Shown here one piece after another: positions 1 through 64,000 of a DNA stretch of 64,000 nucleotides; the stretch's first letter is position 1; the number at the start of each line of letters is the position of its first letter. Source of the DNA: Candidatus Rokubacteria bacterium RIFCSPLOWO2_02_FULL_73_56 (GTDB lineage: Bacteria; Methylomirabilota; Methylomirabilia; Rokubacteriales; CSP1-6); assembly GCA_001788495.1 (NCBI GenBank), contig MGCF01000053.1, positions 27,756 to 91,755 of the forward strand. The letters run 5' to 3'. A model generated the notes under the pieces. That model was not told the origin of the DNA and searched no databases. It saw only the letters and a program-made list of their open reading frames with translations. The position numbers were made by a program, and so were the translations under genes.

Positions 1-611
1 CAGCCCGCGAGCTTGCCGGTCAGGTGCACGCCGACGAGCCTGGGATGGAGCACCTCCCACGGCAGGCCCGCCATCACCTCGCCGCAGTCGGCGCCGCCGA
101 CGCCGATCGCGAGCATCCCGAGTCCCGCGCCGTTCGGCGTGTGCGAGTCCGCGCCGATCATGAGGCCGCCCGGGAAGGCGTAGTTCTCGAGGACGACCTG
201 GTGGATGATCCCCGAGCCCGGCCGCCAGAAGCCGATGCCGTACTTCTTCGACACCGAGCGGAGGAAGTCGTACACCTCCTGGTTCTCCCGGATCGCGCGC
301 CCCAGGTCGTCGGCGGCGCCCGACTCGGCGCGGATCAGGTGGTCGCAGTGCACGGTCGAGGGCACCGCCACGCGCGGGCGCCCCGACTGCATGAACTGCA
401 GCAGGGCCATCTGCGCCGTCGCGTCCTGCATCGCGACCCGGTCCACGGAGAGGCGCAGGATCGCCCGGCCGCGCTCCCACGTCTGGCGCTCGAAGTCCCA
501 GCAGTGGGCGACCAGGATCTTCTCGGCCAGCGTCAGCGGCCGGCCCCAGGCGCGGCGCGCCCGGGCGAGCCGCTCGGGCATCGCCGCGTAGGTGGACCGG
601 ATCTCCTCCAT
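1..611 (-). CDS. aconitate hydratase, mitochondrial-type (N-terminal ~203 aa; gene continues past window start)
   Basis: Minus-strand translation from ATG at 611..609, with AGGAGG 6 nt upstream, gives [15 protein letters not shown]...[14 protein letters not shown]...[19 protein letters not shown]...[34 protein letters not shown]. These are the conserved aconitase N-terminal motifs. It is absent from the ORF track because it runs off the edge. Confidence 0.85.
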
Positions 612-621
612 CGGAGGCCTC

Positions 622-1388
622 CTACACGCCCGCGGCCGCCGCCGCGCGGCGCGGCTGGAAGCTCGCCTTGACGAGGTCGCGGTTCAGGCGCGCGATGAAC
701 GCGATGCTGATCTCCTTCGGGCAGGCCGCCTCGCACTCGCGCATGTTGGTGCAGCTCCCGAACAGCTCGCGGTCCATCGCCCTCACCATGTCGCGCGCGC
801 GGTCCCAGCGCTCGGGCTGGCCCTGCGGCAGCAGGCCGAGGTGCGAGACCTTGGCGGCCGTGAAGAGCATCGCCGAGGCGTTCGGACACGCGGCCACGCA
901 GGCGCCGCAGCCGATGCAGGCCGCGGCGTCGAAGGCGCGCTCGGCGTCGTCCTTTGGGATCAGGAGCGCGTTCGCGTCGGGCGCGCTGCCGGTGGGCGCG
1001 CTGATGAAGCCGCCCGCCTGGATGATCCGGTCGAGGGCCGCGCGGTCCACGACCAGGTCCTTGAGGACCGGGAACGCGCGGGCCCGCCACGGCTCGAGCG
1101 TGAGGACGTCGCCGTCCTCGAACGTGCGCAGGTGGAGCTGGCAGACGGTGGTCCCGCGGCGGGGCCCGTGCGGGACGCCGTTGATCACGAAGCCGCACGA
1201 GCCGCAGATGCCCTCGCGGCAGTCGTGCTCGAAGGCGATCGGCGCCTCGCCGCGCGCGATCAACCCCTCGTTGACGACGTCGAGCATCTCGAGGAACGAC
1301 ATGTCCGGGCTCACGTTCGTCGCCTGGTAGCTGACGAACCGCCCGGGGCTGCCCGCGCCCTTCTGCCGCCAGACTTTCAGGATCAGGT

Positions 1389-1392
<4 letters not shown>
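622..1392 (-). CDS. sdhB: succinate dehydrogenase iron-sulfur subunit
   Basis: Product starts [10 protein letters not shown], carries 2Fe-2S ([10 protein letters not shown]) and CxxCxxC...CP ferredoxin motifs, and is ~256 aa. The ATG overlaps the sdhA stop (ATGA). The 878-aa ORF 622..3258 in the track is this gene run on into an sdhA shadow frame. Confidence 0.9.
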
Positions 1393-3344
<1,952 letters not shown>

Positions 3345-3350
3345 TCTCCG

Positions 3351-4034
3351 TCAGTTGACCAGGCCGCCGAGCACGGCCAGGGGGATCGAGACGTTGCCCA
3401 CGACCACGAGGACCGCCGCGACGACGGCGAGCCCCCTGTAGAACCCGTTGCCGCGCGCGTTCATGCCGAGCGTCTGGAACATCGACCAGACACCGTGGTA
3501 GAGGTGCAGCCCGAGGGCCGCCTGCGCGACGACGTAGAAGGCCGAGACGTACCAGACGCGGAAGCCGTTCACGACGTTGCGGTAGACGGACGCCTCCTGG
3601 AACTGGCCGGGCGCGTACCCGACCACCCCGACGGTGAAGTGCAGGAGGTGGTAGACGATGAAGAGCAGCACGATCACGCCGCCCCAGCGCATCGTCCGCG
3701 CCGCGTAGTCCGCCGCGACCGCCTCCTTCTCCGTGTACGCCACCGGGCGCGCGGCCCAGCTCGCCTGCGTGAGCTGGACGGCGGCCACGACGTGGAGGAC
3801 GACCGCCGCGAGCAGGATCAGGCGCATGCTCCAGAGGGCCTGGCCGTGCACCAGGATCGGCTCGCCCAGCGCCCGGAGGCCCCGGGCGTAGGCGTCGAAG
3901 TGCTCGGGCCCGAGGTAGATCTTGAGGTTGCCGGCCATGTGCAGGATGACGAACCCGACCAGGGCGATGCCGGTGACCGCCATCACCGCTTTCTTGCCGA
4001 TCGAGGTGCTCCAGAGGGCTGCGACCGCGCTCAT
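3351..4034 (-). CDS. sdhC: succinate dehydrogenase cytochrome b558 membrane subunit
   Basis: Multi-His, 5-TM hydrophobic protein directly upstream of sdhA. The preferred start is MSAVAALW at 4034 with AGGAGA 6 nt upstream. The ORF track extends it to 4094. Confidence 0.75.
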
Positions 4035-4105
4035 GGCGTCTCCTGTCCCGAACAGACGTTCGCCTCCCCCGTTGGCCGGGAGGAGGCGAGGCACGCGACG
4101 GCTAG

Positions 4106-4135
4106 ACTCTAACGCTCGGCGCCGCGGGGCGTCAA
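4106..4135 (-). promoter_or_regulatory. candidate sigma70 promoter for sdhCAB
   Basis: On the minus strand, TTGACG, a 17-bp spacer and TTAGAGT lie about 70 nt upstream of the sdhC start. The -35 overlaps the stop codon of the upstream Fe-S gene. Confidence 0.35.
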
Positions 4136-4842
4136 CCGCTCCCGCCGAGGAGCCGCGAAAGGCCTAAGCGCCTGAGACGAATGATGGAGGCCGTCGGCGC
4201 GAGGCCCATCGGGCACACCTCGGTGCAGTTGCCCTGGCCGTGACAGCGGGCGAGCGCGTCGTCGCCGAGCAGGACGCCCCAGCGGGCGGCGCGGGCGCCG
4301 TCGCGCGAGTCGAGCTGCAGCGTGAGCGCGCGGTTGAGCGCCGCGGGCCCCGGGAAGCGCGCGTTCGCGGCGACGAGCGTGCAGGCCGAGACGCACATGG
4401 CGCAGCCGATGCACTCGATCGCCTCGTCGATCCGCGCCCGCGCGCGCGAGTCGCCCCCGACGTGCGCGTGGGGCGCGGCGTCCACGCGCGGCGCGAAGGC
4501 GCCGAGCGTGCGGCGCAGGCGCTCGGCGTGCGGCGCGAGGTCCACGACGAGGTCGCGGAGCAGCGGGAAGTGGTAGAGCGGGCGCACGCTCACGGCGCCG
4601 GCGCCGAGGTCGCCGAGGCGGGTGCGGCACGCCCAGCGCTCGCGGCCGTTCACGACCACCGCGCACGAGCCGCACATGCCGACGCGGCAGGCGTAGCGGA
4701 AGGCGAGCGTCGCGTCCTGCGTGCGCTGGACGTCCACCAGCGCGTCGAGCACGGTCGTGTCGGCGACGGCCTCGACGCGGTAGTCGCGCGTCCGCTCGGC
4801 CTCGCCCGGGGACCAGCGGAACACCCGGAGGGTGCGCGTCAT
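4132..4842 (-). CDS. succinate dehydrogenase/fumarate reductase iron-sulfur subunit paralog
   Basis: 237 aa starting MTRTLRVFRW, with 2Fe-2S (CRVGMCGSC) and two 4Fe-4S cysteine motifs (CIGCAMCVSAC, CHGQGNCTEVCP). It lies immediately upstream of sdhC on the same strand. It is the 3' part of track ORF 4132..6189. Confidence 0.8.
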   Translation of the reverse strand: MTRTLRVFRWSPGEAERTRDYRVEAVADTTVLDALVDVQRTQDATLAFRYACRVGMCGSCAVVVNGRERWACRTRLGDLGAGAVSVRPLYHFPLLRDLVVDLAPHAERLRRTLGAFAPRVDAAPHAHVGGDSRARARIDEAIECIGCAMCVSACTLVAANARFPGPAALNRALTLQLDSRDGARAARWGVLLGDDALARCHGQGNCTEVCPMGLAPTASIIRLRRLGLSRLLGGSG

Positions 4843-4866
4843 CGGCGCTATACTACCGCCACTCCC

Positions 4867-6192
4867 ATGACGCCGCGGCACGACCGGCTCGAGCTGCTGG
4901 ATCGCTACCTGCGCATCCCGACGATCAGCCGGCAGGTGACGCCGGAGACGGTCGAGGCCGTGCGCGCCTTCTGGCGCGACCTGGGCCTGCCGCTCGAGCC
5001 GCTCGCCCCTCCCGGCGGCGCGGGGACGCCGGCGCTCTGGGGCGAGATCCCGGGCCCCGCGGGCGCGCCCACGCTCCTGCTCTACGGCCACTGGGACGTG
5101 CAGCCCACGGGCGACCCGGCGCGCTGGCGCTGGGAGGGCGTCGAGTGCCGGCCGTTCGAGCCGACGTACTTCCTCCGCGGGCGCCGCGTCGAGCCGCGCA
5201 CGGTCCCGGCGGCGGAGCTGGACGACGTGGTCGTGGTCGCGCGCGGGGGCGCCGACAACAAGGGCCAGCACCTGGCCAACGTCCTCGGCGCGCTCGACGC
5301 CGCGCGCGCGGGCACGCTCGCCTGGCGCGTGCGGATCGTCCTCGACGGCGAGGAGGAGCACGGCAGCCCCCACCTCGAGGCGATCGCGCGGGCGCACCGC
5401 GCGCGCCTCGCCGCCGACGTGCTGATCGGCTCGGACGGGCCGAAGCCCGGGGACCAGCCCACGCTCGTGATGGGGGTGCGCGGCCTCCTCATGGTGGACC
5501 TCGTCGCGGACAACGGCCAGCCCGCGTCGCTCCACTCCGGCAACTACGGCAACATCGTGCCGAACCCCGTGCTGCCGCTCGCGCGGCTCATCGAGGACAT
5601 CGAGGCGCGCGTGGCCGCGTACGCCGAGGCGCACGCGGCGTTCCGGCAGGAGGCCGAGGCGGTGTTCGCGAAGTGGCAGGACCGCGCGGTCTGGACGCCG
5701 TACCTGCGGCCCACGGTGAACGTCAACCACCTGATGACCGAGGGCGCCTCGCCCGCGCTCCGGCGCACGATCATCCCGCGCTCGGCCCACGCGCGCCTCG
5801 ACGTCCGCCTGACGCCCGACACGCCGCTCGGCGCGGTGCGCGAGCTGGTCGAGCGCGCGGTCGCCGACCACCAGCGCCGGACGCCGGGCGTCGCGTTCAG
5901 CGTGGCGCTGGAGGGCCAGCCCGCGAGCTACACCTCGCCGGCGCGGCCGGAGTTCGGCTGGCTCCTCCGCCTGCTCGAGGAGCACGCGGACGCCGAGCCC
6001 GTCGCGCTGCCGATCCTGGGCGGCACGCTGCCACTGCACGTCTTCACGGACACGCTCGGGATCCCCGCGCTGTGGCTCCCGGCCGCCAACGCGAACAACC
6101 AGCAGCACGACGTCAACGAGCACTACGTGCTGCGCCACTTCTACGGCCAGACCGCGCTCTTCACCCGGATCGTCTCGTCGCGACCCCACTAG
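4867..6192 (+). CDS. M20 family metallopeptidase (dipeptidase/ArgE/DapE-like)
   Basis: Starts MTPRHDRLELLDRYLRIPTIS. HWDVQP, GGADNKG and DGEEE(H)GS motifs are typical of M20 peptidases. It is the 3' part of ORF 4240..6192. TATACT lies 13 nt upstream of the ATG in a 24-bp divergent gap. Confidence 0.8.
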   Translation: MTPRHDRLELLDRYLRIPTISRQVTPETVEAVRAFWRDLGLPLEPLAPPGGAGTPALWGEIPGPAGAPTLLLYGHWDVQPTGDPARWRWEGVECRPFEPTYFLRGRRVEPRTVPAAELDDVVVVARGGADNKGQHLANVLGALDAARAGTLAWRVRIVLDGEEEHGSPHLEAIARAHRARLAADVLIGSDGPKPGDQPTLVMGVRGLLMVDLVADNGQPASLHSGNYGNIVPNPVLPLARLIEDIEARVAAYAEAHAAFRQEAEAVFAKWQDRAVWTPYLRPTVNVNHLMTEGASPALRRTIIPRSAHARLDVRLTPDTPLGAVRELVERAVADHQRRTPGVAFSVALEGQPASYTSPARPEFGWLLRLLEEHADAEPVALPILGGTLPLHVFTDTLGIPALWLPAANANNQQHDVNEHYVLRHFYGQTALFTRIVSSRPH

Positions 6193-6201
6193 GAGGAGAC
6201 C

Positions 6202-7737
6202 ATGAAGCGGATCGTCACCCTCGCCTCACTGCTGCTGCTCGCGCTCTCGCTCGCCGTGCCCGCGGGGCCCGCCGACGCCGCCCCCCGGGGGCGGGTCACC
6301 GTCGCGCTCGGGTCGGACACGCCGACGCAGGACCCGCACATGCACACGGCGCGGATGGGCATCATCATCAACCAGCACATCTTCGACACCCTGCTCGCGC
6401 GCGACACCACCACCTGGAAGCCGGTGCCGCACCTCGCCGAGTCCGTGAAGAGCGTCAACGCGCTCACCTGGGAGCTCCGGCTGCGGAAGGGCGTCACGTT
6501 CCACAACGGCGAGCCCTTCACCGCCGAGAGCGTGAAGTTCTCCTTCGACCGCGTGCTGAACCCGGAGCAGAAGTCGCCGCTCCGGGGCAACTTCACCTGG
6601 ATCAAGTCGGTGGACGTCGTGGACGAGCACACGGTCCGCATCGTGACCACCAAGCCCTACCCGCTCATCCAGGAGATCCTCACCTTCGGCAACTTCGGCA
6701 TGGTGCCGCCCAGGTACATCAAGGAGAAGGGCGACGCCAACTTCGCCAAGCACCCGGTCGGGACCGGGCCGTTCACGTTCGTCGAGTGGCGCAAGGGCGA
6801 GCGGACCGTGCTGGAGGCGAACGAGCGGTACTGGAAGGGCGCGCCCGCGATCAAGACCCTCGTCTTCCGCGTGATCCCGGAGACCGCGACGCAGATCGCC
6901 GAGCTGCTCTCGGGCGGCGTGGACATCATCCGGGCCGTCCCCCCCGACCAGATCCCGGCGATCGAGCGCTCGGGCACCGCGCGGATCACCGCGACGAAGA
7001 TCCTGCGCGTCGTGTACCTGCAGCTCGACGGCGACGGCCGCGCCGGCAAGACGCCGCTCACCGACGTGCGCGTGCGCCGCGCGATCAACCACGCGGTCAA
7101 CGTGGACGAGATCATGCAGAAGGTGCTCGGCGGCAAGGCCGTGCGCTCGACCACCGGCGACAACCCGATGGTGTTCGGCTACGACCCCGCGGTGAAGCCG
7201 TACGCGTACGACCCGGCGCAGGCCAGGAAGCTCCTCGCCGAGGCGGGCTACCCGAACGGCCTCGAGCTGACGCTCAACACGTACGCGGGCTCGATCGTGA
7301 ACGTCGACCAGGTCGCGCAGGCGATCATGGGCTACCTGAGCCAGGTCGGCGTGCGGGTCAAGCTCCGCCACTTCGCCGACGTCGGGCAGTACCTGGCGAA
7401 CTTCCGCGGCTCGAAGCTCGACGGCATGACGCTCGCGTCCTGGGGTTACAACTCGGTCTTCGACACCGACGCGATCTACTACATCCACTTCCACACGGGC
7501 GAGCCCTACGCGTACAACACGTCCAGGGAGATGGACCAGTGGCTGGAGGCCGGGCGCTCCACGGTGGACCCCAGGCAGCGGCAGGACGTCTACTCGAGGT
7601 TCCAGCGGTTCATCGTGGACCAGGCCTACTGGGTGCCGATGTACGCGCAGTTCACGATCGAGGCGGTCTCGAACAAGCTGAACTACGAGGCCTCGAGCGA
7701 CGAGATCATGCGCGTGCACGCGGCCACGTGGAAGTAG
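6202..7737 (+). CDS. ABC transporter substrate-binding protein, family 5 (peptide/nickel DppA-like)
   Basis: 511 aa with a Sec signal peptide, a GGAGG RBS and SBP_bac_5-like sequence throughout. Confidence 0.85.
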   Translation: MKRIVTLASLLLLALSLAVPAGPADAAPRGRVTVALGSDTPTQDPHMHTARMGIIINQHIFDTLLARDTTTWKPVPHLAESVKSVNALTWELRLRKGVTFHNGEPFTAESVKFSFDRVLNPEQKSPLRGNFTWIKSVDVVDEHTVRIVTTKPYPLIQEILTFGNFGMVPPRYIKEKGDANFAKHPVGTGPFTFVEWRKGERTVLEANERYWKGAPAIKTLVFRVIPETATQIAELLSGGVDIIRAVPPDQIPAIERSGTARITATKILRVVYLQLDGDGRAGKTPLTDVRVRRAINHAVNVDEIMQKVLGGKAVRSTTGDNPMVFGYDPAVKPYAYDPAQARKLLAEAGYPNGLELTLNTYAGSIVNVDQVAQAIMGYLSQVGVRVKLRHFADVGQYLANFRGSKLDGMTLASWGYNSVFDTDAIYYIHFHTGEPYAYNTSREMDQWLEAGRSTVDPRQRQDVYSRFQRFIVDQAYWVPMYAQFTIEAVSNKLNYEASSDEIMRVHAATWK

Positions 7738-7760
7738 CCGCCCCGGCGGTCTAGTGTCCG

Positions 7761-8690
7761 ATGTGGACGTTCGTCGTGCACCGGCTGGTCCGGGCGGTCT
7801 TCGTCTGCCTGGGCATCTCGCTGATCACGTTCACGCTGCTGCACGTGGTCGGCGACCCGGTGCTGCTGCTCGTGCCCCAGAGCGCGTCGGACGCGGACGT
7901 CCGGCTCCTCAAGGAAAAGCTCGGCCTCGACCGGCCGCTCTGGGCGCAGTACGCCGTGTTCCTGCGCGACGCCGTCCGCGGGGACTTCGGCGAGTCGCTC
8001 TTCACGCAGGAGTCGGCGCTCGTGCTGATCCTCGAGCGGATGCCGGCCACGCTCGAGCTGACGTTCGCCGGCATGGCGGTGGGGCTCCTGATCGCCATCC
8101 CGCTCGGCGTCGTCTCCGCGATCCGCCGCGGCTCGCTGACCGACCGGCTCTGCACGGTCGGGGCCGTCACGGGGCAGGCGATGCCGATCTTCTGGCTCGG
8201 CATCATGCTCATCATCGTCTTCGCCGTGCAGCTCCGGGTCCTGCCCGCGTCCGGCCGCGGCACCCTGGCGCACCTCGTGCTCCCGGCCATCACGCTCGGC
8301 GCGTACCTGGCGCCGCTCACGATGCGGCTCACGCGCTCGGGCATGCTCGACGTGCTCACGCAGGACTACATCCGCACCGCGCGGGCCAAGGGCGTCGGCG
8401 AGCGCGTGCTCCTGTTCAAGCACGCGCTCCGCAACGCGGCGATCCCGATCGTGACGATCCTCGGCGTGCAGTTCGGGCGCCTGCTCGGCGGCGCCGTCGT
8501 CACCGAGACGGTCTTCGCCTGGCCCGGCGTCGCCTCGCTCGCCGTGAAGGCGATCAACACCTACGACTACCCGGTCGTCCAGGGCGCGGTGGTGCTGCTC
8601 GCGTTCCTGATCGTGCTCGCCAACCTCCTGGCCGACATCGCCGTGACCTGGCTCGACCCGCGCGTCCGCCTCGACGAGGACCATGCCTAG
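7761..8690 (+). CDS. ABC transporter permease (DppB/OppB-like)
   Basis: 309 aa, 6 TM, with a conserved EAA-like loop (ARAKGVGE..LLFKHALRNA). Confidence 0.85.
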   Translation: MWTFVVHRLVRAVFVCLGISLITFTLLHVVGDPVLLLVPQSASDADVRLLKEKLGLDRPLWAQYAVFLRDAVRGDFGESLFTQESALVLILERMPATLELTFAGMAVGLLIAIPLGVVSAIRRGSLTDRLCTVGAVTGQAMPIFWLGIMLIIVFAVQLRVLPASGRGTLAHLVLPAITLGAYLAPLTMRLTRSGMLDVLTQDYIRTARAKGVGERVLLFKHALRNAAIPIVTILGVQFGRLLGGAVVTETVFAWPGVASLAVKAINTYDYPVVQGAVVLLAFLIVLANLLADIAVTWLDPRVRLDEDHA

Positions 8691-9543
8691 GCTCCGGCGC
8701 CTCCGCTTCCTGGCCGTCGGCAGCGCGATCGTGGGCGTGGCCGTCCTCTGCGCCCTCGCCGCGCCCCTGCTCGCGCCGGGCGACCCCTATCGCCAGGCCG
8801 TCGGCAACCGCCTGCTGCCGCCGGTCTGGGCCGCGGGCGGGAGCTGGACGCACGCGCTCGGCACCGACCCGCTCGGGCGCGACACCCTTTCGCGCATCAT
8901 CTACGGCGCCCGCGTCTCGATCAGCGCGGGCGCCCTCGCCGTGGCCTTCTCGATGGTCCTCGGCGTGCTCATGGGGCTCCTCGCCGGCTTCTTCCGCGGC
9001 ACGGTGGACGCGGTGGTCTCGAACTTCGTGGACGTGATGCTCGCCTTCCCGTTCCTGCTGCTCGCGCTCGCCGCGGTCGCGGCGCTCGGCCCGGGCTTCG
9101 GCAACATGATCGTGGTGCTCGGGCTCACGGGCTGGCCGATCTACACGCGCGTCGTGCGGGCCGAGACGCTCAAGTTCCGCGAGCGCGAGTTCGTGCTGGC
9201 GGCGCGGGCGCTCGGCCTCGGCAGCGCGCGCATTTTGCGGGCGCACGTGCTGCCGAACCTGGTCAACACGATCATCGTCATGGCGAGCCTCGAGGTCGCG
9301 CGCATGATCATCCTCGAGTCGTTCCTGTCCTTCCTCGGGCTCGGCATCCAGCCGCCGACGCCCTCGTGGGGCGCGATGCTCGGCGAGGGGCGCGTCTACA
9401 TGCTCACCCACTGGTGGCTCGCCGCCTTCCCCGGGGCCGCGATCTTCGTCACCACGCTCGGGATCAACCTGTTCGGCGACGGCCTGCGCGACGTGCTCGA
9501 CCCGCACCGCGTCCTCATGCAGCCCGGCACGCGGGCGGAGTGA
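8683..9543 (+). CDS. ABC transporter permease (DppC/OppC-like)
   Basis: 286 aa. The start overlaps the previous stop by 8 nt. Permease signature AARALGLGSARILRAHVLPN. No ATPase genes follow. Confidence 0.85.
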   Translation: MPRLRRLRFLAVGSAIVGVAVLCALAAPLLAPGDPYRQAVGNRLLPPVWAAGGSWTHALGTDPLGRDTLSRIIYGARVSISAGALAVAFSMVLGVLMGLLAGFFRGTVDAVVSNFVDVMLAFPFLLLALAAVAALGPGFGNMIVVLGLTGWPIYTRVVRAETLKFREREFVLAARALGLGSARILRAHVLPNLVNTIIVMASLEVARMIILESFLSFLGLGIQPPTPSWGAMLGEGRVYMLTHWWLAAFPGAAIFVTTLGINLFGDGLRDVLDPHRVLMQPGTRAE

Positions 9544-9586
9544 CGCGCGCGCCGAGCTTCAGGACGTCGCGTCTCGAGATCTTCAT
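9515..9586 (-). other. 23-aa mini-ORF with twin-arginine (Tat) signal-like sequence; probable remnant of a truncated exported-protein gene
   Basis: MKISRRDVLKLGARVTPPACRAA. Its ATG overlaps the AtuA stop (ATGA), with GGAGAGGA 6 nt upstream. The ORF ends inside the 3' end of the convergent permease gene. Confidence 0.3.
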
Positions 9587-11355
9587 GGTGTCCTCTCCGA
9601 ACATGGTTGGGAGAGCAGGGCCTGCGGGAGCTCGGCCCGGCGCGCGCGGAAGTACTCGCCGAGCGACTTCGCCTGCGGGTCGCTCCGCGTCGAGGAGGAC
9701 ACGCCCTCCCCGAGCAGCCCCTTGAGCACGAAGTTCACGGCCAGCAGGTTCGGTAGCAGGTGGCGCTCGACGGCGAGGCCGCGGCACTCGGGCAGGAGCT
9801 GCCGGAGCCGGTCGGGTGTGACGCTCGCCGCGAGCCACGCGTAGGCCTGGGGGCTCCGCGCCCAGACGCCGAGGTTCGCGTTGCCGCCCTTGTCGCCCGA
9901 GCGCGCGCCGAAGAGCCGCCCAAGCGGCGCGCGCACGGTCGGCCCGGACGGCACGGGCGGGAGCGGGACGACGGGGACGGCCACGCCGGGGAACGCGGCC
10001 GGCGGCGCGCTCGGCGCGACGCGGATCGCCTCGCCCTCGAGGTGCACCACCTGCTCGATCAGCCCGGCCGGGACGAGCGCCGGCCAGTAGACCGCGTACG
10101 GCGACTCCTCCTGGGGCGGCGCCGTCGTGTGGAAGCCCGGGTAGTGGGCGAGCGCCAGCTCGATCGCCTTGTTGCTGAAGGCGCGCCCGACCTTCTTCGG
10201 GTCCGGATCCTTCACGGTGATCTTCAGGTGGGCGAACGCCGCCTCGTTCGTCGCGGGGTCCTCGCGGTCCGAGCGCACGAGGCTCACGGCGGTCTCGGCG
10301 AAGCTCTCGCGCCCGCCCACGAGCGGCCAGAACGTGTCCTCGATCAGCTTGGCCTTCTCGACGACGTCGAGCCCGGCCAGCACGAAGCTCACGCCGTTCC
10401 GGTAGCCGCCCAGGTAGTTGAGGCAGAGCTTGGCCGTGGCCGGCGGCGGCTCGCCGCGCACGCCCGAGACGCGCACGCGGTCGGGGCCGGTCGCCTCGAG
10501 GCGGATCGTGTCGAAGCGCGCGGTCGCGTCGGGATTGAGGTAGCGGGGCGCGTCGATCTCGTAGAGGAGCTGGGCGGTGAGCGTGCCGACCGAGACGAGG
10601 CCGCCCGTGCCCGGGTGCTTGGTCACGACGAAGGTGCCGTCCTCCTCGACCTCGGCGAGCGGGAAGCCGATCTTCGTGTAGGTCGGCACCTCCTGGAAGA
10701 AGGCGTAGTTGCCGCCCGTGCACTGGGCGCCGCACTCGAGGATGTGTCCCGCGACGACCGCGGAGGCCAGCCGGTCCCAGTCCTCGCGCGCCCAGCCGAA
10801 GCGCCACGCCGCGGGGCCGACGACGAGCGAGGCGTCGGTGACGCGGCCGGTGATCACGACGTCGGCGCCGCGCCCGAGGGCCTCGGCGATCCCCCAGCCC
10901 CCGAGGTAGGCGTTCGCCGTGAGGACCGGCGCCCGGAGCTGGGCGAGCGGGAGCCCCCGGTCGAGGTGCGCGAGGGCGTGCCCCTGCGCCTGCCAGGCCT
11001 CCAGGCGGTCGAGCACGTCGTCGCCGGTCACGTACGCAATGCGCGGCGCGAGCCCGAGCGTCCGCGCGACGGCGGCGAGCGCCTCGGCGCAGCCCCGGGG
11101 GTTGAGCCCGCCGGCGTTCACGACGACGCGGATCCCCCGCTCCAGGCAGCGGCCGAGGACCTGCTCCATCTGGGTGACGAACGTCGTCGCGTACCCGGCC
11201 TCCGGCCGCTTCTGGCGCGTGCGCCAGAGGATCGCCATGGTGAGCTCGGCGAGGTAGTCGCCGGTCAGGACGTCGATCGGCCCGCCCTCCACCATCTCGC
11301 GCGCGGCGGCGAGGCGGTCGCCGTAGAAGCCGGAGCAGTTGGCGATGCGGAGCAC
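9583..11355 (-). CDS. AtuA-family (DUF1446) protein
   Basis: Conserved core starts VLRIANCSGFYGDRLAAAREMVEGGPIDVLTGDYLAELTMAIL. I chose the GTG start at 11355. The track ORF 9583..11661 adds a low-complexity N-extension that I consider non-coding. Confidence 0.7.
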   Translation of the reverse strand: MLRIANCSGFYGDRLAAAREMVEGGPIDVLTGDYLAELTMAILWRTRQKRPEAGYATTFVTQMEQVLGRCLERGIRVVVNAGGLNPRGCAEALAAVARTLGLAPRIAYVTGDDVLDRLEAWQAQGHALAHLDRGLPLAQLRAPVLTANAYLGGWGIAEALGRGADVVITGRVTDASLVVGPAAWRFGWAREDWDRLASAVVAGHILECGAQCTGGNYAFFQEVPTYTKIGFPLAEVEEDGTFVVTKHPGTGGLVSVGTLTAQLLYEIDAPRYLNPDATARFDTIRLEATGPDRVRVSGVRGEPPPATAKLCLNYLGGYRNGVSFVLAGLDVVEKAKLIEDTFWPLVGGRESFAETAVSLVRSDREDPATNEAAFAHLKITVKDPDPKKVGRAFSNKAIELALAHYPGFHTTAPPQEESPYAVYWPALVPAGLIEQVVHLEGEAIRVAPSAPPAAFPGVAVPVVPLPPVPSGPTVRAPLGRLFGARSGDKGGNANLGVWARSPQAYAWLAASVTPDRLRQLLPECRGLAVERHLLPNLLAVNFVLKGLLGEGVSSSTRSDPQAKSLGEYFRARRAELPQALLSQPCSERTP

Positions 11356-11366
11356 GGCGCCTGGGC

Positions 11367-11621
11367 CTAGTACCACCGCCACGCCCACACGGCGGCGAAG
11401 AGCGCGGCGGCGAGGGCCAGCGCCAGGACGAACAGCATCCGGTGCCAGCGGAGCGGCAGGCCCAGGTCGAGCAGGAGCGAGCGCACGCCGAGCAGCGCGT
11501 GCAGGAGCGCCAGGCCGAGGAGCGCCGCCTGGACCTGCCGGCGGAAGGGGTTCGCGAGGTGGAGCGCGATCACGACCAGCAGCAGGACCGCCGCGGCGCG
11601 CTGCAGGAGCCACGCCCACAT
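11367..11621 (-). CDS. small hydrophobic membrane protein (84 aa), unknown function
   Basis: MWAWLLQRAAAVLLLVVIALH... has 2-3 predicted TM helices. It sits between the amidohydrolase and AtuA genes, 12 nt upstream of the AtuA start. The start call is uncertain. Confidence 0.4.
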   Translation of the reverse strand: MWAWLLQRAAAVLLLVVIALHLANPFRRQVQAALLGLALLHALLGVRSLLLDLGLPLRWHRMLFVLALALAAALFAAVWAWRWY

Positions 11622-11680
11622 GCCGAGCTTCGTGTCGCGCCAGCCCTCGGCGCTCGTCCACTCGCGGCGCAGCACGCGGC

Positions 11681-12898
11681 TCACCGCGCGGCCCCGAGCC
11701 GGTCGAGGACGACGCGCCCGCCGGCCAGGACCAGGCGCACGTCGGCCAGCGCGCCGATCTGCTCGCCCGGGGTGCCGGCGACGGCGACGAGGTCGGCGGC
11801 GAGCCCCGGCGCGATCCGCCCGATCTCGGCCTCGAGCCCGAGCACCCGCGCCGCCACCGACGTCGCGGCGCTGATCGCGGCCAGCGGCGCCATCCCCGCC
11901 TTCACCATCAGCGCGAGCTCGGGCACGATCGAGCCGTGCGGGTTGAGCGGCGTGCCCGCGTCGGTGCCGGCGGCCACGGGGACGCCGAGCCGGAGCGCGA
12001 GCTGGAAGCTCTCCACGTGGCGCCCGCGCACCGCCTCGGACTTGCGCACCGCGAACTCGGGGATGCCCGCGGCGATCCCGCCGGCGATGATCGCCTCCGG
12101 GGCCACGAGCGTGGGGACCAGCGCGATGCCCTCGCGCGCCATCTTGCTGGCGATCGCCTCGGTGAGGAAGATCCCGTGCTCGATCGTCGTGATGCCGGCG
12201 TCCACGCACGCGGCGATCCCCGCCTCCGCCTGCGCGTGCGCCGCGGTCCGGCGCCCCGCCTTCTTCGCCTCCTCGATCGCCGCGCGGATCTCCTCCGGCG
12301 TGAGCTGCGGCGAGCCCGGCTCCACGCCCGGCGTCATCACGCCGCCGGTGGCGAAGAGCTTGATGACGTCGGCGCCGGCCTTGAGCTGCTCGCGCACCGC
12401 GCGCCGCACGTCGTCGGGTCCGTCGGCCTCGCGGCCGAAGCGCCAGCCGTGCCCGCCGGTCATGCAGACACCGCGCGCCGCGGCGAGCACGCGCGGCCCC
12501 GGGATCAGGCCGGCGCGGACGGCGTCCCGGACGGCCAGCGCGACGCCGTCGCGCCCGCCGAGGTCGCGGACGGTCGTGACGCCCGCCTCGACGGTCTGCC
12601 GCGCCCGGACCACCGCCTTGATCGCGGTGGTCGCCGGCGCGTCCTCGGCGAGCGCGCGCACCGGGTCCGCCTCGGCGCCGAGGCAGAGGTGGACGTGGCA
12701 GTTGATCAGCCCCGGCAGCAGCGTGAGCCCGTCGAGGCGCAGGACCGTCGCCCCCGCGGGGTGCCGGCCCTCGGGGATCACCGCGCCGATCCGGCCGCCC
12801 TCGACGACGACGGCGCGCTCGGTCACGGCCCGGGCGCCGGTGCCGTAGATCAGCCGCGCGCCGCTCAGGATCAGCCGCTCCGGGGTGGCGTCCGTCAT
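11681..12898 (-). CDS. amidohydrolase family protein (metal-dependent, imidazolonepropionase/prolidase-like fold)
   Basis: 405 aa from MTDATPERLILSGARLIYG. GLINCHVHLCLG (HxH metal site) and later H/D ligands are present. The ATG overlaps the phnE stop (ATGA). Confidence 0.8.
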   Translation of the reverse strand: MTDATPERLILSGARLIYGTGARAVTERAVVVEGGRIGAVIPEGRHPAGATVLRLDGLTLLPGLINCHVHLCLGAEADPVRALAEDAPATTAIKAVVRARQTVEAGVTTVRDLGGRDGVALAVRDAVRAGLIPGPRVLAAARGVCMTGGHGWRFGREADGPDDVRRAVREQLKAGADVIKLFATGGVMTPGVEPGSPQLTPEEIRAAIEEAKKAGRRTAAHAQAEAGIAACVDAGITTIEHGIFLTEAIASKMAREGIALVPTLVAPEAIIAGGIAAGIPEFAVRKSEAVRGRHVESFQLALRLGVPVAAGTDAGTPLNPHGSIVPELALMVKAGMAPLAAISAATSVAARVLGLEAEIGRIAPGLAADLVAVAGTPGEQIGALADVRLVLAGGRVVLDRLGAAR

Positions 12899-13710
12899 AT
12901 GATCGCGTGGCGCACCCGCGCCGAGACCCACTCGCTCACGATGACGGTCGCGAGGACGAGGAGGAAGATCATCGTCACCTGCGGCCAGGCGAGCACGTTG
13001 ACCGACGCCTGCAGCTCGAGCCCGATCCCGCCCGCGCCGACGAGCCCGAGCACGGTGGACTCGCGGATGTTGATGTCCCAGCGGAAGACGGAGATGCCGG
13101 CGAAGGCGGGCAGCACCTGCGGCACGATGCCGTAGCTCACCACCTGCCCCCGCCCGGCGCCGGTGGCCGTGACCGCCTCGACGGGCGCCCGGTCGATCTC
13201 CTCGATGGCCTCGTAGAGCAGCTTCGCGACGAAGCCGATCGAGCGGAGCGCGATCGCGACGATGCCGGCGAGCACGCCCGGGCCGATGACCGACACGAGC
13301 AGGAGCGCCCAGATCAGCGAGTTGATCGAGCGCGACGACACGATGACCAGCAGCGCCGCGGGCCGGATCAGCGTGGCGCTCGGCGTCGTGTTCCGCGCGG
13401 CGAGGAACGCGACGGGCACCGCGGGCACGAGCGCGGCGAGCGTGCCGAGCGTCGCGATGTTGAGCGTGTCCCACAGCGGGCGCCAGAGCCGCGCCGTGTA
13501 CGCCCAGCGCGGCGGGAACATGCGGGAGGCCAGGTCCGCCCCCTGGACGGGCGCGTCCCAGACGAAGGTCCACATCGTGTGGGCGGAGATCGCCTGCCAG
13601 GAGGCGACGACGACCGCCGTGCCCCCGAGCCAGCCGAGCCAGCCGAGGAGCCGGCGCCCGCGCGCGCGGCGCTGCCAGTCCCGGACGCCCGCGACCTCGC
13701 GCACGGGCAT
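12895..13710 (-). CDS. phnE: phosphonate-type ABC transporter permease
   Basis: 271 aa from MPVREVAG. It has a PhnE-like conserved core (SINSLIWALLLVSVIGPG...RWDINIRESTVLGLVGAGGIG). Confidence 0.8.
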   Translation of the reverse strand: MPVREVAGVRDWQRRARGRRLLGWLGWLGGTAVVVASWQAISAHTMWTFVWDAPVQGADLASRMFPPRWAYTARLWRPLWDTLNIATLGTLAALVPAVPVAFLAARNTTPSATLIRPAALLVIVSSRSINSLIWALLLVSVIGPGVLAGIVAIALRSIGFVAKLLYEAIEEIDRAPVEAVTATGAGRGQVVSYGIVPQVLPAFAGISVFRWDINIRESTVLGLVGAGGIGLELQASVNVLAWPQVTMIFLLVLATVIVSEWVSARVRHAII

Positions 13711-14516
13711 CACTGCACCCGGCGCCGGATCAGGCCCGACCCGTACTCGGCCGTCATCACGATCGCGATGATCGTCATCAAGATTGCCGCCGCGGTCGCG
13801 TACTCGTAGCGGTCGAACGCGGTGTTCAGCGTGGCGCCGATGCCGCCGGCCCCGACGATGCCGATCACGGCCGACTCGCGGAAGTTGATGTCGAGCCGGT
13901 AGAGCGAGAGCCCGATGAGGCGCGGCATCACCTGCGGCTGGATGCCGTAGTTGAGGAGCTGGAGCCAGGAGGCGCCCGTCGCGCGCACCGCCTCCGCGGG
14001 CGCCGGGTCCGTGTCCTCGATGTCCTCGGCGAGCAGCTTGGCCAGGAAGCCGACCGTCGCGAAGGACAGCGTCAGCACGCCGGCGAGCGGACCGAAGCCG
14101 AACATCGCCACGAAGAAGATGGCGACGATCACCTCCTGGAGCGTGCGCGAGGCGGCGACGATGCCGCGGCAGGCCAGGTACACGGGCAGGGGCGCGAGGT
14201 TGCGCGCGGCGCCGAGGCCGATCGGGACCGAGATCAGGATGCCGACCGCCGTCGCGGTGACGGTCATGACGAGGCCCTCGAGGATGCCCTCGCTGATCTC
14301 GACCCAGCGGGAGACGAAGTCGGGGCGCGCGAAGCCGACGACGAACGCCCCGCCCCGGTCGAGCCCCTCCCACACCCGGCGCCAGTTCACGCGGAGCGTG
14401 CCGAGCGCGAGCGCCAGGTAGATCGCGGCGCCGAGGGCCAGGCCCCGGCGCAGCCACGCGCTCGCGATCAGCGGCGGCGGCGCCCAGCGGCGCGCGGCCG
14501 CGGCGGCGCCGGTCAC
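13710..14516 (-). CDS. phnE: phosphonate-type ABC transporter permease (second copy)
   Basis: About 268 aa from GTG 14516, which overlaps the phnC stop (GTGA). It is a paralog of the neighbouring permease ([23 protein letters not shown]). Confidence 0.8.
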
Positions 14517-15340
14517 GTGAGCCCCGCGAGCCGCTGCTCGTCCACCTCCGGCTCCTCCTCCTCCTCCTCGTCCGCGCCGCCGCGCCGCCGGGCCTCGCTC
14601 CAGTCCTCGGCGCCGTAGATCGTCGTGAGGACTTCGGGCGTGAGGCCGTCGGGCGGGCCGTCGTAGACGATCGCGCCCTGCCGCAGGCCGACGACGCGCT
14701 CGACGAACAGACGCGCGAGCGCGACGTCGTGCATGTTGATGATCGCGGCGAGCCCGCGCTCGCGGCACAGCTCGCAGATGAGACGCATGATCTGGCGCGA
14801 GGTCTTGGGATCGAGGCTCGCGGTGGGCTCGTCCACGAGCAGGATCCGCGGGTTCTGCAGGAGCGCCCGCGCGATGCCGACGCGCTGGCGCTGGCCGCCC
14901 GAGAGGGCGTCGGCGCGCTTGTCGCAGGACTCGGCGAGCTCGACGCGGTCGAGCAGCCGGAACGCTTCCTCGACGTCCGCGGGCGGGAAGCGGCGGAACC
15001 AGCTCCGCCAGAACCCGACGTAGCCGAGCCGGCCCGAGAGCACGTTCTCCATCACGCTGAGCCGCTCGACGAGCGCGAACTCCTGGAAGATCATGCCCAT
15101 CCGGCGCCGCGCGCGCCGGAGCGCGGCGGCGCCGAGCGCCGTCAGGTCCTCGCCCTCGAGGCGCACGCGCCCCGCCGTCGGCTCGACGAGGCGGTTCACG
15201 CAGCGGAGCAGCGTGCTCTTGCCGGCGCCCGAGGGGCCGATGAGCGCCATCACCTGCCCGGCGGGCACCTCGAGGTCCACGCCGCGGAGCGCCGCGTCCC
15301 CCGTCGGGTACCGCTTGACCAGCCGCTCGACGCTCAGCAT
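14513..15340 (-). CDS. phnC: phosphonate-type ABC transporter ATP-binding protein
   Basis: 275 aa with Walker [10 protein letters not shown], signature LSGGQRQRV and Walker B ILLVDEP. N-terminal [14 protein letters not shown] is PhnC-like. Confidence 0.9.
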
Positions 15341-15362
15341 CCGGGCCGTCGGGCGCCCGCGG

Positions 15363-16346
15363 CTACTTGCACGCGTAACTCACGTTGTTCGCCGCGTCGA
15401 TCTTGCGGATGACCGCCCAGTGCCGCTGGTAGGTGATCGGCACGAACTTGTCTTCCTTCTTGAACTCGGCCTTGAGCTTCGAGCCCTCCCACGGGAACGA
15501 GAAGAACGCCTCCTTCACCTTGGCGGCGAGCTCGGGCTTGAGGTTGTAGACGTGGCCATAGCCGGTGGTGGGGAAGGTCTGCGACTTGTAGATCGAGCGG
15601 AGCTTGCTGGCGTCCACGACCTTGCGCGCGGCCATCCGCACGAGCACGGAGTTCGCGATCGCCGCGGCGTCGTAGTCCTTGTTGACGGCGCCGAGGATCG
15701 AGTTGTCGTGCTTGCCCGAGAACGCCGGCTTGAAGTCGCGCTCGGCGACGAGGCCGAACTCCGCCTTGAGGAGCGCCGAGGGCGCCTTGAAGCCGGAGTT
15801 GGACGTGGGCTGCGTGAACGCGAGCGTCCGGCCCCTGAGGTCGGCCGGCCTGGTGATGCCCGAGTCCACGTGCGTGATGATCTCCATCTCGTACCCGAAG
15901 GAGCCGTCCTTCGCCGCCATCATCGCGAACGGCACCATCCCGGCGCAGTTGACGGCGAGCGGGTTCGAGCCGGTGTTGAACCCCGCGATGTGCAGCCGCC
16001 CGGCGCGCATCGCCTCGATCTGGGCGGCGTTCGACTGCACGGCGAAGAAGACGACCTTCTTGCCCGTCAGCCTGGCCATGTGCTGGATGAACCCGTCCCA
16101 CACCGAGCGGTAGACCTCCGGGTCCTCGACCGGCGTGTAGGCGAAGACGAGCGTCGGCGGGTCCACGAGCCGCTTCGGGTCCGCCGGCGGATCCGCCACG
16201 AGGTCGCCGTCCCGGTCGCAGAACCGCTTGTCGAGCGTGCCCCGCGGGCAGTCCTGCGCCGCCGCCGTCGTCACGCCCGCCGAGAGCGCCGCCCCCACGA
16301 CGACGGCGGCGAGCAGCCGGAAGCTCGGTCGGAACCCTGTGCGCAT
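15363..16346 (-). CDS. phnD: phosphate/phosphite/phosphonate ABC transporter substrate-binding protein
   Basis: 327 aa from [16 protein letters not shown] (signal peptide), with GGAGGA RBS. PhnD/SsuA-fold sequence ([10 protein letters not shown]..., TQPTSNSG). Confidence 0.85.
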
Positions 16347-16393
16347 GTCGTCCTCCGTTCGCGTGACCTCGAGGGGCCCGCGCCCCGCGCGCG

Positions 16394-18124
16394 TCAGTCG
16401 CCGGTCTCCATCGCGACCGGTGCCGCCGTGGCGGGCGGCCGCGCGCGCGTCAGCGCCACGGGCTCCGTCCACACGGCCGGCGCGCCGTCCCCGGCCCGCA
16501 CGCGCACGCTGTAGAGCGGGCCCGGGTCGGGCGCGCGAAAATCCTGCCGGTAGTGCGCCCCCCGGCTCTCGCGCCGGGTCAGGGCGCTCGTAATGATAAG
16601 GCGGGCGGCGGTCGTCTGGCTGCGGAAATTGAGCCAATCCTGCCACGCGACGTTGAAGGCGGGCCCGCCCTCGACGCCGACCGCCGCGCCGAGCGCCTCC
16701 AGGCGCTCGACCTCGCGCGCGGCGGCGGCCAGGCCCGCGCCGTCGCGCACGAGCCCGGCGCGGTCCCACATCACCTCGCGCAGCTCGCGCCAGAGCGCGT
16801 AGAGGTCGGCGCCGCCGCGCGGGCGGCCGAGCGGCGCCGCGAGCGCGCCCGCCGCGGCCTCGAGCGCCGCCGCCTCCGGCCGCGGCGCCGCGCGCCCCGC
16901 GACGAACTCCGCCATCACGTCGCCCGCGATGCCGCCGAACACCGTCGACTCGGCCACGCCGTTGCCGCCGAGCCGGTTCGCGCCGTGCACGCCGCCGCTG
17001 TCCTCGCCGGCCGCGAAGAGCCCCTCGAGCGCGGTGCGGCACGCGGGATCGACGACGACGCCGCCCATCATGAAGTGCGTGGTCGGCGCCACCTCGACGG
17101 GCGCGCGGGCCAGGTCGCGCCCGAAGTCGCGGCAGCGCTTGACCATCCCGCGGAAGCTCCGCTCGACCAGCTCGGCGCCCAGGTGCGAGACGTCGATCCA
17201 GACGCCCCCGTTCGGCGTCCCGCGCCCCTGGGTGATCTCGGTGAACGAGGCGCGCGCGACGAGGTCGCGCGTCGAGCGCTCCAGGCGCGCGGGGTCGTAG
17301 TGCGCCATGAAGCGCTCGCCCCGCCCGTTCAGCAGCCGCCCGCCGGCGCCCCGCAGGCCCTCCTCGAGGAGCGCGCCGGTCATCAGCGAGCCGGGGACGA
17401 CGAGGCCCGTGGGGTGGAACTGGATCATCTCCATGTCGCGCAGCGGGAGCCCCGCGCGGTACGCGAGCGCGATGCCGTCGGCCGCCTTGTCCGCCGAGCA
17501 CGCGATGACCTTGTACATCGTCGGGCCGCCGCCCGTCGCCAGCAGCGTGGCGCGCGCGCGCACGGCGAGGAACCGGCCCGTGCGGACGTCGAGCACGAGC
17601 GCGCCCGCCGCGCGCCCGTCCGCGTCGCGCGCGAGCTCGACCGCGCGGCACTCCTCGAGGGCGCGGACGTTGCCGCGCACGAGGACCTGCTCCGCGAGTC
17701 GGTTCATGATCTCGATGCCGGTGAGGTCGCCCTTGTGCACCGTGCGGTCGTGCGTCTGGCCGGCGAAGGGCTTCTGGTGGATGCGCCCGTCGGGCCGGCG
17801 GTCGAAGAAGCAGCCGTAGCGCGCCTCGAGCTCGAGCACGCGTCCCGGCGCCTCCCGGACGAGCGTCCACGCGAGCTCCTGGTCGTTGATCCAGCCGCCG
17901 CCCGCGAGCGTGTCGCCGAGGTGCGCCTCGAGCGAGTCGGGCGGGGTCAGCACCGCGTTGTAGCCGCCCTGCACCATGCGCGTGCAGCCGGCGCGGCCCA
18001 GCAGGCCCTTGACGACGACGGTGACGGCCAGCCGGGGCGAGGCGTCGGCGGCGTGGAGCGCCGCGCAGAGGCCGGCGCCGCCGGCGCCGAGGACGAGGAC
18101 GTCGGTCTCGAGGGTCTCGATCAC
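16394..18124 (-). CDS. FAD-dependent oxidoreductase, succinate dehydrogenase/fumarate reductase flavoprotein / L-aspartate oxidase family
   Basis: 576 aa. GTG start directly precedes the FAD dinucleotide fold VLVLGAGGAGLCAAL. The C-terminal RESRGAHYRQDF motif is typical of this family. There is no adjacent Fe-S or membrane partner. Confidence 0.8.
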   Translation of the reverse strand: MIETLETDVLVLGAGGAGLCAALHAADASPRLAVTVVVKGLLGRAGCTRMVQGGYNAVLTPPDSLEAHLGDTLAGGGWINDQELAWTLVREAPGRVLELEARYGCFFDRRPDGRIHQKPFAGQTHDRTVHKGDLTGIEIMNRLAEQVLVRGNVRALEECRAVELARDADGRAAGALVLDVRTGRFLAVRARATLLATGGGPTMYKVIACSADKAADGIALAYRAGLPLRDMEMIQFHPTGLVVPGSLMTGALLEEGLRGAGGRLLNGRGERFMAHYDPARLERSTRDLVARASFTEITQGRGTPNGGVWIDVSHLGAELVERSFRGMVKRCRDFGRDLARAPVEVAPTTHFMMGGVVVDPACRTALEGLFAAGEDSGGVHGANRLGGNGVAESTVFGGIAGDVMAEFVAGRAAPRPEAAALEAAAGALAAPLGRPRGGADLYALWRELREVMWDRAGLVRDGAGLAAAAREVERLEALGAAVGVEGGPAFNVAWQDWLNFRSQTTAARLIITSALTRRESRGAHYRQDFRAPDPGPLYSVRVRAGDGAPAVWTEPVALTRARPPATAAPVAMETGD

Positions 18125-18272
18125 CGGACGAGGAGGGCGGCGGAAAGCGACAGGGCCACTGCGCGTCGCACAGTGGCCCTATCTTACCCCAGCGGCCCGC
18201 GCCCGCCGGACGCCCGGAGCCTCTCGGAGAGCCTCGCGACCCCCCAACCAGGAGCCTGTCGGAGTATCGAGG

Positions 18273-18299
18273 AGCGCCCCGGGTTCCCCGGGGCGCTCC
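18273..18299. terminator. perfect 12-bp GC-rich hairpin (possible terminator/attenuator between lyase and flavoprotein genes)
   Basis: gagcgccccggg-ttc-cccggggcgctc has an exact inverted repeat. It sits in a 285-bp intergenic region with no obvious U-tract. Confidence 0.3.
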
Positions 18300-18320
18300 G
18301 AGCGTTGGGGGGTGTGGGGG

Positions 18321-18410
18321 GCCATCTCGGGGCCCCCCACGCCATCAGGGGGGGCCATCTCGGGGCCCCCCACGCCATCAGGAGGGCCATCTCGGGGCCC
18401 CCCACGCACC
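18321..18410. repeat. tandem direct repeat, ~2.7 copies of a 32-33-bp unit
   Basis: Unit gccatctcggggccccccacgccatcagg(g)gg. Two full copies are followed by a truncated third copy that runs to the lyase stop codon. The unit contains the palindromic core GGGGCCCC. Confidence 0.6.
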
Positions 18411-19381
18411 TAGTGCGCGCGGCGGTCGTCGTAGCCGGCCGACGCCTTGATGCGCTCCTCGGTGCCCGGGATGTAGCGCTTCTCGAGCTCCTGGAACTGC
18501 GCGACGCGCGCCATCACGTGGTGGCTCTCGGTCGGGTGGCCGACCTTCGTCTTCTCGAGCCGCCACTGCGCCTCCTCCTGGTCGCGCACCAGCTCCTCCA
18601 TCGCGTTCCACACCGCGAACGTGCCCGCGTGCGCCGCGAAGATGGTGATGAAGATGTAGCGGTACCCCAGCGCGCCCAGCTCCTTGAACGTCAGCGGGTT
18701 CGGGTCCGCGTGCCAGCGGAACGAGGACGAGTAGTTGAACGCGAGCGGCAGGTCCGGGTGGCTCGCCCGCATCGCGCGGGCGAAGGCGATCGCCGGCTCG
18801 CGCGCGGCGCTCGACAGCTCGCACCACACGAGGTCCACGCCGGCGTCGGCGTACGCGCGCCCGCGCCGGATCGCCTCCTCGAGGCTCCCGCCGACCGCGC
18901 CGTAGGCGTCCGTGCGCGCGATGATCACGAAGTCGGGATCGAGCCGGTTCCGCGTGTCGATCGCGGCCCGGTATTTGCCCACCGCCTCCTCGAGCGGCAC
19001 GATGGTCTTGCCCGCGATGTGGCCGCAGCGCTTCGGGAAGCGCTGGTCCTCCAGGTGGATGCCGGCCACGCCCGTCTTGACGTACTCCTGCACCGTCCGG
19101 ATCGTGGAGAGCGCGTTGCCGTAGCCGTCGTCGGCGTCGGCGATCACGGGGATCGAGACGGCGCTCGCGACCATGTGCGCGATCCGCGTCACCTCGGTCT
19201 GCGTGAGCAAGCCCATGTCCGGCCAGCCGTTGGCCAGCGCCATCGAGTAGCCGCTCAGGTAGATGGACGTGATGCCCACCCGCTCGGCGATCTGCGCGTC
19301 CAGCGGCGAGTAGACACCGCCGGTGAACAGGTACGGCTCGGTCTGCAGCAGCTGGCGGAACCTCTTGCCCTGGCTCTCCAC
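18410..19381 (-). CDS. isocitrate lyase/PEP mutase superfamily protein, C-C lyase type (methylisocitrate-lyase-like)
   Basis: 323 aa. DADDGYG metal-binding loop and the catalytic loop HLEDQRFPKRCGH (K-R-C-G-H) are present. GTG start with AGAGGAGGA RBS. Confidence 0.8.
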   Translation of the reverse strand: MESQGKRFRQLLQTEPYLFTGGVYSPLDAQIAERVGITSIYLSGYSMALANGWPDMGLLTQTEVTRIAHMVASAVSIPVIADADDGYGNALSTIRTVQEYVKTGVAGIHLEDQRFPKRCGHIAGKTIVPLEEAVGKYRAAIDTRNRLDPDFVIIARTDAYGAVGGSLEEAIRRGRAYADAGVDLVWCELSSAAREPAIAFARAMRASHPDLPLAFNYSSSFRWHADPNPLTFKELGALGYRYIFITIFAAHAGTFAVWNAMEELVRDQEEAQWRLEKTKVGHPTESHHVMARVAQFQELEKRYIPGTEERIKASAGYDDRRAH

Positions 19382-19408
19382 GGCTCGGCGTCCTCCTCTG
19401 GGGTCGAT

Positions 19409-19576
19409 CTAGGCGTTGTGCGCCGGCGCGAGCGAGATCGCGCACCAGCGGCAGTAGATCGTGGCATCCAGCTGGATGGCGCAGGACCGGCACCGCACGG
19501 TCCCGCACTCGTGGCAGGGAGTCAGCCGCGTGGACGGCGGCTCGATACGCATCCCGCACTCGCAATTCGTCGGCAT
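19409..19576 (-). CDS. small zinc-ribbon protein (55 aa, 8 Cys)
   Basis: MPTNCECGMRIEPPSTRLTPCHECGTVRCRSCAIQLDATIYCRWCAISLAPAHNA. GGGAGGAGGG RBS 6 nt upstream. It is the first gene of the minus-strand array and divergent from LysR. Confidence 0.5.
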   Translation of the reverse strand: MPTNCECGMRIEPPSTRLTPCHECGTVRCRSCAIQLDATIYCRWCAISLAPAHNA

Positions 19577-19667
19577 CGCGTCCCTCCTCCCGTCCGCCGC
19601 GCGGCGTGACGGCGCGTGTGTTTCCCGCACTGTGCGGCCTGCCGGGGATGCAAAGCAACGTGATTGT

Positions 19668-19686
19668 TCTTATGGGCGAGATAAGA
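19668..19686. promoter_or_regulatory. candidate LysR-type binding site (T-N11-A palindrome) in AT-rich divergent promoter region
   Basis: tcttatgggcgagataaga is a perfect inverted repeat (TCTTAT-N7-ATAAGA). It lies in a ~45-nt AT-rich stretch, unusual for this genome, between the zinc-ribbon gene and lysR. Confidence 0.4.
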
Positions 19687-19690
19687 GATA

Positions 19691-20614
19691 TTGATCAGCG
19701 TGGAGATCCCGCAGATCGAGGCGTTCCTGGCGGTCGGCACCTTCGGCGGCTTCCGCCGGGCCGCGGACGCGCTCCGGATCACGCAGCCCGCGGTCAGCGC
19801 GCGGATCAAGGCGCTCGAGGCGTCGCTCGGCGTGCCGCTCTTCGAGCGCGGGCGCGGCGGCCTCGCGCCCTCGGCCGCGGGCCGCGTCCTCCGGCCCCAC
19901 GCCGAGCAGCTCCTGCGCGCGGTCGCCCTCGCCCGCCAGGCGGTCCACGACCTCCGCCCCGCGAGCGGCGGCGCGCTGCAGATCGCGGCGGTGCTCTCGA
20001 TCTGCACCTACCTCCTGCCCGACGTGCTCCAGCGCTTCCAGGCGGCGCACCCCAGGGTGATGATCACGGTCCGCTCGGGCCACTCCAAGGAAGTCCTCGA
20101 GATGGTGATCCGGGGCGAGGCCGAGCTCGGCCTGGCGCGCTCGCTCCACCACCCCGCGGTCGAGACGGTGAGCCTGCGGGACGATCCGCTGATCCTCGTC
20201 GCGCGGCCCTCGGAGGCCGCCGCACGCGCGCGCCGGGCGCGGCTCGAGGAGATCGCCGACCGCCCGCTGATCTTCTTCGACCGCGGCTCGAGCGACTGGA
20301 CGCTCACGCACGGCCTGTTCCGCCGCGCGGGCCTCGTCCCCAACGTCGCGCTCGAGGTCGAGACGATCGAGACGGCCAAGAAGATGGTCGAGCGCGGCCT
20401 GGGGCTGGCCTTCCTCCCCCACCTGGCGGTGGGGCGCGAGCTGCGGCGCCGCGCCCTCGTCGCGATCGAGATCGTGGACGCCGAGCCGATCAGCCGGAGC
20501 CTCGACGTGATCCACCCGCGCCAGCGACCGCTCAGCGCCGAGGCGCGGGCGCTGCTCGCCGCGCTGCGCTCGGCGCTCTCCGAGGCGGGCGGCCCGCCCC
20601 GGCGCCGCCGTTAG
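19691..20614 (+). CDS. LysR family transcriptional regulator
   Basis: N-terminal HTH (IEAFLAVGTFGGFRRAADALRITQPAVSARIKALE) and C-terminal LysR substrate-binding domain. The start is TTG 19691 or GTG 19700. Confidence 0.85.
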   Translation: MISVEIPQIEAFLAVGTFGGFRRAADALRITQPAVSARIKALEASLGVPLFERGRGGLAPSAAGRVLRPHAEQLLRAVALARQAVHDLRPASGGALQIAAVLSICTYLLPDVLQRFQAAHPRVMITVRSGHSKEVLEMVIRGEAELGLARSLHHPAVETVSLRDDPLILVARPSEAAARARRARLEEIADRPLIFFDRGSSDWTLTHGLFRRAGLVPNVALEVETIETAKKMVERGLGLAFLPHLAVGRELRRRALVAIEIVDAEPISRSLDVIHPRQRPLSAEARALLAALRSALSEAGGPPRRRR

Positions 20615-20622
20615 CCCGCGTC

Positions 20623-20719
20623 ATTCGCGAACGGCGCTGGCACGACCGGGCGGGTGGCGCCAGGGGCGGTCCCCGCCGTGCCGCGCGCTGTGGGCCTCGC
20701 GCGGTGACCGTTCGCGAAT
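20623..20719. terminator. inverted repeat pair between convergent lysR and dinB-like genes (possible bidirectional terminator structure)
   Basis: attcgcgaacgg (20623..20634) and ccgttcgcgaat (20708..20719) are exact reverse complements 73 nt apart. Confidence 0.25.
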
Positions 20720-20727
20720 AGTCCGCG

Positions 20728-21312
20728 CTAGGGGCTGCGAACGCCCCAGAGCCCCGCGCTCACCCGGGCCTCGAAGTAGTGGCCGTAGACGTGCAGGAGC
20801 GGCGTCTGCGCGAGGACCCAGCCGCGGCTGCGGCCGCCCGCCCAGAACTCGGTGAGCCACTCGGCGCCGGGGGCGACCGCGCCCTCCGCGGTCGCCACGC
20901 GCCGGACGCGCTCCGCGGGCACGACGACCTCGAGGTCGCTCCCGCGCAGCGTCTCCAGGGCCGCGAGCGTCCGCGCGCTCACCGCCTGCCAGTAGCCGCG
21001 GAGCGCCGGCAGCTCGATGCGCGCGCTCAGCTCGTCCACCTCGGCGTCGCGCATGCCCGTGCCGACGTCGCGGCGCCCGACGCCGAGGCGCTCGAGCCAG
21101 CCGTCGTCCAAGACCTGAGAACGGTCCAGCACGAAGCGGTTCACGCCGACGTCCTCGATCCGCGCCGTGTGCCAGAGGAGCCACGCCACGGTGTTGACGC
21201 CTGGATGCGGCCGCCCGCGCACCTGCCCCTCGGCCAGCTTGCCGAGCAGATCGTCGATCAGGCGGCGGTGCAGGTCGCCGTAGCGGAGCAGCAGGAAGTC
21301 GATCGCGTCCAT
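20728..21312 (-). CDS. DinB/YfiT-like (DinB_2 / DUF664) family protein
   Basis: 194 aa. WLLWHTARIED is the characteristic motif of this 4-helix-bundle metal-binding family. Confidence 0.65.
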   Translation of the reverse strand: MDAIDFLLLRYGDLHRRLIDDLLGKLAEGQVRGRPHPGVNTVAWLLWHTARIEDVGVNRFVLDRSQVLDDGWLERLGVGRRDVGTGMRDAEVDELSARIELPALRGYWQAVSARTLAALETLRGSDLEVVVPAERVRRVATAEGAVAPGAEWLTEFWAGGRSRGWVLAQTPLLHVYGHYFEARVSAGLWGVRSP

Positions 21313-21313
21313 G

Positions 21314-22219
21314 TCACTCCTGTCCCTCCCACGACGCGTCGGCGACGGCGCGCCAGCGCGCCAGAATCTTCTCGAACTCGTCGGGCGGCAGCGGACCGGC
21401 CTGGAGCAGCGCGGCGTTCTGCTGCCAGCGCTCCGGCTTCGTGGTCCCGACGATCGCGGTGTGCACGCCCGGCACCGCGAGCGTGAAGCGCAGCGCGGTC
21501 GAGACCGCCACGTCCGGCGCGCCCTTCAGGAAGGCGTAGTCGAGCGCCCGCAGGCGCGCCCAGTAGGTCTGGTGGTAGGGCTCCGCGGGCTTCCGCGCGT
21601 GGCGCCAGGCGACGTTCGCGAGCGGCCGCTTGGCGATCACGCCCATCTCGCGTGCGCGCGCCAGCGGCAGCGTGCGCTCGAGCGCCTCCTGGTCGGCGAC
21701 GCTCACCGAGGTCTGGAGCGTGTCGAAGCGGCCGCACTCGACCGCGAAGCGCGCCGCCGCGCCATCGCCGCTGTAGCCGATGTACCGCGCCAGGCCCCGC
21801 GCGCGCGCCCGCTCGAGCGCGTCGATCGCGTCGCCCGCCCGCAGCTCGGCGAGCGAGCAGCTGTGGAGCTGGATCAGGTCGAGGTGGTCGGTCGCCAGCC
21901 GCGAGAGGCTCCGCTCGATGCTCGCGAGCAGCGCGGCCGGGCGCCAGTCCGGGCGCCCCCACCCCGCGGCGTGTCCGCACTTGGTGAAGAGGGAGAACTC
22001 CCGGCGCCGGGCGCCGACCGCCGCGCCGATGAGGCGCTCGCCGTCGCCGTAGCACTCGGCCGTGTCGATCGCGTTGAGCCCGGCGTCGAGCGCGCTCCCG
22101 AGCAGCCGCGCGACCGCGCGGACGCTCACACGCTCGTAGCCGATCTCGGAGCCGCCGAAGCCGAGGACACTCGCCACGATGTCGGTCCGGCCGAGCCGGC
22201 GGCGCGGGAGCGGGTCCAT
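21314..22219 (-). CDS. aldo/keto reductase
   Basis: 301 aa with the AKR catalytic region (DTAECYG..., LIQLHS). Confidence 0.85.
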   Translation of the reverse strand: MDPLPRRRLGRTDIVASVLGFGGSEIGYERVSVRAVARLLGSALDAGLNAIDTAECYGDGERLIGAAVGARRREFSLFTKCGHAAGWGRPDWRPAALLASIERSLSRLATDHLDLIQLHSCSLAELRAGDAIDALERARARGLARYIGYSGDGAAARFAVECGRFDTLQTSVSVADQEALERTLPLARAREMGVIAKRPLANVAWRHARKPAEPYHQTYWARLRALDYAFLKGAPDVAVSTALRFTLAVPGVHTAIVGTTKPERWQQNAALLQAGPLPPDEFEKILARWRAVADASWEGQE

Positions 22220-22240
22220 GGCGTGCTACGATACCGCGCC

Positions 22241-23251
22241 ATGACGACCGAGTCGATCCAGGTCGGGGTCCTGCTGCCCACGCGCGAGGCCGTGATGTCC
22301 GGGCGCTTCGAGACCGCGCCGCTCCTCGCGCTGGCCGAGCGCGTCGAGGCGGCCGGCTACGCGTCGCTCTGGGTGGGCGACTCGCTCCTGGCCCGGCCGC
22401 GCTTCGAGCCGCTGACCCTCCTCGCCGCCGTGGCGGCGCGGACCCGGCGCTGCCGGCTCGGCACCGCGGTCCTGCTCCCCGCCCTCCGCCACCCGCTCGT
22501 CCTCGCGCACGCCGTCGCGACGGTGGACCGCCTGGCCGAGGGGCGGCTCGTGCTGGGCGTGGGGATCGCGCCGGACTCGAAGGCCGTCCGCCGCGAGTTC
22601 GAGAACGCGGGCGTGCCGTTCGCGCAGCGGGTCGGCCGCCTCGTGGAGTCGCTCGCGATCTGCCGCCAGCTCTGGGCCGACGCCGGTGAGCGCCCCGTGA
22701 GCGTGCAGGGGCGGTACTGGAGCCTCGACGAGGCGCGCCTGCTGCCGACGCCCGCGCGCGCGGGCGGCCCGCCGGTCTGGATGGGCGGCGAGGTGGCGGC
22801 GGCCACCGAGCGGGCCGGCCGGCTGGCCGAGGGCTGGATGCCGAACAGCGTCACGCCCGAGGCGTGGGCCGAGGGCTGGGCGCCGAACAGCGTCACGCCC
22901 GAGGCGTGGGCCGAGGGCTGGGCGCGCGTCCTGGCGACCGCGCGGGCCGAGCGCGGCGGGACCGCGCACCTCACGCCCGCCCTCTACACGACGCTCAACG
23001 TCGGCCGCGACGCGCGGACCGCCGAGGCCGAGCTCCGGAAGTTCGTCGAGGGCTACTACGCGGCCCCCTACGAGGCCATCGCGCGCGTCCAGGGCTTCCA
23101 CGCCGGCGACGCCGCGAGCTGCCTCGAGCGCCTGCAGGGGTTCGTGCGCGCCGGCGTCCGCCACATCGTCCTCCGCTTCGGCGGCGGCGACCAGGCCGAG
23201 CAGCTCGAGCGGACGACCCGCGAGATCGTGCCACGCCTCGGGCTCCCGTGA
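22241..23251 (+). CDS. LLM-class (luciferase-like, likely F420/flavin-dependent) oxidoreductase
   Basis: 336 aa from MTTESIQVGVLLP. Luciferase-like TIM-barrel features (LWVGDSLL, TAVLLPALRHPLVLAHAVATVDRLAEGR) are present. It is the 3' part of track ORF 21311..23251 and sits 21 bp from the divergent AKR start. Confidence 0.8.
   Translation: MTTESIQVGVLLPTREAVMSGRFETAPLLALAERVEAAGYASLWVGDSLLARPRFEPLTLLAAVAARTRRCRLGTAVLLPALRHPLVLAHAVATVDRLAEGRLVLGVGIAPDSKAVRREFENAGVPFAQRVGRLVESLAICRQLWADAGERPVSVQGRYWSLDEARLLPTPARAGGPPVWMGGEVAAATERAGRLAEGWMPNSVTPEAWAEGWAPNSVTPEAWAEGWARVLATARAERGGTAHLTPALYTTLNVGRDARTAEAELRKFVEGYYAAPYEAIARVQGFHAGDAASCLERLQGFVRAGVRHIVLRFGGGDQAEQLERTTREIVPRLGLP
22841..22924. repeat. 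perfect 42-bp tandem duplication inside the LLM oxidoreductase CDS (in-frame, 14 aa duplicated)
   Basis: ccgaacagcgtcacgcccgaggcgtgggccgagggctgggcg occurs twice back to back. The protein reads ...GWMPNSVTPEAWAEGWAPNSVTPEAWAEGWARV... Confidence 0.8.
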
Positions 23252-23312
23252 GGAGCCCGAGGCCCTGGACGCGCGTCCTCTCGGGCTGAGGGCCGGGCGG
23301 CCGGGCGCGATC

Positions 23313-24707
23313 GTGTCGCCGATGGGCGCGGGCCCGGCATACACTGGAACCGTGCAGCCAGGATTCGGTGAACCGCGCGGCCGCCGGCGGGCCCTCCGGC
23401 CCACCGCGCGCTCAGTGGCGCTGCTGCTCGTTCCGGTGGCGGTGGCTGGGTGCTGGGGAGACCCGTCGAGCGCGGTGGAAACCGCCAAGGCCGCATCGGC
23501 CCGCGCCCTGGCCGTCAGCGTGGCGCCCGTCGAGGCCCGCGCCGTGGACCGGACGGTGGACGTGACGGGCAGCCTCCTCGCCTGGGAGGAAGTGGTCCTG
23601 AACACCTCCATCGCGGGCACCGTCGCGCGGCTGCTCGTCGACCTCGGCGACCGGGTCCGGCCGGGCCAGGTGGTGGCCGAGCTGGACCCGCGCGAGTCGA
23701 ACCTGGCCGTGGAGCGGGCCGAGGCGGCGCTCGGCGCGGCGCGCGACGCCCTGCGCCGGACGCACGCTCAGGCCGACGCCGCGCAGGCCCAGCTCCAGCA
23801 GGTCCGCGAGAGCCGGCGCTCGCTCGAGGCCGCGCTGAACCGGACGCGCGCCGCGCTCGAGGAGACCCGGGCCAACCTCGCGCGGATGCGCACGCTGGTC
23901 GCGGCGGGCCTGATCGCCCAGCGCGACCTGGACGTGTCGCGCACCCAGTACGAGGCCGCGCGGGCGCAGCACGAGATCGCGCAGGTGGAGCTGCGCCAGT
24001 ACCCCGACCGCGTGCGCGTCGCCGAGGCCCAGCTCGAGAGCGACCGCTCGGCGGTGCGCGTGGCGGAGGCCGACGGGAGGCAGCGCCAGGCGGAGCTCGG
24101 CCTGGCCAAGAAGAAGCTGACCGACGCCACCCTGCGCGCGCCGATCGGGGGCGCCGTCGCCCGGCGCCACCTGAACCCGGGCCAGTACGTGCCGGAAAAC
24201 ACCCCCGTGTTCACGCTCATGCGGAGCGACCCCCTCAAGTTCACGGGCACCGTGGCCGAGCACGCGGCGCTCGAGGTCCGGCCGGGCCAGACCGTGCGGC
24301 TGCGCGCCGAGCCGGCCTCGGGCCGCACCTTCGCGGGACGCGTCACGCGCGTGAGCCCCGCCGTCGACGTGACGAGCCGCACGATGCTGCTCGAGGCCGA
24401 GGTGCCCAACCGCGAGGGGCTGCTCAAGCCCGGGCTGTTCGCCCGCGGCGCCGTCGTGCTGCGCCAGGACCGGGACGTGGCCTTCGTGCCGGAGAGCGCC
24501 GTGTCCTACTTCGCCGGCCTCACCCGGGTCTTCGTCGTCGCGGACGGCACCGCCCGCGAGCGCACGGTGACCCTCGGCACCCGCAAGGACGGGATGATCG
24601 AGGCCGTCACCGGCGTGCGGGCGGGCGAGCAGGTCGCCACCTCGGGCCTCGCCCAGCTCCAGGACGGCGCGCGGGTGAGCACGGCGCCGCCCGGACGGCG
24701 GCGCTAG
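23313..24707 (+). CDS. efflux RND transporter periplasmic adaptor subunit (HlyD/MFP family)
   Basis: Coiled-coil plus beta-barrel MFP sequence. A lipobox-like LLLVPVAVAGC lies near the N-terminus. The 5' end is uncertain (GTG 23313, or downstream GTG 23415). Confidence 0.8.
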   Translation: MSPMGAGPAYTGTVQPGFGEPRGRRRALRPTARSVALLLVPVAVAGCWGDPSSAVETAKAASARALAVSVAPVEARAVDRTVDVTGSLLAWEEVVLNTSIAGTVARLLVDLGDRVRPGQVVAELDPRESNLAVERAEAALGAARDALRRTHAQADAAQAQLQQVRESRRSLEAALNRTRAALEETRANLARMRTLVAAGLIAQRDLDVSRTQYEAARAQHEIAQVELRQYPDRVRVAEAQLESDRSAVRVAEADGRQRQAELGLAKKKLTDATLRAPIGGAVARRHLNPGQYVPENTPVFTLMRSDPLKFTGTVAEHAALEVRPGQTVRLRAEPASGRTFAGRVTRVSPAVDVTSRTMLLEAEVPNREGLLKPGLFARGAVVLRQDRDVAFVPESAVSYFAGLTRVFVVADGTARERTVTLGTRKDGMIEAVTGVRAGEQVATSGLAQLQDGARVSTAPPGRRR

Positions 24708-24719
24708 CGGAGCGCGCCC

Positions 24720-27700
24720 GTGCAGCGGCTCGCCGAGGTCTGCATCCGCCGGCCGGTGTTCGCGGCCATGCTGATCCTGTCCCTCGTCGTGGTGGGCGCC
24801 GTGTCCTGGGCGCGCCTCGGCGTCGACCGGTTTCCGGTGGTGGATCTCCCCACCGTGCTCATCCGCACGCAGCTCCCCGGCGCCTCCGCCGAGGAGGTCG
24901 AGATCCAGATCTCCCAGCGGATCGAGGAGGCCGTCAACACGGTGGCGGGCATCGACGAGCTGCGGTCCATCTCCTCGGCCGGCAGCTCGATCGTCATCAT
25001 CACCTTCGATCTCGCCCAGAGCATCGAGACCGCGGCCCAGGACGTCCGCGACCGCGTGGCGACGGTGCTGCGCGACCTGCCGCAGGACGCCGAGCCGCCC
25101 ATCGTCTCGAAGTTCGACAACGAGTCCGCCCCGGTGCTCACCGTGGCGCTGTCCGGCGACCGGCCGATCCGGGAGCTGACGGAGCTCGCCGACAAGGTCG
25201 TCAAGCTCCGGCTGGAGCGCGCGAGCGGCGTCGGCCAGGTGCAGATCGTCGGCGGGCTCGAGCGCGCCATCAACGTCTGGATCGACGCCGACCGGCTGGC
25301 CGCCTTCCGGCTGCCGATCACCGCGGTGCGCGAGGCTCTCGTGCGGCAGAACGCCGACCTGCCCGGGGGCAACGTCACGGGCCGGGCGCGGGAGCACTCG
25401 CTGCGGACGATGGGACGCCTGCCCGACGCGCGGGCCTTCGACGAGCTCGTCGTGAGCACGGTGGGCGGCGTCCCCGTCCGGATCCGCGACCTCGGGCGCG
25501 CGGAGGACGGCACCAAGGAGCAGCGCTCGATCGCCCGCCTCAACGGCTCGCCCGCGGTGATCCTCGAGGTCCGCCGGCAGTCCGGCGCCAACACGGTGGC
25601 GACGATCGAGGCGGCCAAGGCGAACCTCGCGCGGGCCGCCGCCCGGCTGCCCGGCGGCGTCCGGGTCGAGGTCCTCCAGGACCAGTCGCGCTACATCTAC
25701 GCGGCCCTGCACGAGATCAACGTGCACCTCGTCCTCGGCGCGATCCTGGCGTCCCTCGTGGTGCTCGCCTTCATGCGGAACTGGGCCTCGACCGTGATCG
25801 CGGCCGTCGCCATCCCGGCCTCGGTGATCACCACGTTCGCGATGATGCGCGCGCTCGGCTTCACGCTGAACAGCGTCACCATGCTCGCGCTGGTGCTCAT
25901 GGTCGGCGTGGTGATCGACGATGCCATCGTCGTCCTCGAGAACATCTTCCGGTTCATGGAGGAGAAGCGGATGCGGCCGTTCGAGGCCGCCCGGGCCGCC
26001 ACGGCGGACATCGGCCTGGCCGTCATGGCCACGACGCTGTCGCTCGTGGTGATCTTCGTGCCCGTGTCGTTCATGTCGAGCGTCTCCGGGCGCTTCCTCT
26101 ACCAGTTCGGCCTGACCGCGGGCGTGGCCGTGCTGGTGAGCCTGCTGGTCTCCTTCACGCTCACGCCCATGATGAGCGCGCGGCTCCTGCACCCGGAGAG
26201 CGCGGGCGCCGGCGAGGCGCGCTCGCGGCGCGGCTTCTACCGCGGGCTCGACCGCGGCTACACGGCCGCCCTGGCCCTCTGCATGCGCCACCGGCTCGCC
26301 GTGAGCGCCGTCGCCGTGGCCGTCGCCGCCTCCGCGGTCCCGCTCTACGGCCTCCTCGGCAAGGACTACCTGCCGAGCGGCGTGGACGAGGGCGAGTTCG
26401 AGGTGCGGGTGACCGCGGCCCAGGGCCTGAGCCTGCCCGCGATGGACGCCCTCGTGCGGCGCATCGATGCCGAGATCCGGAGCGTCCCGGGGGTGCGGCT
26501 GGTGCTGGCCACGACCGGCGGCTCGTTCCTGGGCGCGGTGAACGAGGCGCGCGTCTACGTCGGCCTCGTGCCCCACGAGGCGCGCGTCTTCTCGCTCGGT
26601 CGCCTGGCCGGGGGGCTGCTGCGCGCGGACCCGGGCGCGGCCTTCCGCGACAACCGCTCTCAGCAGGCGGTGATGCAGGAGGTGCGGCGCCGCCTCGGGC
26701 GCGCCGCCGGCGAGGACGTCCGCATCCAGGTGCGGAACCCGGCGGGCTTCCGGTTCGCCGGGGGCTTCATCGACATCGACTTCGTGCTCCGCGGCCCGGA
26801 CCTCGACGCCCTGGCCGCGTACACCGAGCGGCTCCGGCAGCGCGGCGACGACCTCGGCCTGGTGGACGCCGACACCACGCTGAAGCTCGACAAGCCCGAG
26901 CTGCGCGTACGGATCGACCGCGACCGCGCGGCCGACCTCGGGGTGGACACCGCCCACATCGCCACCGCGCTCCGCCTCATGGTGGGCGGCGACGACGAGG
27001 TCACCCGCTTCTACGACGCGCGCGCGAACTACGAGTACGACGTGCAGCTCAGGCTGCGCGCGGAGGACCGGGACGACCCCGGCCTGATCGGCCTCCTGTG
27101 GGTGCCCCGGGCGGGCGGCGGCCTCGCGCGGCTCGACAACCTGGTGACCCTGACGCCCGCCTGGACGGCCTCGCGCATCGACCGCCTGGACCGCCACCGC
27201 GAGGCGCGCCTGCGTGCGAACGTGGCGCCCGGCTACGCGCTGGCCGACCGGGTGCAGGCGCTGCGGGACGAGGTCGTGCGGATGGACCTGCCCCCGGGGT
27301 ACGACACGATCATCTCCGGGCGCGCGCGGGAGCTGGAGCGGACGTTCGGGGAGCTCGTGTGGGCGTTCGCGCTCTCCATCGTGTTCATGTACATGATCCT
27401 GGCCGCGCAGTTCGAGAGCCTCGTCCATCCCCTGACGATCCTGCTCTCGCTGCCCCTGTCGGTGCCGTTCGCCCTCCTCTCGCTCTGGCTCACCGGCAAC
27501 ACGCTGAACCTCTACTCGGCGCTGGGGATCCTCGTGCTCTTCGGCGTGGTGAAGAAGAACGCCATCCTCCAGATCGATCATATGAACACGCTCCGCGCGG
27601 CGGGCATGGACCGGCTCGCCGCCATCCTGCAGGGCAACCGCGACCGGCTGCGGCCGATCCTCATGACGACCCTCACGTTCGTGGCGGGCATGATCCCGCT

Positions 27701-27965
27701 GGCCGTCGGCACGGGCCCCGGCGCCGAGGAGCGGCGGGTCATCGCCGTGGTCATCATCGGCGGCCAGACGCTGTCGCTGCTGCTGACCCTGGTGGCGACG
27801 CCGGTGGCCTATTCCCTGCTCGACGACCTCGGCGCCTGGCTCGGCGCCACGAGCCGCGCGGTCGCCACGGGCCCGGCGGGCCGGCGCCGGCGGCTCGGCC
27901 GCGCGCTCGCGGCCCTGGGGCTCACGCGCGGCGGCTGGACGGCGCCCCCCGTGGATCACCCCTAG
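24720..27965 (+). CDS. efflux RND transporter permease (AcrB/HAE1 family)
   Basis: 1081 aa with a GTG start. N-terminus MQRLAEVCIRRPVFAAMLILSL is canonical, and there are 12 TM segments with two large periplasmic loops. Confidence 0.9.
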   Translation: MQRLAEVCIRRPVFAAMLILSLVVVGAVSWARLGVDRFPVVDLPTVLIRTQLPGASAEEVEIQISQRIEEAVNTVAGIDELRSISSAGSSIVIITFDLAQSIETAAQDVRDRVATVLRDLPQDAEPPIVSKFDNESAPVLTVALSGDRPIRELTELADKVVKLRLERASGVGQVQIVGGLERAINVWIDADRLAAFRLPITAVREALVRQNADLPGGNVTGRAREHSLRTMGRLPDARAFDELVVSTVGGVPVRIRDLGRAEDGTKEQRSIARLNGSPAVILEVRRQSGANTVATIEAAKANLARAAARLPGGVRVEVLQDQSRYIYAALHEINVHLVLGAILASLVVLAFMRNWASTVIAAVAIPASVITTFAMMRALGFTLNSVTMLALVLMVGVVIDDAIVVLENIFRFMEEKRMRPFEAARAATADIGLAVMATTLSLVVIFVPVSFMSSVSGRFLYQFGLTAGVAVLVSLLVSFTLTPMMSARLLHPESAGAGEARSRRGFYRGLDRGYTAALALCMRHRLAVSAVAVAVAASAVPLYGLLGKDYLPSGVDEGEFEVRVTAAQGLSLPAMDALVRRIDAEIRSVPGVRLVLATTGGSFLGAVNEARVYVGLVPHEARVFSLGRLAGGLLRADPGAAFRDNRSQQAVMQEVRRRLGRAAGEDVRIQVRNPAGFRFAGGFIDIDFVLRGPDLDALAAYTERLRQRGDDLGLVDADTTLKLDKPELRVRIDRDRAADLGVDTAHIATALRLMVGGDDEVTRFYDARANYEYDVQLRLRAEDRDDPGLIGLLWVPRAGGGLARLDNLVTLTPAWTASRIDRLDRHREARLRANVAPGYALADRVQALRDEVVRMDLPPGYDTIISGRARELERTFGELVWAFALSIVFMYMILAAQFESLVHPLTILLSLPLSVPFALLSLWLTGNTLNLYSALGILVLFGVVKKNAILQIDHMNTLRAAGMDRLAAILQGNRDRLRPILMTTLTFVAGMIPLAVGTGPGAEERRVIAVVIIGGQTLSLLLTLVATPVAYSLLDDLGAWLGATSRAVATGPAGRRRRLGRALAALGLTRGGWTAPPVDHP

Positions 27966-27994
27966 CCCCCGGCGACGGAGACAGGAGGCCGCGG

Positions 27995-28462
27995 ATGACG
28001 ACGACGCCGTCGAAGGACGGGCCGCTCACGGAGCTCGACCGGGTGGTGCGCGACGCGCTCGCCTGGTTCGAGGGGCCGGGCCGGGCGACCGACGCCCGGG
28101 TGGATCGCTGGCAGGCCCGGGACGTGCTGATGCACTTCCTCTACTTCCACGACGCCACGGCGTGGGGCATCGAGTCGGCGGCGCACGGCGGCCCGGTCTG
28201 GCCGGTGCCGGCCGACTCCGACGCCGTCAACGAGGTGTGCCGGCGGTTGCACGAGCACGAGAGCTACGACGAGCTGCTCGCGCAGGCGCGGCAGGCGCAC
28301 GCGCGGCTCCTGCACGCGGCCCGGCGCGCGCCCGATCTCGAGCGGCCCTGCTTCCAGCGGGCGGCGGGCGAGGTGCTGACGGGACGGCAGCGCCTCGAGC
28401 TGCTGGCCCGCCACTGGGCCGAGCACGTCCGCGAGCTGCAGCAGGCGGCCGGACGGCGCTAG
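27995..28462 (+). CDS. DinB-like / ClbS-like four-helix-bundle protein (155 aa), function unknown
   Basis: MTTTPSKDGPLTELDR... contains W..RDVLMHFLYFHD and WAEHVREL motifs. ACAGGAGG RBS. It is the 3' tail of the spurious 1670-aa ORF 23450..28462. Confidence 0.45.
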   Translation: MTTTPSKDGPLTELDRVVRDALAWFEGPGRATDARVDRWQARDVLMHFLYFHDATAWGIESAAHGGPVWPVPADSDAVNEVCRRLHEHESYDELLAQARQAHARLLHAARRAPDLERPCFQRAAGEVLTGRQRLELLARHWAEHVRELQQAAGRR

Positions 28463-28551
28463 CCCTGCGCTGTATCCCGCATGGCGTGGAGCTCCGGCTG
28501 GACGCCTCGGCCCTCTTGACAGCGTGCCGGGGACCGCCGAGAGTCGTCCGC

Positions 28552-29607
28552 ATGACCACCCGAAAGATCCTTTTCGTCGGTGCCGGAGCGATCGGCAGCT
28601 ACCTCGGCGCGTTCCTGGCGCGCGCCGGCCACGACGTGACGCTCGTGGACCCCTGGGCCGAGCAGGTCGAGACGGTCCGGCGGCACGGCCTCTCCGTGAC
28701 CGGCCCGCACGAGCCGTTCCAGGCACGCCCGGCAGCGGTGCACCTTGGCGAGGCCGCGCGCCTGCCGCGCGACTTCGAGATCGCCTTCGTCGCGATGAAG
28801 GTCTACGACACCGCGTGGGCGACGCAACTCGCGCTGCGCCACCTGGCGCCGGACGGCTACGTCGTCGCGGCCCAGAACTGCTGGCCCGACCCGGTGGTGG
28901 CGGCCGTCGCCGGCGTCTCGCGCGCCGTGGGGCTCGTCATGTCGAAGATCGGCGTGGCGCTCTGGAAGCCCGGCCAGGTCGAGCGCGGCCTGGGGCGCGG
29001 CCAGGGCACGGGGCACGACGTGTTCCGCGTGGGCGAGCACGACGGGCGGCCGACGCCGCGCGCGCGGACGCTGGCCGAGCTGCTCTCGGTGATCGACGGG
29101 GCCCAGGTGACCGACAACCTCTGGGGCGAGCGCTGGTCGAAGCTCTGCGCGAACGCCATGGGCAACCCGGTCCAGGCGATGTCGGGGCTCGGCTCGCTCG
29201 AGATCCTGTCGAGCGAGGTGGGGCGCGCGATCACGCTCCGCCTCGCGGGAGAGTCCGCGCGCGTGGGGCGCGCGTGCGGCTACCGCGTGCCGCCGTTCAA
29301 CCGCGCCTCCGCCGAACAGTGGGCCGACGCCGGCCGGCGCGAGACGTGGGAGGCGCTCGACCGGATGCTCACGCCGACCGCCGCGGGCGGGCCCAACTGG
29401 CGCGCGTCCATGGCGCAGGACGTGGCCAAGGGGCGCCCGACGGAGATCGAGCACATGAACGGCCACGTGGTGGCGCGCGGGCGCGAGCGCGGCGTGGCGA
29501 CGCCCGTCTCCGCGGCCGTGGTCGAGGTGATGCACGAGGTGGAACGGGGCGCGCGCAAGTCCGCGCCCGAGAACATCGGGCTCACGCTCTCCCGCGCGGG
29601 CGTCTGA
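28552..29607 (+). CDS. 2-dehydropantoate 2-reductase (ketopantoate reductase ApbA/PanE) family protein
   Basis: 351 aa from MTTRKILFVGAGAIGSYLGAFLARAGHDVTLV (N-terminal Rossmann fold), with a C-terminal ApbA_C-like region. TTGACA lies 30 nt upstream. Confidence 0.8.
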   Translation: MTTRKILFVGAGAIGSYLGAFLARAGHDVTLVDPWAEQVETVRRHGLSVTGPHEPFQARPAAVHLGEAARLPRDFEIAFVAMKVYDTAWATQLALRHLAPDGYVVAAQNCWPDPVVAAVAGVSRAVGLVMSKIGVALWKPGQVERGLGRGQGTGHDVFRVGEHDGRPTPRARTLAELLSVIDGAQVTDNLWGERWSKLCANAMGNPVQAMSGLGSLEILSSEVGRAITLRLAGESARVGRACGYRVPPFNRASAEQWADAGRRETWEALDRMLTPTAAGGPNWRASMAQDVAKGRPTEIEHMNGHVVARGRERGVATPVSAAVVEVMHEVERGARKSAPENIGLTLSRAGV

Positions 29608-29624
29608 GGGCGCGACATGCGCCC
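29608..29624. terminator. short GC hairpin between convergent genes
   Basis: gggcgc-gacat-gcgccc sits immediately after the panE-like stop. Confidence 0.25.
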
Positions 29625-29720
29625 GGGTCGTCGCGTGCGCTGTCCCGCCGGGCTGCGCGGCGCGCGCGCGGCGCGGGCGGTCAGCGGACGAGGCGGGTGA
29701 AGCGCCGCGAGGCGGAGCGT

Positions 29721-32414
29721 CTACGCCGCCGGGCTCGGAACGGCCGCGGCGTCCAGCACGGCGCGCACCCTGCGCGCCAGGGCGTCGGGGGTGAACGGCT
29801 TCTGGATGTAGGGCGTCCCGGGGTCCAGGCGCCCGTGGCTGACGACCGCGTGGTCCGTGTAGCCCGACATGTACAGGACGGCCATCTCCGGACGGAGCGA
29901 GACGAGCCGCTCGGCCAGCGCGGACCCGCTCATCTCGGGCATCACCATGTCCGTCACCAGCAGGTGGATCGGCCCCGCGTGGTGCTCGACGATCCGGAGC
30001 GCCTCGGCGCTCCGTCCGGCGCTGAGCACGGCGTAGCCGTGGTCCGCGAGGATCCCGTGCACGAGGGCGCGCACGTCGTTCTCGTCCTCGACGACCAGCA
30101 CGGTCTCGCTCCCGCGCGCCGGGGGCAGGCTCGAGACCTCCGCCCGCTCCGGCTCACCCTCGACGCACGGGAAGTAGATCTTGAACGTGCTGCCCGCGCC
30201 CGGCTCGCTGTAGACCCAGATGCTCCCGCCGCTCTGCCGGACGATGCCGTAGACCGTGGCCAGGCCGAGCCCGGTGCCCTTGCCCGGCTCCTTCGTCGTG
30301 AAGAAGGGCTCGAACATGTGCGACTGGGTCTCGGCGTCCATGCCCGTGCCCGTGTCGCTGACCGCCAGCATCACGTGCGGGCCGGGGCTCACGCCGGCGT
30401 GCTGGCGCGCGAAGTGCTCGCCCAGCTCGACGTTCTCGGTCTCGAGGGTGATCCGGCCGCCGTCGGGCATCGCGTCGCGGGCGTTCACGACCAGGTTGAC
30501 GATGACCTGCTCGAGCTGGCCCGGGTCCACCTTCACGCGTCCGAGGTCCGGACAGGGGGTGAAGACGAGCTCGATGTCCTCGCCGATCAGCCGCTGCAGC
30601 ATGTCCGTCATGCCGGGCACGACGTCGTTCAGATCGAGCACCGCGGGCGCGAGCACCTGCTTGCGGCTGAAGGCCAGGAGCTGCCGCGTCAGCAGGCCGG
30701 CGTGCTCGGCCGTCGTGGCGATGATCTCGATCCCCCCGCGCCGTGGATCCTCGGGGCCCAGGCTCTCGAGCGCGAGGTGGCTGTAGCCCGTGATCACCGT
30801 CAGCAGGTTGTTGAAGTCGTGCGCGATGCCGCCCGCCAGGCGTCCCACGGCCTCGATCTTCTGGAGCTGCCGCACCTGCTGCTCGCTGCCCTGCAGCGCC
30901 TCCTCCACGCGCTTCCGCTCGATGCACTGCGCGATCTCGCCCGCGGCCGAGGCGAAGCCGCTCAGGTCCACCACGTCGAGCGGCTGCGTCGCGAAGCCGG
31001 CCGCGACACCGACGAGCCGATCCTCGACGACGAGCGGGTGGCCGACGAACGCCACGAGCCCCTCCCGCCGCGCCCACTCCGCGTCGCTCAGGCGAGGATC
31101 CTCGAGGAGCGCGTTCGTCGCGTGCGGCCGGCGGTCCGCGGCGATCATGCCGATCTCCGACTGGCCCACCGGCAGCCGGCGACGCGCCCAGTCCGGGTGC
31201 CGGGACGCCCCCGCGCTCGCCCGCAGCTCCAGCGCGTTGTCGTCGCCGCTCCGGACGAAGACGCACGCTGCGCCCAGGCGCAGGTGGCGCACCAGGACCT
31301 CCACGCACTCGGGGAGGATCTCGTCGAGCGTCCGGTTCCGGTTGAGCGCGACGCTGATCTCGCCCCGCATCGCGAGGGCGTTGAACTGCCGGCCGAGCTG
31401 GCTCGCCATCTGGTTGAACGAGGCCGCCAGCTCCTCGAACTCGTCCCGGCTCGCGACCTCCACCCGGCTGTCGAAGTCCCCCATCGCGATCCGGCGCGTG
31501 CCCTCCTGGAGCTTCTCCAGCGGCGTCAGGCTCTTGCGGATCTGCCGCACGCTCAGGAGCAGCACCAGCCAGACCGACATCAGGATGACGAGGATGAACG
31601 TCCGCTTGAAGTCGGCGATCGGCGCGAACACGTCGGCCTTCGACTGGCTCAGCACGATCGTCCACTTCGGCGTCAGGAACTTGAACTGGAGGAACAGGGA
31701 CCAGTAGCTCGCCGCGTAGTCGTTCGCCCGGTCGCTCCACGCGAAGTAGCCGGCGGTGCCCCGGCGCGTCTGCCGGGCGACCTCGGCGGGCACGGGCATC
31801 GAGGCGCGCAGCGACGAGAACAGGAGCCGGCCCGCCGGGTCCAGGACGATCAGCTTCGTCGCCGGCGGCAGCGCGGGCTCGTCGTCGAAGGCCCAGAGGT
31901 AGGCCGGGTTGACCTCCCCGAAGAGCGTCCCCCGGTCCGGCCGCTGCCGGTCGAGCGCGCGCACCAGGAGGAACCGCGCCGGGCCGGTCCGCGAAGGCTC
32001 GCTGGACAGCAGACTCTTGCCCGCGGCGAGGTGCTCGCGTTCCTCGGCGGTGAGCGCCGGGGGCGGCGCCATCCCGCCCAGGAGCGGCACGCTCCGGCCG
32101 TCCGCCGTGACCAGCGCCAGCGCGGTGAACGGCCGCTGGAGCTCCTCGTCGAGCGGCTCGTCGGCTCCCGCGCCCGGGGCGGAGCCCCGCGCCCTCAGCT
32201 CGGCCTCGAGCGCCAGCAGCCGCTTGTACAGCGTCATCGCCACGGCCTTGCTCGCCTGCTGGAGCCGCGCCTGGCTCTGCTCCTGCAGCTGCGCCGTCAC
32301 CCCCTGGAAGGAGAAGATCGCCAGCGCCGAGACGGGAATGAGGGCGCAGGTGACGAACAGCAGGAAGGCCCGGCGGGCGACCTTGCTGGTGAACGTTCTC
32401 GCGTCGAGCTTCAT
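29721..32414 (-). CDS. hybrid sensor histidine kinase/response regulator with periplasmic sensor, HAMP and GAF domains
   Basis: 897 aa. It has an N-terminal TM, a periplasmic region and a second TM, followed by HAMP, GAF-like, HisKA (GIAHDFNNLLTVI), HATPase (DTGTGMD...GTGLGL) and C-terminal REC (VLVVEDE...D) domains. Confidence 0.85.
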   Translation of the reverse strand: MKLDARTFTSKVARRAFLLFVTCALIPVSALAIFSFQGVTAQLQEQSQARLQQASKAVAMTLYKRLLALEAELRARGSAPGAGADEPLDEELQRPFTALALVTADGRSVPLLGGMAPPPALTAEEREHLAAGKSLLSSEPSRTGPARFLLVRALDRQRPDRGTLFGEVNPAYLWAFDDEPALPPATKLIVLDPAGRLLFSSLRASMPVPAEVARQTRRGTAGYFAWSDRANDYAASYWSLFLQFKFLTPKWTIVLSQSKADVFAPIADFKRTFILVILMSVWLVLLLSVRQIRKSLTPLEKLQEGTRRIAMGDFDSRVEVASRDEFEELAASFNQMASQLGRQFNALAMRGEISVALNRNRTLDEILPECVEVLVRHLRLGAACVFVRSGDDNALELRASAGASRHPDWARRRLPVGQSEIGMIAADRRPHATNALLEDPRLSDAEWARREGLVAFVGHPLVVEDRLVGVAAGFATQPLDVVDLSGFASAAGEIAQCIERKRVEEALQGSEQQVRQLQKIEAVGRLAGGIAHDFNNLLTVITGYSHLALESLGPEDPRRGGIEIIATTAEHAGLLTRQLLAFSRKQVLAPAVLDLNDVVPGMTDMLQRLIGEDIELVFTPCPDLGRVKVDPGQLEQVIVNLVVNARDAMPDGGRITLETENVELGEHFARQHAGVSPGPHVMLAVSDTGTGMDAETQSHMFEPFFTTKEPGKGTGLGLATVYGIVRQSGGSIWVYSEPGAGSTFKIYFPCVEGEPERAEVSSLPPARGSETVLVVEDENDVRALVHGILADHGYAVLSAGRSAEALRIVEHHAGPIHLLVTDMVMPEMSGSALAERLVSLRPEMAVLYMSGYTDHAVVSHGRLDPGTPYIQKPFTPDALARRVRAVLDAAAVPSPAA

Positions 32415-32426
32415 GATCCGCGGGGC

Positions 32427-32933
32427 TCAGTACGCCGACGCCAGCCCGATGTAGCCGCCGTCGTTGGCGCGGATGATGTCGTCCTGGCTCGCCTTGGCCG
32501 TCAGCGCGGACTGGCTCTCACCGTCCTTGCCCTCGCTGTAGAGGTCGTACGTCGAGTTGAGCGGCACGAGGTTGCGATCCTTCCGGACCTTGCCCTTGCC
32601 CTTCGGCCCGAGAGTGGAGAAGTTCAGGTACTCGTACGGGTTGCCCCACGAGTCCTTGAGCGTTCCGCGCCCGATCTCCCCGAGGTCCGCCGGCAGCCGG
32701 CCGTTGCTCATCTCGAACACGGCGATCTCGCTCTCGAGCACCCGGATCTCCGCGATCGCCCGGATGATCCGGGCCCGCTCGGTCACGTCGGCGTAGATCG
32801 GGAGCGCGATGCTGGCGAGCGTCGCGATGAGCGCCGTGACGATGATCAGCTCGACCAGCGTCAGGCCGCGGGAGCCGACCGCGTGCGCCCATCGCGGGCT
32901 CCCCCCCGTCACGGCGCTGCACCGCCGGCTCAT
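32427..32933 (-). CDS. type II secretion system GspG-like pseudopilin (prepilin-type N-terminus)
   Basis: The segment G-LTLVELIIVTALIATLASIALP is a prepilin helix, and DSWGNPYEY matches the GspG hallmark DPWGxxY. The ATG overlaps the upstream stop (ATGA). The leader is unusually long (about 23 aa). Confidence 0.65.
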   Translation of the reverse strand: MSRRCSAVTGGSPRWAHAVGSRGLTLVELIIVTALIATLASIALPIYADVTERARIIRAIAEIRVLESEIAVFEMSNGRLPADLGEIGRGTLKDSWGNPYEYLNFSTLGPKGKGKVRKDRNLVPLNSTYDLYSEGKDGESQSALTAKASQDDIIRANDGGYIGLASAY

Positions 32934-33553
32934 GGCTTCCGGAACTGCTCCAGGCGCGCCTGCAGGCTGTCCACCAGCACGCCGAGCGTCCGAATGCTCT
33001 CGTCCAGCCCGTCGGGCGACCCCCCGTGGCGGACCCGCTTCAGGTCGGCGAACACCGCGCGGATCGCCGCGGCCTGCTCCTCGACGCCGGCAATCCTGTC
33101 CTCGAGGGTCCCGAGCATCTCGTTGATGACGTCGGCCTCCGGCGTCAGGTAGTCGTGCTTGCGGATCCTCGCCCGGGCCGCCAGGTCCCCCGCAGTCACG
33201 GCCTCGAAGACGCGCCGGAACCGGTAGAGCGGGCCCGCGATGCGATGCGAGACGATCACCGAGTGGTAGGCGAGCAGGCCGAGGACGATGAGCACCGCCG
33301 GCCAGAGCCGCGCGTGGAGGAACAGGAACTCGTTCGCGGCCGCGAGGTTCTCCGCCGAGGCGTCGAGGCTCGCGCTTCTTAGCTGCAGCAGCGGCGGGAG
33401 CACCAGGATCACCGCCAGGACCAGCACGATGACGCAGAAATAGGCGAGGTTGACGAGCAGCAGCCGGTGCTGGAGCCCGCTGATCAGTATCCGTCTACGT
33501 CGTGGGCGGATCGCTCGGTTCTCGGTCACGCTCCCTGGGTCAGCAACTCCCAT
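32930..33553 (-). CDS. membrane protein with HAMP-like domain
   Basis: 207 aa with two TM helices flanking a short loop, then an amphipathic HAMP-like segment (SHRIAGPLYRFRRVFEAVTAGDL). The 5' region has atypical codons, so the start is uncertain. Confidence 0.5.
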   Translation of the reverse strand: MGVADPGSVTENRAIRPRRRRILISGLQHRLLLVNLAYFCVIVLVLAVILVLPPLLQLRSASLDASAENLAAANEFLFLHARLWPAVLIVLGLLAYHSVIVSHRIAGPLYRFRRVFEAVTAGDLAARARIRKHDYLTPEADVINEMLGTLEDRIAGVEEQAAAIRAVFADLKRVRHGGSPDGLDESIRTLGVLVDSLQARLEQFRKP

Positions 33554-33785
33554 ACCACCCTTGAGGGGTCATGCAACGTCTCGACGGGAAAGGGATTTTC
33601 CCCGTGGCCCCTTCGCCCAGCGGAGGGGTCGCGAGGGGCGAGAATCGCAGGCCGGACACGAAAAAACTCTTTCCGGATCGGGGTTTCCCGATTGGCATGG
33701 CCGCTGGTGAGTTCCGGGCCACTGGCCAGAAACTGACCTCCTTCGTGCGACTGGCGACCCTATCAGCTCGGCGCCGGGCCGCGGC

Positions 33786-33814
33786 TTGACCCCCGAAGAT
33801 CGCTGGGGTAGGGT
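33786..33814 (+). promoter_or_regulatory. candidate sigma70 promoter for the cyclase gene
   Basis: TTGACC, a 17-bp spacer and TAGGGT lie about 50 nt upstream of ATG 33864, inside a 310-bp divergent intergenic region. Confidence 0.3.
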
Positions 33815-33863
33815 CGTCCCCACTTGTCTGGCCGCGCGCGGTGGTCACCGCTGAGGAGCCCCG

Positions 33864-36800
33864 ATGAGATGCCCGCAGTGCCAGCACCAGAACCGCGACG
33901 GGGCGAAGTTCTGCGAGGAGTGCGCCGCGCCCCTGGCTCGGGCGTGCGCGAACTGCGGCTCCCAGCTCTCGGCGTCGGCGAAGTTCTGCTCCGAGTGCGC
34001 GCATCCGGCGGCGAGCCCCCCGACCCGCGCCCAGCCGCGGTTGGCCGCGCCCGAGGCCCACATTCCCAGACACCTCGCCGAGAAGATCCTCACCTCCAAG
34101 AGCGCGGTCGAGGGCGAGCGCAAGCACGTGACCGTGCTGTTCGCCGACCTCAAGGGCTCGATGGAGCTGCTCGCGGACCGCGATCCGGAGGAGGCGCGGC
34201 GGCTCCTCGATCCGGTGCTGCAGCACATGATGGAGGCGGTCCATCGGTACGAGGGGACCGTCAACCAGGTGATGGGCGACGGGATCATGGCCCTCTTCGG
34301 CGCCCCGGTGGCTCACGAGGATCACGCCGTGCGCGCGTGCTACGCGGCGCTCAGGATGCAGGAGTCGGTGAAGCGCTACGCCGAGGAGGTCCACCGGACG
34401 GCCGGCGTGCCGGTGCACATCCGCGTGGGGTTGAACTCGGGCGAGGTCGTCGTGCGGTCGATCGGCAGCGACCTGCACATGGACTACACGGCGGTCGGCC
34501 AGACCACCCACCTGGCCGCGCGCATGGAACAGATGGCCATGCCCGGCACCATCTTGATGGCGCCCGACACGCTGAGACTCGCCGAGGACTACGTGGTCGT
34601 CAAGCCACTCGGGGCGCGGCCGGTCAAGGGGCTGGACCGCCCCGTCGAGGTCTACGAGGTCATCGGAGCCAGCACCGTGCGCTCCCGCGTGCACGCCGCC
34701 GTCGCCAGGGGCCTGACCCGCTTCGTCGGGCGCGACGGGGAGCTCGAGCAGCTTCGCCGGGCGCTGGAGCAGGCCCGCGGCGGTCAGGGGCAGGTCGTGG
34801 CGATCGTGGGCGAGGCCGGCGTGGGCAAGTCGCGTCTGTACTGGGAGTTCATTCACTCGCATCGGACAGAGGGCTGGACGATCGCCGAGTCGAGCTCCGT
34901 CTCCTACGGCAAGGCCACCTCCTACCTGCCGATCGTCGAGCTCCTCCGCGCGTACTTCCGGATCGAGACGCACGATGACGTGCGAAGGATCCGCGAGAAG
35001 GTCACGGGGAAGCTGCTGTCGCTCGACCGCGCCCTGGAGCCCGCGCTGCCCGCGATCCTCTGGCTGCTGGACGTCCCTGCCGAGGAGCCCGAGTGGCAGC
35101 GGCTCGCCCCCCCGCAGCGCCGCCAGCGGGCGCTCGACGGGGTCAAGGCGCTGCTGCTCCGCGAGAGCCGGGTGCAGCCGTTGCTCGTCCTCTTCGAGGA
35201 CCTGCACTGGATCGACGCCGAGACGCAGGCGCTGCTCGACGGCCTGGTCGAGGGCGTGCCGACGGCCCGGCTCCTGCTCCTCGTCAACTACCGCCCGGAG
35301 TACCGGCACACGTGGAGCGGGAAGAGCTACTACCGGCAGCTCCGCCTCGACCCCTTGCCGCCCGAGAGCGCCGAGGGATTGCTGGGCGCGCTCCTCGGGA
35401 ACGACGAGGGCCTCGGGCCCCTCATGCGCCTGCTGATCGACCGAACCTCGGGCAACCCGTTCTTCATAGAGGAGAGCGTCCGGACGCTCGTCGAGACGGG
35501 GTTCCTGTCGGGTGAGCGCGGCGCGTATCGACTGGTGAAGGCGCTGGAGACCGTGCAGATGCCGGCGTCGGCGCGGGCGATCCTGGCGGCGCGCATCGAC
35601 CGGCTGTCGCCCGAGGACAAGCGCGTGCTCCAGGCGGCCTCGGTCATCGGCAAGGACGTCGCCTTCGTCCTCCTCGAGGCGATCGCCGACGAGAGCGAGG
35701 ACGGCTTGCGCCGAAGCCTCGCGCAGCTGCAGGCCGCCGAGTTCCTCTACGAGACCCGCCTCTATCCCGACCTCGAGTACACCTTCCGCCACGCCCTCAC
35801 CCACGAGGTCGGGTACGCCACGCTCCTCCAGGACCGCCGCCGCGCGCTGCACGCCAGGATCCTCGAGGTCATCGAGCGGCTCTACCACGATCGACTGGGC
35901 GAGGAGGTCGATCGCCTCGCCCACCACGCCTTCAGGGGCGAAGTCTGGGACAAGGCGCTCGGCTACCTCCGGCAGGCGGGGCGGAAGGCGGGCGGGCGCT
36001 GCGCCTTTCGCGAGGCGGCCTCGTACTTCGAGCAGGCCCTGGTCAGCGTCCAGCATCTCCCCGAGGGCCAGCAGGCCACCGCGCGGGCCATCGACCTCCG
36101 GTTCGACCTCCGGAGCGCGCTCGTTCCGCTCGGGGACCTGGCGCCGATCCTCGAGCACCTCCGGGAGGCCGAACGCCTCGCCCTCGCCATCGGCGATCAG
36201 CGCCGTCTCGGGCGGGCCGCCTCCTTGCTGGCCAACCTCTTCCAGCTCACCGGGGATCTCGACGCTGCGCTCGAGTCGGGCGAGCGTGCCCGCGCCGCCG
36301 CCGCCGGGCTCGGCGACCGCGGCCTGGAGCTCGCGACGAACCTCTACCTGGGCCAGACGCACTGCGCCCGAGGCGACTACGGCCAGGCCGTGGCGGTGCT
36401 CACCAGCAACGAGGAGGCGCTCCGGAGCGAGCCGGTCCGCGACCGGCTGAGCGAGGCCGCCTTCCGCGCGATCACCAGCCGGACCTGGTCCGTGTGGGCC
36501 CTCGCCGAGCTCGGCGAGTTCGCGGACGGGCTCAGGCGCGCCGGAGAGGCGATCAGGATCGCGGAGTCCGTCGGCCACCCGGGAGCCCGCGTCAGCGCGT
36601 ACCTCGGCATGGGGCTCCTCTCTGTCCGTCGGGGCGACTTCGATCACGCCATCGCCGTGCTCGACCAGGGCGTCGCGCTCTGTCACTCGGCCGGCATCCC
36701 CGCCATGTTCCCCTTCATGGCGACCGGCCTGGGGTACGCGTACGCGCTCTCGGGGCGGCTCGACGAAGCCCTGCCCCTGCTCGAGCAGGCCGTGGAGCGG

Positions 36801-37226
36801 GCCGCGGGGAGCGGAATGATCGGCGGCCAGGCGCTCAGGGTCGTCCAGCTCGCCGAGGGATGCCTCCTGGCTGGCCGTGCCGACGACGCGCGCGCATCGG
36901 CCAGCCGGGCCCTGGACCTCGCGCGGACCCACAGGGAGCGGGGACACGAGGCGTGGGCCCTCCGGCTCCTCGCCGAGATCCAGTCGACCGAGGCGCGGCT
37001 GGACGTCGAGCAGGCGGCGGACAGCTTTCGGCAAGCCCTGGCGCTGGCCGAGGAGCTCGGGATGCGGCCGCTTGCCGCCCACTGCGGTCTGGGCCTCGGC
37101 GCGCTCTACCGCCGCGCCGGACAATCCGAGCGCGCCCAGGAGCACCTGACCGGCGCCATCGCGATGTTCCGGGAGATGGACGCGCCCTCGTGGCTGTTCC
37201 TCGCGACGGAGATCGCCAACGCGTAG
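33864..37226 (+). CDS. class III adenylate/guanylate cyclase fused to AAA (NB-ARC-like) ATPase and TPR repeats, with N-terminal double zinc ribbon
   Basis: 1120 aa. N-terminal MRCPQCQHQN...CEEC...CANCG...CSEC gives two zinc ribbons. The cyclase core is VTVLFADLKGSMEL...GDGIMALFGAP...RVGLNSGEVVV. The P-loop is GEAGVGKS and is followed by about 450 aa of TPR-like helical repeats. There is no C-terminal LuxR HTH. Confidence 0.85.
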   Translation: MRCPQCQHQNRDGAKFCEECAAPLARACANCGSQLSASAKFCSECAHPAASPPTRAQPRLAAPEAHIPRHLAEKILTSKSAVEGERKHVTVLFADLKGSMELLADRDPEEARRLLDPVLQHMMEAVHRYEGTVNQVMGDGIMALFGAPVAHEDHAVRACYAALRMQESVKRYAEEVHRTAGVPVHIRVGLNSGEVVVRSIGSDLHMDYTAVGQTTHLAARMEQMAMPGTILMAPDTLRLAEDYVVVKPLGARPVKGLDRPVEVYEVIGASTVRSRVHAAVARGLTRFVGRDGELEQLRRALEQARGGQGQVVAIVGEAGVGKSRLYWEFIHSHRTEGWTIAESSSVSYGKATSYLPIVELLRAYFRIETHDDVRRIREKVTGKLLSLDRALEPALPAILWLLDVPAEEPEWQRLAPPQRRQRALDGVKALLLRESRVQPLLVLFEDLHWIDAETQALLDGLVEGVPTARLLLLVNYRPEYRHTWSGKSYYRQLRLDPLPPESAEGLLGALLGNDEGLGPLMRLLIDRTSGNPFFIEESVRTLVETGFLSGERGAYRLVKALETVQMPASARAILAARIDRLSPEDKRVLQAASVIGKDVAFVLLEAIADESEDGLRRSLAQLQAAEFLYETRLYPDLEYTFRHALTHEVGYATLLQDRRRALHARILEVIERLYHDRLGEEVDRLAHHAFRGEVWDKALGYLRQAGRKAGGRCAFREAASYFEQALVSVQHLPEGQQATARAIDLRFDLRSALVPLGDLAPILEHLREAERLALAIGDQRRLGRAASLLANLFQLTGDLDAALESGERARAAAAGLGDRGLELATNLYLGQTHCARGDYGQAVAVLTSNEEALRSEPVRDRLSEAAFRAITSRTWSVWALAELGEFADGLRRAGEAIRIAESVGHPGARVSAYLGMGLLSVRRGDFDHAIAVLDQGVALCHSAGIPAMFPFMATGLGYAYALSGRLDEALPLLEQAVERAAGSGMIGGQALRVVQLAEGCLLAGRADDARASASRALDLARTHRERGHEAWALRLLAEIQSTEARLDVEQAADSFRQALALAEELGMRPLAAHCGLGLGALYRRAGQSERAQEHLTGAIAMFREMDAPSWLFLATEIANA

Positions 37227-37255
37227 TCGGCGCAGCGGGGCCCCGGCCGCGTCGG

Positions 37256-38179
37256 TCAGGTCCCGAGCCCGGGCATCGTGAACCCCTTCGCCTCGAGCGC
37301 CGCCACGAGCGCCTGCGCCTGCCCGGGGGTGAGCGCGACCAGCGGCGGGCGCACGGTGGCCCAGGACGGGTCGCCCGCCCAGCGGGCGATCGCGGCCTTG
37401 AGCGCGGGGATCATCGGGAACGTCGCGAAGACGCCCCGGATCTCGTCGAGGCGCGCCTGCTGGGCGTCGGCGTCGGCGGCCTGCCAGGTGGCGTACAGGC
37501 GCGCGATCGGGCCGGGGTGGACGTTGGCCGTGGCGCTGATGCAGCCGCGTCCGCCGTGCCGCATGTTGCGCAGCAGGAAGGTCTCCGAGCCCGCGAAGAC
37601 GTCGAAGCCGGACGGGGCGAAGGCGTCGAGGAAGGCCCGGGTGTTCTCCCAGTCACCCGAGCTGTCCTTCATGCCGGCGGTCTGCGCCGGGTAGGACCGG
37701 AGCAGGCGCTCGACGAGGCCGAGCGTGATCGGCACCTGGGCGACGGGCGGGATGTGGTAGAGGTACACCCGCAGGCGCGCCTCCCCCACCCGCTCGATCA
37801 CCTCGGCGAAGCTCCGGAAGAGGCCGTCGTCGGAGACGCCCTTGTAGTAGAAGGGCGGGAGCATCAGCACGCCCGCGCAGCCGAGCTTGACCGCGTGCGC
37901 GGTGAGCCGCACCGAGTCCGGCAGCGCGCAGCAGCCGGTGCCCGGCATCAGGCGCGCCGGGTCCACGCCGGCGCCCACCAGGCCCTCGAGCAGCTCGATC
38001 CGCTCCTCCACCGAGAGCGAGTTCGCCTCCGAGTTGGTCCCGAACACGGCCAGGCCGACGTCCTGGGCGAGGAGCCACCGGCACTGGCGCACGAAGCGCT
38101 CGGGGTCGGGCGCGAGGTCGGCCTTGAACGGGGTGACGACCGGCGAGAGCACGCCGGCGATGCGCTGGGTGTCGCTCAC
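37256..38179 (-). CDS. dihydrodipicolinate synthase family protein (DapA/NanA-type class I aldolase)
   Basis: 307 aa with a GTG start and GAGGAGAGGAG RBS. DapA-family motifs (GTNSE...S, YHIP) are present. Confidence 0.8.
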   Translation of the reverse strand: MSDTQRIAGVLSPVVTPFKADLAPDPERFVRQCRWLLAQDVGLAVFGTNSEANSLSVEERIELLEGLVGAGVDPARLMPGTGCCALPDSVRLTAHAVKLGCAGVLMLPPFYYKGVSDDGLFRSFAEVIERVGEARLRVYLYHIPPVAQVPITLGLVERLLRSYPAQTAGMKDSSGDWENTRAFLDAFAPSGFDVFAGSETFLLRNMRHGGRGCISATANVHPGPIARLYATWQAADADAQQARLDEIRGVFATFPMIPALKAAIARWAGDPSWATVRPPLVALTPGQAQALVAALEAKGFTMPGLGT

Positions 38180-38208
38180 GGTGTCCGCTCCTCTCCTCGC
38201 GAGTCGGC

Positions 38209-39171
38209 CTACGGGATCAGCACGATCTTGCCGTGGTGGCCCGCTTCCATCACGGCCTCGTGGGCGCGCCCTGCCCGGGCGAGCGGCAGCTCCTCGGCGA
38301 CGACCGGGCGGAGCGTCCCGTTGCGCAGGCCCTCCACGAGCGCGGCGTGGATCCCGGCGAGCTGGCGGGGCGCCGCGTGGTACAGCGCCATCCCGAGGAT
38401 CGCGCAGTTCTTGTTCATGGCGCCCCGCGGGTTGATCTCGATCGTGCCCCGGTTGCCGATGACCACGATGCGCCCCCCCGTCGCGACGACGCCGAGGTCC
38501 TTCTGGAGGTTCACGTTCGCCAGCATCTCGAGGACGATGTCCACGCCGCGGCCGCCCGTGAGCCTGAGCAGCTCGTCGAGGTAGCCCGGCGCGCCGTGGT
38601 CGAGGACGTGGTGGGCGCCCTGCTCGGCGACGAGCCGACGCCCCCGTTCCGTCCCCGCGGTGCCGAGCACCGTGAGGCCGCGCGCCCGCGCGATCTGCAC
38701 GGCACCGAGGCCCACGCCGCCGCTCGCGCCGTGCACGAGCACGCTCTCGCCCGCCTCGCCGCGCGCGCGGTCGACGAGCGCGTGGTAGGCGGTGCCGTAG
38801 GGGATGTTCATCGCCGCGCCCTGCGCGAAGCTCACGGTGCCGGGCAGCGGGTGGAGCTGCGCCGGGTCGCAGAGCGCCAGCTCGGCGTAGGCGCCCGAGA
38901 GCGTGCCGCCCACGTAGACGCGGTCGCCCTGGCCGACGCCGGCGACGCCGGCGCCGACCGCCTCGACGACGCCGGCCGCGTCCGTGCCGGGCGTGTACGG
39001 GAGCTTCGGCCCGCGGTTGTCCACGTTGGCGCGCAGGTAGGTGTCCACCGGGTTCACGCCGACCGCGTGGTTGCGCACGAGCACCTGGCCGGGGCCGGGC
39101 TGCGGCGTGGGGACTTCCTCGAGCTTCAGCACTGCCGGGCCGCCGTACTCCGAAACGCGGATCGCCTTCAT
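38209..39171 (-). CDS. NADPH:quinone oxidoreductase / zinc-type alcohol dehydrogenase-like protein
   Basis: 320 aa. MKAIRVSEYGGPAVLKLEEV is the typical Qor N-terminus. Nucleotide-binding motif HGASGGVGLGAVQIA. Confidence 0.85.
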   Translation of the reverse strand: MKAIRVSEYGGPAVLKLEEVPTPQPGPGQVLVRNHAVGVNPVDTYLRANVDNRGPKLPYTPGTDAAGVVEAVGAGVAGVGQGDRVYVGGTLSGAYAELALCDPAQLHPLPGTVSFAQGAAMNIPYGTAYHALVDRARGEAGESVLVHGASGGVGLGAVQIARARGLTVLGTAGTERGRRLVAEQGAHHVLDHGAPGYLDELLRLTGGRGVDIVLEMLANVNLQKDLGVVATGGRIVVIGNRGTIEINPRGAMNKNCAILGMALYHAAPRQLAGIHAALVEGLRNGTLRPVVAEELPLARAGRAHEAVMEAGHHGKIVLIP

Positions 39172-39187
39172 GCGCTCCTGGCTCCTT

Positions 39188-39748
39188 TCAGTCGACCTGC
39201 TTTCGAATCTGTTCCCAGATCATCCCGAGCCCCAGACGGTCGGCCCATTCGGTGATGTATCCGCGGTCCACCTCGGGCCCCGACACCCGGAGGATCCCGA
39301 GAACGTCGCGCAGGTGCAGGTCCGACTCGCCCTGCCGAGAGTAGAGCAGCTTGTAGAGGATGACATCCTCGGGTCGTGCGAAGTACGCCTCCGCTCCCGG
39401 CACCAGCGGTAACCTCTGCCGCCGCGCGAGTCGGGTCCGATCGTACGGCGTGTCGGGGTTGACGTAGACGTCGATCTTCACACCGGAGCCCGGGTGGACG
39501 ATGTTGAACTGGCCGGACGTCCGGAGCGCCTCCCGCGCCGTCGCCTCGTCGACGTAGAACTCACTGGCCGGAAACCGGGCGAGGAAGCCGGTGAGGTGCT
39601 CGGGCCGGAGAGCCACGACCACGTCGACATCGCGCGTGAGCCGAGGCTCGCCGTAGTACATCGAAGCCTGGGAGCCGCCGATCATGTACTCGACCCCCAC
39701 AGCCTCGAGGGCGTCAACGAGGTGTCGGAGCAGCTCGGCCTGGGTCAC
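39188..39748 (-). CDS. nucleotidyltransferase-fold protein (Pol-beta superfamily; AbiEii-like motif)
   Basis: About 187 aa from GTG 39748. IGGSQASMYYGEPRLTRDVDVVV matches the hG[GS]-x9-13-D-x-D NTase motif. The start overlaps the stop of the upstream small ORF (GTGA). The 264-aa track ORF has an Arg-rich N-extension that I consider non-coding. Confidence 0.5.
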   Translation of the reverse strand: MTQAELLRHLVDALEAVGVEYMIGGSQASMYYGEPRLTRDVDVVVALRPEHLTGFLARFPASEFYVDEATAREALRTSGQFNIVHPGSGVKIDVYVNPDTPYDRTRLARRQRLPLVPGAEAYFARPEDVILYKLLYSRQGESDLHLRDVLGILRVSGPEVDRGYITEWADRLGLGMIWEQIRKQVD

Positions 39749-39951
39749 CGCAGCAACCTGCGGGCGACCTGGGACTGGATCTCCTCCCGGCCCCACTCGG
39801 GGTGCCGGGCCGCGAGATAGGCGCCGAGCCGGTCGCGGACGAGCTCCCAGGTCTCGTGGGCCAAGCGCAGGCGCTCCATGCCGGACTTCGCGCGCAGCGC
39901 GCGCGCGACCTCGGGATGCACGGCCTCGATTCGCCCGCTCGTTGGAGCCAC
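39745..39951 (-). CDS. small protein (44-68 aa) translationally coupled to the nucleotidyltransferase gene; possible antitoxin-like partner
   Basis: ...MERLRLAHETWELVRDRLGAYLAARHPEWGREEIQSQVARRLLR. The stop overlaps the NTase GTG. The start is ambiguous (GTG 39951 or ATG 39879). Confidence 0.3.
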   Translation of the reverse strand: MAPTSGRIEAVHPEVARALRAKSGMERLRLAHETWELVRDRLGAYLAARHPEWGREEIQSQVARRLLR

Positions 39952-39986
39952 CCTTCGGCGGTGAGTGTAGCAGGTGCTGCACTGCC

Positions 39987-40348
39987 TCAGCGCCGCCGCC
40001 GCACCGCCGTGTGCCCGGCGTCCTCCCAGGCGGTCATCCCGCCCTCGAGGTCCCACAGTACACGACCACCTTCGCGTCCTTGCGCGCCGGCAGCTCGCCG
40101 CGGTGGGCCTGGATCGCGTCGAAGGGGATGAAGCGATCCGTGCGCTCGATCTCGCCCTGATAGGGGATGTGGACGTTGACGAAGAGGAAGTCCTTGCGGG
40201 CGAGCATGGCCGCGAGCGCCGCGGGCGTCACCGCCGTGAAGCTCCCGCCGCCGGCCACCGCGACCGGCCGTGCCCCCCGCGTCCTCCCCATGTCGCCTCC
40301 GTCGCGATCGGATCGCGGCGCCCGCCGGCGGGCCGCCGCGCGCAACAT
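39987..40348 (-). pseudogene. rhodanese-domain gene, disrupted (frameshift and missing catalytic loop)
   Basis: One frame gives ...FVNVHIPYQGEIERTDRFIPFDAIQAHRGELPARKDAKVVVYCG and then a stop. The rhodanese C-terminus ...LEGGMTAWEDAGHTAV continues in another frame. Only about 6 codons separate the Cys from GGxxAW, against about 25 expected. Confidence 0.4.
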
Positions 40349-40438
40349 TATATATGCGGTACATGCGCCGGGCCGCGCGACGGGGCGGACGCCCGGACTC
40401 GGCGCATGGGCGCTCCGAGCGCTGGGGACGCAGGCTGG

Positions 40439-41206
40439 TCAGCCGATGAGCCGCCCGCCCATCACGCGGATCGTGTCGCCCGTGACGTAGGCGGAGGCGT
40501 CGGAGGCGAGGAACACGCAGGCGTCGGCGATCTCCTCGGGCCGGCCGAGCCGGCCGAGCGGGATCTGCCGGAGCTGCTCGGGCGCGCCCGGCGGCGCCTG
40601 GCGGAACTCCGGGTACCAGTCGGCGTAGCGCCGCTCGGTGTCCATCGTGCCCGGCACCACCATGTTGGCGCGGATCCCGAACGGCCCGAGCTCGGCGGCC
40701 AGCGCCCGCACGAAACCGAGCAGCCCGGTCTTGGCCGCCGTGACCGCCGCGGTGTTCGCCCGGCCGGTGAGGCTCGACTGGCCGCCGATGGCGATGATGC
40801 TCCCCCGGCGGCGCTCCTTCATCGCGGGCACGACCGCGCGCGCCAGGTAGAAGGCCGAGTGGAGGTTGACGGCGAGCACGCGGTGCCACTCCTCGAGCGG
40901 GGTCTCGGTCAGGGCCCGGTGCGGCCGGATCGCCGCGTTGCAGACGAGGACGTCCACGGCGGGGAGCTCGGCGAGGGCCCGCGCGACCATCGCGTCCACC
41001 GCGGCCGGGTCGGCGACGTCGGCGAGCACGGGCACGACGCGCACGCCGGCCTTGCGGCACTCGGCGACGACGGCCTCCAGCTCGTCGCGGTTGACGCGCG
41101 TGTTCAGCACGAGGTCCGCGCCCTCGGCGGCGAGCGCGAGCGCGATCGCGCGCCCGATGTTGCGGCTGGCGCCCGTGACGAGCGCCGTCCGGCCCGCGAG
41201 CCTCAT
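40439..41206 (-). CDS. SDR family oxidoreductase (3-oxoacyl-ACP reductase-like)
   Basis: 255 aa from MRLAGRTALVTGASRNIGRAIA (TGxxxxG). The catalytic region is NTAAVTAAK. The ATG overlaps the upstream stop (ATGA). Confidence 0.85.
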   Translation of the reverse strand: MRLAGRTALVTGASRNIGRAIALALAAEGADLVLNTRVNRDELEAVVAECRKAGVRVVPVLADVADPAAVDAMVARALAELPAVDVLVCNAAIRPHRALTETPLEEWHRVLAVNLHSAFYLARAVVPAMKERRRGSIIAIGGQSSLTGRANTAAVTAAKTGLLGFVRALAAELGPFGIRANMVVPGTMDTERRYADWYPEFRQAPPGAPEQLRQIPLGRLGRPEEIADACVFLASDASAYVTGDTIRVMGGRLIG

Positions 41207-41979
41207 GCGACGTGGTGGCGGAGGAATCCCTCGATCATCGAGTTGACCTGCTCCGGGACCTCGAGCTGGCTGAAGTGGCCGGCGCCGACCGTCCAGCCGT
41301 TGACGACCTCGGGCAGCCACCCGGACATCAGGTGCGGCGGGTTGAGCGGCGGGTTGGCCGCCAGGTGCAGGGCCGGAACCGTGCACTTCGCCGCGACGGC
41401 CGGACCGTCGAAGGCCAGGATGCCCTTCATCGCGTTGGCCGCGACGTGCATCGGCGCGGCCATCATCACGGCGAGCACGTCGTCGACCAGCTTCCGCTCC
41501 GAGGTCGGCATGAACAGGTGCTGCGTGATGAACTGCCGGCGCGGCTCCTGGTTGCCGGCCTCGATGGCGGTCACGATCCCCTCGATCGCGGCCCGGAGCT
41601 CCGGCGGGAAGACGAACGGCGCCGGGTCCACCATGACGATCGCCGCGACGCGGTCCGGGTGCGCGGCGGCGAGCTGGAGCGCCGTGATGCCGCCCATGCT
41701 GTGGCCGACGGCGACGACCTTGCCCAGGCCGAGCTCGGCGATCACGTACGCCAGGTCGTCCACGTAGGCGGTGATCGGGTACGGGCCCTGGGGCTTGTCG
41801 CTCTCGCCGTGGCCGCGCAGGTCCACGGACACCACGCGGTGGGCGCGCGCGAAGTGCTCGGCCTGGGGGGCGAAGAACGCCCGGTTGCAGGTCCATCCGT
41901 GCACGAAGACGAACGCGGGCTTGCCTGCGCCCCGGTCCTCGTACGCGAGCTTGGTGCCGTTGTGGACGATCGTCGGCAT
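41203..41979 (-). CDS. alpha/beta hydrolase
   Basis: 258 aa with HGW oxyanion motif and GHSMGG nucleophile elbow. Confidence 0.8.
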   Translation of the reverse strand: MPTIVHNGTKLAYEDRGAGKPAFVFVHGWTCNRAFFAPQAEHFARAHRVVSVDLRGHGESDKPQGPYPITAYVDDLAYVIAELGLGKVVAVGHSMGGITALQLAAAHPDRVAAIVMVDPAPFVFPPELRAAIEGIVTAIEAGNQEPRRQFITQHLFMPTSERKLVDDVLAVMMAAPMHVAANAMKGILAFDGPAVAAKCTVPALHLAANPPLNPPHLMSGWLPEVVNGWTVGAGHFSQLEVPEQVNSMIEGFLRHHVA

Positions 41980-42133
41980 GGCCCCCTCCTTGTCCCCGCG
42001 TGCCGGGACGGCGCATCCGGGAGATCGTCATATACCACAACGGCGGCCGGCGCGGCGGCGGTAAACGGCGCGGGCGCCCGCGGCGTCGTACCCCTCAAAG
42101 GCGGGCGGCAGGCCCGCCGAAGGAGGCTCACCG

Positions 42134-42577
42134 ATGAGACGCACACTCTGGCTCCCGGCCCTCACCCTGGCCGTGGTCGCCCTCCTCGCCAGCTCCACCG
42201 TCGCGCTCGCCGACGACGCCGCGAAGGGTCGCGGCGCGCACCGGGGGAACCGGCTGCAGCAGCAGCTCGGGCTCAGCGAGGACCAGACCAGGGCCATCCA
42301 CGAGATCTACTCGCGCGAGGCCCAGTCCCGGAAGCAGCTCGGGCAGGGCCTGCGGCAGGCGCAGGCCGACCTCCGCCGCCTGGTCCTCACCGGCGCCGAC
42401 GAGGCGTCGATCCAGGCCAAGCAGGCCGAGGTGCAGACGCTCATGGCGGACGCCCTCCAGCGGCGCACGAACGCGCTGAAGGAGATCGCGCCCATCCTGA
42501 CGCCCGAGCAGCGCGCGAAGTTCGCGGAGCTCGCCGCGCAGGGCGGCCGCTTCCGCCACCGCGGGCCGCGCTCCTGA
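42134..42577 (+). CDS. periplasmic Spy/CpxP-family protein (LTxxQ motif)
   Basis: 147 aa with a signal peptide, LSEDQ and LTPEQ LTxxQ motifs, and GAAGGAGG RBS. Confidence 0.6.
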   Translation: MRRTLWLPALTLAVVALLASSTVALADDAAKGRGAHRGNRLQQQLGLSEDQTRAIHEIYSREAQSRKQLGQGLRQAQADLRRLVLTGADEASIQAKQAEVQTLMADALQRRTNALKEIAPILTPEQRAKFAELAAQGGRFRHRGPRS

Positions 42578-42584
42578 CCCCTCG

Positions 42585-42622
42585 CGCCGGCGAGGCGGGC
42601 GCACCCCGCCCCCTCGCCGGCG
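42585..42622 (+). terminator. GC-rich hairpin after spy-like gene
   Basis: cgccggcgagg...cctcgccggcg is an 11-bp inverted repeat with a 16-nt loop and no U-tract. Confidence 0.3.
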
Positions 42623-42754
42623 TCCCGTCACGCCCTCCGCAGGCTTTCCGCCTTGATGTAAGCTTCAGCGTGGCAAGCGGGGCCGTCCCCGCGTATCCCA
42701 CGGGCTCGAGGCCGCCGTGCCCGTCCGCGCGGCCGGCGGAAGAGGAGAGCGAGC

Positions 42755-44659
42755 GTGGCACTCACGGCGACCGTCTATCACGTGGATCTGACCCGCGGCA
42801 CCGTCGAGACCAGGACCGTGTCCGAGGACGTCTACCGCACGTACCCCGGCGGGAGCGCGCTCGCGGCGTACCTCCTGCTGCAGGCCATGCCGGCGGGCGC
42901 CGATCCGCTCGGCCCCGACAACGTGCTCGTGATGGCCGTGAGCCCGCTCACGGGCCTGGCCATCTCCGGGCAGAGCCGCATGACCGCCTGCGCGCGCTCG
43001 CCGCTCACCGGCGCCGTCGGCGACAGCCAGTGCGGCGGCTTCTTCCCCGCCGAGATGCGCACCGCGGGCGCCGACGCGTTCGTCTTCACGGGCCAGGCGA
43101 CGGCGCCCGTCTACCTCTGGCTCCACGACGGCCGGGCCGAGCTCCGGCCCGCCGGGCACCTCTGGGGCAAGGTCACGGCCGACGTCGACCGCCTCCTCAA
43201 GGAGGAGGTCGGCGATCCGAAGGCCGAGGTCGCGCAGATCGGCCCGGCGGGCGAGAACCGCGTGCGCTTCGCCGCGATCATGAACATGGTCAACCGCGCC
43301 AACGGCCGCACGGGCATGGGCGCGGTGATGGGCGCCAAGCGCCTCAAGGCGGTCGTCGTGCGCGGGAGCAAGCCGCCGAAGCCGGCGGATCCGGAGAAGT
43401 TCCGCGAGCTGACCAAGCGCCTCAAGGCCCTGCAGGAGGCGAACCCCGGCATCGGCTGGTTCGGCGAGTTCGGCACGGCCGGCGTGCTCGCCATCCAGGA
43501 CAAGATGGGCGGGCTGCCGACGCGGAACTACGACGAGGGGACCTTCGAGGACGCCCGGGCGATCGACGGCTCGACGCTCGCCAAGACCCTCCTGAAGGAG
43601 CGGGACACCTGCTACGCGTGCGTGATCAAGTGCAAGCGGGTCGTCGAGGTCCACGAGCCCGGCCTCGACGTCGATCCGGTCTACGGCGGCCCCGAGTACG
43701 AGACGCTCGCGCTCTTCGGCTCGATGTGCGGCGTCGGCGACCTCAAGCTCCTGTCCCGGGCCTCGGCCGACGCGAACAAGTACGGCATGGACACGATCTC
43801 GTGCGGCGGGACCATCGCGTGGGCGATGGAGGCGAAGGCCAAGGGGCTCCTCGACGACCAGGGCCTCGGCCTCGCCTTCGGCGACGGCCAGTCCCTGCTG
43901 CGCGCCATCGAGGCGATCGCGCTCCGCCGGGGCGTCGGCGACCTGCTGGCCGAGGGCAGCCGGCGCGCGGCCGAGCGGCTCGGCCCCGCCGCCGTGGACC
44001 TCACCGTCACCGCGAAGGGGCAGGAGCTGCCCGCGCACATGCCGCAGCACAAGCGCTCGCTCGGGCTCATCTACGCGGTGAACCCCTTCGGCGCCGACCA
44101 CCAGTCCTCCGAGCACGACTCGATGCTCAAGGCCAAGCCCGGGAGCCTGCAGCGCCGCCGCCTCGCCGAGCTCGGCGAGTTCGGCGACCTGGACCTGCGC
44201 GACCTCTCCGACGACAAGGTCCGCTTCGCGTACCGCACGCAGTGCTTCTACTCGGCCCTCGACTCGCTCGGGCTCTGCCAGTTCGTGTGGGGCCCCTCGT
44301 GGCAGCTCTACGGGCCGGCGGAGACCGTCGAGTTCGTGCGCTACGCCACCGGCTGGGACGCGACCATGGACGAGGTGCTCACCATGGGCGAGCGGCGGCT
44401 GCACCTGCTGCGCGGCTTCAACGCCCGCGAGGGGATCGGCAAGAACGCCGACACGCTGCCGAAGAAGCTCTTCCAGCCGCTCGGCGGCAAGGGTCCGACG
44501 GCGGGCGTGGCGCTCACGCCCGAGGAGTTCGAGCGCGCCCGGGCCACGTACTACGCGCTCGCCGGCTGCGATCCGGCCACCGGCTACCCGACGCGGGCCA
44601 AGCTCGGCGCGCTCGGGCTCGCCTGGCTCGCGGAGCAGGTCCCCGCGCCGCCGCGCTAG
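42755..44659 (+). CDS. aldehyde:ferredoxin oxidoreductase (tungsten/molybdopterin AOR family)
   Basis: 634 aa with a GTG start and AGAGGAGAG RBS. AOR N-domain and 4Fe-4S Cys motifs (CYACVIKC) are present. Confidence 0.85.
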   Translation: MALTATVYHVDLTRGTVETRTVSEDVYRTYPGGSALAAYLLLQAMPAGADPLGPDNVLVMAVSPLTGLAISGQSRMTACARSPLTGAVGDSQCGGFFPAEMRTAGADAFVFTGQATAPVYLWLHDGRAELRPAGHLWGKVTADVDRLLKEEVGDPKAEVAQIGPAGENRVRFAAIMNMVNRANGRTGMGAVMGAKRLKAVVVRGSKPPKPADPEKFRELTKRLKALQEANPGIGWFGEFGTAGVLAIQDKMGGLPTRNYDEGTFEDARAIDGSTLAKTLLKERDTCYACVIKCKRVVEVHEPGLDVDPVYGGPEYETLALFGSMCGVGDLKLLSRASADANKYGMDTISCGGTIAWAMEAKAKGLLDDQGLGLAFGDGQSLLRAIEAIALRRGVGDLLAEGSRRAAERLGPAAVDLTVTAKGQELPAHMPQHKRSLGLIYAVNPFGADHQSSEHDSMLKAKPGSLQRRRLAELGEFGDLDLRDLSDDKVRFAYRTQCFYSALDSLGLCQFVWGPSWQLYGPAETVEFVRYATGWDATMDEVLTMGERRLHLLRGFNAREGIGKNADTLPKKLFQPLGGKGPTAGVALTPEEFERARATYYALAGCDPATGYPTRAKLGALGLAWLAEQVPAPPR

Positions 44660-45867
44660 TGCCCGGCCGGGTGGTTCCAGTCCGGGAGCAGGACGATGCT
44701 GTTGGGGTTGAAGCCGCTCTTCCGCAGCGTGTCCACCCTGCCGACGACCTCCCCCTTCTGGAGATCGATCACGGTGATCGAGCCGTCGCTCATCCCCGGC
44801 AGGCTCAGCAGCGCGTTCTGCACGAACGCGTAGCGCCAGTCCTTCGTGAACGCGACGTGGTGCGCGCCCTCGGCGGCCGGCAGGCTCTTCAGGAGCTTCG
44901 GGCGGCCGCCCTGCGAGATGTCGAAGATGTGCAGGTGCCCCGGCTTGGCCGTGGTCACATAGAGCCGATCGCCTCTGGGGCTGACGTAGATCTCCAGCGG
45001 GACGCCGCTCTTCGTCGTCGCGAAGTCGAACACCTGCGCCACGTCGAGGTCGCGCTTCGCCGGGTTCCAGGTCGCCGCCCACAACGTGCCCCCGTACATG
45101 TTCGTGACGTAGGCGACGGGCGGGCTCGACCCCGGCACGAAGAGGACCTCGACCGGCGCCGCGCCGGCAGGTGAGGGCTTGGCGCTGACCTTGTGGGACG
45201 CGAGCGCCGTGCCCGTGCTGAGCTCGAGCACCGTGATCGTCTCGCCGGCGTCCTTCAGGTCGGTCGCGCGCACGGTGCTGGTGACGAGCATGCGGTCGAT
45301 CCCCTCGTGGATCGCGATGCCGTGCGGGTACGGCTTCGGCAGCGCGATGCTGCGAAGCGGGCGGTCGTTGACCGCGTCGCCGACCACGACGTTCTGGGAC
45401 CCCATGCAGGTCAGGTACCAGGTGCGGTTGTCGTCGCTGAAGACGAGGTCCTCCCCCACCTTGCAGTCCGGCACCGCGATCGTCTTGAGCTCGAGCGGCC
45501 GGCGCCGCATGTCGATCACGCGCAGCTCGCCCTTCCCCAGCGCGGTGACGTAGGCCTTGCTCGCGTCCTTGTTGTAGAAGATGTGGTGGGCGATGACGTC
45601 GGGCGGGATCGGGAGGTCGGTGACGATCTTGCCGAAGTTCTTCGACTGCGGGTCGACGTCCACGACCGCGATGCCCTCGCGCCGGCCGTTGGGGCTCACG
45701 GGAACGCGCAGGGCCTTGAGCGAGTCCTCGGGCTTGGTCTCGTAGTTCATCAGCGCGAGGATCTCGGCGCGCGCGGCGGTGGGCGGGAGCGTGAGGGCGG
45801 TGAGCCCGACGGCGATGACGATCGCGGCGAATCCGAGTGATCGCTTCATCATCCTGGGAATCTCCAT
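44656..45867 (-). CDS. secreted beta-propeller repeat protein (YVTN/lactonase-like fold), function unknown
   Basis: 403 aa with a signal peptide and repeated YVT/blade-like segments. Its stop overlaps the AOR stop in CTAG. Confidence 0.55.
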   Translation of the reverse strand: MEIPRMMKRSLGFAAIVIAVGLTALTLPPTAARAEILALMNYETKPEDSLKALRVPVSPNGRREGIAVVDVDPQSKNFGKIVTDLPIPPDVIAHHIFYNKDASKAYVTALGKGELRVIDMRRRPLELKTIAVPDCKVGEDLVFSDDNRTWYLTCMGSQNVVVGDAVNDRPLRSIALPKPYPHGIAIHEGIDRMLVTSTVRATDLKDAGETITVLELSTGTALASHKVSAKPSPAGAAPVEVLFVPGSSPPVAYVTNMYGGTLWAATWNPAKRDLDVAQVFDFATTKSGVPLEIYVSPRGDRLYVTTAKPGHLHIFDISQGGRPKLLKSLPAAEGAHHVAFTKDWRYAFVQNALLSLPGMSDGSITVIDLQKGEVVGRVDTLRKSGFNPNSIVLLPDWNHPAGH

Positions 45868-45923
45868 TTCGGTGGCCCAGCGGCCAGCAAGAGACGACGG
45901 TTTCGAGGTAGAGCAAGCGTATC

Positions 45924-47372
45924 ATGCTCGTCGTGCAAGTGCATCACCGCGTCGCCGTCCTGTCTGTCGCCGGCCTTGCCTTCGCGCCGCCGGCGGCCGC
46001 GCACGGCCTCGCCGAGCGCTACGCCCTGCCGATCCCGCTCCCGCTCTACCTGGCCGGCGCGGCCGCGACGGTGGCCGTCTCCTTCGCGCTGCTGGCGGTG
46101 TTCGCGCGCCGGGAGTGGCGCGCGGACTATCCCCGCTACGACCTCTCGCGCTGGCGGCTGCTCCGCGCCCTGGCGTCGCCGGGCGTCCTCCTCGGCTGCC
46201 GCCTCGCGGCCCTCGCGCTGCTCGCCCTGATCGTCGCCGCGGCGTTCCTCGGGCCCCAGAGCCCCTTCAAGAACCTCGCGCCCGTCATGGTGTGGGTCAT
46301 CGGCTGGGTCGGCCTCGCCTTCCTCTGCGTCCTCGTCGGCGACGTCTGGAATCTCCTGAGCCCGTGGTCGACGGTCTTCACGTGGGCCGAGGCCCTCGCG
46401 GCGCGCCTCCGGCCGGGCCGGCGCCTCGCCCTCGCCAGGCCCTGGCCCGCCCGGCTCGGGGCGTGGCCCGCGGTCGGCCTCTTCCTGGTCTTCGCCTGGC
46501 TGGAGCTCGTGTGGCCGGGGCGCGACCACCCGCGGAGCCTCGGGGCCGCGCTCCTCGTCTACTCGGCGCTCACGTGGACGGGCATGCTGGTCTTCGGGCG
46601 CGAGGCGTGGCTCGGCGGCGGCGATCCGCTCGCGATCTTCTTCCGGCTGCTCGCCCGCTTCGCCCCCGCCGAGATCGTGACGAGCGGCGCCACGGGGCCG
46701 CGCGTGATCGTGCGCCCGCCGGCGGTGGGGCTCCTCACCGAGGAGCCGGTCCATCGCTCGATCCTCGTCTTCGTCCTCGTCGTGCTGTCGACCGTGACCT
46801 TCGACGGGTTCACCGAGACGCCGCTCTGGAGCGCGATCCGGGACACCCTGCTCGGCGGCCAGCCCGAGCGGCTCGCCCTGAGCCTCGGGCTCCTGGCGTT
46901 CCCGCTCCTCTTCCTCGGCCTCTACCTGCTCTTCGCCCGGCTCATGGCGCGCGCCACGGCGCACAGCCGGCCCGCGTCGGAGCTCGGACGCCGCTTCGTG
47001 CTCACGCTGCTCCCGATCGCCATCGCGTACCACATCGCGCACTACCTGCCCTTCCTGCTCCTCGCGGGCCAGCTGGTGATCCCCCTCGCCTCCGACCCCT
47101 TCGGCCGCGGCTGGGATCTCTTCGGCACCGCGCTCTATCGCCTGGACGTCGGCGTGGTCGACGCCCGCTTCATCTGGTTCACGGCCGTGGCCGCGATCGT
47201 GGCGGGCCACGTGGTCTCCATCGTCCTCGCGCACGCCACGGCCGGGCGCCTCTTCGCCGGCTCCCGCCTGGCCCTCCGCAGCCAGTACCCGCTGCTGGTC
47301 CTGATGGTGACGTACACGATGGTGAGCCTCTGGATCCTCGCGCAGCCGGTCGTGGAGACCGCGCCGGGCTGA
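45924..47372 (+). CDS. polytopic membrane protein (about 12 TM), unknown function
   Basis: 482 aa, highly hydrophobic. A hairpin (ccgcgtc...gacgcgg) follows the stop at about 47409..47437. Confidence 0.5.
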   Translation: MLVVQVHHRVAVLSVAGLAFAPPAAAHGLAERYALPIPLPLYLAGAAATVAVSFALLAVFARREWRADYPRYDLSRWRLLRALASPGVLLGCRLAALALLALIVAAAFLGPQSPFKNLAPVMVWVIGWVGLAFLCVLVGDVWNLLSPWSTVFTWAEALAARLRPGRRLALARPWPARLGAWPAVGLFLVFAWLELVWPGRDHPRSLGAALLVYSALTWTGMLVFGREAWLGGGDPLAIFFRLLARFAPAEIVTSGATGPRVIVRPPAVGLLTEEPVHRSILVFVLVVLSTVTFDGFTETPLWSAIRDTLLGGQPERLALSLGLLAFPLLFLGLYLLFARLMARATAHSRPASELGRRFVLTLLPIAIAYHIAHYLPFLLLAGQLVIPLASDPFGRGWDLFGTALYRLDVGVVDARFIWFTAVAAIVAGHVVSIVLAHATAGRLFAGSRLALRSQYPLLVLMVTYTMVSLWILAQPVVETAPG

Positions 47373-47469
47373 GCCGGGCAGCGCGGCCTCCGCCGCGTCT
47401 CAGGCGCCGCCGACGCGGAGGACGCGGGCGTACGCTTCGGTGTCTTCCAGGAGAAGACGGACTGGGGGC

Positions 47470-47768
47470 GCGAGATGGCCGAGGCCTGGCCTGGGCGCCC
47501 CCGTGGCGCGCGGGCTCCCAGCGCTACTACCTCGCGCTCGCCGGGCTGGCCGGCGGGCTCTTCGCCTACTGCCACATCAGCTAGTACCCGTCGCACGCGT
47601 TCAGCCCGTCCTGGACCTTCGACGCCCTGCCCATGTGCGCGGTCCTCTACGTCTTCCTCAAGGAGTACCTTGCTGATCTTCGGCGCGCTCTTCGTCGTCA
47701 TCGCGCTGCTGCTCCCCGGGGGGCTGGTGCAGGCGGCCGCGCGCGCGCGGCGGCTCCTGGTCCGGTGA
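47470..47768 (+). pseudogene. remnant of a branched-chain amino-acid ABC permease (LivM/LivH-like) gene, fragmented across three frames
   Basis: Frame fragments are ...RYYLALAGLAGGLFAY-stop, ...SPSWTFDALPM... and ...LLIFGALFVVIALLLPGGLVQAAARARRLLVR-stop. The last resembles a Liv permease C-terminus. The intact liv cluster lies at 58.8-63.5 kb. Confidence 0.35.
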
Positions 47769-47911
47769 GCGGCCCCGCCCCGCGACCGCGCCCGCGGCAG
47801 GGTGCGGACGCTCCTGGCTAGGAACTATGATGCGGATGTCCGGTGATACTTTGGAAGCACCTTGCGGGCGCTTCGCGCCGCACGTTATCCTGCACGTGAT
47901 GCGCAAGAACG

Positions 47912-48124
47912 GTGATGCCCAGCAAGTCATCCATCGGTATGCGGATTGTCCCGGTATTATGCGCCGCCCTGTTACTCTTGAGCCTCCTAGAACTGGCGGG
48001 CCGGGAAAGGCCCGTACCGAACCACTACGTCGGCGAAATTCAAGTAACTGGAACGTATACGACAGTCAGACACTTCGATCGGATGTGGCCGAGGTATGGA
48101 CAGTCAAGCCCGGCTGGCCTGTAG
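47912..48124 (+). CDS. candidate small secreted peptide (about 60-70 aa) in low-GC patch; may be non-coding
   Basis: MRIVPVLCAALLLLSLLELAG... is signal-peptide-like. Codons are A/T-ending (tta, gta, cta, gaa, att, caa, aca), unlike the host. It overlaps a second ORF, 47827..48198. Confidence 0.2.
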   Translation: MMPSKSSIGMRIVPVLCAALLLLSLLELAGRERPVPNHYVGEIQVTGTYTTVRHFDRMWPRYGQSSPAGL

Positions 48125-48230
48125 CTGGTTCGATGCACACGCTGAAGAAGAGCAACGGCGCTTGGGTCGTCGCTGGGACAACGTCATGGATTCGGTAGGA
48201 CTGCTCATCAGAAATCACTGGCGCAGGACT

Positions 48231-48728
48231 ATGCCGAAGATCCTCCTAATCCAGGGCCCCAACATGAGCTATCTCGGCCGGCGACAACCGGAGCTCTATG
48301 GCGAGACCACCGCCGCGGAGCTGGATGCGATGTTGCTTGGGCACGCGCGGGCGAACAAGTACGAGCTCGGTATTTTCTACACGCAGAGCGAGAGCGAGGC
48401 GATCGCACGGCTCTACCGTGCGGTCGACGAGGGGATCGACGGTCTCGTGATGAACCCCGCGGCGTTTCTGTTTGCCGGTTTTGCGCTTCGCGACTGCCTC
48501 CGCGCGGTGCCGCTTCCATACGTCGAGGTCCACATGACCAATATCGAGAAGCGCGGCCTGCGCTCGATCCTGGCGGAGACCGGGGTGGGACTCATCGCCG
48601 GCTTCGGCGTCCAGTCGTATGTCTTGGGGCTTGAGGCGATGCTGCGGCACGTATCGGGGAAACGCGAAGCGCGGTCTCGCCCACCGCGCAAGCGCGGTCG
48701 CTCACGTGCCAGGCGGCCGGGTGAATGA
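48231..48728 (+). CDS. aroQ: type II 3-dehydroquinate dehydratase
   Basis: MPKILLIQGPNMSYLGRRQPELYG...VMNPAAF...VEVHMTNIEKRG are AroQ signatures. It has an unusual basic C-terminal tail (about 20 aa). GC is lower than in neighbouring genes. Confidence 0.8.
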   Translation: MPKILLIQGPNMSYLGRRQPELYGETTAAELDAMLLGHARANKYELGIFYTQSESEAIARLYRAVDEGIDGLVMNPAAFLFAGFALRDCLRAVPLPYVEVHMTNIEKRGLRSILAETGVGLIAGFGVQSYVLGLEAMLRHVSGKREARSRPPRKRGRSRARRPGE

Positions 48729-48848
48729 ACGGGTGCAAAAGGAGACGAGATCACAGTCCCGTCGAGATCATGGCTATCGAGCTGACGGCGCTGCGCGCTG
48801 CAGCTCATAGCCAGCGTTGGACGACACGGCAGAACGAGGTGTAGTGCG

Positions 48849-49229
48849 ATGGTGTTGTCCGGTCGCTTTGCGGCTCTCCGAGACAAGGCAAGACGCGGCT
48901 TCCGCGGATACCCGCTCGCTACGGTCGCCTATTACGGGCCGGACGCCAGCAGGGCTACAAAGGTCGCAGTGGGCGTCATCCTGAAAGAGGGAGACGAGCC
49001 CGACGCGCTCGAGCGCTGGCACTCCTCCGAGTCCGATGTCCGGTTCGACCAAGAGATCTGCGGGGCCGCCCTTGAGTTCATGGCGGCCCATCAGGTAAAG
49101 ACCATTGTTCTCAGTGCCGGGATCATCGGCTGCCCCCACGAGGAAGGCGTCGACTATCCGGAGGGGCAGAAGTGCGGGGCGTGCCCATATTGGGCGGATC
49201 GCGATCGATGGACCGGAAAGGCCAAGTGA
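48849..49229 (+). CDS. hypothetical protein (126 aa) with C-terminal Cys motifs
   Basis: ...IIGCPHEEGVDYPEGQKCGACPYWADRDRW. I recognise no family. GC is lower than in the surroundings. Confidence 0.4.
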   Translation: MVLSGRFAALRDKARRGFRGYPLATVAYYGPDASRATKVAVGVILKEGDEPDALERWHSSESDVRFDQEICGAALEFMAAHQVKTIVLSAGIIGCPHEEGVDYPEGQKCGACPYWADRDRWTGKAK

Positions 49230-49392
49230 GAGTCAGGGCTCGCTCAAGCGCCGGCTCGAGTCACGGTCAACCCGGCCTCACAAGCGCATGCGGCCGACCG
49301 CGCGCAGGGCACGCGGTGGCTGATACGCCGCGTTCGCCGCACGGGGCGGAGCGACTGGCCGGGCTGAGGATTCGGATGGTTGGGCGGCGCGC

Positions 49393-50391
49393 GTGATGGA
49401 GTACCGGGATCTCGGCCGCACGGGGCTCGCCGTCTCGCTCCTCGGCTTCGGCTGCGGGAACGTGGGCGGGCTGCTGATCCGCGGCACGCCGGCCGAGCGG
49501 GAGCGCGCGGTGGCGCGCGCCGTGGAGCTGGGCGTGAACTACTTCGACACCGCGCCGCTCTACGGCGACGGCCGCTCGGAGGAGCACCTGGGGCAGGCGC
49601 TGCGCGCCCTCCGGCCGGCTGTCTACGTCGGGACCAAGGTCCGCCTGGCCCCGGCGGAGCTGGGCGACGTTCCGGGCGCCATCGCGCGCTCGCTCGAGGC
49701 GAGCCTCCGGCGCCTCGGGCTCGAGCGCGTGGACCTGCTCCAGCTCCACAACGCGATCGTGGCCGCGCCCGGCGGCCGCGGCGTCCCCGTCGGCACCGTG
49801 CTCGAGGCGGTCGTCCCCGCGCTCGTCCGGCTCCGCGAGCAGGGCAAGCTCCGCCTCCTCGGCGTGACGGCGCTCGGCGAGACGGACGCCGTGCAGCGGG
49901 CGCTCGCGGCCAGAGGGCTCGACACCGCGCAGGTCTGCTACAACCTGCTCGAGCCGAGCGCGGGCGTCGCCGTGCCGCCCGGCTTCCCGGCGCAGGACTT
50001 CGCCGGGGTGCTCGGGCGGGCGCGCGCGCACGGTGTCGGCGTCATCGTGATCCGGGCGCTCGCGGCGGGCGCGCTCAGCGGGACGCTCGAGCGCCACCCG
50101 GTGGCGGTGCCCACGGTCGAGCCGATCGCCTCGGGGCCCGACTACGCGACCGACGTCGCGCGCGCACGCCGGCTCGACGTCCTGGTGCGCGAGGGCCACG
50201 CGGCGAGCGTGGTCGAGGCGGCGCTGCGCTTCGCGGCGGCCGGGGAGGCGGTGTCCACGGTCCTCGTGGGCTGCTCGAGCCTGGCGCAGCTCGAGGCGGC
50301 CGCCGCCGCCCTCGCGCGCGGTCCGCTGCCGCCGGCGGCGCTCGACCGGGTGGCCGAGGCCTGGCGCGGCTTCGCCACGCGGGGCTGCTGA
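49393..50391 (+). CDS. aldo/keto reductase
   Basis: 332 aa (GTG 49393 or ATG 49396). AKR motifs are present (FDTAPLYGDGRSE, LLQLHN). Confidence 0.85.
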   Translation: MMEYRDLGRTGLAVSLLGFGCGNVGGLLIRGTPAERERAVARAVELGVNYFDTAPLYGDGRSEEHLGQALRALRPAVYVGTKVRLAPAELGDVPGAIARSLEASLRRLGLERVDLLQLHNAIVAAPGGRGVPVGTVLEAVVPALVRLREQGKLRLLGVTALGETDAVQRALAARGLDTAQVCYNLLEPSAGVAVPPGFPAQDFAGVLGRARAHGVGVIVIRALAAGALSGTLERHPVAVPTVEPIASGPDYATDVARARRLDVLVREGHAASVVEAALRFAAAGEAVSTVLVGCSSLAQLEAAAAALARGPLPPAALDRVAEAWRGFATRGC

Positions 50392-50398
50392 CCGCGCC

Positions 50399-50656
50399 CT
50401 ACCGGCGCGCGAGCCGGTTGTAGAGCCAGGCCAGCACGCCGCCAGCGATGCCGCCGTCCACCAGCGCGTAACACGTCCCGACCACGACCTGGACCAGGCT
50501 CCGCTCGCCGGTGTAGCCCGGGTAGACCGAGGCCATCGCCTGCAGGAACGCGACGCCGTAGGTCGGCCAGGTCAGGTTGGCGAGCGTGAGCACGAGCATG
50601 CAGGCGCCCCAGAGGATGCCGGCAGCGAGGGCGAGGCCCTTGACGTCGAGCTTCAT
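50399..50656 (-). CDS. small membrane protein (85 aa, 2-3 TM), unknown function
   Basis: MKLDVKGLALAAGILWGACMLVLTL... GAGGAGG RBS 7 nt upstream. Confidence 0.45.
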   Translation of the reverse strand: MKLDVKGLALAAGILWGACMLVLTLANLTWPTYGVAFLQAMASVYPGYTGERSLVQVVVGTCYALVDGGIAGGVLAWLYNRLARR

Positions 50657-51035
50657 ACGCGCCTCCTCGGCCCGGAGCCTCCCGGGCCCGCCCCAAGCAT
50701 ACGCCTCGCCCCACCGCTCCGCGCCGATGCCGAACCGCGCTGCGCCGGGAGGACCCGACGCGTCCCGCCAGCCGGCGAGGTGCTACTTTGTGCCCTGGAG
50801 GTGAAGGAGCGGGGGCATCGCGTGGCCGTGCTGGCCCCGGCGAGTGCGAAGGCGACTCGCCCTCGGCCTCCCTCCAGGCCGGCCGTCGCGCCGGGCCAGC
50901 CGCGCGCTCACCAGGCTCCGGGAAGAGCACGCGTGAGGCGCCCGCCTGAGGTGCACCGCCCCGCCGCCGCGCGGGCCCGCCCGGCTTGACACCGTCCCGG
51001 CCGGGTGCTGAACTGGCGCCCACCGGGAGGGCCCG

Positions 51036-51869
51036 ATGGCCGAGATCGTCGCCGCGCTGCTCACGTCCCACGCCCCGCTGATCACCGGGCGGCCCGAGGT
51101 GGGCAAGCCGGAGCAGCGGGACCACCTCTACGCCGGCTTCGCCGAGCTGCGCCGGCGGCTCGCCGCGGCGCGCCCCGATCTCATCGTGATGTTCGTCAAC
51201 GACCACCTCCAGAACTTCGCCTACGACAACCTGCCCGCCTTCTGCATCGGCCTGGCGGACGCCTACGACGCGCCGAGCCCCGGCGGCGCGCGGCTCATGC
51301 GGCTCACGCCGCGAAAGATCCCGGGCGCGCCCGCGTGGTCCATGGCGCTCCTCGAGCGCGGCCTCGCCGCCGGCTTCGACTTCGCGTACTCGTACGAGAT
51401 CGAGAGCTGGGACGAGCTGTCGGTCCCGCTGCACTTCCTGACGCCGGAGGGCACGGTGCCGATCGCGCCCGTCTACACGAACTGCGGGGCGCCGCCGCTG
51501 CCGACGCTGCGGCGCTGCCACGAGGTCGGCGCGCTCGTCGGCGCCTTCGTCCGCTCGCGGCCCGCGACGGAGCGCGTCGCGCTGGTCGCCACGGGCGGGG
51601 TCTCGCACTGGGTCGGCACCCCCGAGACCGGGCGGATCAATCCCGACTGGGACCAGCGCGTGCTCGACCACGTCGCGCGCGCCGACGTCGAGCCGCTGCT
51701 GGGCTGGAGCTGGGCCGAGATCGAGCGCGACGGCGGCAACGGCGGGCAGGAGATCCGCAACTGGATCGCGCTGCTCGGCGCCGTGCCCGGCTGGAAGGGC
51801 GAGGTGCTCGCCTACGCGCCGGTCGCCGAGTGGATCACCGGCTGCGCGACCGTGTGGGTGCACCCGTGA
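51036..51869 (+). CDS. class III extradiol ring-cleavage dioxygenase, catalytic subunit (LigB family)
   Basis: 277 aa. MAEIVAALLTSHAPLI...VNDHLQNF...H are LigB-family metal ligands. Confidence 0.8.
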   Translation: MAEIVAALLTSHAPLITGRPEVGKPEQRDHLYAGFAELRRRLAAARPDLIVMFVNDHLQNFAYDNLPAFCIGLADAYDAPSPGGARLMRLTPRKIPGAPAWSMALLERGLAAGFDFAYSYEIESWDELSVPLHFLTPEGTVPIAPVYTNCGAPPLPTLRRCHEVGALVGAFVRSRPATERVALVATGGVSHWVGTPETGRINPDWDQRVLDHVARADVEPLLGWSWAEIERDGGNGGQEIRNWIALLGAVPGWKGEVLAYAPVAEWITGCATVWVHP

Positions 51870-52081
51870 TCGCCACCTCGTACGCGCTGAACAAGGTCCT
51901 GACCGCGATCGCGCGCCAGCACGCGACGCGGGAGCGACTCACCGACGAGGACCTCGCCGGCCACGCGCTCGGCGAGGAGGAGCGGCGGGCGCTCAAGGCG
52001 GGCGACATCGTGGGCCTCTACCAGCTCGGCGCCAACCCGTACCTGATCCGCCGCGTGTTCAGGCCGCGCTTCCCGATCTAG
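51866..52081 (+). CDS. LigA-like small subunit of extradiol dioxygenase (71 aa)
   Basis: GTG overlaps the ligB stop (GTGA). VIATSYALNKVLTAIARQHATRERL...LYQLGANPYLIRRVF. It is visible as the tail of track ORF 51005..52081. Confidence 0.45.
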   Translation: MIATSYALNKVLTAIARQHATRERLTDEDLAGHALGEEERRALKAGDIVGLYQLGANPYLIRRVFRPRFPI

Positions 52082-52100
52082 TCAACCAAGGAGGACAGGC

Positions 52101-53135
52101 GTGGCGACGTTCAAGGTGGTCACCCCGGCCGGCGCGCCCGGCGCGGGCTACGAGTTCGAGCTGGAAGCCCTCCGCCCGCTCGGGGCGGAGATCGTCGAGG
52201 TCGCCGCCGGCGGCGAGGACGAGTTCATCCGCGCCGCCCGGCAGGCCGACGCGCTCTACGCCAAGGGGCGGCGGATCACGAAGGGCATCGTCGACGGCCT
52301 CGAGCGCTGCCGCGTGATCGCCCTCGGGAGCGTCGGCGTGGACTCGGTGGACGTCGCCGCGGCCACCGCGCGCGGGATTCCGGTCACCAACGTCCCCGAC
52401 ACGTTCATCGAGGAAGTCGCCGACCACGCGATGATGCTGATCCTCGCCACCTTCCGCCGGCTCGTCGTCCAGGACCGGCTCGTGCGCGAGGGGCGCTGGA
52501 AGGAAGGCCGGCCGCTCCTCTCGCGCTTCCCCCGCCTCATGGGCCAGACGCTCGGCTTCGTCGCCTTCGGCCACGTCGCGCGGGCCGTCGCGGTGCGGGC
52601 CCGGCCCTTCGGCCTGCACCTCCTGGCCTACGACCCCTTCGTCGAGGAGCTGGTCATGAGCCAGCACGGGGTCGAGCCGGTGAACCTGACCGAGCTGCTG
52701 CAGCGCTCGGACATCGTCTCGATGCACGCTCCCTCGACGCCCGAGGCGCACCACCTGCTGACCGAGGAGCACTTCCGGCTGATGAAGCGCGAGGCGCTCT
52801 TCGTCAACACCGGGCGCGGCCCGACGGTGGACGAGCCGGCGCTCAGCAAGGCCCTGCAGGAGGGCTGGATCGCGGGCGCCGGCCTCGACGTCCTCGAGGA
52901 GGAGCCGCCGGCGCCGGGCAACCCGCTGCTCCGGCTGGACAACGTCATCCTCACGCCGCACGTGGCGTCGGCCTCGGCGCGCTTCGACCCGGTGCGCCGG
53001 CGCCGGGTCGGCCAGGAGATCGCGGCGGTGCTGGGCGGGCGCTGGCCCCGGAGCTGCGTGAACCCCTCGGTCCTCGAGAAGAGCGGGCTCGTGCGCTGGC
53101 AGCCCTACTCGATGGAGCGCGGCCCCGGCGCCTAG
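52101..53135 (+). CDS. D-isomer-specific 2-hydroxyacid dehydrogenase (phosphoglycerate dehydrogenase-like)
   Basis: 344 aa. GTG start with AAGGAGGA 5 nt upstream. NAD-binding GFVAFGHVARAV and catalytic R/E/H region are present. Confidence 0.85.
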   Translation: MATFKVVTPAGAPGAGYEFELEALRPLGAEIVEVAAGGEDEFIRAARQADALYAKGRRITKGIVDGLERCRVIALGSVGVDSVDVAAATARGIPVTNVPDTFIEEVADHAMMLILATFRRLVVQDRLVREGRWKEGRPLLSRFPRLMGQTLGFVAFGHVARAVAVRARPFGLHLLAYDPFVEELVMSQHGVEPVNLTELLQRSDIVSMHAPSTPEAHHLLTEEHFRLMKREALFVNTGRGPTVDEPALSKALQEGWIAGAGLDVLEEEPPAPGNPLLRLDNVILTPHVASASARFDPVRRRRVGQEIAAVLGGRWPRSCVNPSVLEKSGLVRWQPYSMERGPGA

Positions 53136-53154
53136 ACGCCCCGTCTCGCGCCGC

Positions 53155-53721
53155 TCAGACGAGCCAGCGGGCGAGGCGCGCCAGGCGGCTGCCACGGGCG
53201 GCCGCGCGCTCGAGCGGGCCCGCGAGGAAGGCGTCCACGCCGAAGCTGCGGCCGGCGTCCGTGAGCAGGAACAGGGCCGGGAGCGTGAGCAGCATCACGT
53301 AGGTCCAGCCCCACTCGTGCGGCACGCCCAGGATGCCGACCGTGATGTTCGCGGCCATGCCGAGGGCGACGAGCGCGCCGAGCCGCGTGCCGAGCCCGAG
53401 CATCAGCGTGACGCCGATGAAGGTTTCGGTGAGCAGGGTCATCCAGCCGAAGAACGTCCAGTGCGGGATCATCACGGTGACCAGGAAGTCCCGGTACGCG
53501 CCCACCGTCGGGTGCTGGATCTCCTGCTGGACCCAGTACCACAGGCCGCCGCCCGACGTCCGGCCGAAGTCGTCCGACGGGACCTTCCAGGCCGACTGCT
53601 GCCACCAGAGGTACCCGTAGAGGATCCGCGCCAGGCCGAGCGGCCAGAGCGGGGCGGTCGCGCGCAGCCACCCCGCGAGCGCCCCCGGCCGGGCCTCCGT
53701 CGTCGTCCGGCTCATCGTCAT
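53155..53721 (-). CDS. DoxX-like membrane protein
   Basis: 188 aa from MTMSRTTT, with 4 TM. It is the 3' part of track ORF 53155..54072. Confidence 0.45.
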   Translation of the reverse strand: MTMSRTTTEARPGALAGWLRATAPLWPLGLARILYGYLWWQQSAWKVPSDDFGRTSGGGLWYWVQQEIQHPTVGAYRDFLVTVMIPHWTFFGWMTLLTETFIGVTLMLGLGTRLGALVALGMAANITVGILGVPHEWGWTYVMLLTLPALFLLTDAGRSFGVDAFLAGPLERAAARGSRLARLARWLV

Positions 53722-53947
53722 CCCCCCGTCCAGCGTGACCGCCTCGTCCCCTTGTACCCGCAGGCGCACCCTCCTGTCACCTGGGACACCCCGCCCGCCC
53801 GGCCGGGTGCGGCGAACCCGCCGGGCCGCGCGGCGTGTCTCAGCCGTGGGCGCGTGTGCCCGCGGCCGTTGTTTGCACGGTTGTGACAATCGCCGATCAC
53901 GGCCGGGGCACCATCCACGGACCGGCAGCCGGGGGCGACGGGCGACG

Positions 53948-54628
53948 ATGCGAGTCACGGTGATCATTCCTGCGCTGAACGAGGAGGCGGCGATCGCCGG
54001 CGTCGTGCGCGAGGTTCCTCGCGAGCTCGTGGGCGAGGTCATCGTCGTGGACAACGGCAGCACCGACCGCACCGCCGAGCGCGCGCGCGCCGCCGGGGCG
54101 CGGGTCGTCCGGGAGCCCGAGCGCGGCTACGGCGCGGCGTGCATGGCGGGGGTGCGCGCGGCCGGTGACGCCGACGTGCTCGTCTTCCTCGACGGCGACC
54201 GGAACGAGGACCCCGCGGAGCTGGCCCGGGTCCTCGGCCCCGTCCTGGCGGGCCGCGCCGACCTCGTCATCGGCTCGCGCGTGCGCGGCCCGCGCGGTGC
54301 CCGGGCGCTCCCGCCGCAGCAGCGCGCGGGCAACCGCGTGGTCGCCCTGCTCCTCCGGCGCCTCTACGGCCTGGCCCTCACGGACGTCGGGCCGTTCCGC
54401 GCCGTGCCCGCGCGCGTGCTCCACGACCTCGGCCTGGAGCACCGCACGTACGGCTGGCCGGTCGAGATGCTCGTCAAGGCGGCGCGCCGCGGCTACCGCA
54501 TCGTCGAGGTGCCCGTGAGCTGCCGGCCGCGCATCGGCCGCTCCAAGGTGGGCGGCACGCTCCGGGGCAGCGTGCTCGCGGGCTACCACATGCTCCGCAC
54601 CACGCTCACGTACGCCTGGAGGCGCTGA
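53948..54628 (+). CDS. family 2 glycosyltransferase (DPM1/GtrB-like)
   Basis: 226 aa from MRVTVIIPALNEE, with a DxD-type motif (FLDGDR). It is the 3' part of ORF 53735..54628. Confidence 0.8.
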   Translation: MRVTVIIPALNEEAAIAGVVREVPRELVGEVIVVDNGSTDRTAERARAAGARVVREPERGYGAACMAGVRAAGDADVLVFLDGDRNEDPAELARVLGPVLAGRADLVIGSRVRGPRGARALPPQQRAGNRVVALLLRRLYGLALTDVGPFRAVPARVLHDLGLEHRTYGWPVEMLVKAARRGYRIVEVPVSCRPRIGRSKVGGTLRGSVLAGYHMLRTTLTYAWRR

Positions 54629-54631
54629 CGG

Positions 54632-55624
54632 ATGGCCTTCTCGGTCGGGATCGGGCTCACGAACGAGTGCAATCTCCGCTGTCCGCACTGCTACCGACCG
54701 GACCGCGCGGTCGCGCGCCTGACCCTCGCGGACGTCCGCCGCGTGTGCGAGGCGCTCCCGGTGCGCTCGATGAACCTGGGCGTGGGCGAGAACGGCCTGC
54801 ACCCCGAGTACGGCGCGATCCTCGACTACCTGTGGCGGCGCGGCGTGCGCACGAGCATCACCTCGAACGGCCTGAGCCTCGAGGCGCTGCCCGACGACGC
54901 GCTCAAGCGCTTCCACAGCGTCGAGTGCTCGCTCGACTTCCCCACCGAGCCCGCGCACGACGCCTTCCGCGGGCGCGGCAACTGGCGCGCGGTGGCGGGC
55001 GCGCTCGAGCGGTGCGGCGTCCTCGGGGTGCCGGTGACGGTCACGGCCGTCATGATGAGCGTCAACCACGACCGGCTCGACGCGCTGGCACGCGTGGCGG
55101 CGGGCTTCGGCTGCGACCTCCGCGTGAACGTCTACCAGCCCTCCCGCACGGACCGGTTCACGCTCTCGTACGCGCAGTTCTGGGAGGGCTTCCGGCGCCT
55201 CCTCGGCGGCGCGCGCCTCGTGGCCACGACCGAGCCCGTGCTCGCGGGCGTGCTCGGGATCGCCGGCTTCCAGGGGCCCGCGTGCGGCCGCTCCACGGTC
55301 CGCGTGGCGCCGGACGGGCGGGTCCTGCCCTGCACCTACTGGCCCGAGAGCGCGCTCACGCTGGCCGACCTCGCCGCGCGCGGCGCCGGCATCGTGGAGG
55401 CGCCCGAGTTCGCGCAGGCCCGTGGCGTGTCGGCCGCGTGCGCCGGCTGCCCCTGCCGCGGCGGCTGCGCCGGCCGCCGCGCCCTGGCGGGCGGCCTCGA
55501 CGCCCCGGATCCGTACTGTCCGTTCGCGCGCGGCGAGCGGGTCGCCCTCGACTGGGAGGCGGCGCCGGGCGAGGACATGCCGAAGATGGGCAGCGCGTGC
55601 ACGACGCTCGTGTCGGCGCGCTGA
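54632..55624 (+). CDS. radical SAM protein with C-terminal SPASM/Cys-rich domain
   Basis: CNLRCPHC (CxxxCxxC) at the N-terminus. C-terminal cysteines lie in CTYWPE...CAGCPCRGGCAGRR...CPF. Confidence 0.8.
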   Translation: MAFSVGIGLTNECNLRCPHCYRPDRAVARLTLADVRRVCEALPVRSMNLGVGENGLHPEYGAILDYLWRRGVRTSITSNGLSLEALPDDALKRFHSVECSLDFPTEPAHDAFRGRGNWRAVAGALERCGVLGVPVTVTAVMMSVNHDRLDALARVAAGFGCDLRVNVYQPSRTDRFTLSYAQFWEGFRRLLGGARLVATTEPVLAGVLGIAGFQGPACGRSTVRVAPDGRVLPCTYWPESALTLADLAARGAGIVEAPEFAQARGVSAACAGCPCRGGCAGRRALAGGLDAPDPYCPFARGERVALDWEAAPGEDMPKMGSACTTLVSAR

Positions 55625-55635
55625 GGGCGCCGCGC

Positions 55636-56643
55636 GTGGACACCTCGCCGCGCCCGGCGGTCGTCCCCACCCTGCCGCGCTCGCTCTACCTCGAGGTCAC
55701 CAACCGCTGCGACTCCGCCTGCCAGACGTGCCTCCGCACGTTCCGCACGCTCGAGCCGCCCGCGGACCTGGACCTCGGGCGCGTGCGGGCGCTCGTCGCG
55801 GGGCTTCCCGCGCTCGACCGCGTGGTGCTCCACGGGATCGGCGAGCCGCTGCTCAATCGCCACCTCTTCGACATCGTCGCCTTCCTCAAGGCGCGCGGCG
55901 CGCGCGTGCTCTTCAACTCCGACGCGATCGGCCTGACCGAGCCCCGCGCGGTCCGGCTGATCGAGAGCGGGCTCGACGAGCTCCGCGTCTCCATGGACGC
56001 GGCGACGCGCGCGACGTACCGCCGCGTGCGCGGCGTGGACCGCCTCGACCGCGTCGTGGCCAACGTGGGCCGCCTCGTCGCGCTCGAGCGCGCCCGCGGC
56101 GGCGCGCCGCCGCGCGTCTCGCTCTGGTTCACGGCCTCGCGGGCGAACCTCGAGGAGCTGCCCGACTTCGTCGGGCTGGCCGCGCGCGTGGGCGCGCCGG
56201 AGGTGCACGTGCAGCGGCTCGTGTGGAACGGCCTCGGCCTCGCGACGCGCGCGAACTCGCTCCACCGCGCCCTGGTCGAGCGCGAGCGCGGCCTCCTCGC
56301 CGAGGCCGAGGCGCGCGCGCGCGCGGCGGGGATCGCGCTCTCCGCCTCGGGCCTCAGCACGCCGCTCGCGAGCCTCGCGGACGGGCCGAGCGGCGCGCGG
56401 CCCTGGGCGGGCTGCCAGCGGCCGTGGACCCTCGCCTACGTGACGGCGAACGGCAACGTGCTCCCGTGCTGCATCTCGCCGTGGGTCGCGCGCGACTACG
56501 CGGGGCTCGTCCTCGGCAACGCGTTCGCCGAGCCGCTCGAGGTGATCTGGAACGGCGAGCGCTACCGGCGCTTCCGGGCGCGCTTCGAGAGCGACGTGGC
56601 CCCGGACCCCTGCCGCGGCTGCGGGCGACTCTGGAGCCTCTGA
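55636..56643 (+). CDS. radical SAM protein with C-terminal SPASM/Cys-rich domain (second copy)
   Basis: GTG start. CDSACQTC is the radical-SAM motif. C-terminal cysteines lie in CQRPW...CCISPW...CRGCG. It is the 3' part of ORF 54667..56643. Confidence 0.75.
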   Translation: MDTSPRPAVVPTLPRSLYLEVTNRCDSACQTCLRTFRTLEPPADLDLGRVRALVAGLPALDRVVLHGIGEPLLNRHLFDIVAFLKARGARVLFNSDAIGLTEPRAVRLIESGLDELRVSMDAATRATYRRVRGVDRLDRVVANVGRLVALERARGGAPPRVSLWFTASRANLEELPDFVGLAARVGAPEVHVQRLVWNGLGLATRANSLHRALVERERGLLAEAEARARAAGIALSASGLSTPLASLADGPSGARPWAGCQRPWTLAYVTANGNVLPCCISPWVARDYAGLVLGNAFAEPLEVIWNGERYRRFRARFESDVAPDPCRGCGRLWSL

Positions 56644-58667
56644 TGCGCCGCCGCACGCTCGTGCGCGCCGGCGTCACCGCGGCGGGGCTCGGGAGCCTGC
56701 CGCTCTACGGGCTCGACCTCCACGCGCGCGTCGGCGCGGACCTCGGCGTCCTCGCCGTGTACGTGGCGCTCTTCGCGGGCCTCTTCGGGCTCTACCTGCT
56801 GACCGCGTGGGCCGTCCTCGCGCGGCCCGCCCGCGATCCGCTGGTGCTCGCGCTCGTGCTCGGCTTCGGGCTCGCGTTCCGCGTCGCGGTCCTGCCGACG
56901 CCCGTCGTGCTCTCGTCCGACGTCTACCGCTACCTCTGGGACGGCCGCGTGCAGCGCGCGGGCATCAACCCGTACCGCCACCCGCCCGCGGCGCCCGAGC
57001 TCCGGCCCCTGCGCGACGCGCGCATCCACGCGGCCATCAACCGGCCCGCGGCGCCCACCATCTACCCGCCGGGCGCCCAGGCGGCCTTCCTCGCGGTCAC
57101 CTGGCTCGCGCCCGACAGCCTGCTCGCCTGGCGGGGGTTCCTGCTCCTGTGCGAGCTCGCCACCGGCGTGCTGCTCCTGCGGCTCCTGGACCGGCTGGCC
57201 GTGCCGCGCGAGGCCATCATCCTCTACGCGTGGGCGCCGCTCGCGGTCTTCGAGGGCGTGCAGGCGGGGCACCTCGAGGTCGCCGTCCTGCCCGCGCTCC
57301 TGCTGGCGCTCCTCTGGCGCCAGGACGGGCGGATGCTGCGCGCGGGCGCGGCCCTCGGCGTCGCGGTCCTCGTCAAGCTCTACCCGGCGGTGCTGCTGCT
57401 CGCCTGGTGGCGCCGGGGCGATCGCCGCCTGCCCGCGGCGTGCGCGGTCGTCGTCGCCGCCGGCTACCTGCCGTACCTCGCCGGCGCGGGCGCCGGGGTC
57501 GTGGGCTTCCTGCCCGCGTACTTCACGCGCGCCGAGGACTTCAACGTGGGCCTGCGCCACTTCCTGACCGCGGCGGTCGGGCTCGGCGGCGAGGGCCCGC
57601 GCGCCGTCGCGATGCTCGGTCTCCTCGCCCTCCTGCTCGGCGTGCTCCTCCGGATCCGGCGCGAGGCGACGGACGACGCGGCCGGCGTCTTCCGGGCGGG
57701 CATGGCCGCCGCCTCGGCCTACCTCGTCCTCGTGCCCACCTCGATGCACCCGTGGTACGCGGTCTTCATCCTGCCCTTCGTCGCGGTGAGCCCGTCGCCC
57801 GCCTGGGTCTGGTTCACCGGTGCCGTGAGCCTCTCCTACCTCGCCTACGCCTGGCTGCCCGCGCCGTTCCCGCTCTGGCTCCGCGCCGTCGAGTGGGCAC
57901 CGCTCTGGGCGCTGCTGCTGGTGGACCTCCGCGCGTGGCCGCGCGCCTTCCTGCCGCGCCGTGCGAGAGTGGAAGGCGTGGCGGCCGAGCCCGAGGTCGC
58001 GGTCGCGATCATGGCCAAGGCGCCCGTGGCGGGCGCCGTGAAGACGCGCCTCTGCCCGCCGCTCGCGCCCGGGCAGGCGGCGGCGCTCGCCCGCTGCTTC
58101 CTCCTCGACAAGCTCGGCCAGCTCCGGACGCTGCGCGGGGCCCGGCCGGTCGTCGCGTTCAGCCCGGCCGACGCCGCCGACCTCTTCCGCGCGCTCGCGC
58201 CCGGGGTCGACCTGCTGGCCCAGCGCGGCCCCGACCTCGGCGCGCGCCTGGCCGCGGTGCTCGGCGACCTCCTGGCCCGGGGCGCCCCGGCCGCCATCGC
58301 CGTGGACAGCGACACGCCGAGCCTCCCGGCGGCCTTCGTGCAGATGGCGGTGGACCGCCTGGCCGATCCCGCGGTGGACCTCGTGCTCGGCCCGAGCGAG
58401 GACGGCGGCTATTACCTGATCGGCATGCCGCGCGTCCACGGCGCGCTCTTCGCGGCGATGCCCTGGAGCACGCCCGACGTGCTGGCCGAGACCGAGCGGC
58501 GCGCACGGGCCGCGGGGCTCCGCGTCGTCCGGCTGCCGGTCTGGTTCGACGTGGACACCGCCGCGGACCTCGAGCGGCTGCGCGCCGCGCTCGCCCGGGG
58601 CGAGGGCGCCCCGGCGCCGGCGACCCGCGCGCTCCTTGCGGCGTGGCGCGCGACGGCGCCGGCCTGA
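56643..58667 (+). CDS. fusion protein with an N-terminal polytopic GT-C-like (DUF2029-like) membrane glycosyltransferase domain and a C-terminal DUF2064 nucleotide-diphospho-sugar-transferase-like domain
   Basis: 674 aa. The ATG overlaps the upstream stop (TGATG). The first ~440 aa are multi-TM. The C-terminal ~200 aa (VAVAIMAKAPVAGAVKTRLCPPL...AIAVDSDTP...GPSEDGGYYLIGM) matches DUF2064. Confidence 0.6.
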   Translation: MRRRTLVRAGVTAAGLGSLPLYGLDLHARVGADLGVLAVYVALFAGLFGLYLLTAWAVLARPARDPLVLALVLGFGLAFRVAVLPTPVVLSSDVYRYLWDGRVQRAGINPYRHPPAAPELRPLRDARIHAAINRPAAPTIYPPGAQAAFLAVTWLAPDSLLAWRGFLLLCELATGVLLLRLLDRLAVPREAIILYAWAPLAVFEGVQAGHLEVAVLPALLLALLWRQDGRMLRAGAALGVAVLVKLYPAVLLLAWWRRGDRRLPAACAVVVAAGYLPYLAGAGAGVVGFLPAYFTRAEDFNVGLRHFLTAAVGLGGEGPRAVAMLGLLALLLGVLLRIRREATDDAAGVFRAGMAAASAYLVLVPTSMHPWYAVFILPFVAVSPSPAWVWFTGAVSLSYLAYAWLPAPFPLWLRAVEWAPLWALLLVDLRAWPRAFLPRRARVEGVAAEPEVAVAIMAKAPVAGAVKTRLCPPLAPGQAAALARCFLLDKLGQLRTLRGARPVVAFSPADAADLFRALAPGVDLLAQRGPDLGARLAAVLGDLLARGAPAAIAVDSDTPSLPAAFVQMAVDRLADPAVDLVLGPSEDGGYYLIGMPRVHGALFAAMPWSTPDVLAETERRARAAGLRVVRLPVWFDVDTAADLERLRAALARGEGAPAPATRALLAAWRATAPA

Positions 58668-58699
58668 GCGCCGCTCAGCCTGCCGGGCGCTGGGGGGCC

Positions 58700-58814
58700 G
58701 GGGGGCTTGGGGGGCGCCCGGAGCCCCGACGAGCACATCGCGAGATCGAGGAGCGCCACGGCTGTGCCGGGGCGCGACGAGCGTGCGGGGGGCTTGGGGG
58801 GCGCCCGGAGCCCC
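58700..58814. repeat. 28-bp direct repeat, two copies 87 bp apart, in convergent intergenic region
   Basis: ggggggcttggggggcgcccggagcccc occurs at 58700..58727 and 58787..58814. It is G-rich with a GGGCGCCC palindrome. Confidence 0.5.
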
Positions 58815-58822
58815 CCATCAGA

Positions 58823-59539
58823 TCAGAACAGGTCCCACCACTCGCCGCGCGCGGCCATCGCCGCACCGCTCTCCTCCAGGATCACGCGCCCGGTGCGCAT
58901 GACGTAGACGCGGGCCGCGATGGCGAGCGCGTGGCGGATGTTCTGCTCGACCAGGAGCACGGTCAGGCGCTCGCGGCGCACGATGTCCTGGATCGTCTCC
59001 ATGATGCGCTCGACGAGGAGCGGCGCGAGCCCGAGCGAGGGCTCGTCGAGGAGGAGCAGCCGCGGCCGCATCATCAGGGCCATGCCGAGGCTCAGCATGC
59101 GCTGCTCGCCGCCGGAGAGCGTGCCGGCGAGCTGCCGGCGGCGCTCCGCGAGCACGGGCAGGAGCGTCAGGACGGCCTCGTGCCGCCCGGCCGCGAGCCG
59201 CCGGTCCGCCACGGAGAAGGCGCCGAGCTCGAGGTTCTCGGCGACGCTGAGGTCGGCGAAGACGAAGTGCTCCTGCGGCACGAAGGCGAGGCCGCGGCGC
59301 ACGCGCGCCGCGCTCGAGGCCCGCTCGACCGGCGCGCCGTCGAAGACCACCCGGCCCTGCCAGGCCGGCAGGAGCCCGGCGAGGGCCTTGAGCGTCGTGG
59401 TCTTGCCCGCGCCGTTGTGGCCGATGAGCGCGACGACCTCGCCCGCGCGCACGGCCAGCGAGGCGCCGAAGACCACCTGCTTGCGCCCGTAGCCGGTCGT
59501 GAGGCCCTCCACGGCGAGGAGCGCGTCCACGGCGCTCAC
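58823..59539 (-). CDS. livF: branched-chain amino acid ABC transporter ATP-binding protein
   Basis: 238 aa. The GTG start overlaps the upstream stop (GTGA). GHNGAGKTT and LLLLDEPSLGLAP are present. Confidence 0.85.
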   Translation of the reverse strand: MSAVDALLAVEGLTTGYGRKQVVFGASLAVRAGEVVALIGHNGAGKTTTLKALAGLLPAWQGRVVFDGAPVERASSAARVRRGLAFVPQEHFVFADLSVAENLELGAFSVADRRLAAGRHEAVLTLLPVLAERRRQLAGTLSGGEQRMLSLGMALMMRPRLLLLDEPSLGLAPLLVERIMETIQDIVRRERLTVLLVEQNIRHALAIAARVYVMRTGRVILEESGAAMAARGEWWDLF

Positions 59540-61236
59540 CGCCGGCCCTTGCCGAAGTAGATCTCGCCGAGCCGCGGGTCGGCCATCAGCTCCTCCGGCC
59601 GCCCCTCGGCGATGATGCGTCCGGCCTCCATGAAGTACGCGCGGTCGGCGATGGCCGTGACGACCTCGAGGTTGTGCTCGACGATGCAGACGGTCTTGCC
59701 GGCGGCCGCGACCTGGCGGATCAGCTCGAGGATCCGGCCGACCCAGTGCACGTCGACCCCCGACGCCGGCTCGTCGAGGAGCAGCACGTCGGCCTCGGTC
59801 GCGATGAGCCGCGCGAGCGCGACGAGCTTCTGCTCGCCGAAGGCGAGCGAGGCGGCGACCTCGCCGGCGCGGTCGGCGAGGCCCACGAAGGCCAGGTAGC
59901 CGAGCGCCTTCGCGCGGTTCGCCCGCTCGGCGGCGGCGGCGCGCCAGGGGGCCAGGAACAGCGGCCCCAGGCGCTCGCCGGGCTGGCCGGGGATCGCCGC
60001 GACGACGTTGTCGAGGACGGTCATGCGCTCGAAGAGGCGCACGTCCTGGAACGTCCGCGCCAGGCCGTAGCCCACGGTCCGCCACGGCGCGAGCCCGGTC
60101 ACGTCGCGACCCCGGAGCACGACGCGGCCGGCGTCGGGCGCGAGGAACCCGGTGAGGAGGTTGAAGACCGTCGTCTTGCCGGCGCCGTTGGGCCCCACGA
60201 GCGCCGTCACCTTGCCGCCGGGCAGCGCGAGGCTCAGCCCGTCGGCGGCGCGGATGCCGCCGAAGTGCTTGGCGAGGCCCTCGGCCACGAGCACCGGCCG
60301 CCCGTCGGCGGCGCGCGCGGCGGCCGCCGGCAGCGCCGGCGCGACGTCGGCGCCGGCCGGGGCCCGGCCGACGCCCGCGCGCTCGGGCACGAGGCCCTGC
60401 GGCCGGAAGCGCATGAACGCCACGAGCACGGCGCCGAACACGAAGTCGCGGATCGCGTCCACGATCTCGGCGCGGGCCTCGAGGAAGCGGAGGACCTCGG
60501 GCAGCCCGACGAAGAGCACGGCGCCGACGATCGTCCCGACCAGGTTCGCGGTGCCGCCGAGCACCACGAGCGCGACCAGGAAGATCGAGCGGTCGAGCGT
60601 GAAGCTGAACGGGTTGACGAACGCCTGGTAGTGCGCGAACAGCGCGGCCGCCACCGCCGCCAGCGCCCCGCTGAGCGAGAAGACCAGCACCTTGTAGCGG
60701 AGGACGCTCTTGCCGATCGCGAGCGTCGCGCGCTCGTCGTCGCGCATCGCCTTCAGCACGCGGCCGAGCGGCGACTCGCCGAGCCGGTAGCCGATCGCGA
60801 AGACGAGGGCGGCGCACCCGGCAATGAGCGGGAGGAACTGCGCGGGCGTGACGAGCGTCCGGCCGAACAGCGTCGGCCGGGGGATCGCGGAGACCCCCGT
60901 CCGCCCCTCGGTGAGGTCCACCCAGGAGAGCATCAGCTCGTAGAGCACCATCTGGAGCGCGAGCGTCAGGAGGATCAGGTACTCGCCGCGGACGCGGAGC
61001 GCCGGGAACGTCACGCCGCCGGCCAGGAGCGTCGTCACGGCCACGGCCGCCAGCAGCGTGAGCGGGAACGGCCAGCCGAGGTGGCGCGCGGTCAGCGCCG
61101 CGGCGTAGGCGCCGACGCCGAAGAAGGCGCCGTGCGACATCGAGACGAGCCCGCTGTAGCCGAGCAGCAGGTTGAGCGAGACGCCGAGGATGGCGAAGAG
61201 CAGGATCATGTTCACGACGTGGAGCCAGAAGTCCAC
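59536..61236 (-). CDS. fused branched-chain amino acid ABC transporter permease (LivM-like) and ATP-binding (LivG-like) protein
   Basis: About 566 aa from GTG 61236 (CAGGAG RBS). The N-terminal ~310 aa form a LivM-type permease (VDFWLHVVNMILLFAILGVSLNLLLGYSG). A Pro/Ala linker follows, then the LivG ATPase (GPNGAGKTTVFNLLTGF, LLLDEPASG) in one continuous frame. Confidence 0.8.
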   Translation of the reverse strand: MDFWLHVVNMILLFAILGVSLNLLLGYSGLVSMSHGAFFGVGAYAAALTARHLGWPFPLTLLAAVAVTTLLAGGVTFPALRVRGEYLILLTLALQMVLYELMLSWVDLTEGRTGVSAIPRPTLFGRTLVTPAQFLPLIAGCAALVFAIGYRLGESPLGRVLKAMRDDERATLAIGKSVLRYKVLVFSLSGALAAVAAALFAHYQAFVNPFSFTLDRSIFLVALVVLGGTANLVGTIVGAVLFVGLPEVLRFLEARAEIVDAIRDFVFGAVLVAFMRFRPQGLVPERAGVGRAPAGADVAPALPAAAARAADGRPVLVAEGLAKHFGGIRAADGLSLALPGGKVTALVGPNGAGKTTVFNLLTGFLAPDAGRVVLRGRDVTGLAPWRTVGYGLARTFQDVRLFERMTVLDNVVAAIPGQPGERLGPLFLAPWRAAAAERANRAKALGYLAFVGLADRAGEVAASLAFGEQKLVALARLIATEADVLLLDEPASGVDVHWVGRILELIRQVAAAGKTVCIVEHNLEVVTAIADRAYFMEAGRIIAEGRPEELMADPRLGEIYFGKGRR

Positions 61237-61465
61237 TAGGAACTCCTGGCGAGCGCGGGCCGGCGCCGGGCCGCCGGGCGTGTGCGGGAGGGGTCGGCGA
61301 CGACCACGCGGCACGCGTCCGCCTGCCCCGTCGCGGCCGGGCTCCATCCGGACGCGTGCGGCCCGCTCCCTCCATGGCGGGAACGGGTCTCCGTCGCCCC
61401 CTCCCGCGCACGCCCGGCGGCCCGACCCCACTCGCCGCGCTCGACACGACGTCGGGGGCGGCGCA

Positions 61466-62338
61466 TCAGCGGCCGCGCGCGGCCAGGAGGCCGGCCGGGC
61501 GGATGACGAGCACCGTGAACAGCACGACGAACGCGATCACGCCCTGCCAGTAGCCGGGCAGCACGAGGCCGCCCATGTTCTCGGCGAGCCCGAGGAGGAC
61601 GCCGCCGAGGGCCGCGCCCGGGATGCTGCCGATGCCGCCGAGGAACACCGCGATGAACGCCGCGAGCACCGGGTGCACGCCCATCGTCGGCGAGGCGGTG
61701 TCGCGGAGCGCGAGCAGCGTGCCGCCGAGCCCGACCAGCGTCGAGCCGACGGCGAACACGAGGAGGAACACGCGCTCGCGCTCGACCCCGAGGCACTGGG
61801 CCAGCTCGGGGTTGCTCGCGACCGCGCGGATGGCGAGCCCGTCGCGGCTCCACCAGAGCCACGCCAGCAGGCCGCCGATCAGCACCCAGGCGGTGACGAG
61901 CCAGAGCGCCTCGACGGTCGTGAACGCGACCGGCCCCAGCTCGATGCCGCGCATCGGGAAGCCCTCGAGCGCGCGCGCCTGGGGGCCGAAGGCCACCAGC
62001 ACCGCGCTCTGGCCGGCGATGAGGAGGCCGAGCGAGGCCAGGAAGATGTTGAGCTGCGTCGCCTGCACGCGCCGCAACGGCCGGTAGAGGAAGCGCTCCG
62101 TGCCCACCCCCGCCGCGCAGCCGACGAGGGCGGCGAGGGCGAAGCCGAGCGGCAGGGGCAGGCCCCAGGCGCTCACGCTCACCACCGCCGCGTAGACGGC
62201 GAGCGTGAGCGTGAGCGCGTGGGAGAAGTGGAAGATCTTCGTCGTCGCGAAGATCAGCCCCCAGCTCACGCCGAGCAGCGCGTACAGGCTCCCGATGATG
62301 AGCCCGTTCGCGGCGAGCTGCGCGGCCAGCCCGACGAT
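61466..62338 (-). CDS. livH: branched-chain amino acid ABC transporter permease
   Basis: The conserved N-terminus QLAANGLIIGSLYALLGV lies upstream of the track's GTG start (62269) and is in frame. An in-frame TGA, the SBP stop, lies 4 codons further up. The only candidate initiator is a non-canonical ATC at 62338..62336. Confidence 0.7.
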   Translation of the reverse strand: MVGLAAQLAANGLIIGSLYALLGVSWGLIFATTKIFHFSHALTLTLAVYAAVVSVSAWGLPLPLGFALAALVGCAAGVGTERFLYRPLRRVQATQLNIFLASLGLLIAGQSAVLVAFGPQARALEGFPMRGIELGPVAFTTVEALWLVTAWVLIGGLLAWLWWSRDGLAIRAVASNPELAQCLGVERERVFLLVFAVGSTLVGLGGTLLALRDTASPTMGVHPVLAAFIAVFLGGIGSIPGAALGGVLLGLAENMGGLVLPGYWQGVIAFVVLFTVLVIRPAGLLAARGR

Positions 62339-62341
62339 GGC

Positions 62342-63526
62342 TCAGCCCTGGATCTTGCCGCCGACGATGCGCCCGACGAGCCCCAGGTTGCCGTCCTTCA
62401 CCTCGAAGACGCCGAGCGGCTTGATCACGGTGCCGTCGCCGTGCACCTGCATGTCGCCGCCGTAGACGCTCTGGAACGTCATGCCCGCCTTCAGCGCGCT
62501 CGTCATCTCCGCGAGGATCTCGCCCGGCTTGCTCGGGTCGCCCTTGCGCTCGACGACCCGCTTGATCAGCGGCTGGAGCACGTACTGCACGTGCTCGTAG
62601 TAGTTGGCGGCGTAGAATTCCGGCGCACCCTTGTACGCGGCGCGATACGCCTCCACGAACGCCTTGGTCTTCGCATCGCCGCCCTCGGGGTCGAAGCGGT
62701 CGACGGCGATCACGTAGCTCTCCATCGCCTTGCCGCCGATCTTCTGCGCGTTCGGCGTCCACTCGATCCCGAGGATCGGGACCGTGAGGCCGTAGGCGCG
62801 CGCCTGGTTCAGGACGTAGCCGACGTCGTCGCCCCAGGTCCCGAGCATGAGCACGTCGGGCCGCGCTGCCTTGATCCGGGCGAGCTGGGCCGTGTAGCTC
62901 TTGGCGCCGATGTCGTGCGGCTCCTGCGCCACCACCTGGCAGCCGGCCTTCGCGCACGTGGTCTTGATCGCGCCGGCGACACTCTGGCCCGCCGCGTCGT
63001 TCCAGTAGAGCATGGCCACGCGCTTGGCCTTGAGCTTGCCGGTCGCCCACTGGACGATGAAGGGCGCCGTCTGGCTGGAGAGCATGCGGGTGTTGTAGAG
63101 GTTCGCCTTGTTGACGAGCTGGGAGCCGACGCCGCCGCCGTTCAGGAGGAGCGCCTGCTTCTCCACGGCCAGCGGCTGGATGGCCAGCGTCGGGGCGGAG
63201 TACGAGGTGAGGATCACGGGCACCTTGTCCACGTCGAGCATCTTCCGCGCGCCGCTCACGCCGGCGTCGGCGTCGCCGCTCTTGTGGTCCTCGATGACCA
63301 GCTCGAGCTTGTAGCCGCCGAGGCCGCCCGCCTTGTTGATCTGGTCGACCGCGAGCTGCGCCCCGCGGCTCATCACCTGCCCGTAGAAGGCGCCGGGGCC
63401 CGTCATCGCGAGCAACATCCCGAGTTTGAGCGTCTTCTGCTGGGCGTGGACGGACGCGAGCGGCAGGACCGCCCACGCCAGGAATGCGATCGCACAGACC
63501 GCCGCCAGGAACCGACTCCGTTTCAT
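62342..63526 (-). CDS. branched-chain amino acid ABC transporter substrate-binding protein (LivJ/K-like)
   Basis: 394 aa from MKRSRFLAAVCAIAFLAWAVLPLASVHA (signal peptide). GAAGGAGAG RBS. It is the 3' part of ORF 62342..63991. Confidence 0.85.
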   Translation of the reverse strand: MKRSRFLAAVCAIAFLAWAVLPLASVHAQQKTLKLGMLLAMTGPGAFYGQVMSRGAQLAVDQINKAGGLGGYKLELVIEDHKSGDADAGVSGARKMLDVDKVPVILTSYSAPTLAIQPLAVEKQALLLNGGGVGSQLVNKANLYNTRMLSSQTAPFIVQWATGKLKAKRVAMLYWNDAAGQSVAGAIKTTCAKAGCQVVAQEPHDIGAKSYTAQLARIKAARPDVLMLGTWGDDVGYVLNQARAYGLTVPILGIEWTPNAQKIGGKAMESYVIAVDRFDPEGGDAKTKAFVEAYRAAYKGAPEFYAANYYEHVQYVLQPLIKRVVERKGDPSKPGEILAEMTSALKAGMTFQSVYGGDMQVHGDGTVIKPLGVFEVKDGNLGLVGRIVGGKIQG

Positions 63527-63564
63527 GCAGTCTCTCCTTCTCTGTCCTGAACCGCTATTGTCTC

Positions 63565-64000
63565 CTACTCGACGCGGAACACCAGTTCGGGATCGAGGCG
63601 TGTGACGCGGGTCTGGCCGGCGAGCGCCAGCGTGGTCCTGAGCTCGCCGCGCAGGATGTCGAGCGCGCACGCGACGCCCGCCGCCCCGTCGGCGGCCAGG
63701 CCCCAGAGCGCCGCGCGGCCCACCGCCACGATCGCGGCGCCGCGGGCCAGGCCCTTGAGCACGGCGGTCCCGCGTCCGAAGCCGCCGTCCACGACGATCT
63801 CGGCGCGGCCGCCGACGGCGTCGACGATGCGCGGCAGCGCGTCGATCGTCGCCTCCGTGTGGTCGAGCTGGCGGCCGCCGTGGTTCGAGACCCAGACGAT
63901 CCGCACGCCCGCCTCGACGGCGCGCCGGGCGTCGCGGACGGTCATGATCCCCTTGAGCCCGATCGGCAGCCGCGTGGTCTTCCGCAGCCACTCCACGTCG
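63565..64000 (-). CDS. FMN-dependent alpha-hydroxy acid dehydrogenase/oxidase (LldD/glycolate oxidase family), C-terminal part; the N-terminus lies beyond the window end
   Basis: ...IVWVSNHGGRQLDHTEATIDALPRIVDAVGGRAEIVVDGGFGRGTAVLKGLARGAAIVAVGRAALWGLAA... are family signatures. Confidence 0.75.
   Translation of the reverse strand, partial: DVEWLRKTTRLPIGLKGIMTVRDARRAVEAGVRIVWVSNHGGRQLDHTEATIDALPRIVDAVGGRAEIVVDGGFGRGTAVLKGLARGAAIVAVGRAALWGLAADGAAGVACALDILRGELRTTLALAGQTRVTRLDPELVFRVE

Follow-up and report, generated by a model that had tools for sequence, protein, structure and literature searches.

Four densely packed plus-strand genes at 53948-58667 in DNA of an uncultured soil bacterium (Candidatus Rokubacteria) are best explained overall as an envelope glycosylation system which would handle an unusual, radical-SAM-tailored sugar on a polyprenyl-phosphate carrier. 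We give this reading, drawn from homology and gene context, a probability of about 0.5. The general scheme, in which a nucleotide-activated and rSAM-modified sugar would feed a lipid-carrier-dependent glycosylation of the envelope, is held to be slightly favoured, while we suggest only tentatively that the sugar would specifically be an MTX- or arsenosugar-type 5-deoxy-5-X-pentofuranose.

The window, a 64,000-nucleotide stretch, was found to have a third-position GC of 0.95-1.00 over these genes, which points to four plus-strand genes lying in three successive frames. GT2 and rSAM1 are separated by a 3-nt gap and the two rSAM genes by an 11-nt gap, while rSAM2 and the fusion gene overlap by 1 nt. 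The original prediction had put the junctions at 4, 11 and 1 nt, so that only the first value needs correction, and all four of its domain assignments were borne out by the Pfam and NCBIfam HMMs (Table 1).

Table 1. Features of the cassette and of the region upstream of it, in window positions
Feature	Positions	Strand	Length	Evidence
DoxX/DoxD-family small membrane protein, divergent from cassette	53155..53722	-		Pfam DoxD 40 bits, DoxX 25.5 bits
Conserved intergenic motif TTTGCACGGTTGTGACAAT, DoxX/GT2 divergent region	53872..53890	+		Comparison of window, L004 and L005
GT2, small, soluble, polyprenyl-phosphate sugar synthase type (Dpm1/AglJ/PpgS-like)	53948..54628	+	226 aa	Pfam Glycos_transf_2, 79 bits
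rSAM1, radical-SAM enzyme with seven-Cys SPASM-like C-terminal domain	54632..55624	+	330 aa	Pfam Radical_SAM, 58 bits
rSAM2, radical-SAM enzyme with Twitch-like C-terminal domain	55636..56643	+	335 aa	Pfam SPASM 59 bits, Radical_SAM 40 bits
GT87::DUF2064 fusion protein	56643..58667	+	674 aa
N-terminal GT87 / MptA_B-type GT-C membrane glycosyltransferase domain of fusion	56643..57977	+	~445 aa	Pfam GT87, 50 bits, residues 140-354
C-terminal DUF2064 / TIGR04282 domain of fusion, CofC/MobA-like nucleotidyltransferase fold	57978..58667	+	~229 aa	Pfam DUF2064, 98 bits, residues 493-610

In NCBIfam the GT2 scored highest with AglJ (126 bits), Dol-P-hexose transferase (95 bits) and PpgS (85 bits), all under their cut-offs, and its sequence matches in the PDB include DPMS (5mlz) and ArnC. 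This protein may be the one that makes the lipid-linked sugar donor. Methylobacterium, Miltoncostaea and Streptomyces have GT2 genes adjacent to DUF2064 that are 44-49% identical to it. In the fusion protein, the GT87 domain has about ten hydrophobic segments and an invariant loop motif, SSDxYRYLWDG, which includes D93; its homologues carry the precomputed assignment PF26314 (MptA_B_family) and the standalone ones are about 450 aa long. The C-terminal domain passes the TIGR04282 cut-off (165.9 vs 134), scores 32.8 bits with CofC in NCBIfam and matches PDB entry 3cgx at 1e-22, in agreement with its earlier assignment to DUF2064, and its orthologues also match Pfam CofC and NTP_transf_3. From the CofC and MobA-type model matches we infer a nucleotidyltransferase, which is counted for the pathway, although the domain could instead be a true glycosyltransferase. 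The in-frame GT87::DUF2064 fusion, which had been singled out as unusual, is indeed uncommon: it was observed in the window and three related loci and in 7 of the 120 top homologues, and DUF2064 is a separate gene in most relatives.

The cluster motif CxxxCxxC of rSAM1 is formed by C13, C17 and C20, and seven conserved cysteines (C218, C234, C270, C273, C275, C279 and C296) make up the SPASM-like pattern, which has no match to Pfam SPASM. C323 is also conserved and the C-terminal tail PKxGSACTTVVSAR is invariant. Homologues of rSAM1 are 70-88% identical and nearly all 330 aa long, and the family is small, with 168 representatives at E<=1e-30. No NCBIfam family passes for this protein, the best being MftC at 79 bits against a cut-off of 265. 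The cluster cysteines of rSAM2 are C25, C29 and C32, and its only auxiliary ones are C260-x17-C278/C279 and C326-xx-C329, a spacing which we read as BtrN-like and which would presumably imply one auxiliary cluster. Cys-rich SPASM-like domains had been noted in both enzymes; this holds for rSAM1 in its cysteine pattern and for rSAM2 in its Pfam match, the latter having fewer cysteines. With a GTG at 55597 as the alternative start, rSAM2 would be 348 aa long, a length seen in a few homologues, most being 335 aa. The two proteins share only 32% identity, limited to 85 N-terminal residues, and represent two distinct, distant families and not recent paralogues; the duplicated gene proposed previously is not supported.

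As PDB sequence matches, rSAM2 has BtrN (9e-12) and PqqE. Models of moderate quality (pLDDT ~74) gave DesII, SkfB, SuiB, BlsE and MoaA as the best fold matches of rSAM2, and BlsE, viperin, SkfB and anSME as those of rSAM1. The BtrN match and the presence of DesII, BlsE and viperin among the top folds suggest substrates of the sugar, nucleoside or nucleotide type; counter-evidence comes from the peptide maturases SkfB, SuiB, anSME and PqqE, which were retrieved with similar E-values.

About 60 species loci of Methylomirabilota retain the set of GT2, rSAM1, rSAM2, GT87 and DUF2064 genes, usually together with DoxD and NUDIX, and the set persists in five loci despite a shuffled order. Chloroflexia MAGs also carry it, one at 54-58% GC, and two (L053 and L059) show the compact order rSAM1, GT2, DUF2064. 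In cultured Methylobacterium and Miltoncostaea the cassette has rSAM2, with orthologues of 47-50% identity, and lacks rSAM1; for example, Methylobacterium aquaticum and M. radiotolerans have the operon DUF2064-GT87-rSAM2-GT2. Independent fusions tie together the parts of the cassette, as GT87::GT2 and DUF2064::NUDIX occur in Miltoncostaea oceani, in addition to the GT87::DUF2064 protein of the window and three related loci; P0037 has a GT87::methyltransferase fusion. The window cassette is a trimmed form of this larger cluster conserved across phyla, to which the NUDIX hydrolase and the DoxX/DoxD membrane protein of relatives belong. Most Methylomirabilota loci, two Chloroflexia loci and Miltoncostaea have a DoxX/DoxD gene within or beside the cassette, and one is also found near the Burkholderia glumae module. 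On plasmids of the latter species TIGR04282 adjoins an MTA phosphorylase, an enzyme for which no gene was found in any Methylomirabilota locus, and it also adjoins a TIGR03169 'Nterm_to_SelD' flavoprotein, to which a protein of Methylomirabilota loci is weakly related. Genes for redox partners are often close by, namely DoxX, an NDH-2-like flavoprotein and cytochrome c; a SoxA/TsdA-like cytochrome c is among the recurring selenium/sulfur-type neighbours, and selA/B/D lie near the Miltoncostaea cassette.

In the region between the DoxX and GT2 genes, TTTGCACGGTTGTGACAAT is kept with few substitutions in the window, L004 and L005, with a 65-nt indel in its flanks. It is possibly a promoter or operator; neither a sigma-70 consensus match nor an Rfam match was found there. 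Because a close relative has this indel, the 225-nt upstream intergenic region holds no conserved small ORF. No precursor-peptide gene was found in it, the gene junctions are too tight to hold one, and no RRE/PqqD-like gene was seen across about 60 syntenic loci. A glycan or glycolipid is therefore a likelier target than a RiPP, and on both the missing precursor and the target our results agree with the original prediction.

In the proposed pathway, the starting compound would be a sugar-1-phosphate, most likely a 5-deoxy-5-substituted ribose-1-phosphate derived from a 5'-substituted 5'-deoxyadenosine (methylthioadenosine, 5'-deoxyadenosine or an rSAM-made adduct). Such an origin is favoured by two neighbours of TIGR04282 elsewhere, the MTA phosphorylase on B. 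glumae plasmids and ArsS in Thiodictyon, and disfavoured by the lack of an MTA phosphorylase gene in the Methylomirabilota loci. The cytoplasmic DUF2064/TIGR04282 domain, with its CofC/MobA-type fold, would convert it to an NDP-sugar, whose level the NUDIX hydrolase of relatives may control. The BtrN/DesII-like rSAM2 and the SPASM-like rSAM1 would epimerise, oxidise or dehydrate the sugar by C-H abstraction, and rSAM2 may do the work that an SDR C3-epimerase does in the mycobacterial pathway. The Dpm1-like GT2 would then load the sugar onto polyprenyl phosphate and, after flipping, the GT87 domain would pass it to a periplasmic acceptor, which may be a glycan, lipoglycan or protein.

Since the named families closest to the GT2 are hexose-type Dol-P/polyprenyl-P synthases, an ordinary hexose is conceivable: polyprenyl-phosphate-mannose or -glucose would glycosylate an envelope acceptor such as an S-layer protein or a lipoglycan, and the two rSAMs and DUF2064 would have a linked but separate task, for instance acceptor maturation or modification. 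This is consistent with the anSME-like fold matches of both rSAMs, with the annotation of GT87 and MptA_B members as polyprenol-P-mannose-dependent mannosyltransferases, and with a processive CelA/PgaC-like GT2 in many loci, which suggests a polysaccharide acceptor. We consider it unlikely, since every named GT2 match is far under its cut-off and since in four phyla the GT2 and GT87 genes have DUF2064 and NUDIX either fused to them or always with them, a constant company which makes a housekeeping GDP-mannose or UDP-glucose donor hard to explain. Furthermore, the minimal versions in the window and Methylobacterium lack the processive GT2 and yet retain rSAM2, DUF2064, GT2 and GT87.

Synthesis of an arsenosugar or arsenolipid, or of a selenium analogue, is implied by the NCBIfam name of TIGR04282 ('arsenosugar biosynthesis glycosyltransferase'), whose cut-off the DUF2064 domain passes. 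It would fit the canonical order GT2, ArsS, TIGR04282 in Thiodictyon, where TIGR04282 adjoins ArsS, and the selenium and sulfur neighbours noted above. It is improbable here. TIGR04167 (ArsS), named in the original prediction, is not among the best 25 of 30 NCBIfam matches of either rSAM, all of which are far under cut-off; the alignment of rSAM1 with ArsS is confined to the generic rSAM core, and no other ArsS homologue was found in the window or 61 loci. The GT2, for which the original prediction had proposed a check against the rSAM/selenodomain model TIGR04283, scores 50 against that model's cut-off of 182 and differs in lineage from the Thiodictyon GT2. Hence this is a different cassette from the catalogued rSAM/selenodomain triad. 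In addition, the known arsenosugar route offers no place for a GT-C enzyme whose active site faces the periplasm, and no in-frame TGA aligned with any cysteine in about 60 orthologous loci, which offers nothing for the selenocysteine considered earlier. A mycofactocin- or PQQ-type scheme, in which rSAM maturases, together with a GT2 like MftF and an enzyme like CofC, would mature either a ribosomal peptide or a redox cofactor derived from a peptide, would suit the maturase matches (mycofactocin for rSAM1, PqqE and a tungsten-enzyme maturase for rSAM2), the SkfB, SuiB and PqqE folds and the redox neighbours. It has very little probability: the maturase scores are far under their cut-offs (79 vs 265 and 116 vs 380), the precursor and RRE/PqqD genes are missing as described, both rSAMs open directly with the cluster motif and therefore have no N-terminal RRE, and a polytopic GT-C is at odds with a cytoplasmic cofactor route.

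The pairing of a GT2 with a GT-C has a characterised analogue, overlooked in the original prediction, in Mycobacterium tuberculosis, where MtxS (Rv0539, GT2) makes the decaprenyl-P-methylthioxylose donor and MtxT (Rv0541c, GT-C) transfers methylthioxylose to LAM. The DUF2064-type Rv0540, between these genes, we take to be the third member of the Mtx set. A model in which MTA is converted to MTR-1-P and then to an NDP-sugar was reportedly put forward by Angala et al. in 2017. Like the MTX pathway, which delivers an unusual polyprenyl-phosphate pentose to an envelope lipoglycan, the cassette would combine a small Dpm1-like GT2 with a GT-C. It differs in having two radical-SAM enzymes, in the lack of an SDR epimerase and an MTA phosphorylase in the window, and in its GT-C, a GT87 fused to DUF2064, to which relatives add NUDIX and DoxX; LAM is also impossible as the acceptor in non-actinobacterial phyla. 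In Streptomyces, one locus groups DUF2064 with a GalE-like epimerase and with a GT2 that shares 44% identity with the window GT2. The candidate GT-C adjoining these genes shows no relationship to GT87 (hhalign probability 0.2), so that the GT-C step can be called analogous but not demonstrably orthologous.

The arsenosugar cassette (ArsS TIGR04167, TIGR04283 and TIGR04282) likewise combines TIGR04282/DUF2064 with a GT2 and a radical-SAM enzyme, and its order ArsS, GT2, TIGR04282 is mirrored in the two compact Chloroflexia loci. The ArsS product is 5'-deoxy-5'-dimethylarsinoyl-adenosine, and the proposed pathway would share this precursor logic of a 5'-substituted 5'-deoxyadenosine. In contrast, the window cassette has SPASM/Twitch rSAMs unrelated to ArsS outside the core, a GT2 outside TIGR04283, and a GT-C and lipid-carrier step, and no arsenic genes were seen with it. 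Among radical-SAM enzymes, the likeness is to the BtrN, DesII, BlsE, viperin and MoaA group: rSAM2 matches BtrN in sequence and has a BtrN-like spacing of four auxiliary-cluster cysteines, DesII ranks first among the folds matched by rSAM2 and BlsE among those matched by rSAM1, and, as in this group, neither rSAM has a peptide-recognition domain. The rSAMs are set apart from these enzymes by an identity of only 15-20% and by reaching no curated family cut-off, and rSAM1 also by its seven-Cys SPASM-like domain and its unique invariant C-terminal Cys tail.

The cassette was found to be composed of four plus-strand genes in 53948-58667, where the third-position GC plot gives GC3 values of 0.95-1.00 in three successive frames in a window of 70-77% GC. 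This layout, put forward in the original prediction, was borne out by the GC3 plot, the gene coordinates and the domain searches. The accompanying interpretation was supported only in part: the DUF2064 domain and the lack of a precursor-peptide gene stood, and the duplication of the radical-SAM genes and the links with TIGR04167 (ArsS), TIGR04283 and selenocysteine, raised there for checking, did not.

Genes of the cassette and its upstream neighbour
Gene	Position	Strand	Product length	Junction or setting
DoxX/DoxD membrane protein	53155-53722	minus		upstream, divergent from the cassette
GT2	53948-54628	plus	226 aa	3-nt gap to rSAM1
rSAM1	54632-55624	plus	330 aa	11-nt gap to rSAM2
rSAM2	55636-56643	plus	335 aa	1-nt overlap with the fusion gene
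GT87::DUF2064 fusion	56643-58667	plus	674 aa	last gene of the cassette

A second possible start for rSAM2 is a GTG at 55597, but the start at 55636 is favoured because the resulting 335 aa is the length of most homologues. A Liv-type ABC transporter operon lies downstream in convergent orientation and, with DoxX diverging upstream, the cassette is therefore self-contained, with four genes or five if DoxX is counted. Neither a NUDIX hydrolase nor a processive GT2 was found by tblastn across the entire 64-kb window, which thus holds a trimmed version. In the downstream Liv transporter a LivM-like permease and a LivG-like ATPase apparently form one fused frame of 631 aa (59536-61431, minus strand; 667 codons from stop to stop). 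At 48849-49229 a 126-aa Cys-rich protein with a C-terminal CPHEEG...CGACPYW motif is encoded, flanked by type II dehydroquinase-like and aldo/keto reductase-like genes that were assigned by eye from their translations.

The divergent intergenic region between DoxX and GT2 contains a 19-nt motif, TTTGCACGGTTGTGACAAT, at 53872-53890, which is kept with a few substitutions in the two nearest related loci (L004 and L005) and is flanked by a 65-nt indel. It possibly serves as an operator or promoter. A terminator-like hairpin at 53843-53866 was rejected as a conserved upstream element because it lies inside a 65-nt stretch that is absent from L004. Rfam gave no match at the gathering threshold over the whole window, and no riboswitch or other RNA element was found upstream of the cassette.

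The last gene encodes an N-terminal GT87 domain (PF09594, 50 bits against a gathering threshold of 25) followed by DUF2064. The latter assignment was confirmed by HMM, with 98 bits for Pfam DUF2064 and 165.9 bits for TIGR04282 (cut-off 134), and the TIGR04282 match is full-length, with model positions 1-189 of 189 aligned to residues 454-643. The domain also matches the PDB entry 3cgx (1e-22) and resembles CofC and MobA-type nucleotidyltransferase models. About ten hydrophobic segments and an SSDVYRYLWDG motif are present in the GT87 domain, and its loop residue D93 is invariant in 14 homologues, those of Methylobacterium and Chloroflexia included. As judged from its sequence, the domain is a member of the GT87 family (GT-C fold) and is predicted to depend on a polyprenol-phosphate sugar. 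The fusion was observed in a Rokubacteria subclade, in seven of the top 120 homologues, and is in frame in three related loci (L003, L005 and L057), with DUF2064 being a standalone gene in most relatives. The window's fusion protein shows 100% identity with one from Candidatus Rokubacteria bacterium RIFCSPLOWO2_02_FULL_73. By its fusion to the C-terminal end of GT87, DUF2064, as the cytoplasmic activating enzyme, would simply be kept at the membrane. As a variant, GT87 is fused to a SAM-methyltransferase in the context of one homologue (P0037, JGI 3300043331), in the C-terminal position where DUF2064 otherwise sits. A small-molecule O-methyltransferase is also located within the operon of a Chloroflexia locus (L056, 12044-13087), and such SAM-dependent methyltransferases are recurrent accessories, which suggests that the sugar or its acceptor is methylated in some lineages.

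The GT2 protein matches Pfam Glycos_transf_2 with 79 bits. Its top NCBIfam matches are all polyprenyl- or dolichyl-phosphate sugar synthases (AglJ, 126 bits; Dol-P-hexose transferase, 95 bits; PpgS, 85 bits), each under its cut-off, and its PDB sequence matches are GpgS, Pyrococcus DPMS (5mlz) and ArnC. Membership of TIGR04283 did not hold, as the score was 50.3 bits against a cut-off of 182 and the match was limited to model positions 2-85. When the TIGR04283-type GT2 of Thiodictyon was used as query, the window GT2 was not matched at E<=1e-4. Two GT2 lineages pair with TIGR04282/DUF2064: the TIGR04283 lineage accompanies ArsS or MtnP and occurs without a GT-C, whereas the Dpm1-like lineage, of which the window GT2 is a member, accompanies a GT-C. 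Some Methylomirabilota loci (L012, 1-426; L031, 15577-16170) carry a second GT2 akin to the TIGR04283-type gene of Thiodictyon besides the Dpm1-like one.

The two radical-SAM genes, taken initially for paralogues, are not recent duplicates: their products are alike only along 85 N-terminal residues (32% identity), and at the sequence level they are members of different families. rSAM1 matches Pfam Radical_SAM (58 bits) and has no Pfam SPASM match, whereas rSAM2 matches both Radical_SAM (40 bits) and SPASM (59 bits). The radical-SAM motif of rSAM1 is formed by C13/C17/C20, and seven more invariant cysteines follow with SPASM-like spacing (C218-x15-C234, C270xxC273xC275xxxC279 and C296), together with an invariant C-terminal tail, PKxGSAC(323)TTVVSAR. 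In rSAM2 the motif is formed by C25/C29/C32 and there are four to five conserved C-terminal cysteines (C260-x17-C278/C279 and C326xxC329), whose spacing we take to be that of the single auxiliary cluster in the BtrN Twitch domain. Having both CxxxCxxC and a Cys-rich C-terminal domain, the two proteins belong by sequence to the SPASM/Twitch subfamily, with predicted auxiliary clusters. Both begin directly at the radical-SAM motif and therefore neither has an N-terminal peptide-recognition domain.

Curated NCBIfam cut-offs were reached by neither protein. rSAM1 scored 79 bits with MftC (cut-off 265), rSAM2 scored 116 bits with the tungsten-enzyme maturase (cut-off 380) and the PqqE score was 73 against a cut-off of 381. 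Sequence matches in the PDB were BtrN (9e-12) and PqqE for rSAM2 and, marginally, PqqE for rSAM1. The AlphaFold models of rSAM1 and rSAM2 are of moderate quality (pLDDT 74 and 73.6; pTM 0.72 and 0.76, respectively). Foldseek searches of the PDB returned BlsE, viperin, SkfB, anSME, SuiB, PqqE and DesII for rSAM1, and DesII, SkfB, SuiB, BlsE, MoaA, viperin and BtrN for rSAM2. Both lists are headed by sugar or nucleotide enzymes, with peptide maturases about equal in score. The fold matches of these models would be compatible with a sugar substrate, and they do not decide between sugar and peptide because the top lists are mixed and the models are only moderate.

A scan with rSAM1, using one genome per species, recovered 61 loci, nearly all in Methylomirabilota (Rokubacteria and NC10/Methylomirabilis), and in the same scan a clade of Chloroflexia MAGs was found at 47% identity. 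The rSAM1 homologues are 70-88% identical and nearly all exactly 330 aa long, which implies a core envelope function. Only 168 of 1.84 billion representative proteins matched the rSAM1 profile at E<=1e-30, and none of the ten clusters looked up contained a cultured carrier, the names being only those of MAGs from Methylomirabilota and Myxococcales. Synteny was examined with a tblastn map over all loci and with the called genes of three of them (L001-L003). The recurrent core set consists of the small GT2, rSAM1, rSAM2, DoxD/DoxX, GT87, DUF2064 and a NudE-like NUDIX hydrolase, and it is kept despite shuffling of gene order in five loci (L022, L031, L034, L052 and L055). Optional members are a processive CelA/PgaC-like GT2, a SoxA/TsdA-like cytochrome c and a CarboxypepD_reg protein, and frequent neighbours are an NDH-2-like flavoprotein with a weak TIGR03169 match and a HAMP/HD-GYP protein. 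In Chloroflexia (L056, 54-58% GC) the order is GT-C-like, rSAM1, DoxX-like, O-methyltransferase, rSAM2, NUDIX, DUF2064 and GT2. Another Chloroflexia MAG locus (L059) carries a unit of rSAM1-like, GT2, DUF2064 and DoxD-like genes in two tandem copies (4318-7638 and 8257-11121). The cassette is conserved phylum-wide in Methylomirabilota and occurs also in three other phyla.

Four informative contexts were obtained with the DUF2064 domain as tblastn query against plasmids. In Methylobacterium aquaticum and M. radiotolerans the operon reads hypothetical protein, DUF2064, GT87, rSAM, GT2 and PLP-aminotransferase, where the rSAM is orthologous to rSAM2 (50% identity) and the GT2 shares 43-45% identity with that of the window. 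Miltoncostaea oceani (Thermoleophilia) carries DoxX, CMD, an Rv1681-like rSAM, GT87::GT2, DUF2064::NUDIX and an rSAM2 orthologue (47% identity), and on its plasmid (L065, 1-3087) selB, selA and selD lie immediately 5' of the DoxX/rSAM/GT87::GT2/DUF2064::NUDIX cluster. Burkholderia glumae plasmids encode MTA phosphorylase, a GT2-like gene, TIGR04282 and a TIGR03169 flavoprotein. This module (plasmid p49s2p, L067, 5306-8748) is present on about 49 B. glumae/B. thailandensis plasmids, contains neither ArsS nor a GT-C and has a DoxX nearby; its TIGR03169 'Nterm_to_SelD' flavoprotein is a full match (347 bits, cut-off 310). Thiodictyon shows the canonical order GT2, ArsS, TIGR04282. A Streptomyces locus combines a GalE-like epimerase with DUF2064 and a GT2 that shares 44% identity with that of the window; the polytopic protein beside it was rejected as a GT87 relative, having no similarity to the GT87 profile (hhalign probability 0.2). 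That GT87, the small GT2, DUF2064 and NUDIX act in one pathway is strongly supported by three independent fusions among them. rSAM2 is a radical enzyme widely shared across four phyla, and rSAM1 is an addition seen in uncultured lineages only.

The following order of steps is proposed as the most likely one. A sugar-1-phosphate, probably a 5-deoxy-5-X-ribose-1-phosphate, would be activated by the cytoplasmic DUF2064 domain, and rSAM2 and rSAM1 would tailor the sugar through C-H abstraction by epimerisation, oxidation or dehydration. The soluble GT2 would load the tailored sugar onto polyprenyl phosphate and, after flipping of the lipid-linked sugar, the GT87 domain with its invariant loop D93 may pass it to a periplasmic acceptor. 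A more specific and tentative reading, given a probability of roughly 15%, is that the two rSAM families make a new sugar that is displayed on the envelope by the polyprenyl-phosphate/GT-C route and acts as a redox-recyclable, methionine-like scavenger, with the oxidised form re-reduced by neighbouring proteins and with rSAM2 replacing an SDR epimerase. The sugar could, for example, be a thio- or seleno-pentofuranose that is either radical-epimerised or derived from 5'-adenosine. Its carriers would be Methylomirabilota, Chloroflexia and some Proteobacteria and Actinobacteria, and re-reduction would fall to the DoxX/DoxD, TIGR03169-like flavoprotein, cytochrome c or MsrP-like molybdoenzyme neighbours. 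Molybdoenzymes adjoin the DUF2064/GT2 module in Methylobacterium (L066, 6020-7440; MsrP-like, with cytochrome b) and Streptomyces (L068, 9759-11078; a single membrane-anchored enzyme with an Oxidored_molyb domain match only), and DoxX, flavoprotein and cytochrome c genes adjoin it in other lineages. From these neighbours one might speculate on a redox-active thioether-type sugar. The direct adjacency of molybdoenzymes in two unrelated phyla is itself a hint of thioether-sugar sulfoxide reduction. If the scavenger reading were true, rSAM2 would be the first radical-SAM epimerase to act on an NDP- or lipid-linked pentose, in place of the mycobacterial MTX (5-methylthio-D-xylofuranose) SDR epimerase.

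A role in maturing a RiPP or peptide cofactor, in the manner of MftC, PqqE or the sactisynthases, is brought to mind by the peptide maturases among the fold matches. It is judged very unlikely, as the HMM scores are under their cut-offs, no conserved small ORF was found and no RRE gene or domain was found in the syntenic loci; the small ORFs at 53700-53950 showed no conservation, in agreement with the earlier view that a precursor-peptide gene is lacking. An arsenosugar cassette would account for TIGR04282, a family named 'arsenosugar biosynthesis glycosyltransferase' and known from the triad of ArsS (TIGR04167), TIGR04283 and TIGR04282. ArsS proteins are marked by a C-terminal DUF3641 domain and, optionally, selenocysteine. 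For neither rSAM does TIGR04167 figure among the NCBIfam matches listed (the best 25 of 30). Aligned by hhalign with Thiodictyon ArsS, the rSAM1 profile covered 142 core columns only, so that rSAM1 was rejected as an ArsS, and apart from generic rSAM-core similarity no ArsS homologue was found in the window or the 61 related loci. With no ArsS and a GT2 outside TIGR04283, the usual association of TIGR04282 is not seen here and an identity with the ArsS cassette was likewise rejected. Selenocysteine, raised as a possibility at cysteine positions, was not encountered: across about 60 loci, no residue of rSAM1, rSAM2 or the GT2, cysteine or otherwise, is matched by an in-frame TGA. Stops turned up only twice, in a GT87 alignment and a DUF2064 alignment, both times at the end of the alignment (L045 and L070).

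Methylomirabilota (Rokubacteria and NC10) occur widely in soils and groundwater and have scarcely any cultured members, and the cassette is present in about 60 of their species-level genomes. The rSAM2 version occurs in cultured M. aquaticum, M. radiotolerans and Miltoncostaea oceani, and the question is therefore directly testable. In a global soil metagenome study, the abundance of TIGR04282 is taken as a sign of tolerance to arsenic stress. In the cassettes observed here, many TIGR04282 members from soil phyla have no ArsS nearby, and the arsenic-metabolism reading of metagenomic TIGR04282 is therefore unsafe. The cassette is of interest for its environmentally abundant carrier lineages and for the cultured carriers that allow tests.

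The cassette connects DoxX, DUF2064/TIGR04282 and the pair of uncurated rSAM families with the chemistries of mycobacterial methylthioxylose and of arsenosugars. This points to a wider class of envelope decorations whose sugars come from 5'-substituted adenosines. ArsS adenosylates dimethylarsenite to 5'-deoxy-5'-dimethylarsinoyl-adenosine, and MtxS (Rv0539) of M. tuberculosis makes the decaprenyl-phosphate-linked MTX donor. The window GT2 may be an MtxS orthologue, for which its 44% identity with the Streptomyces GT2 beside DUF2064 and a GalE-like gene is indirect evidence. TIGR04282 stands beside MTA phosphorylase in B. glumae, a GalE-like epimerase in Streptomyces and ArsS, and therefore recurs in settings that turn a 5'-substituted adenosine into a 5-substituted pentose. 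The MTX cluster reportedly includes MTA phosphorylase (Rv0535), a GalE-type epimerase (Rv0536) and Rv0540, which is presumably a DUF2064 protein; neither 'DUF2064' nor 'Rv0540' is mentioned in the literature searched. The route is said to lead from MTA through methylthioribose-1-phosphate, NDP-methylthioribose and C3 epimerisation to decaprenyl-phosphate-MTX and then to LAM. MTA phosphorylase and the SDR C3-epimerase belong to the MTX pathway, whereas the window cassette has neither: the B. glumae MtnP query found no match in the window or the Methylomirabilota loci, no GalE-type epimerase is present in the window cassette and a thioester-reductase-like SDR lies upstream in only a few loci. 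A GalE-like epimerase without any rSAM is found in the Streptomyces module, and rSAM2 without an epimerase in that of Methylobacterium; this pattern, of two loci and no statistic, fits rSAM2 as a radical replacement of the SDR epimerase. When compared with the MTX pathway, the window has its GT-C as the GT87 domain fused to DUF2064. In its overall logic the cassette is taken to follow the MTX route, in which an unusual sugar is activated as a nucleotide, loaded on a lipid carrier and transferred by a GT-C, and it differs from that route in adding two uncharacterised radical-SAM families.
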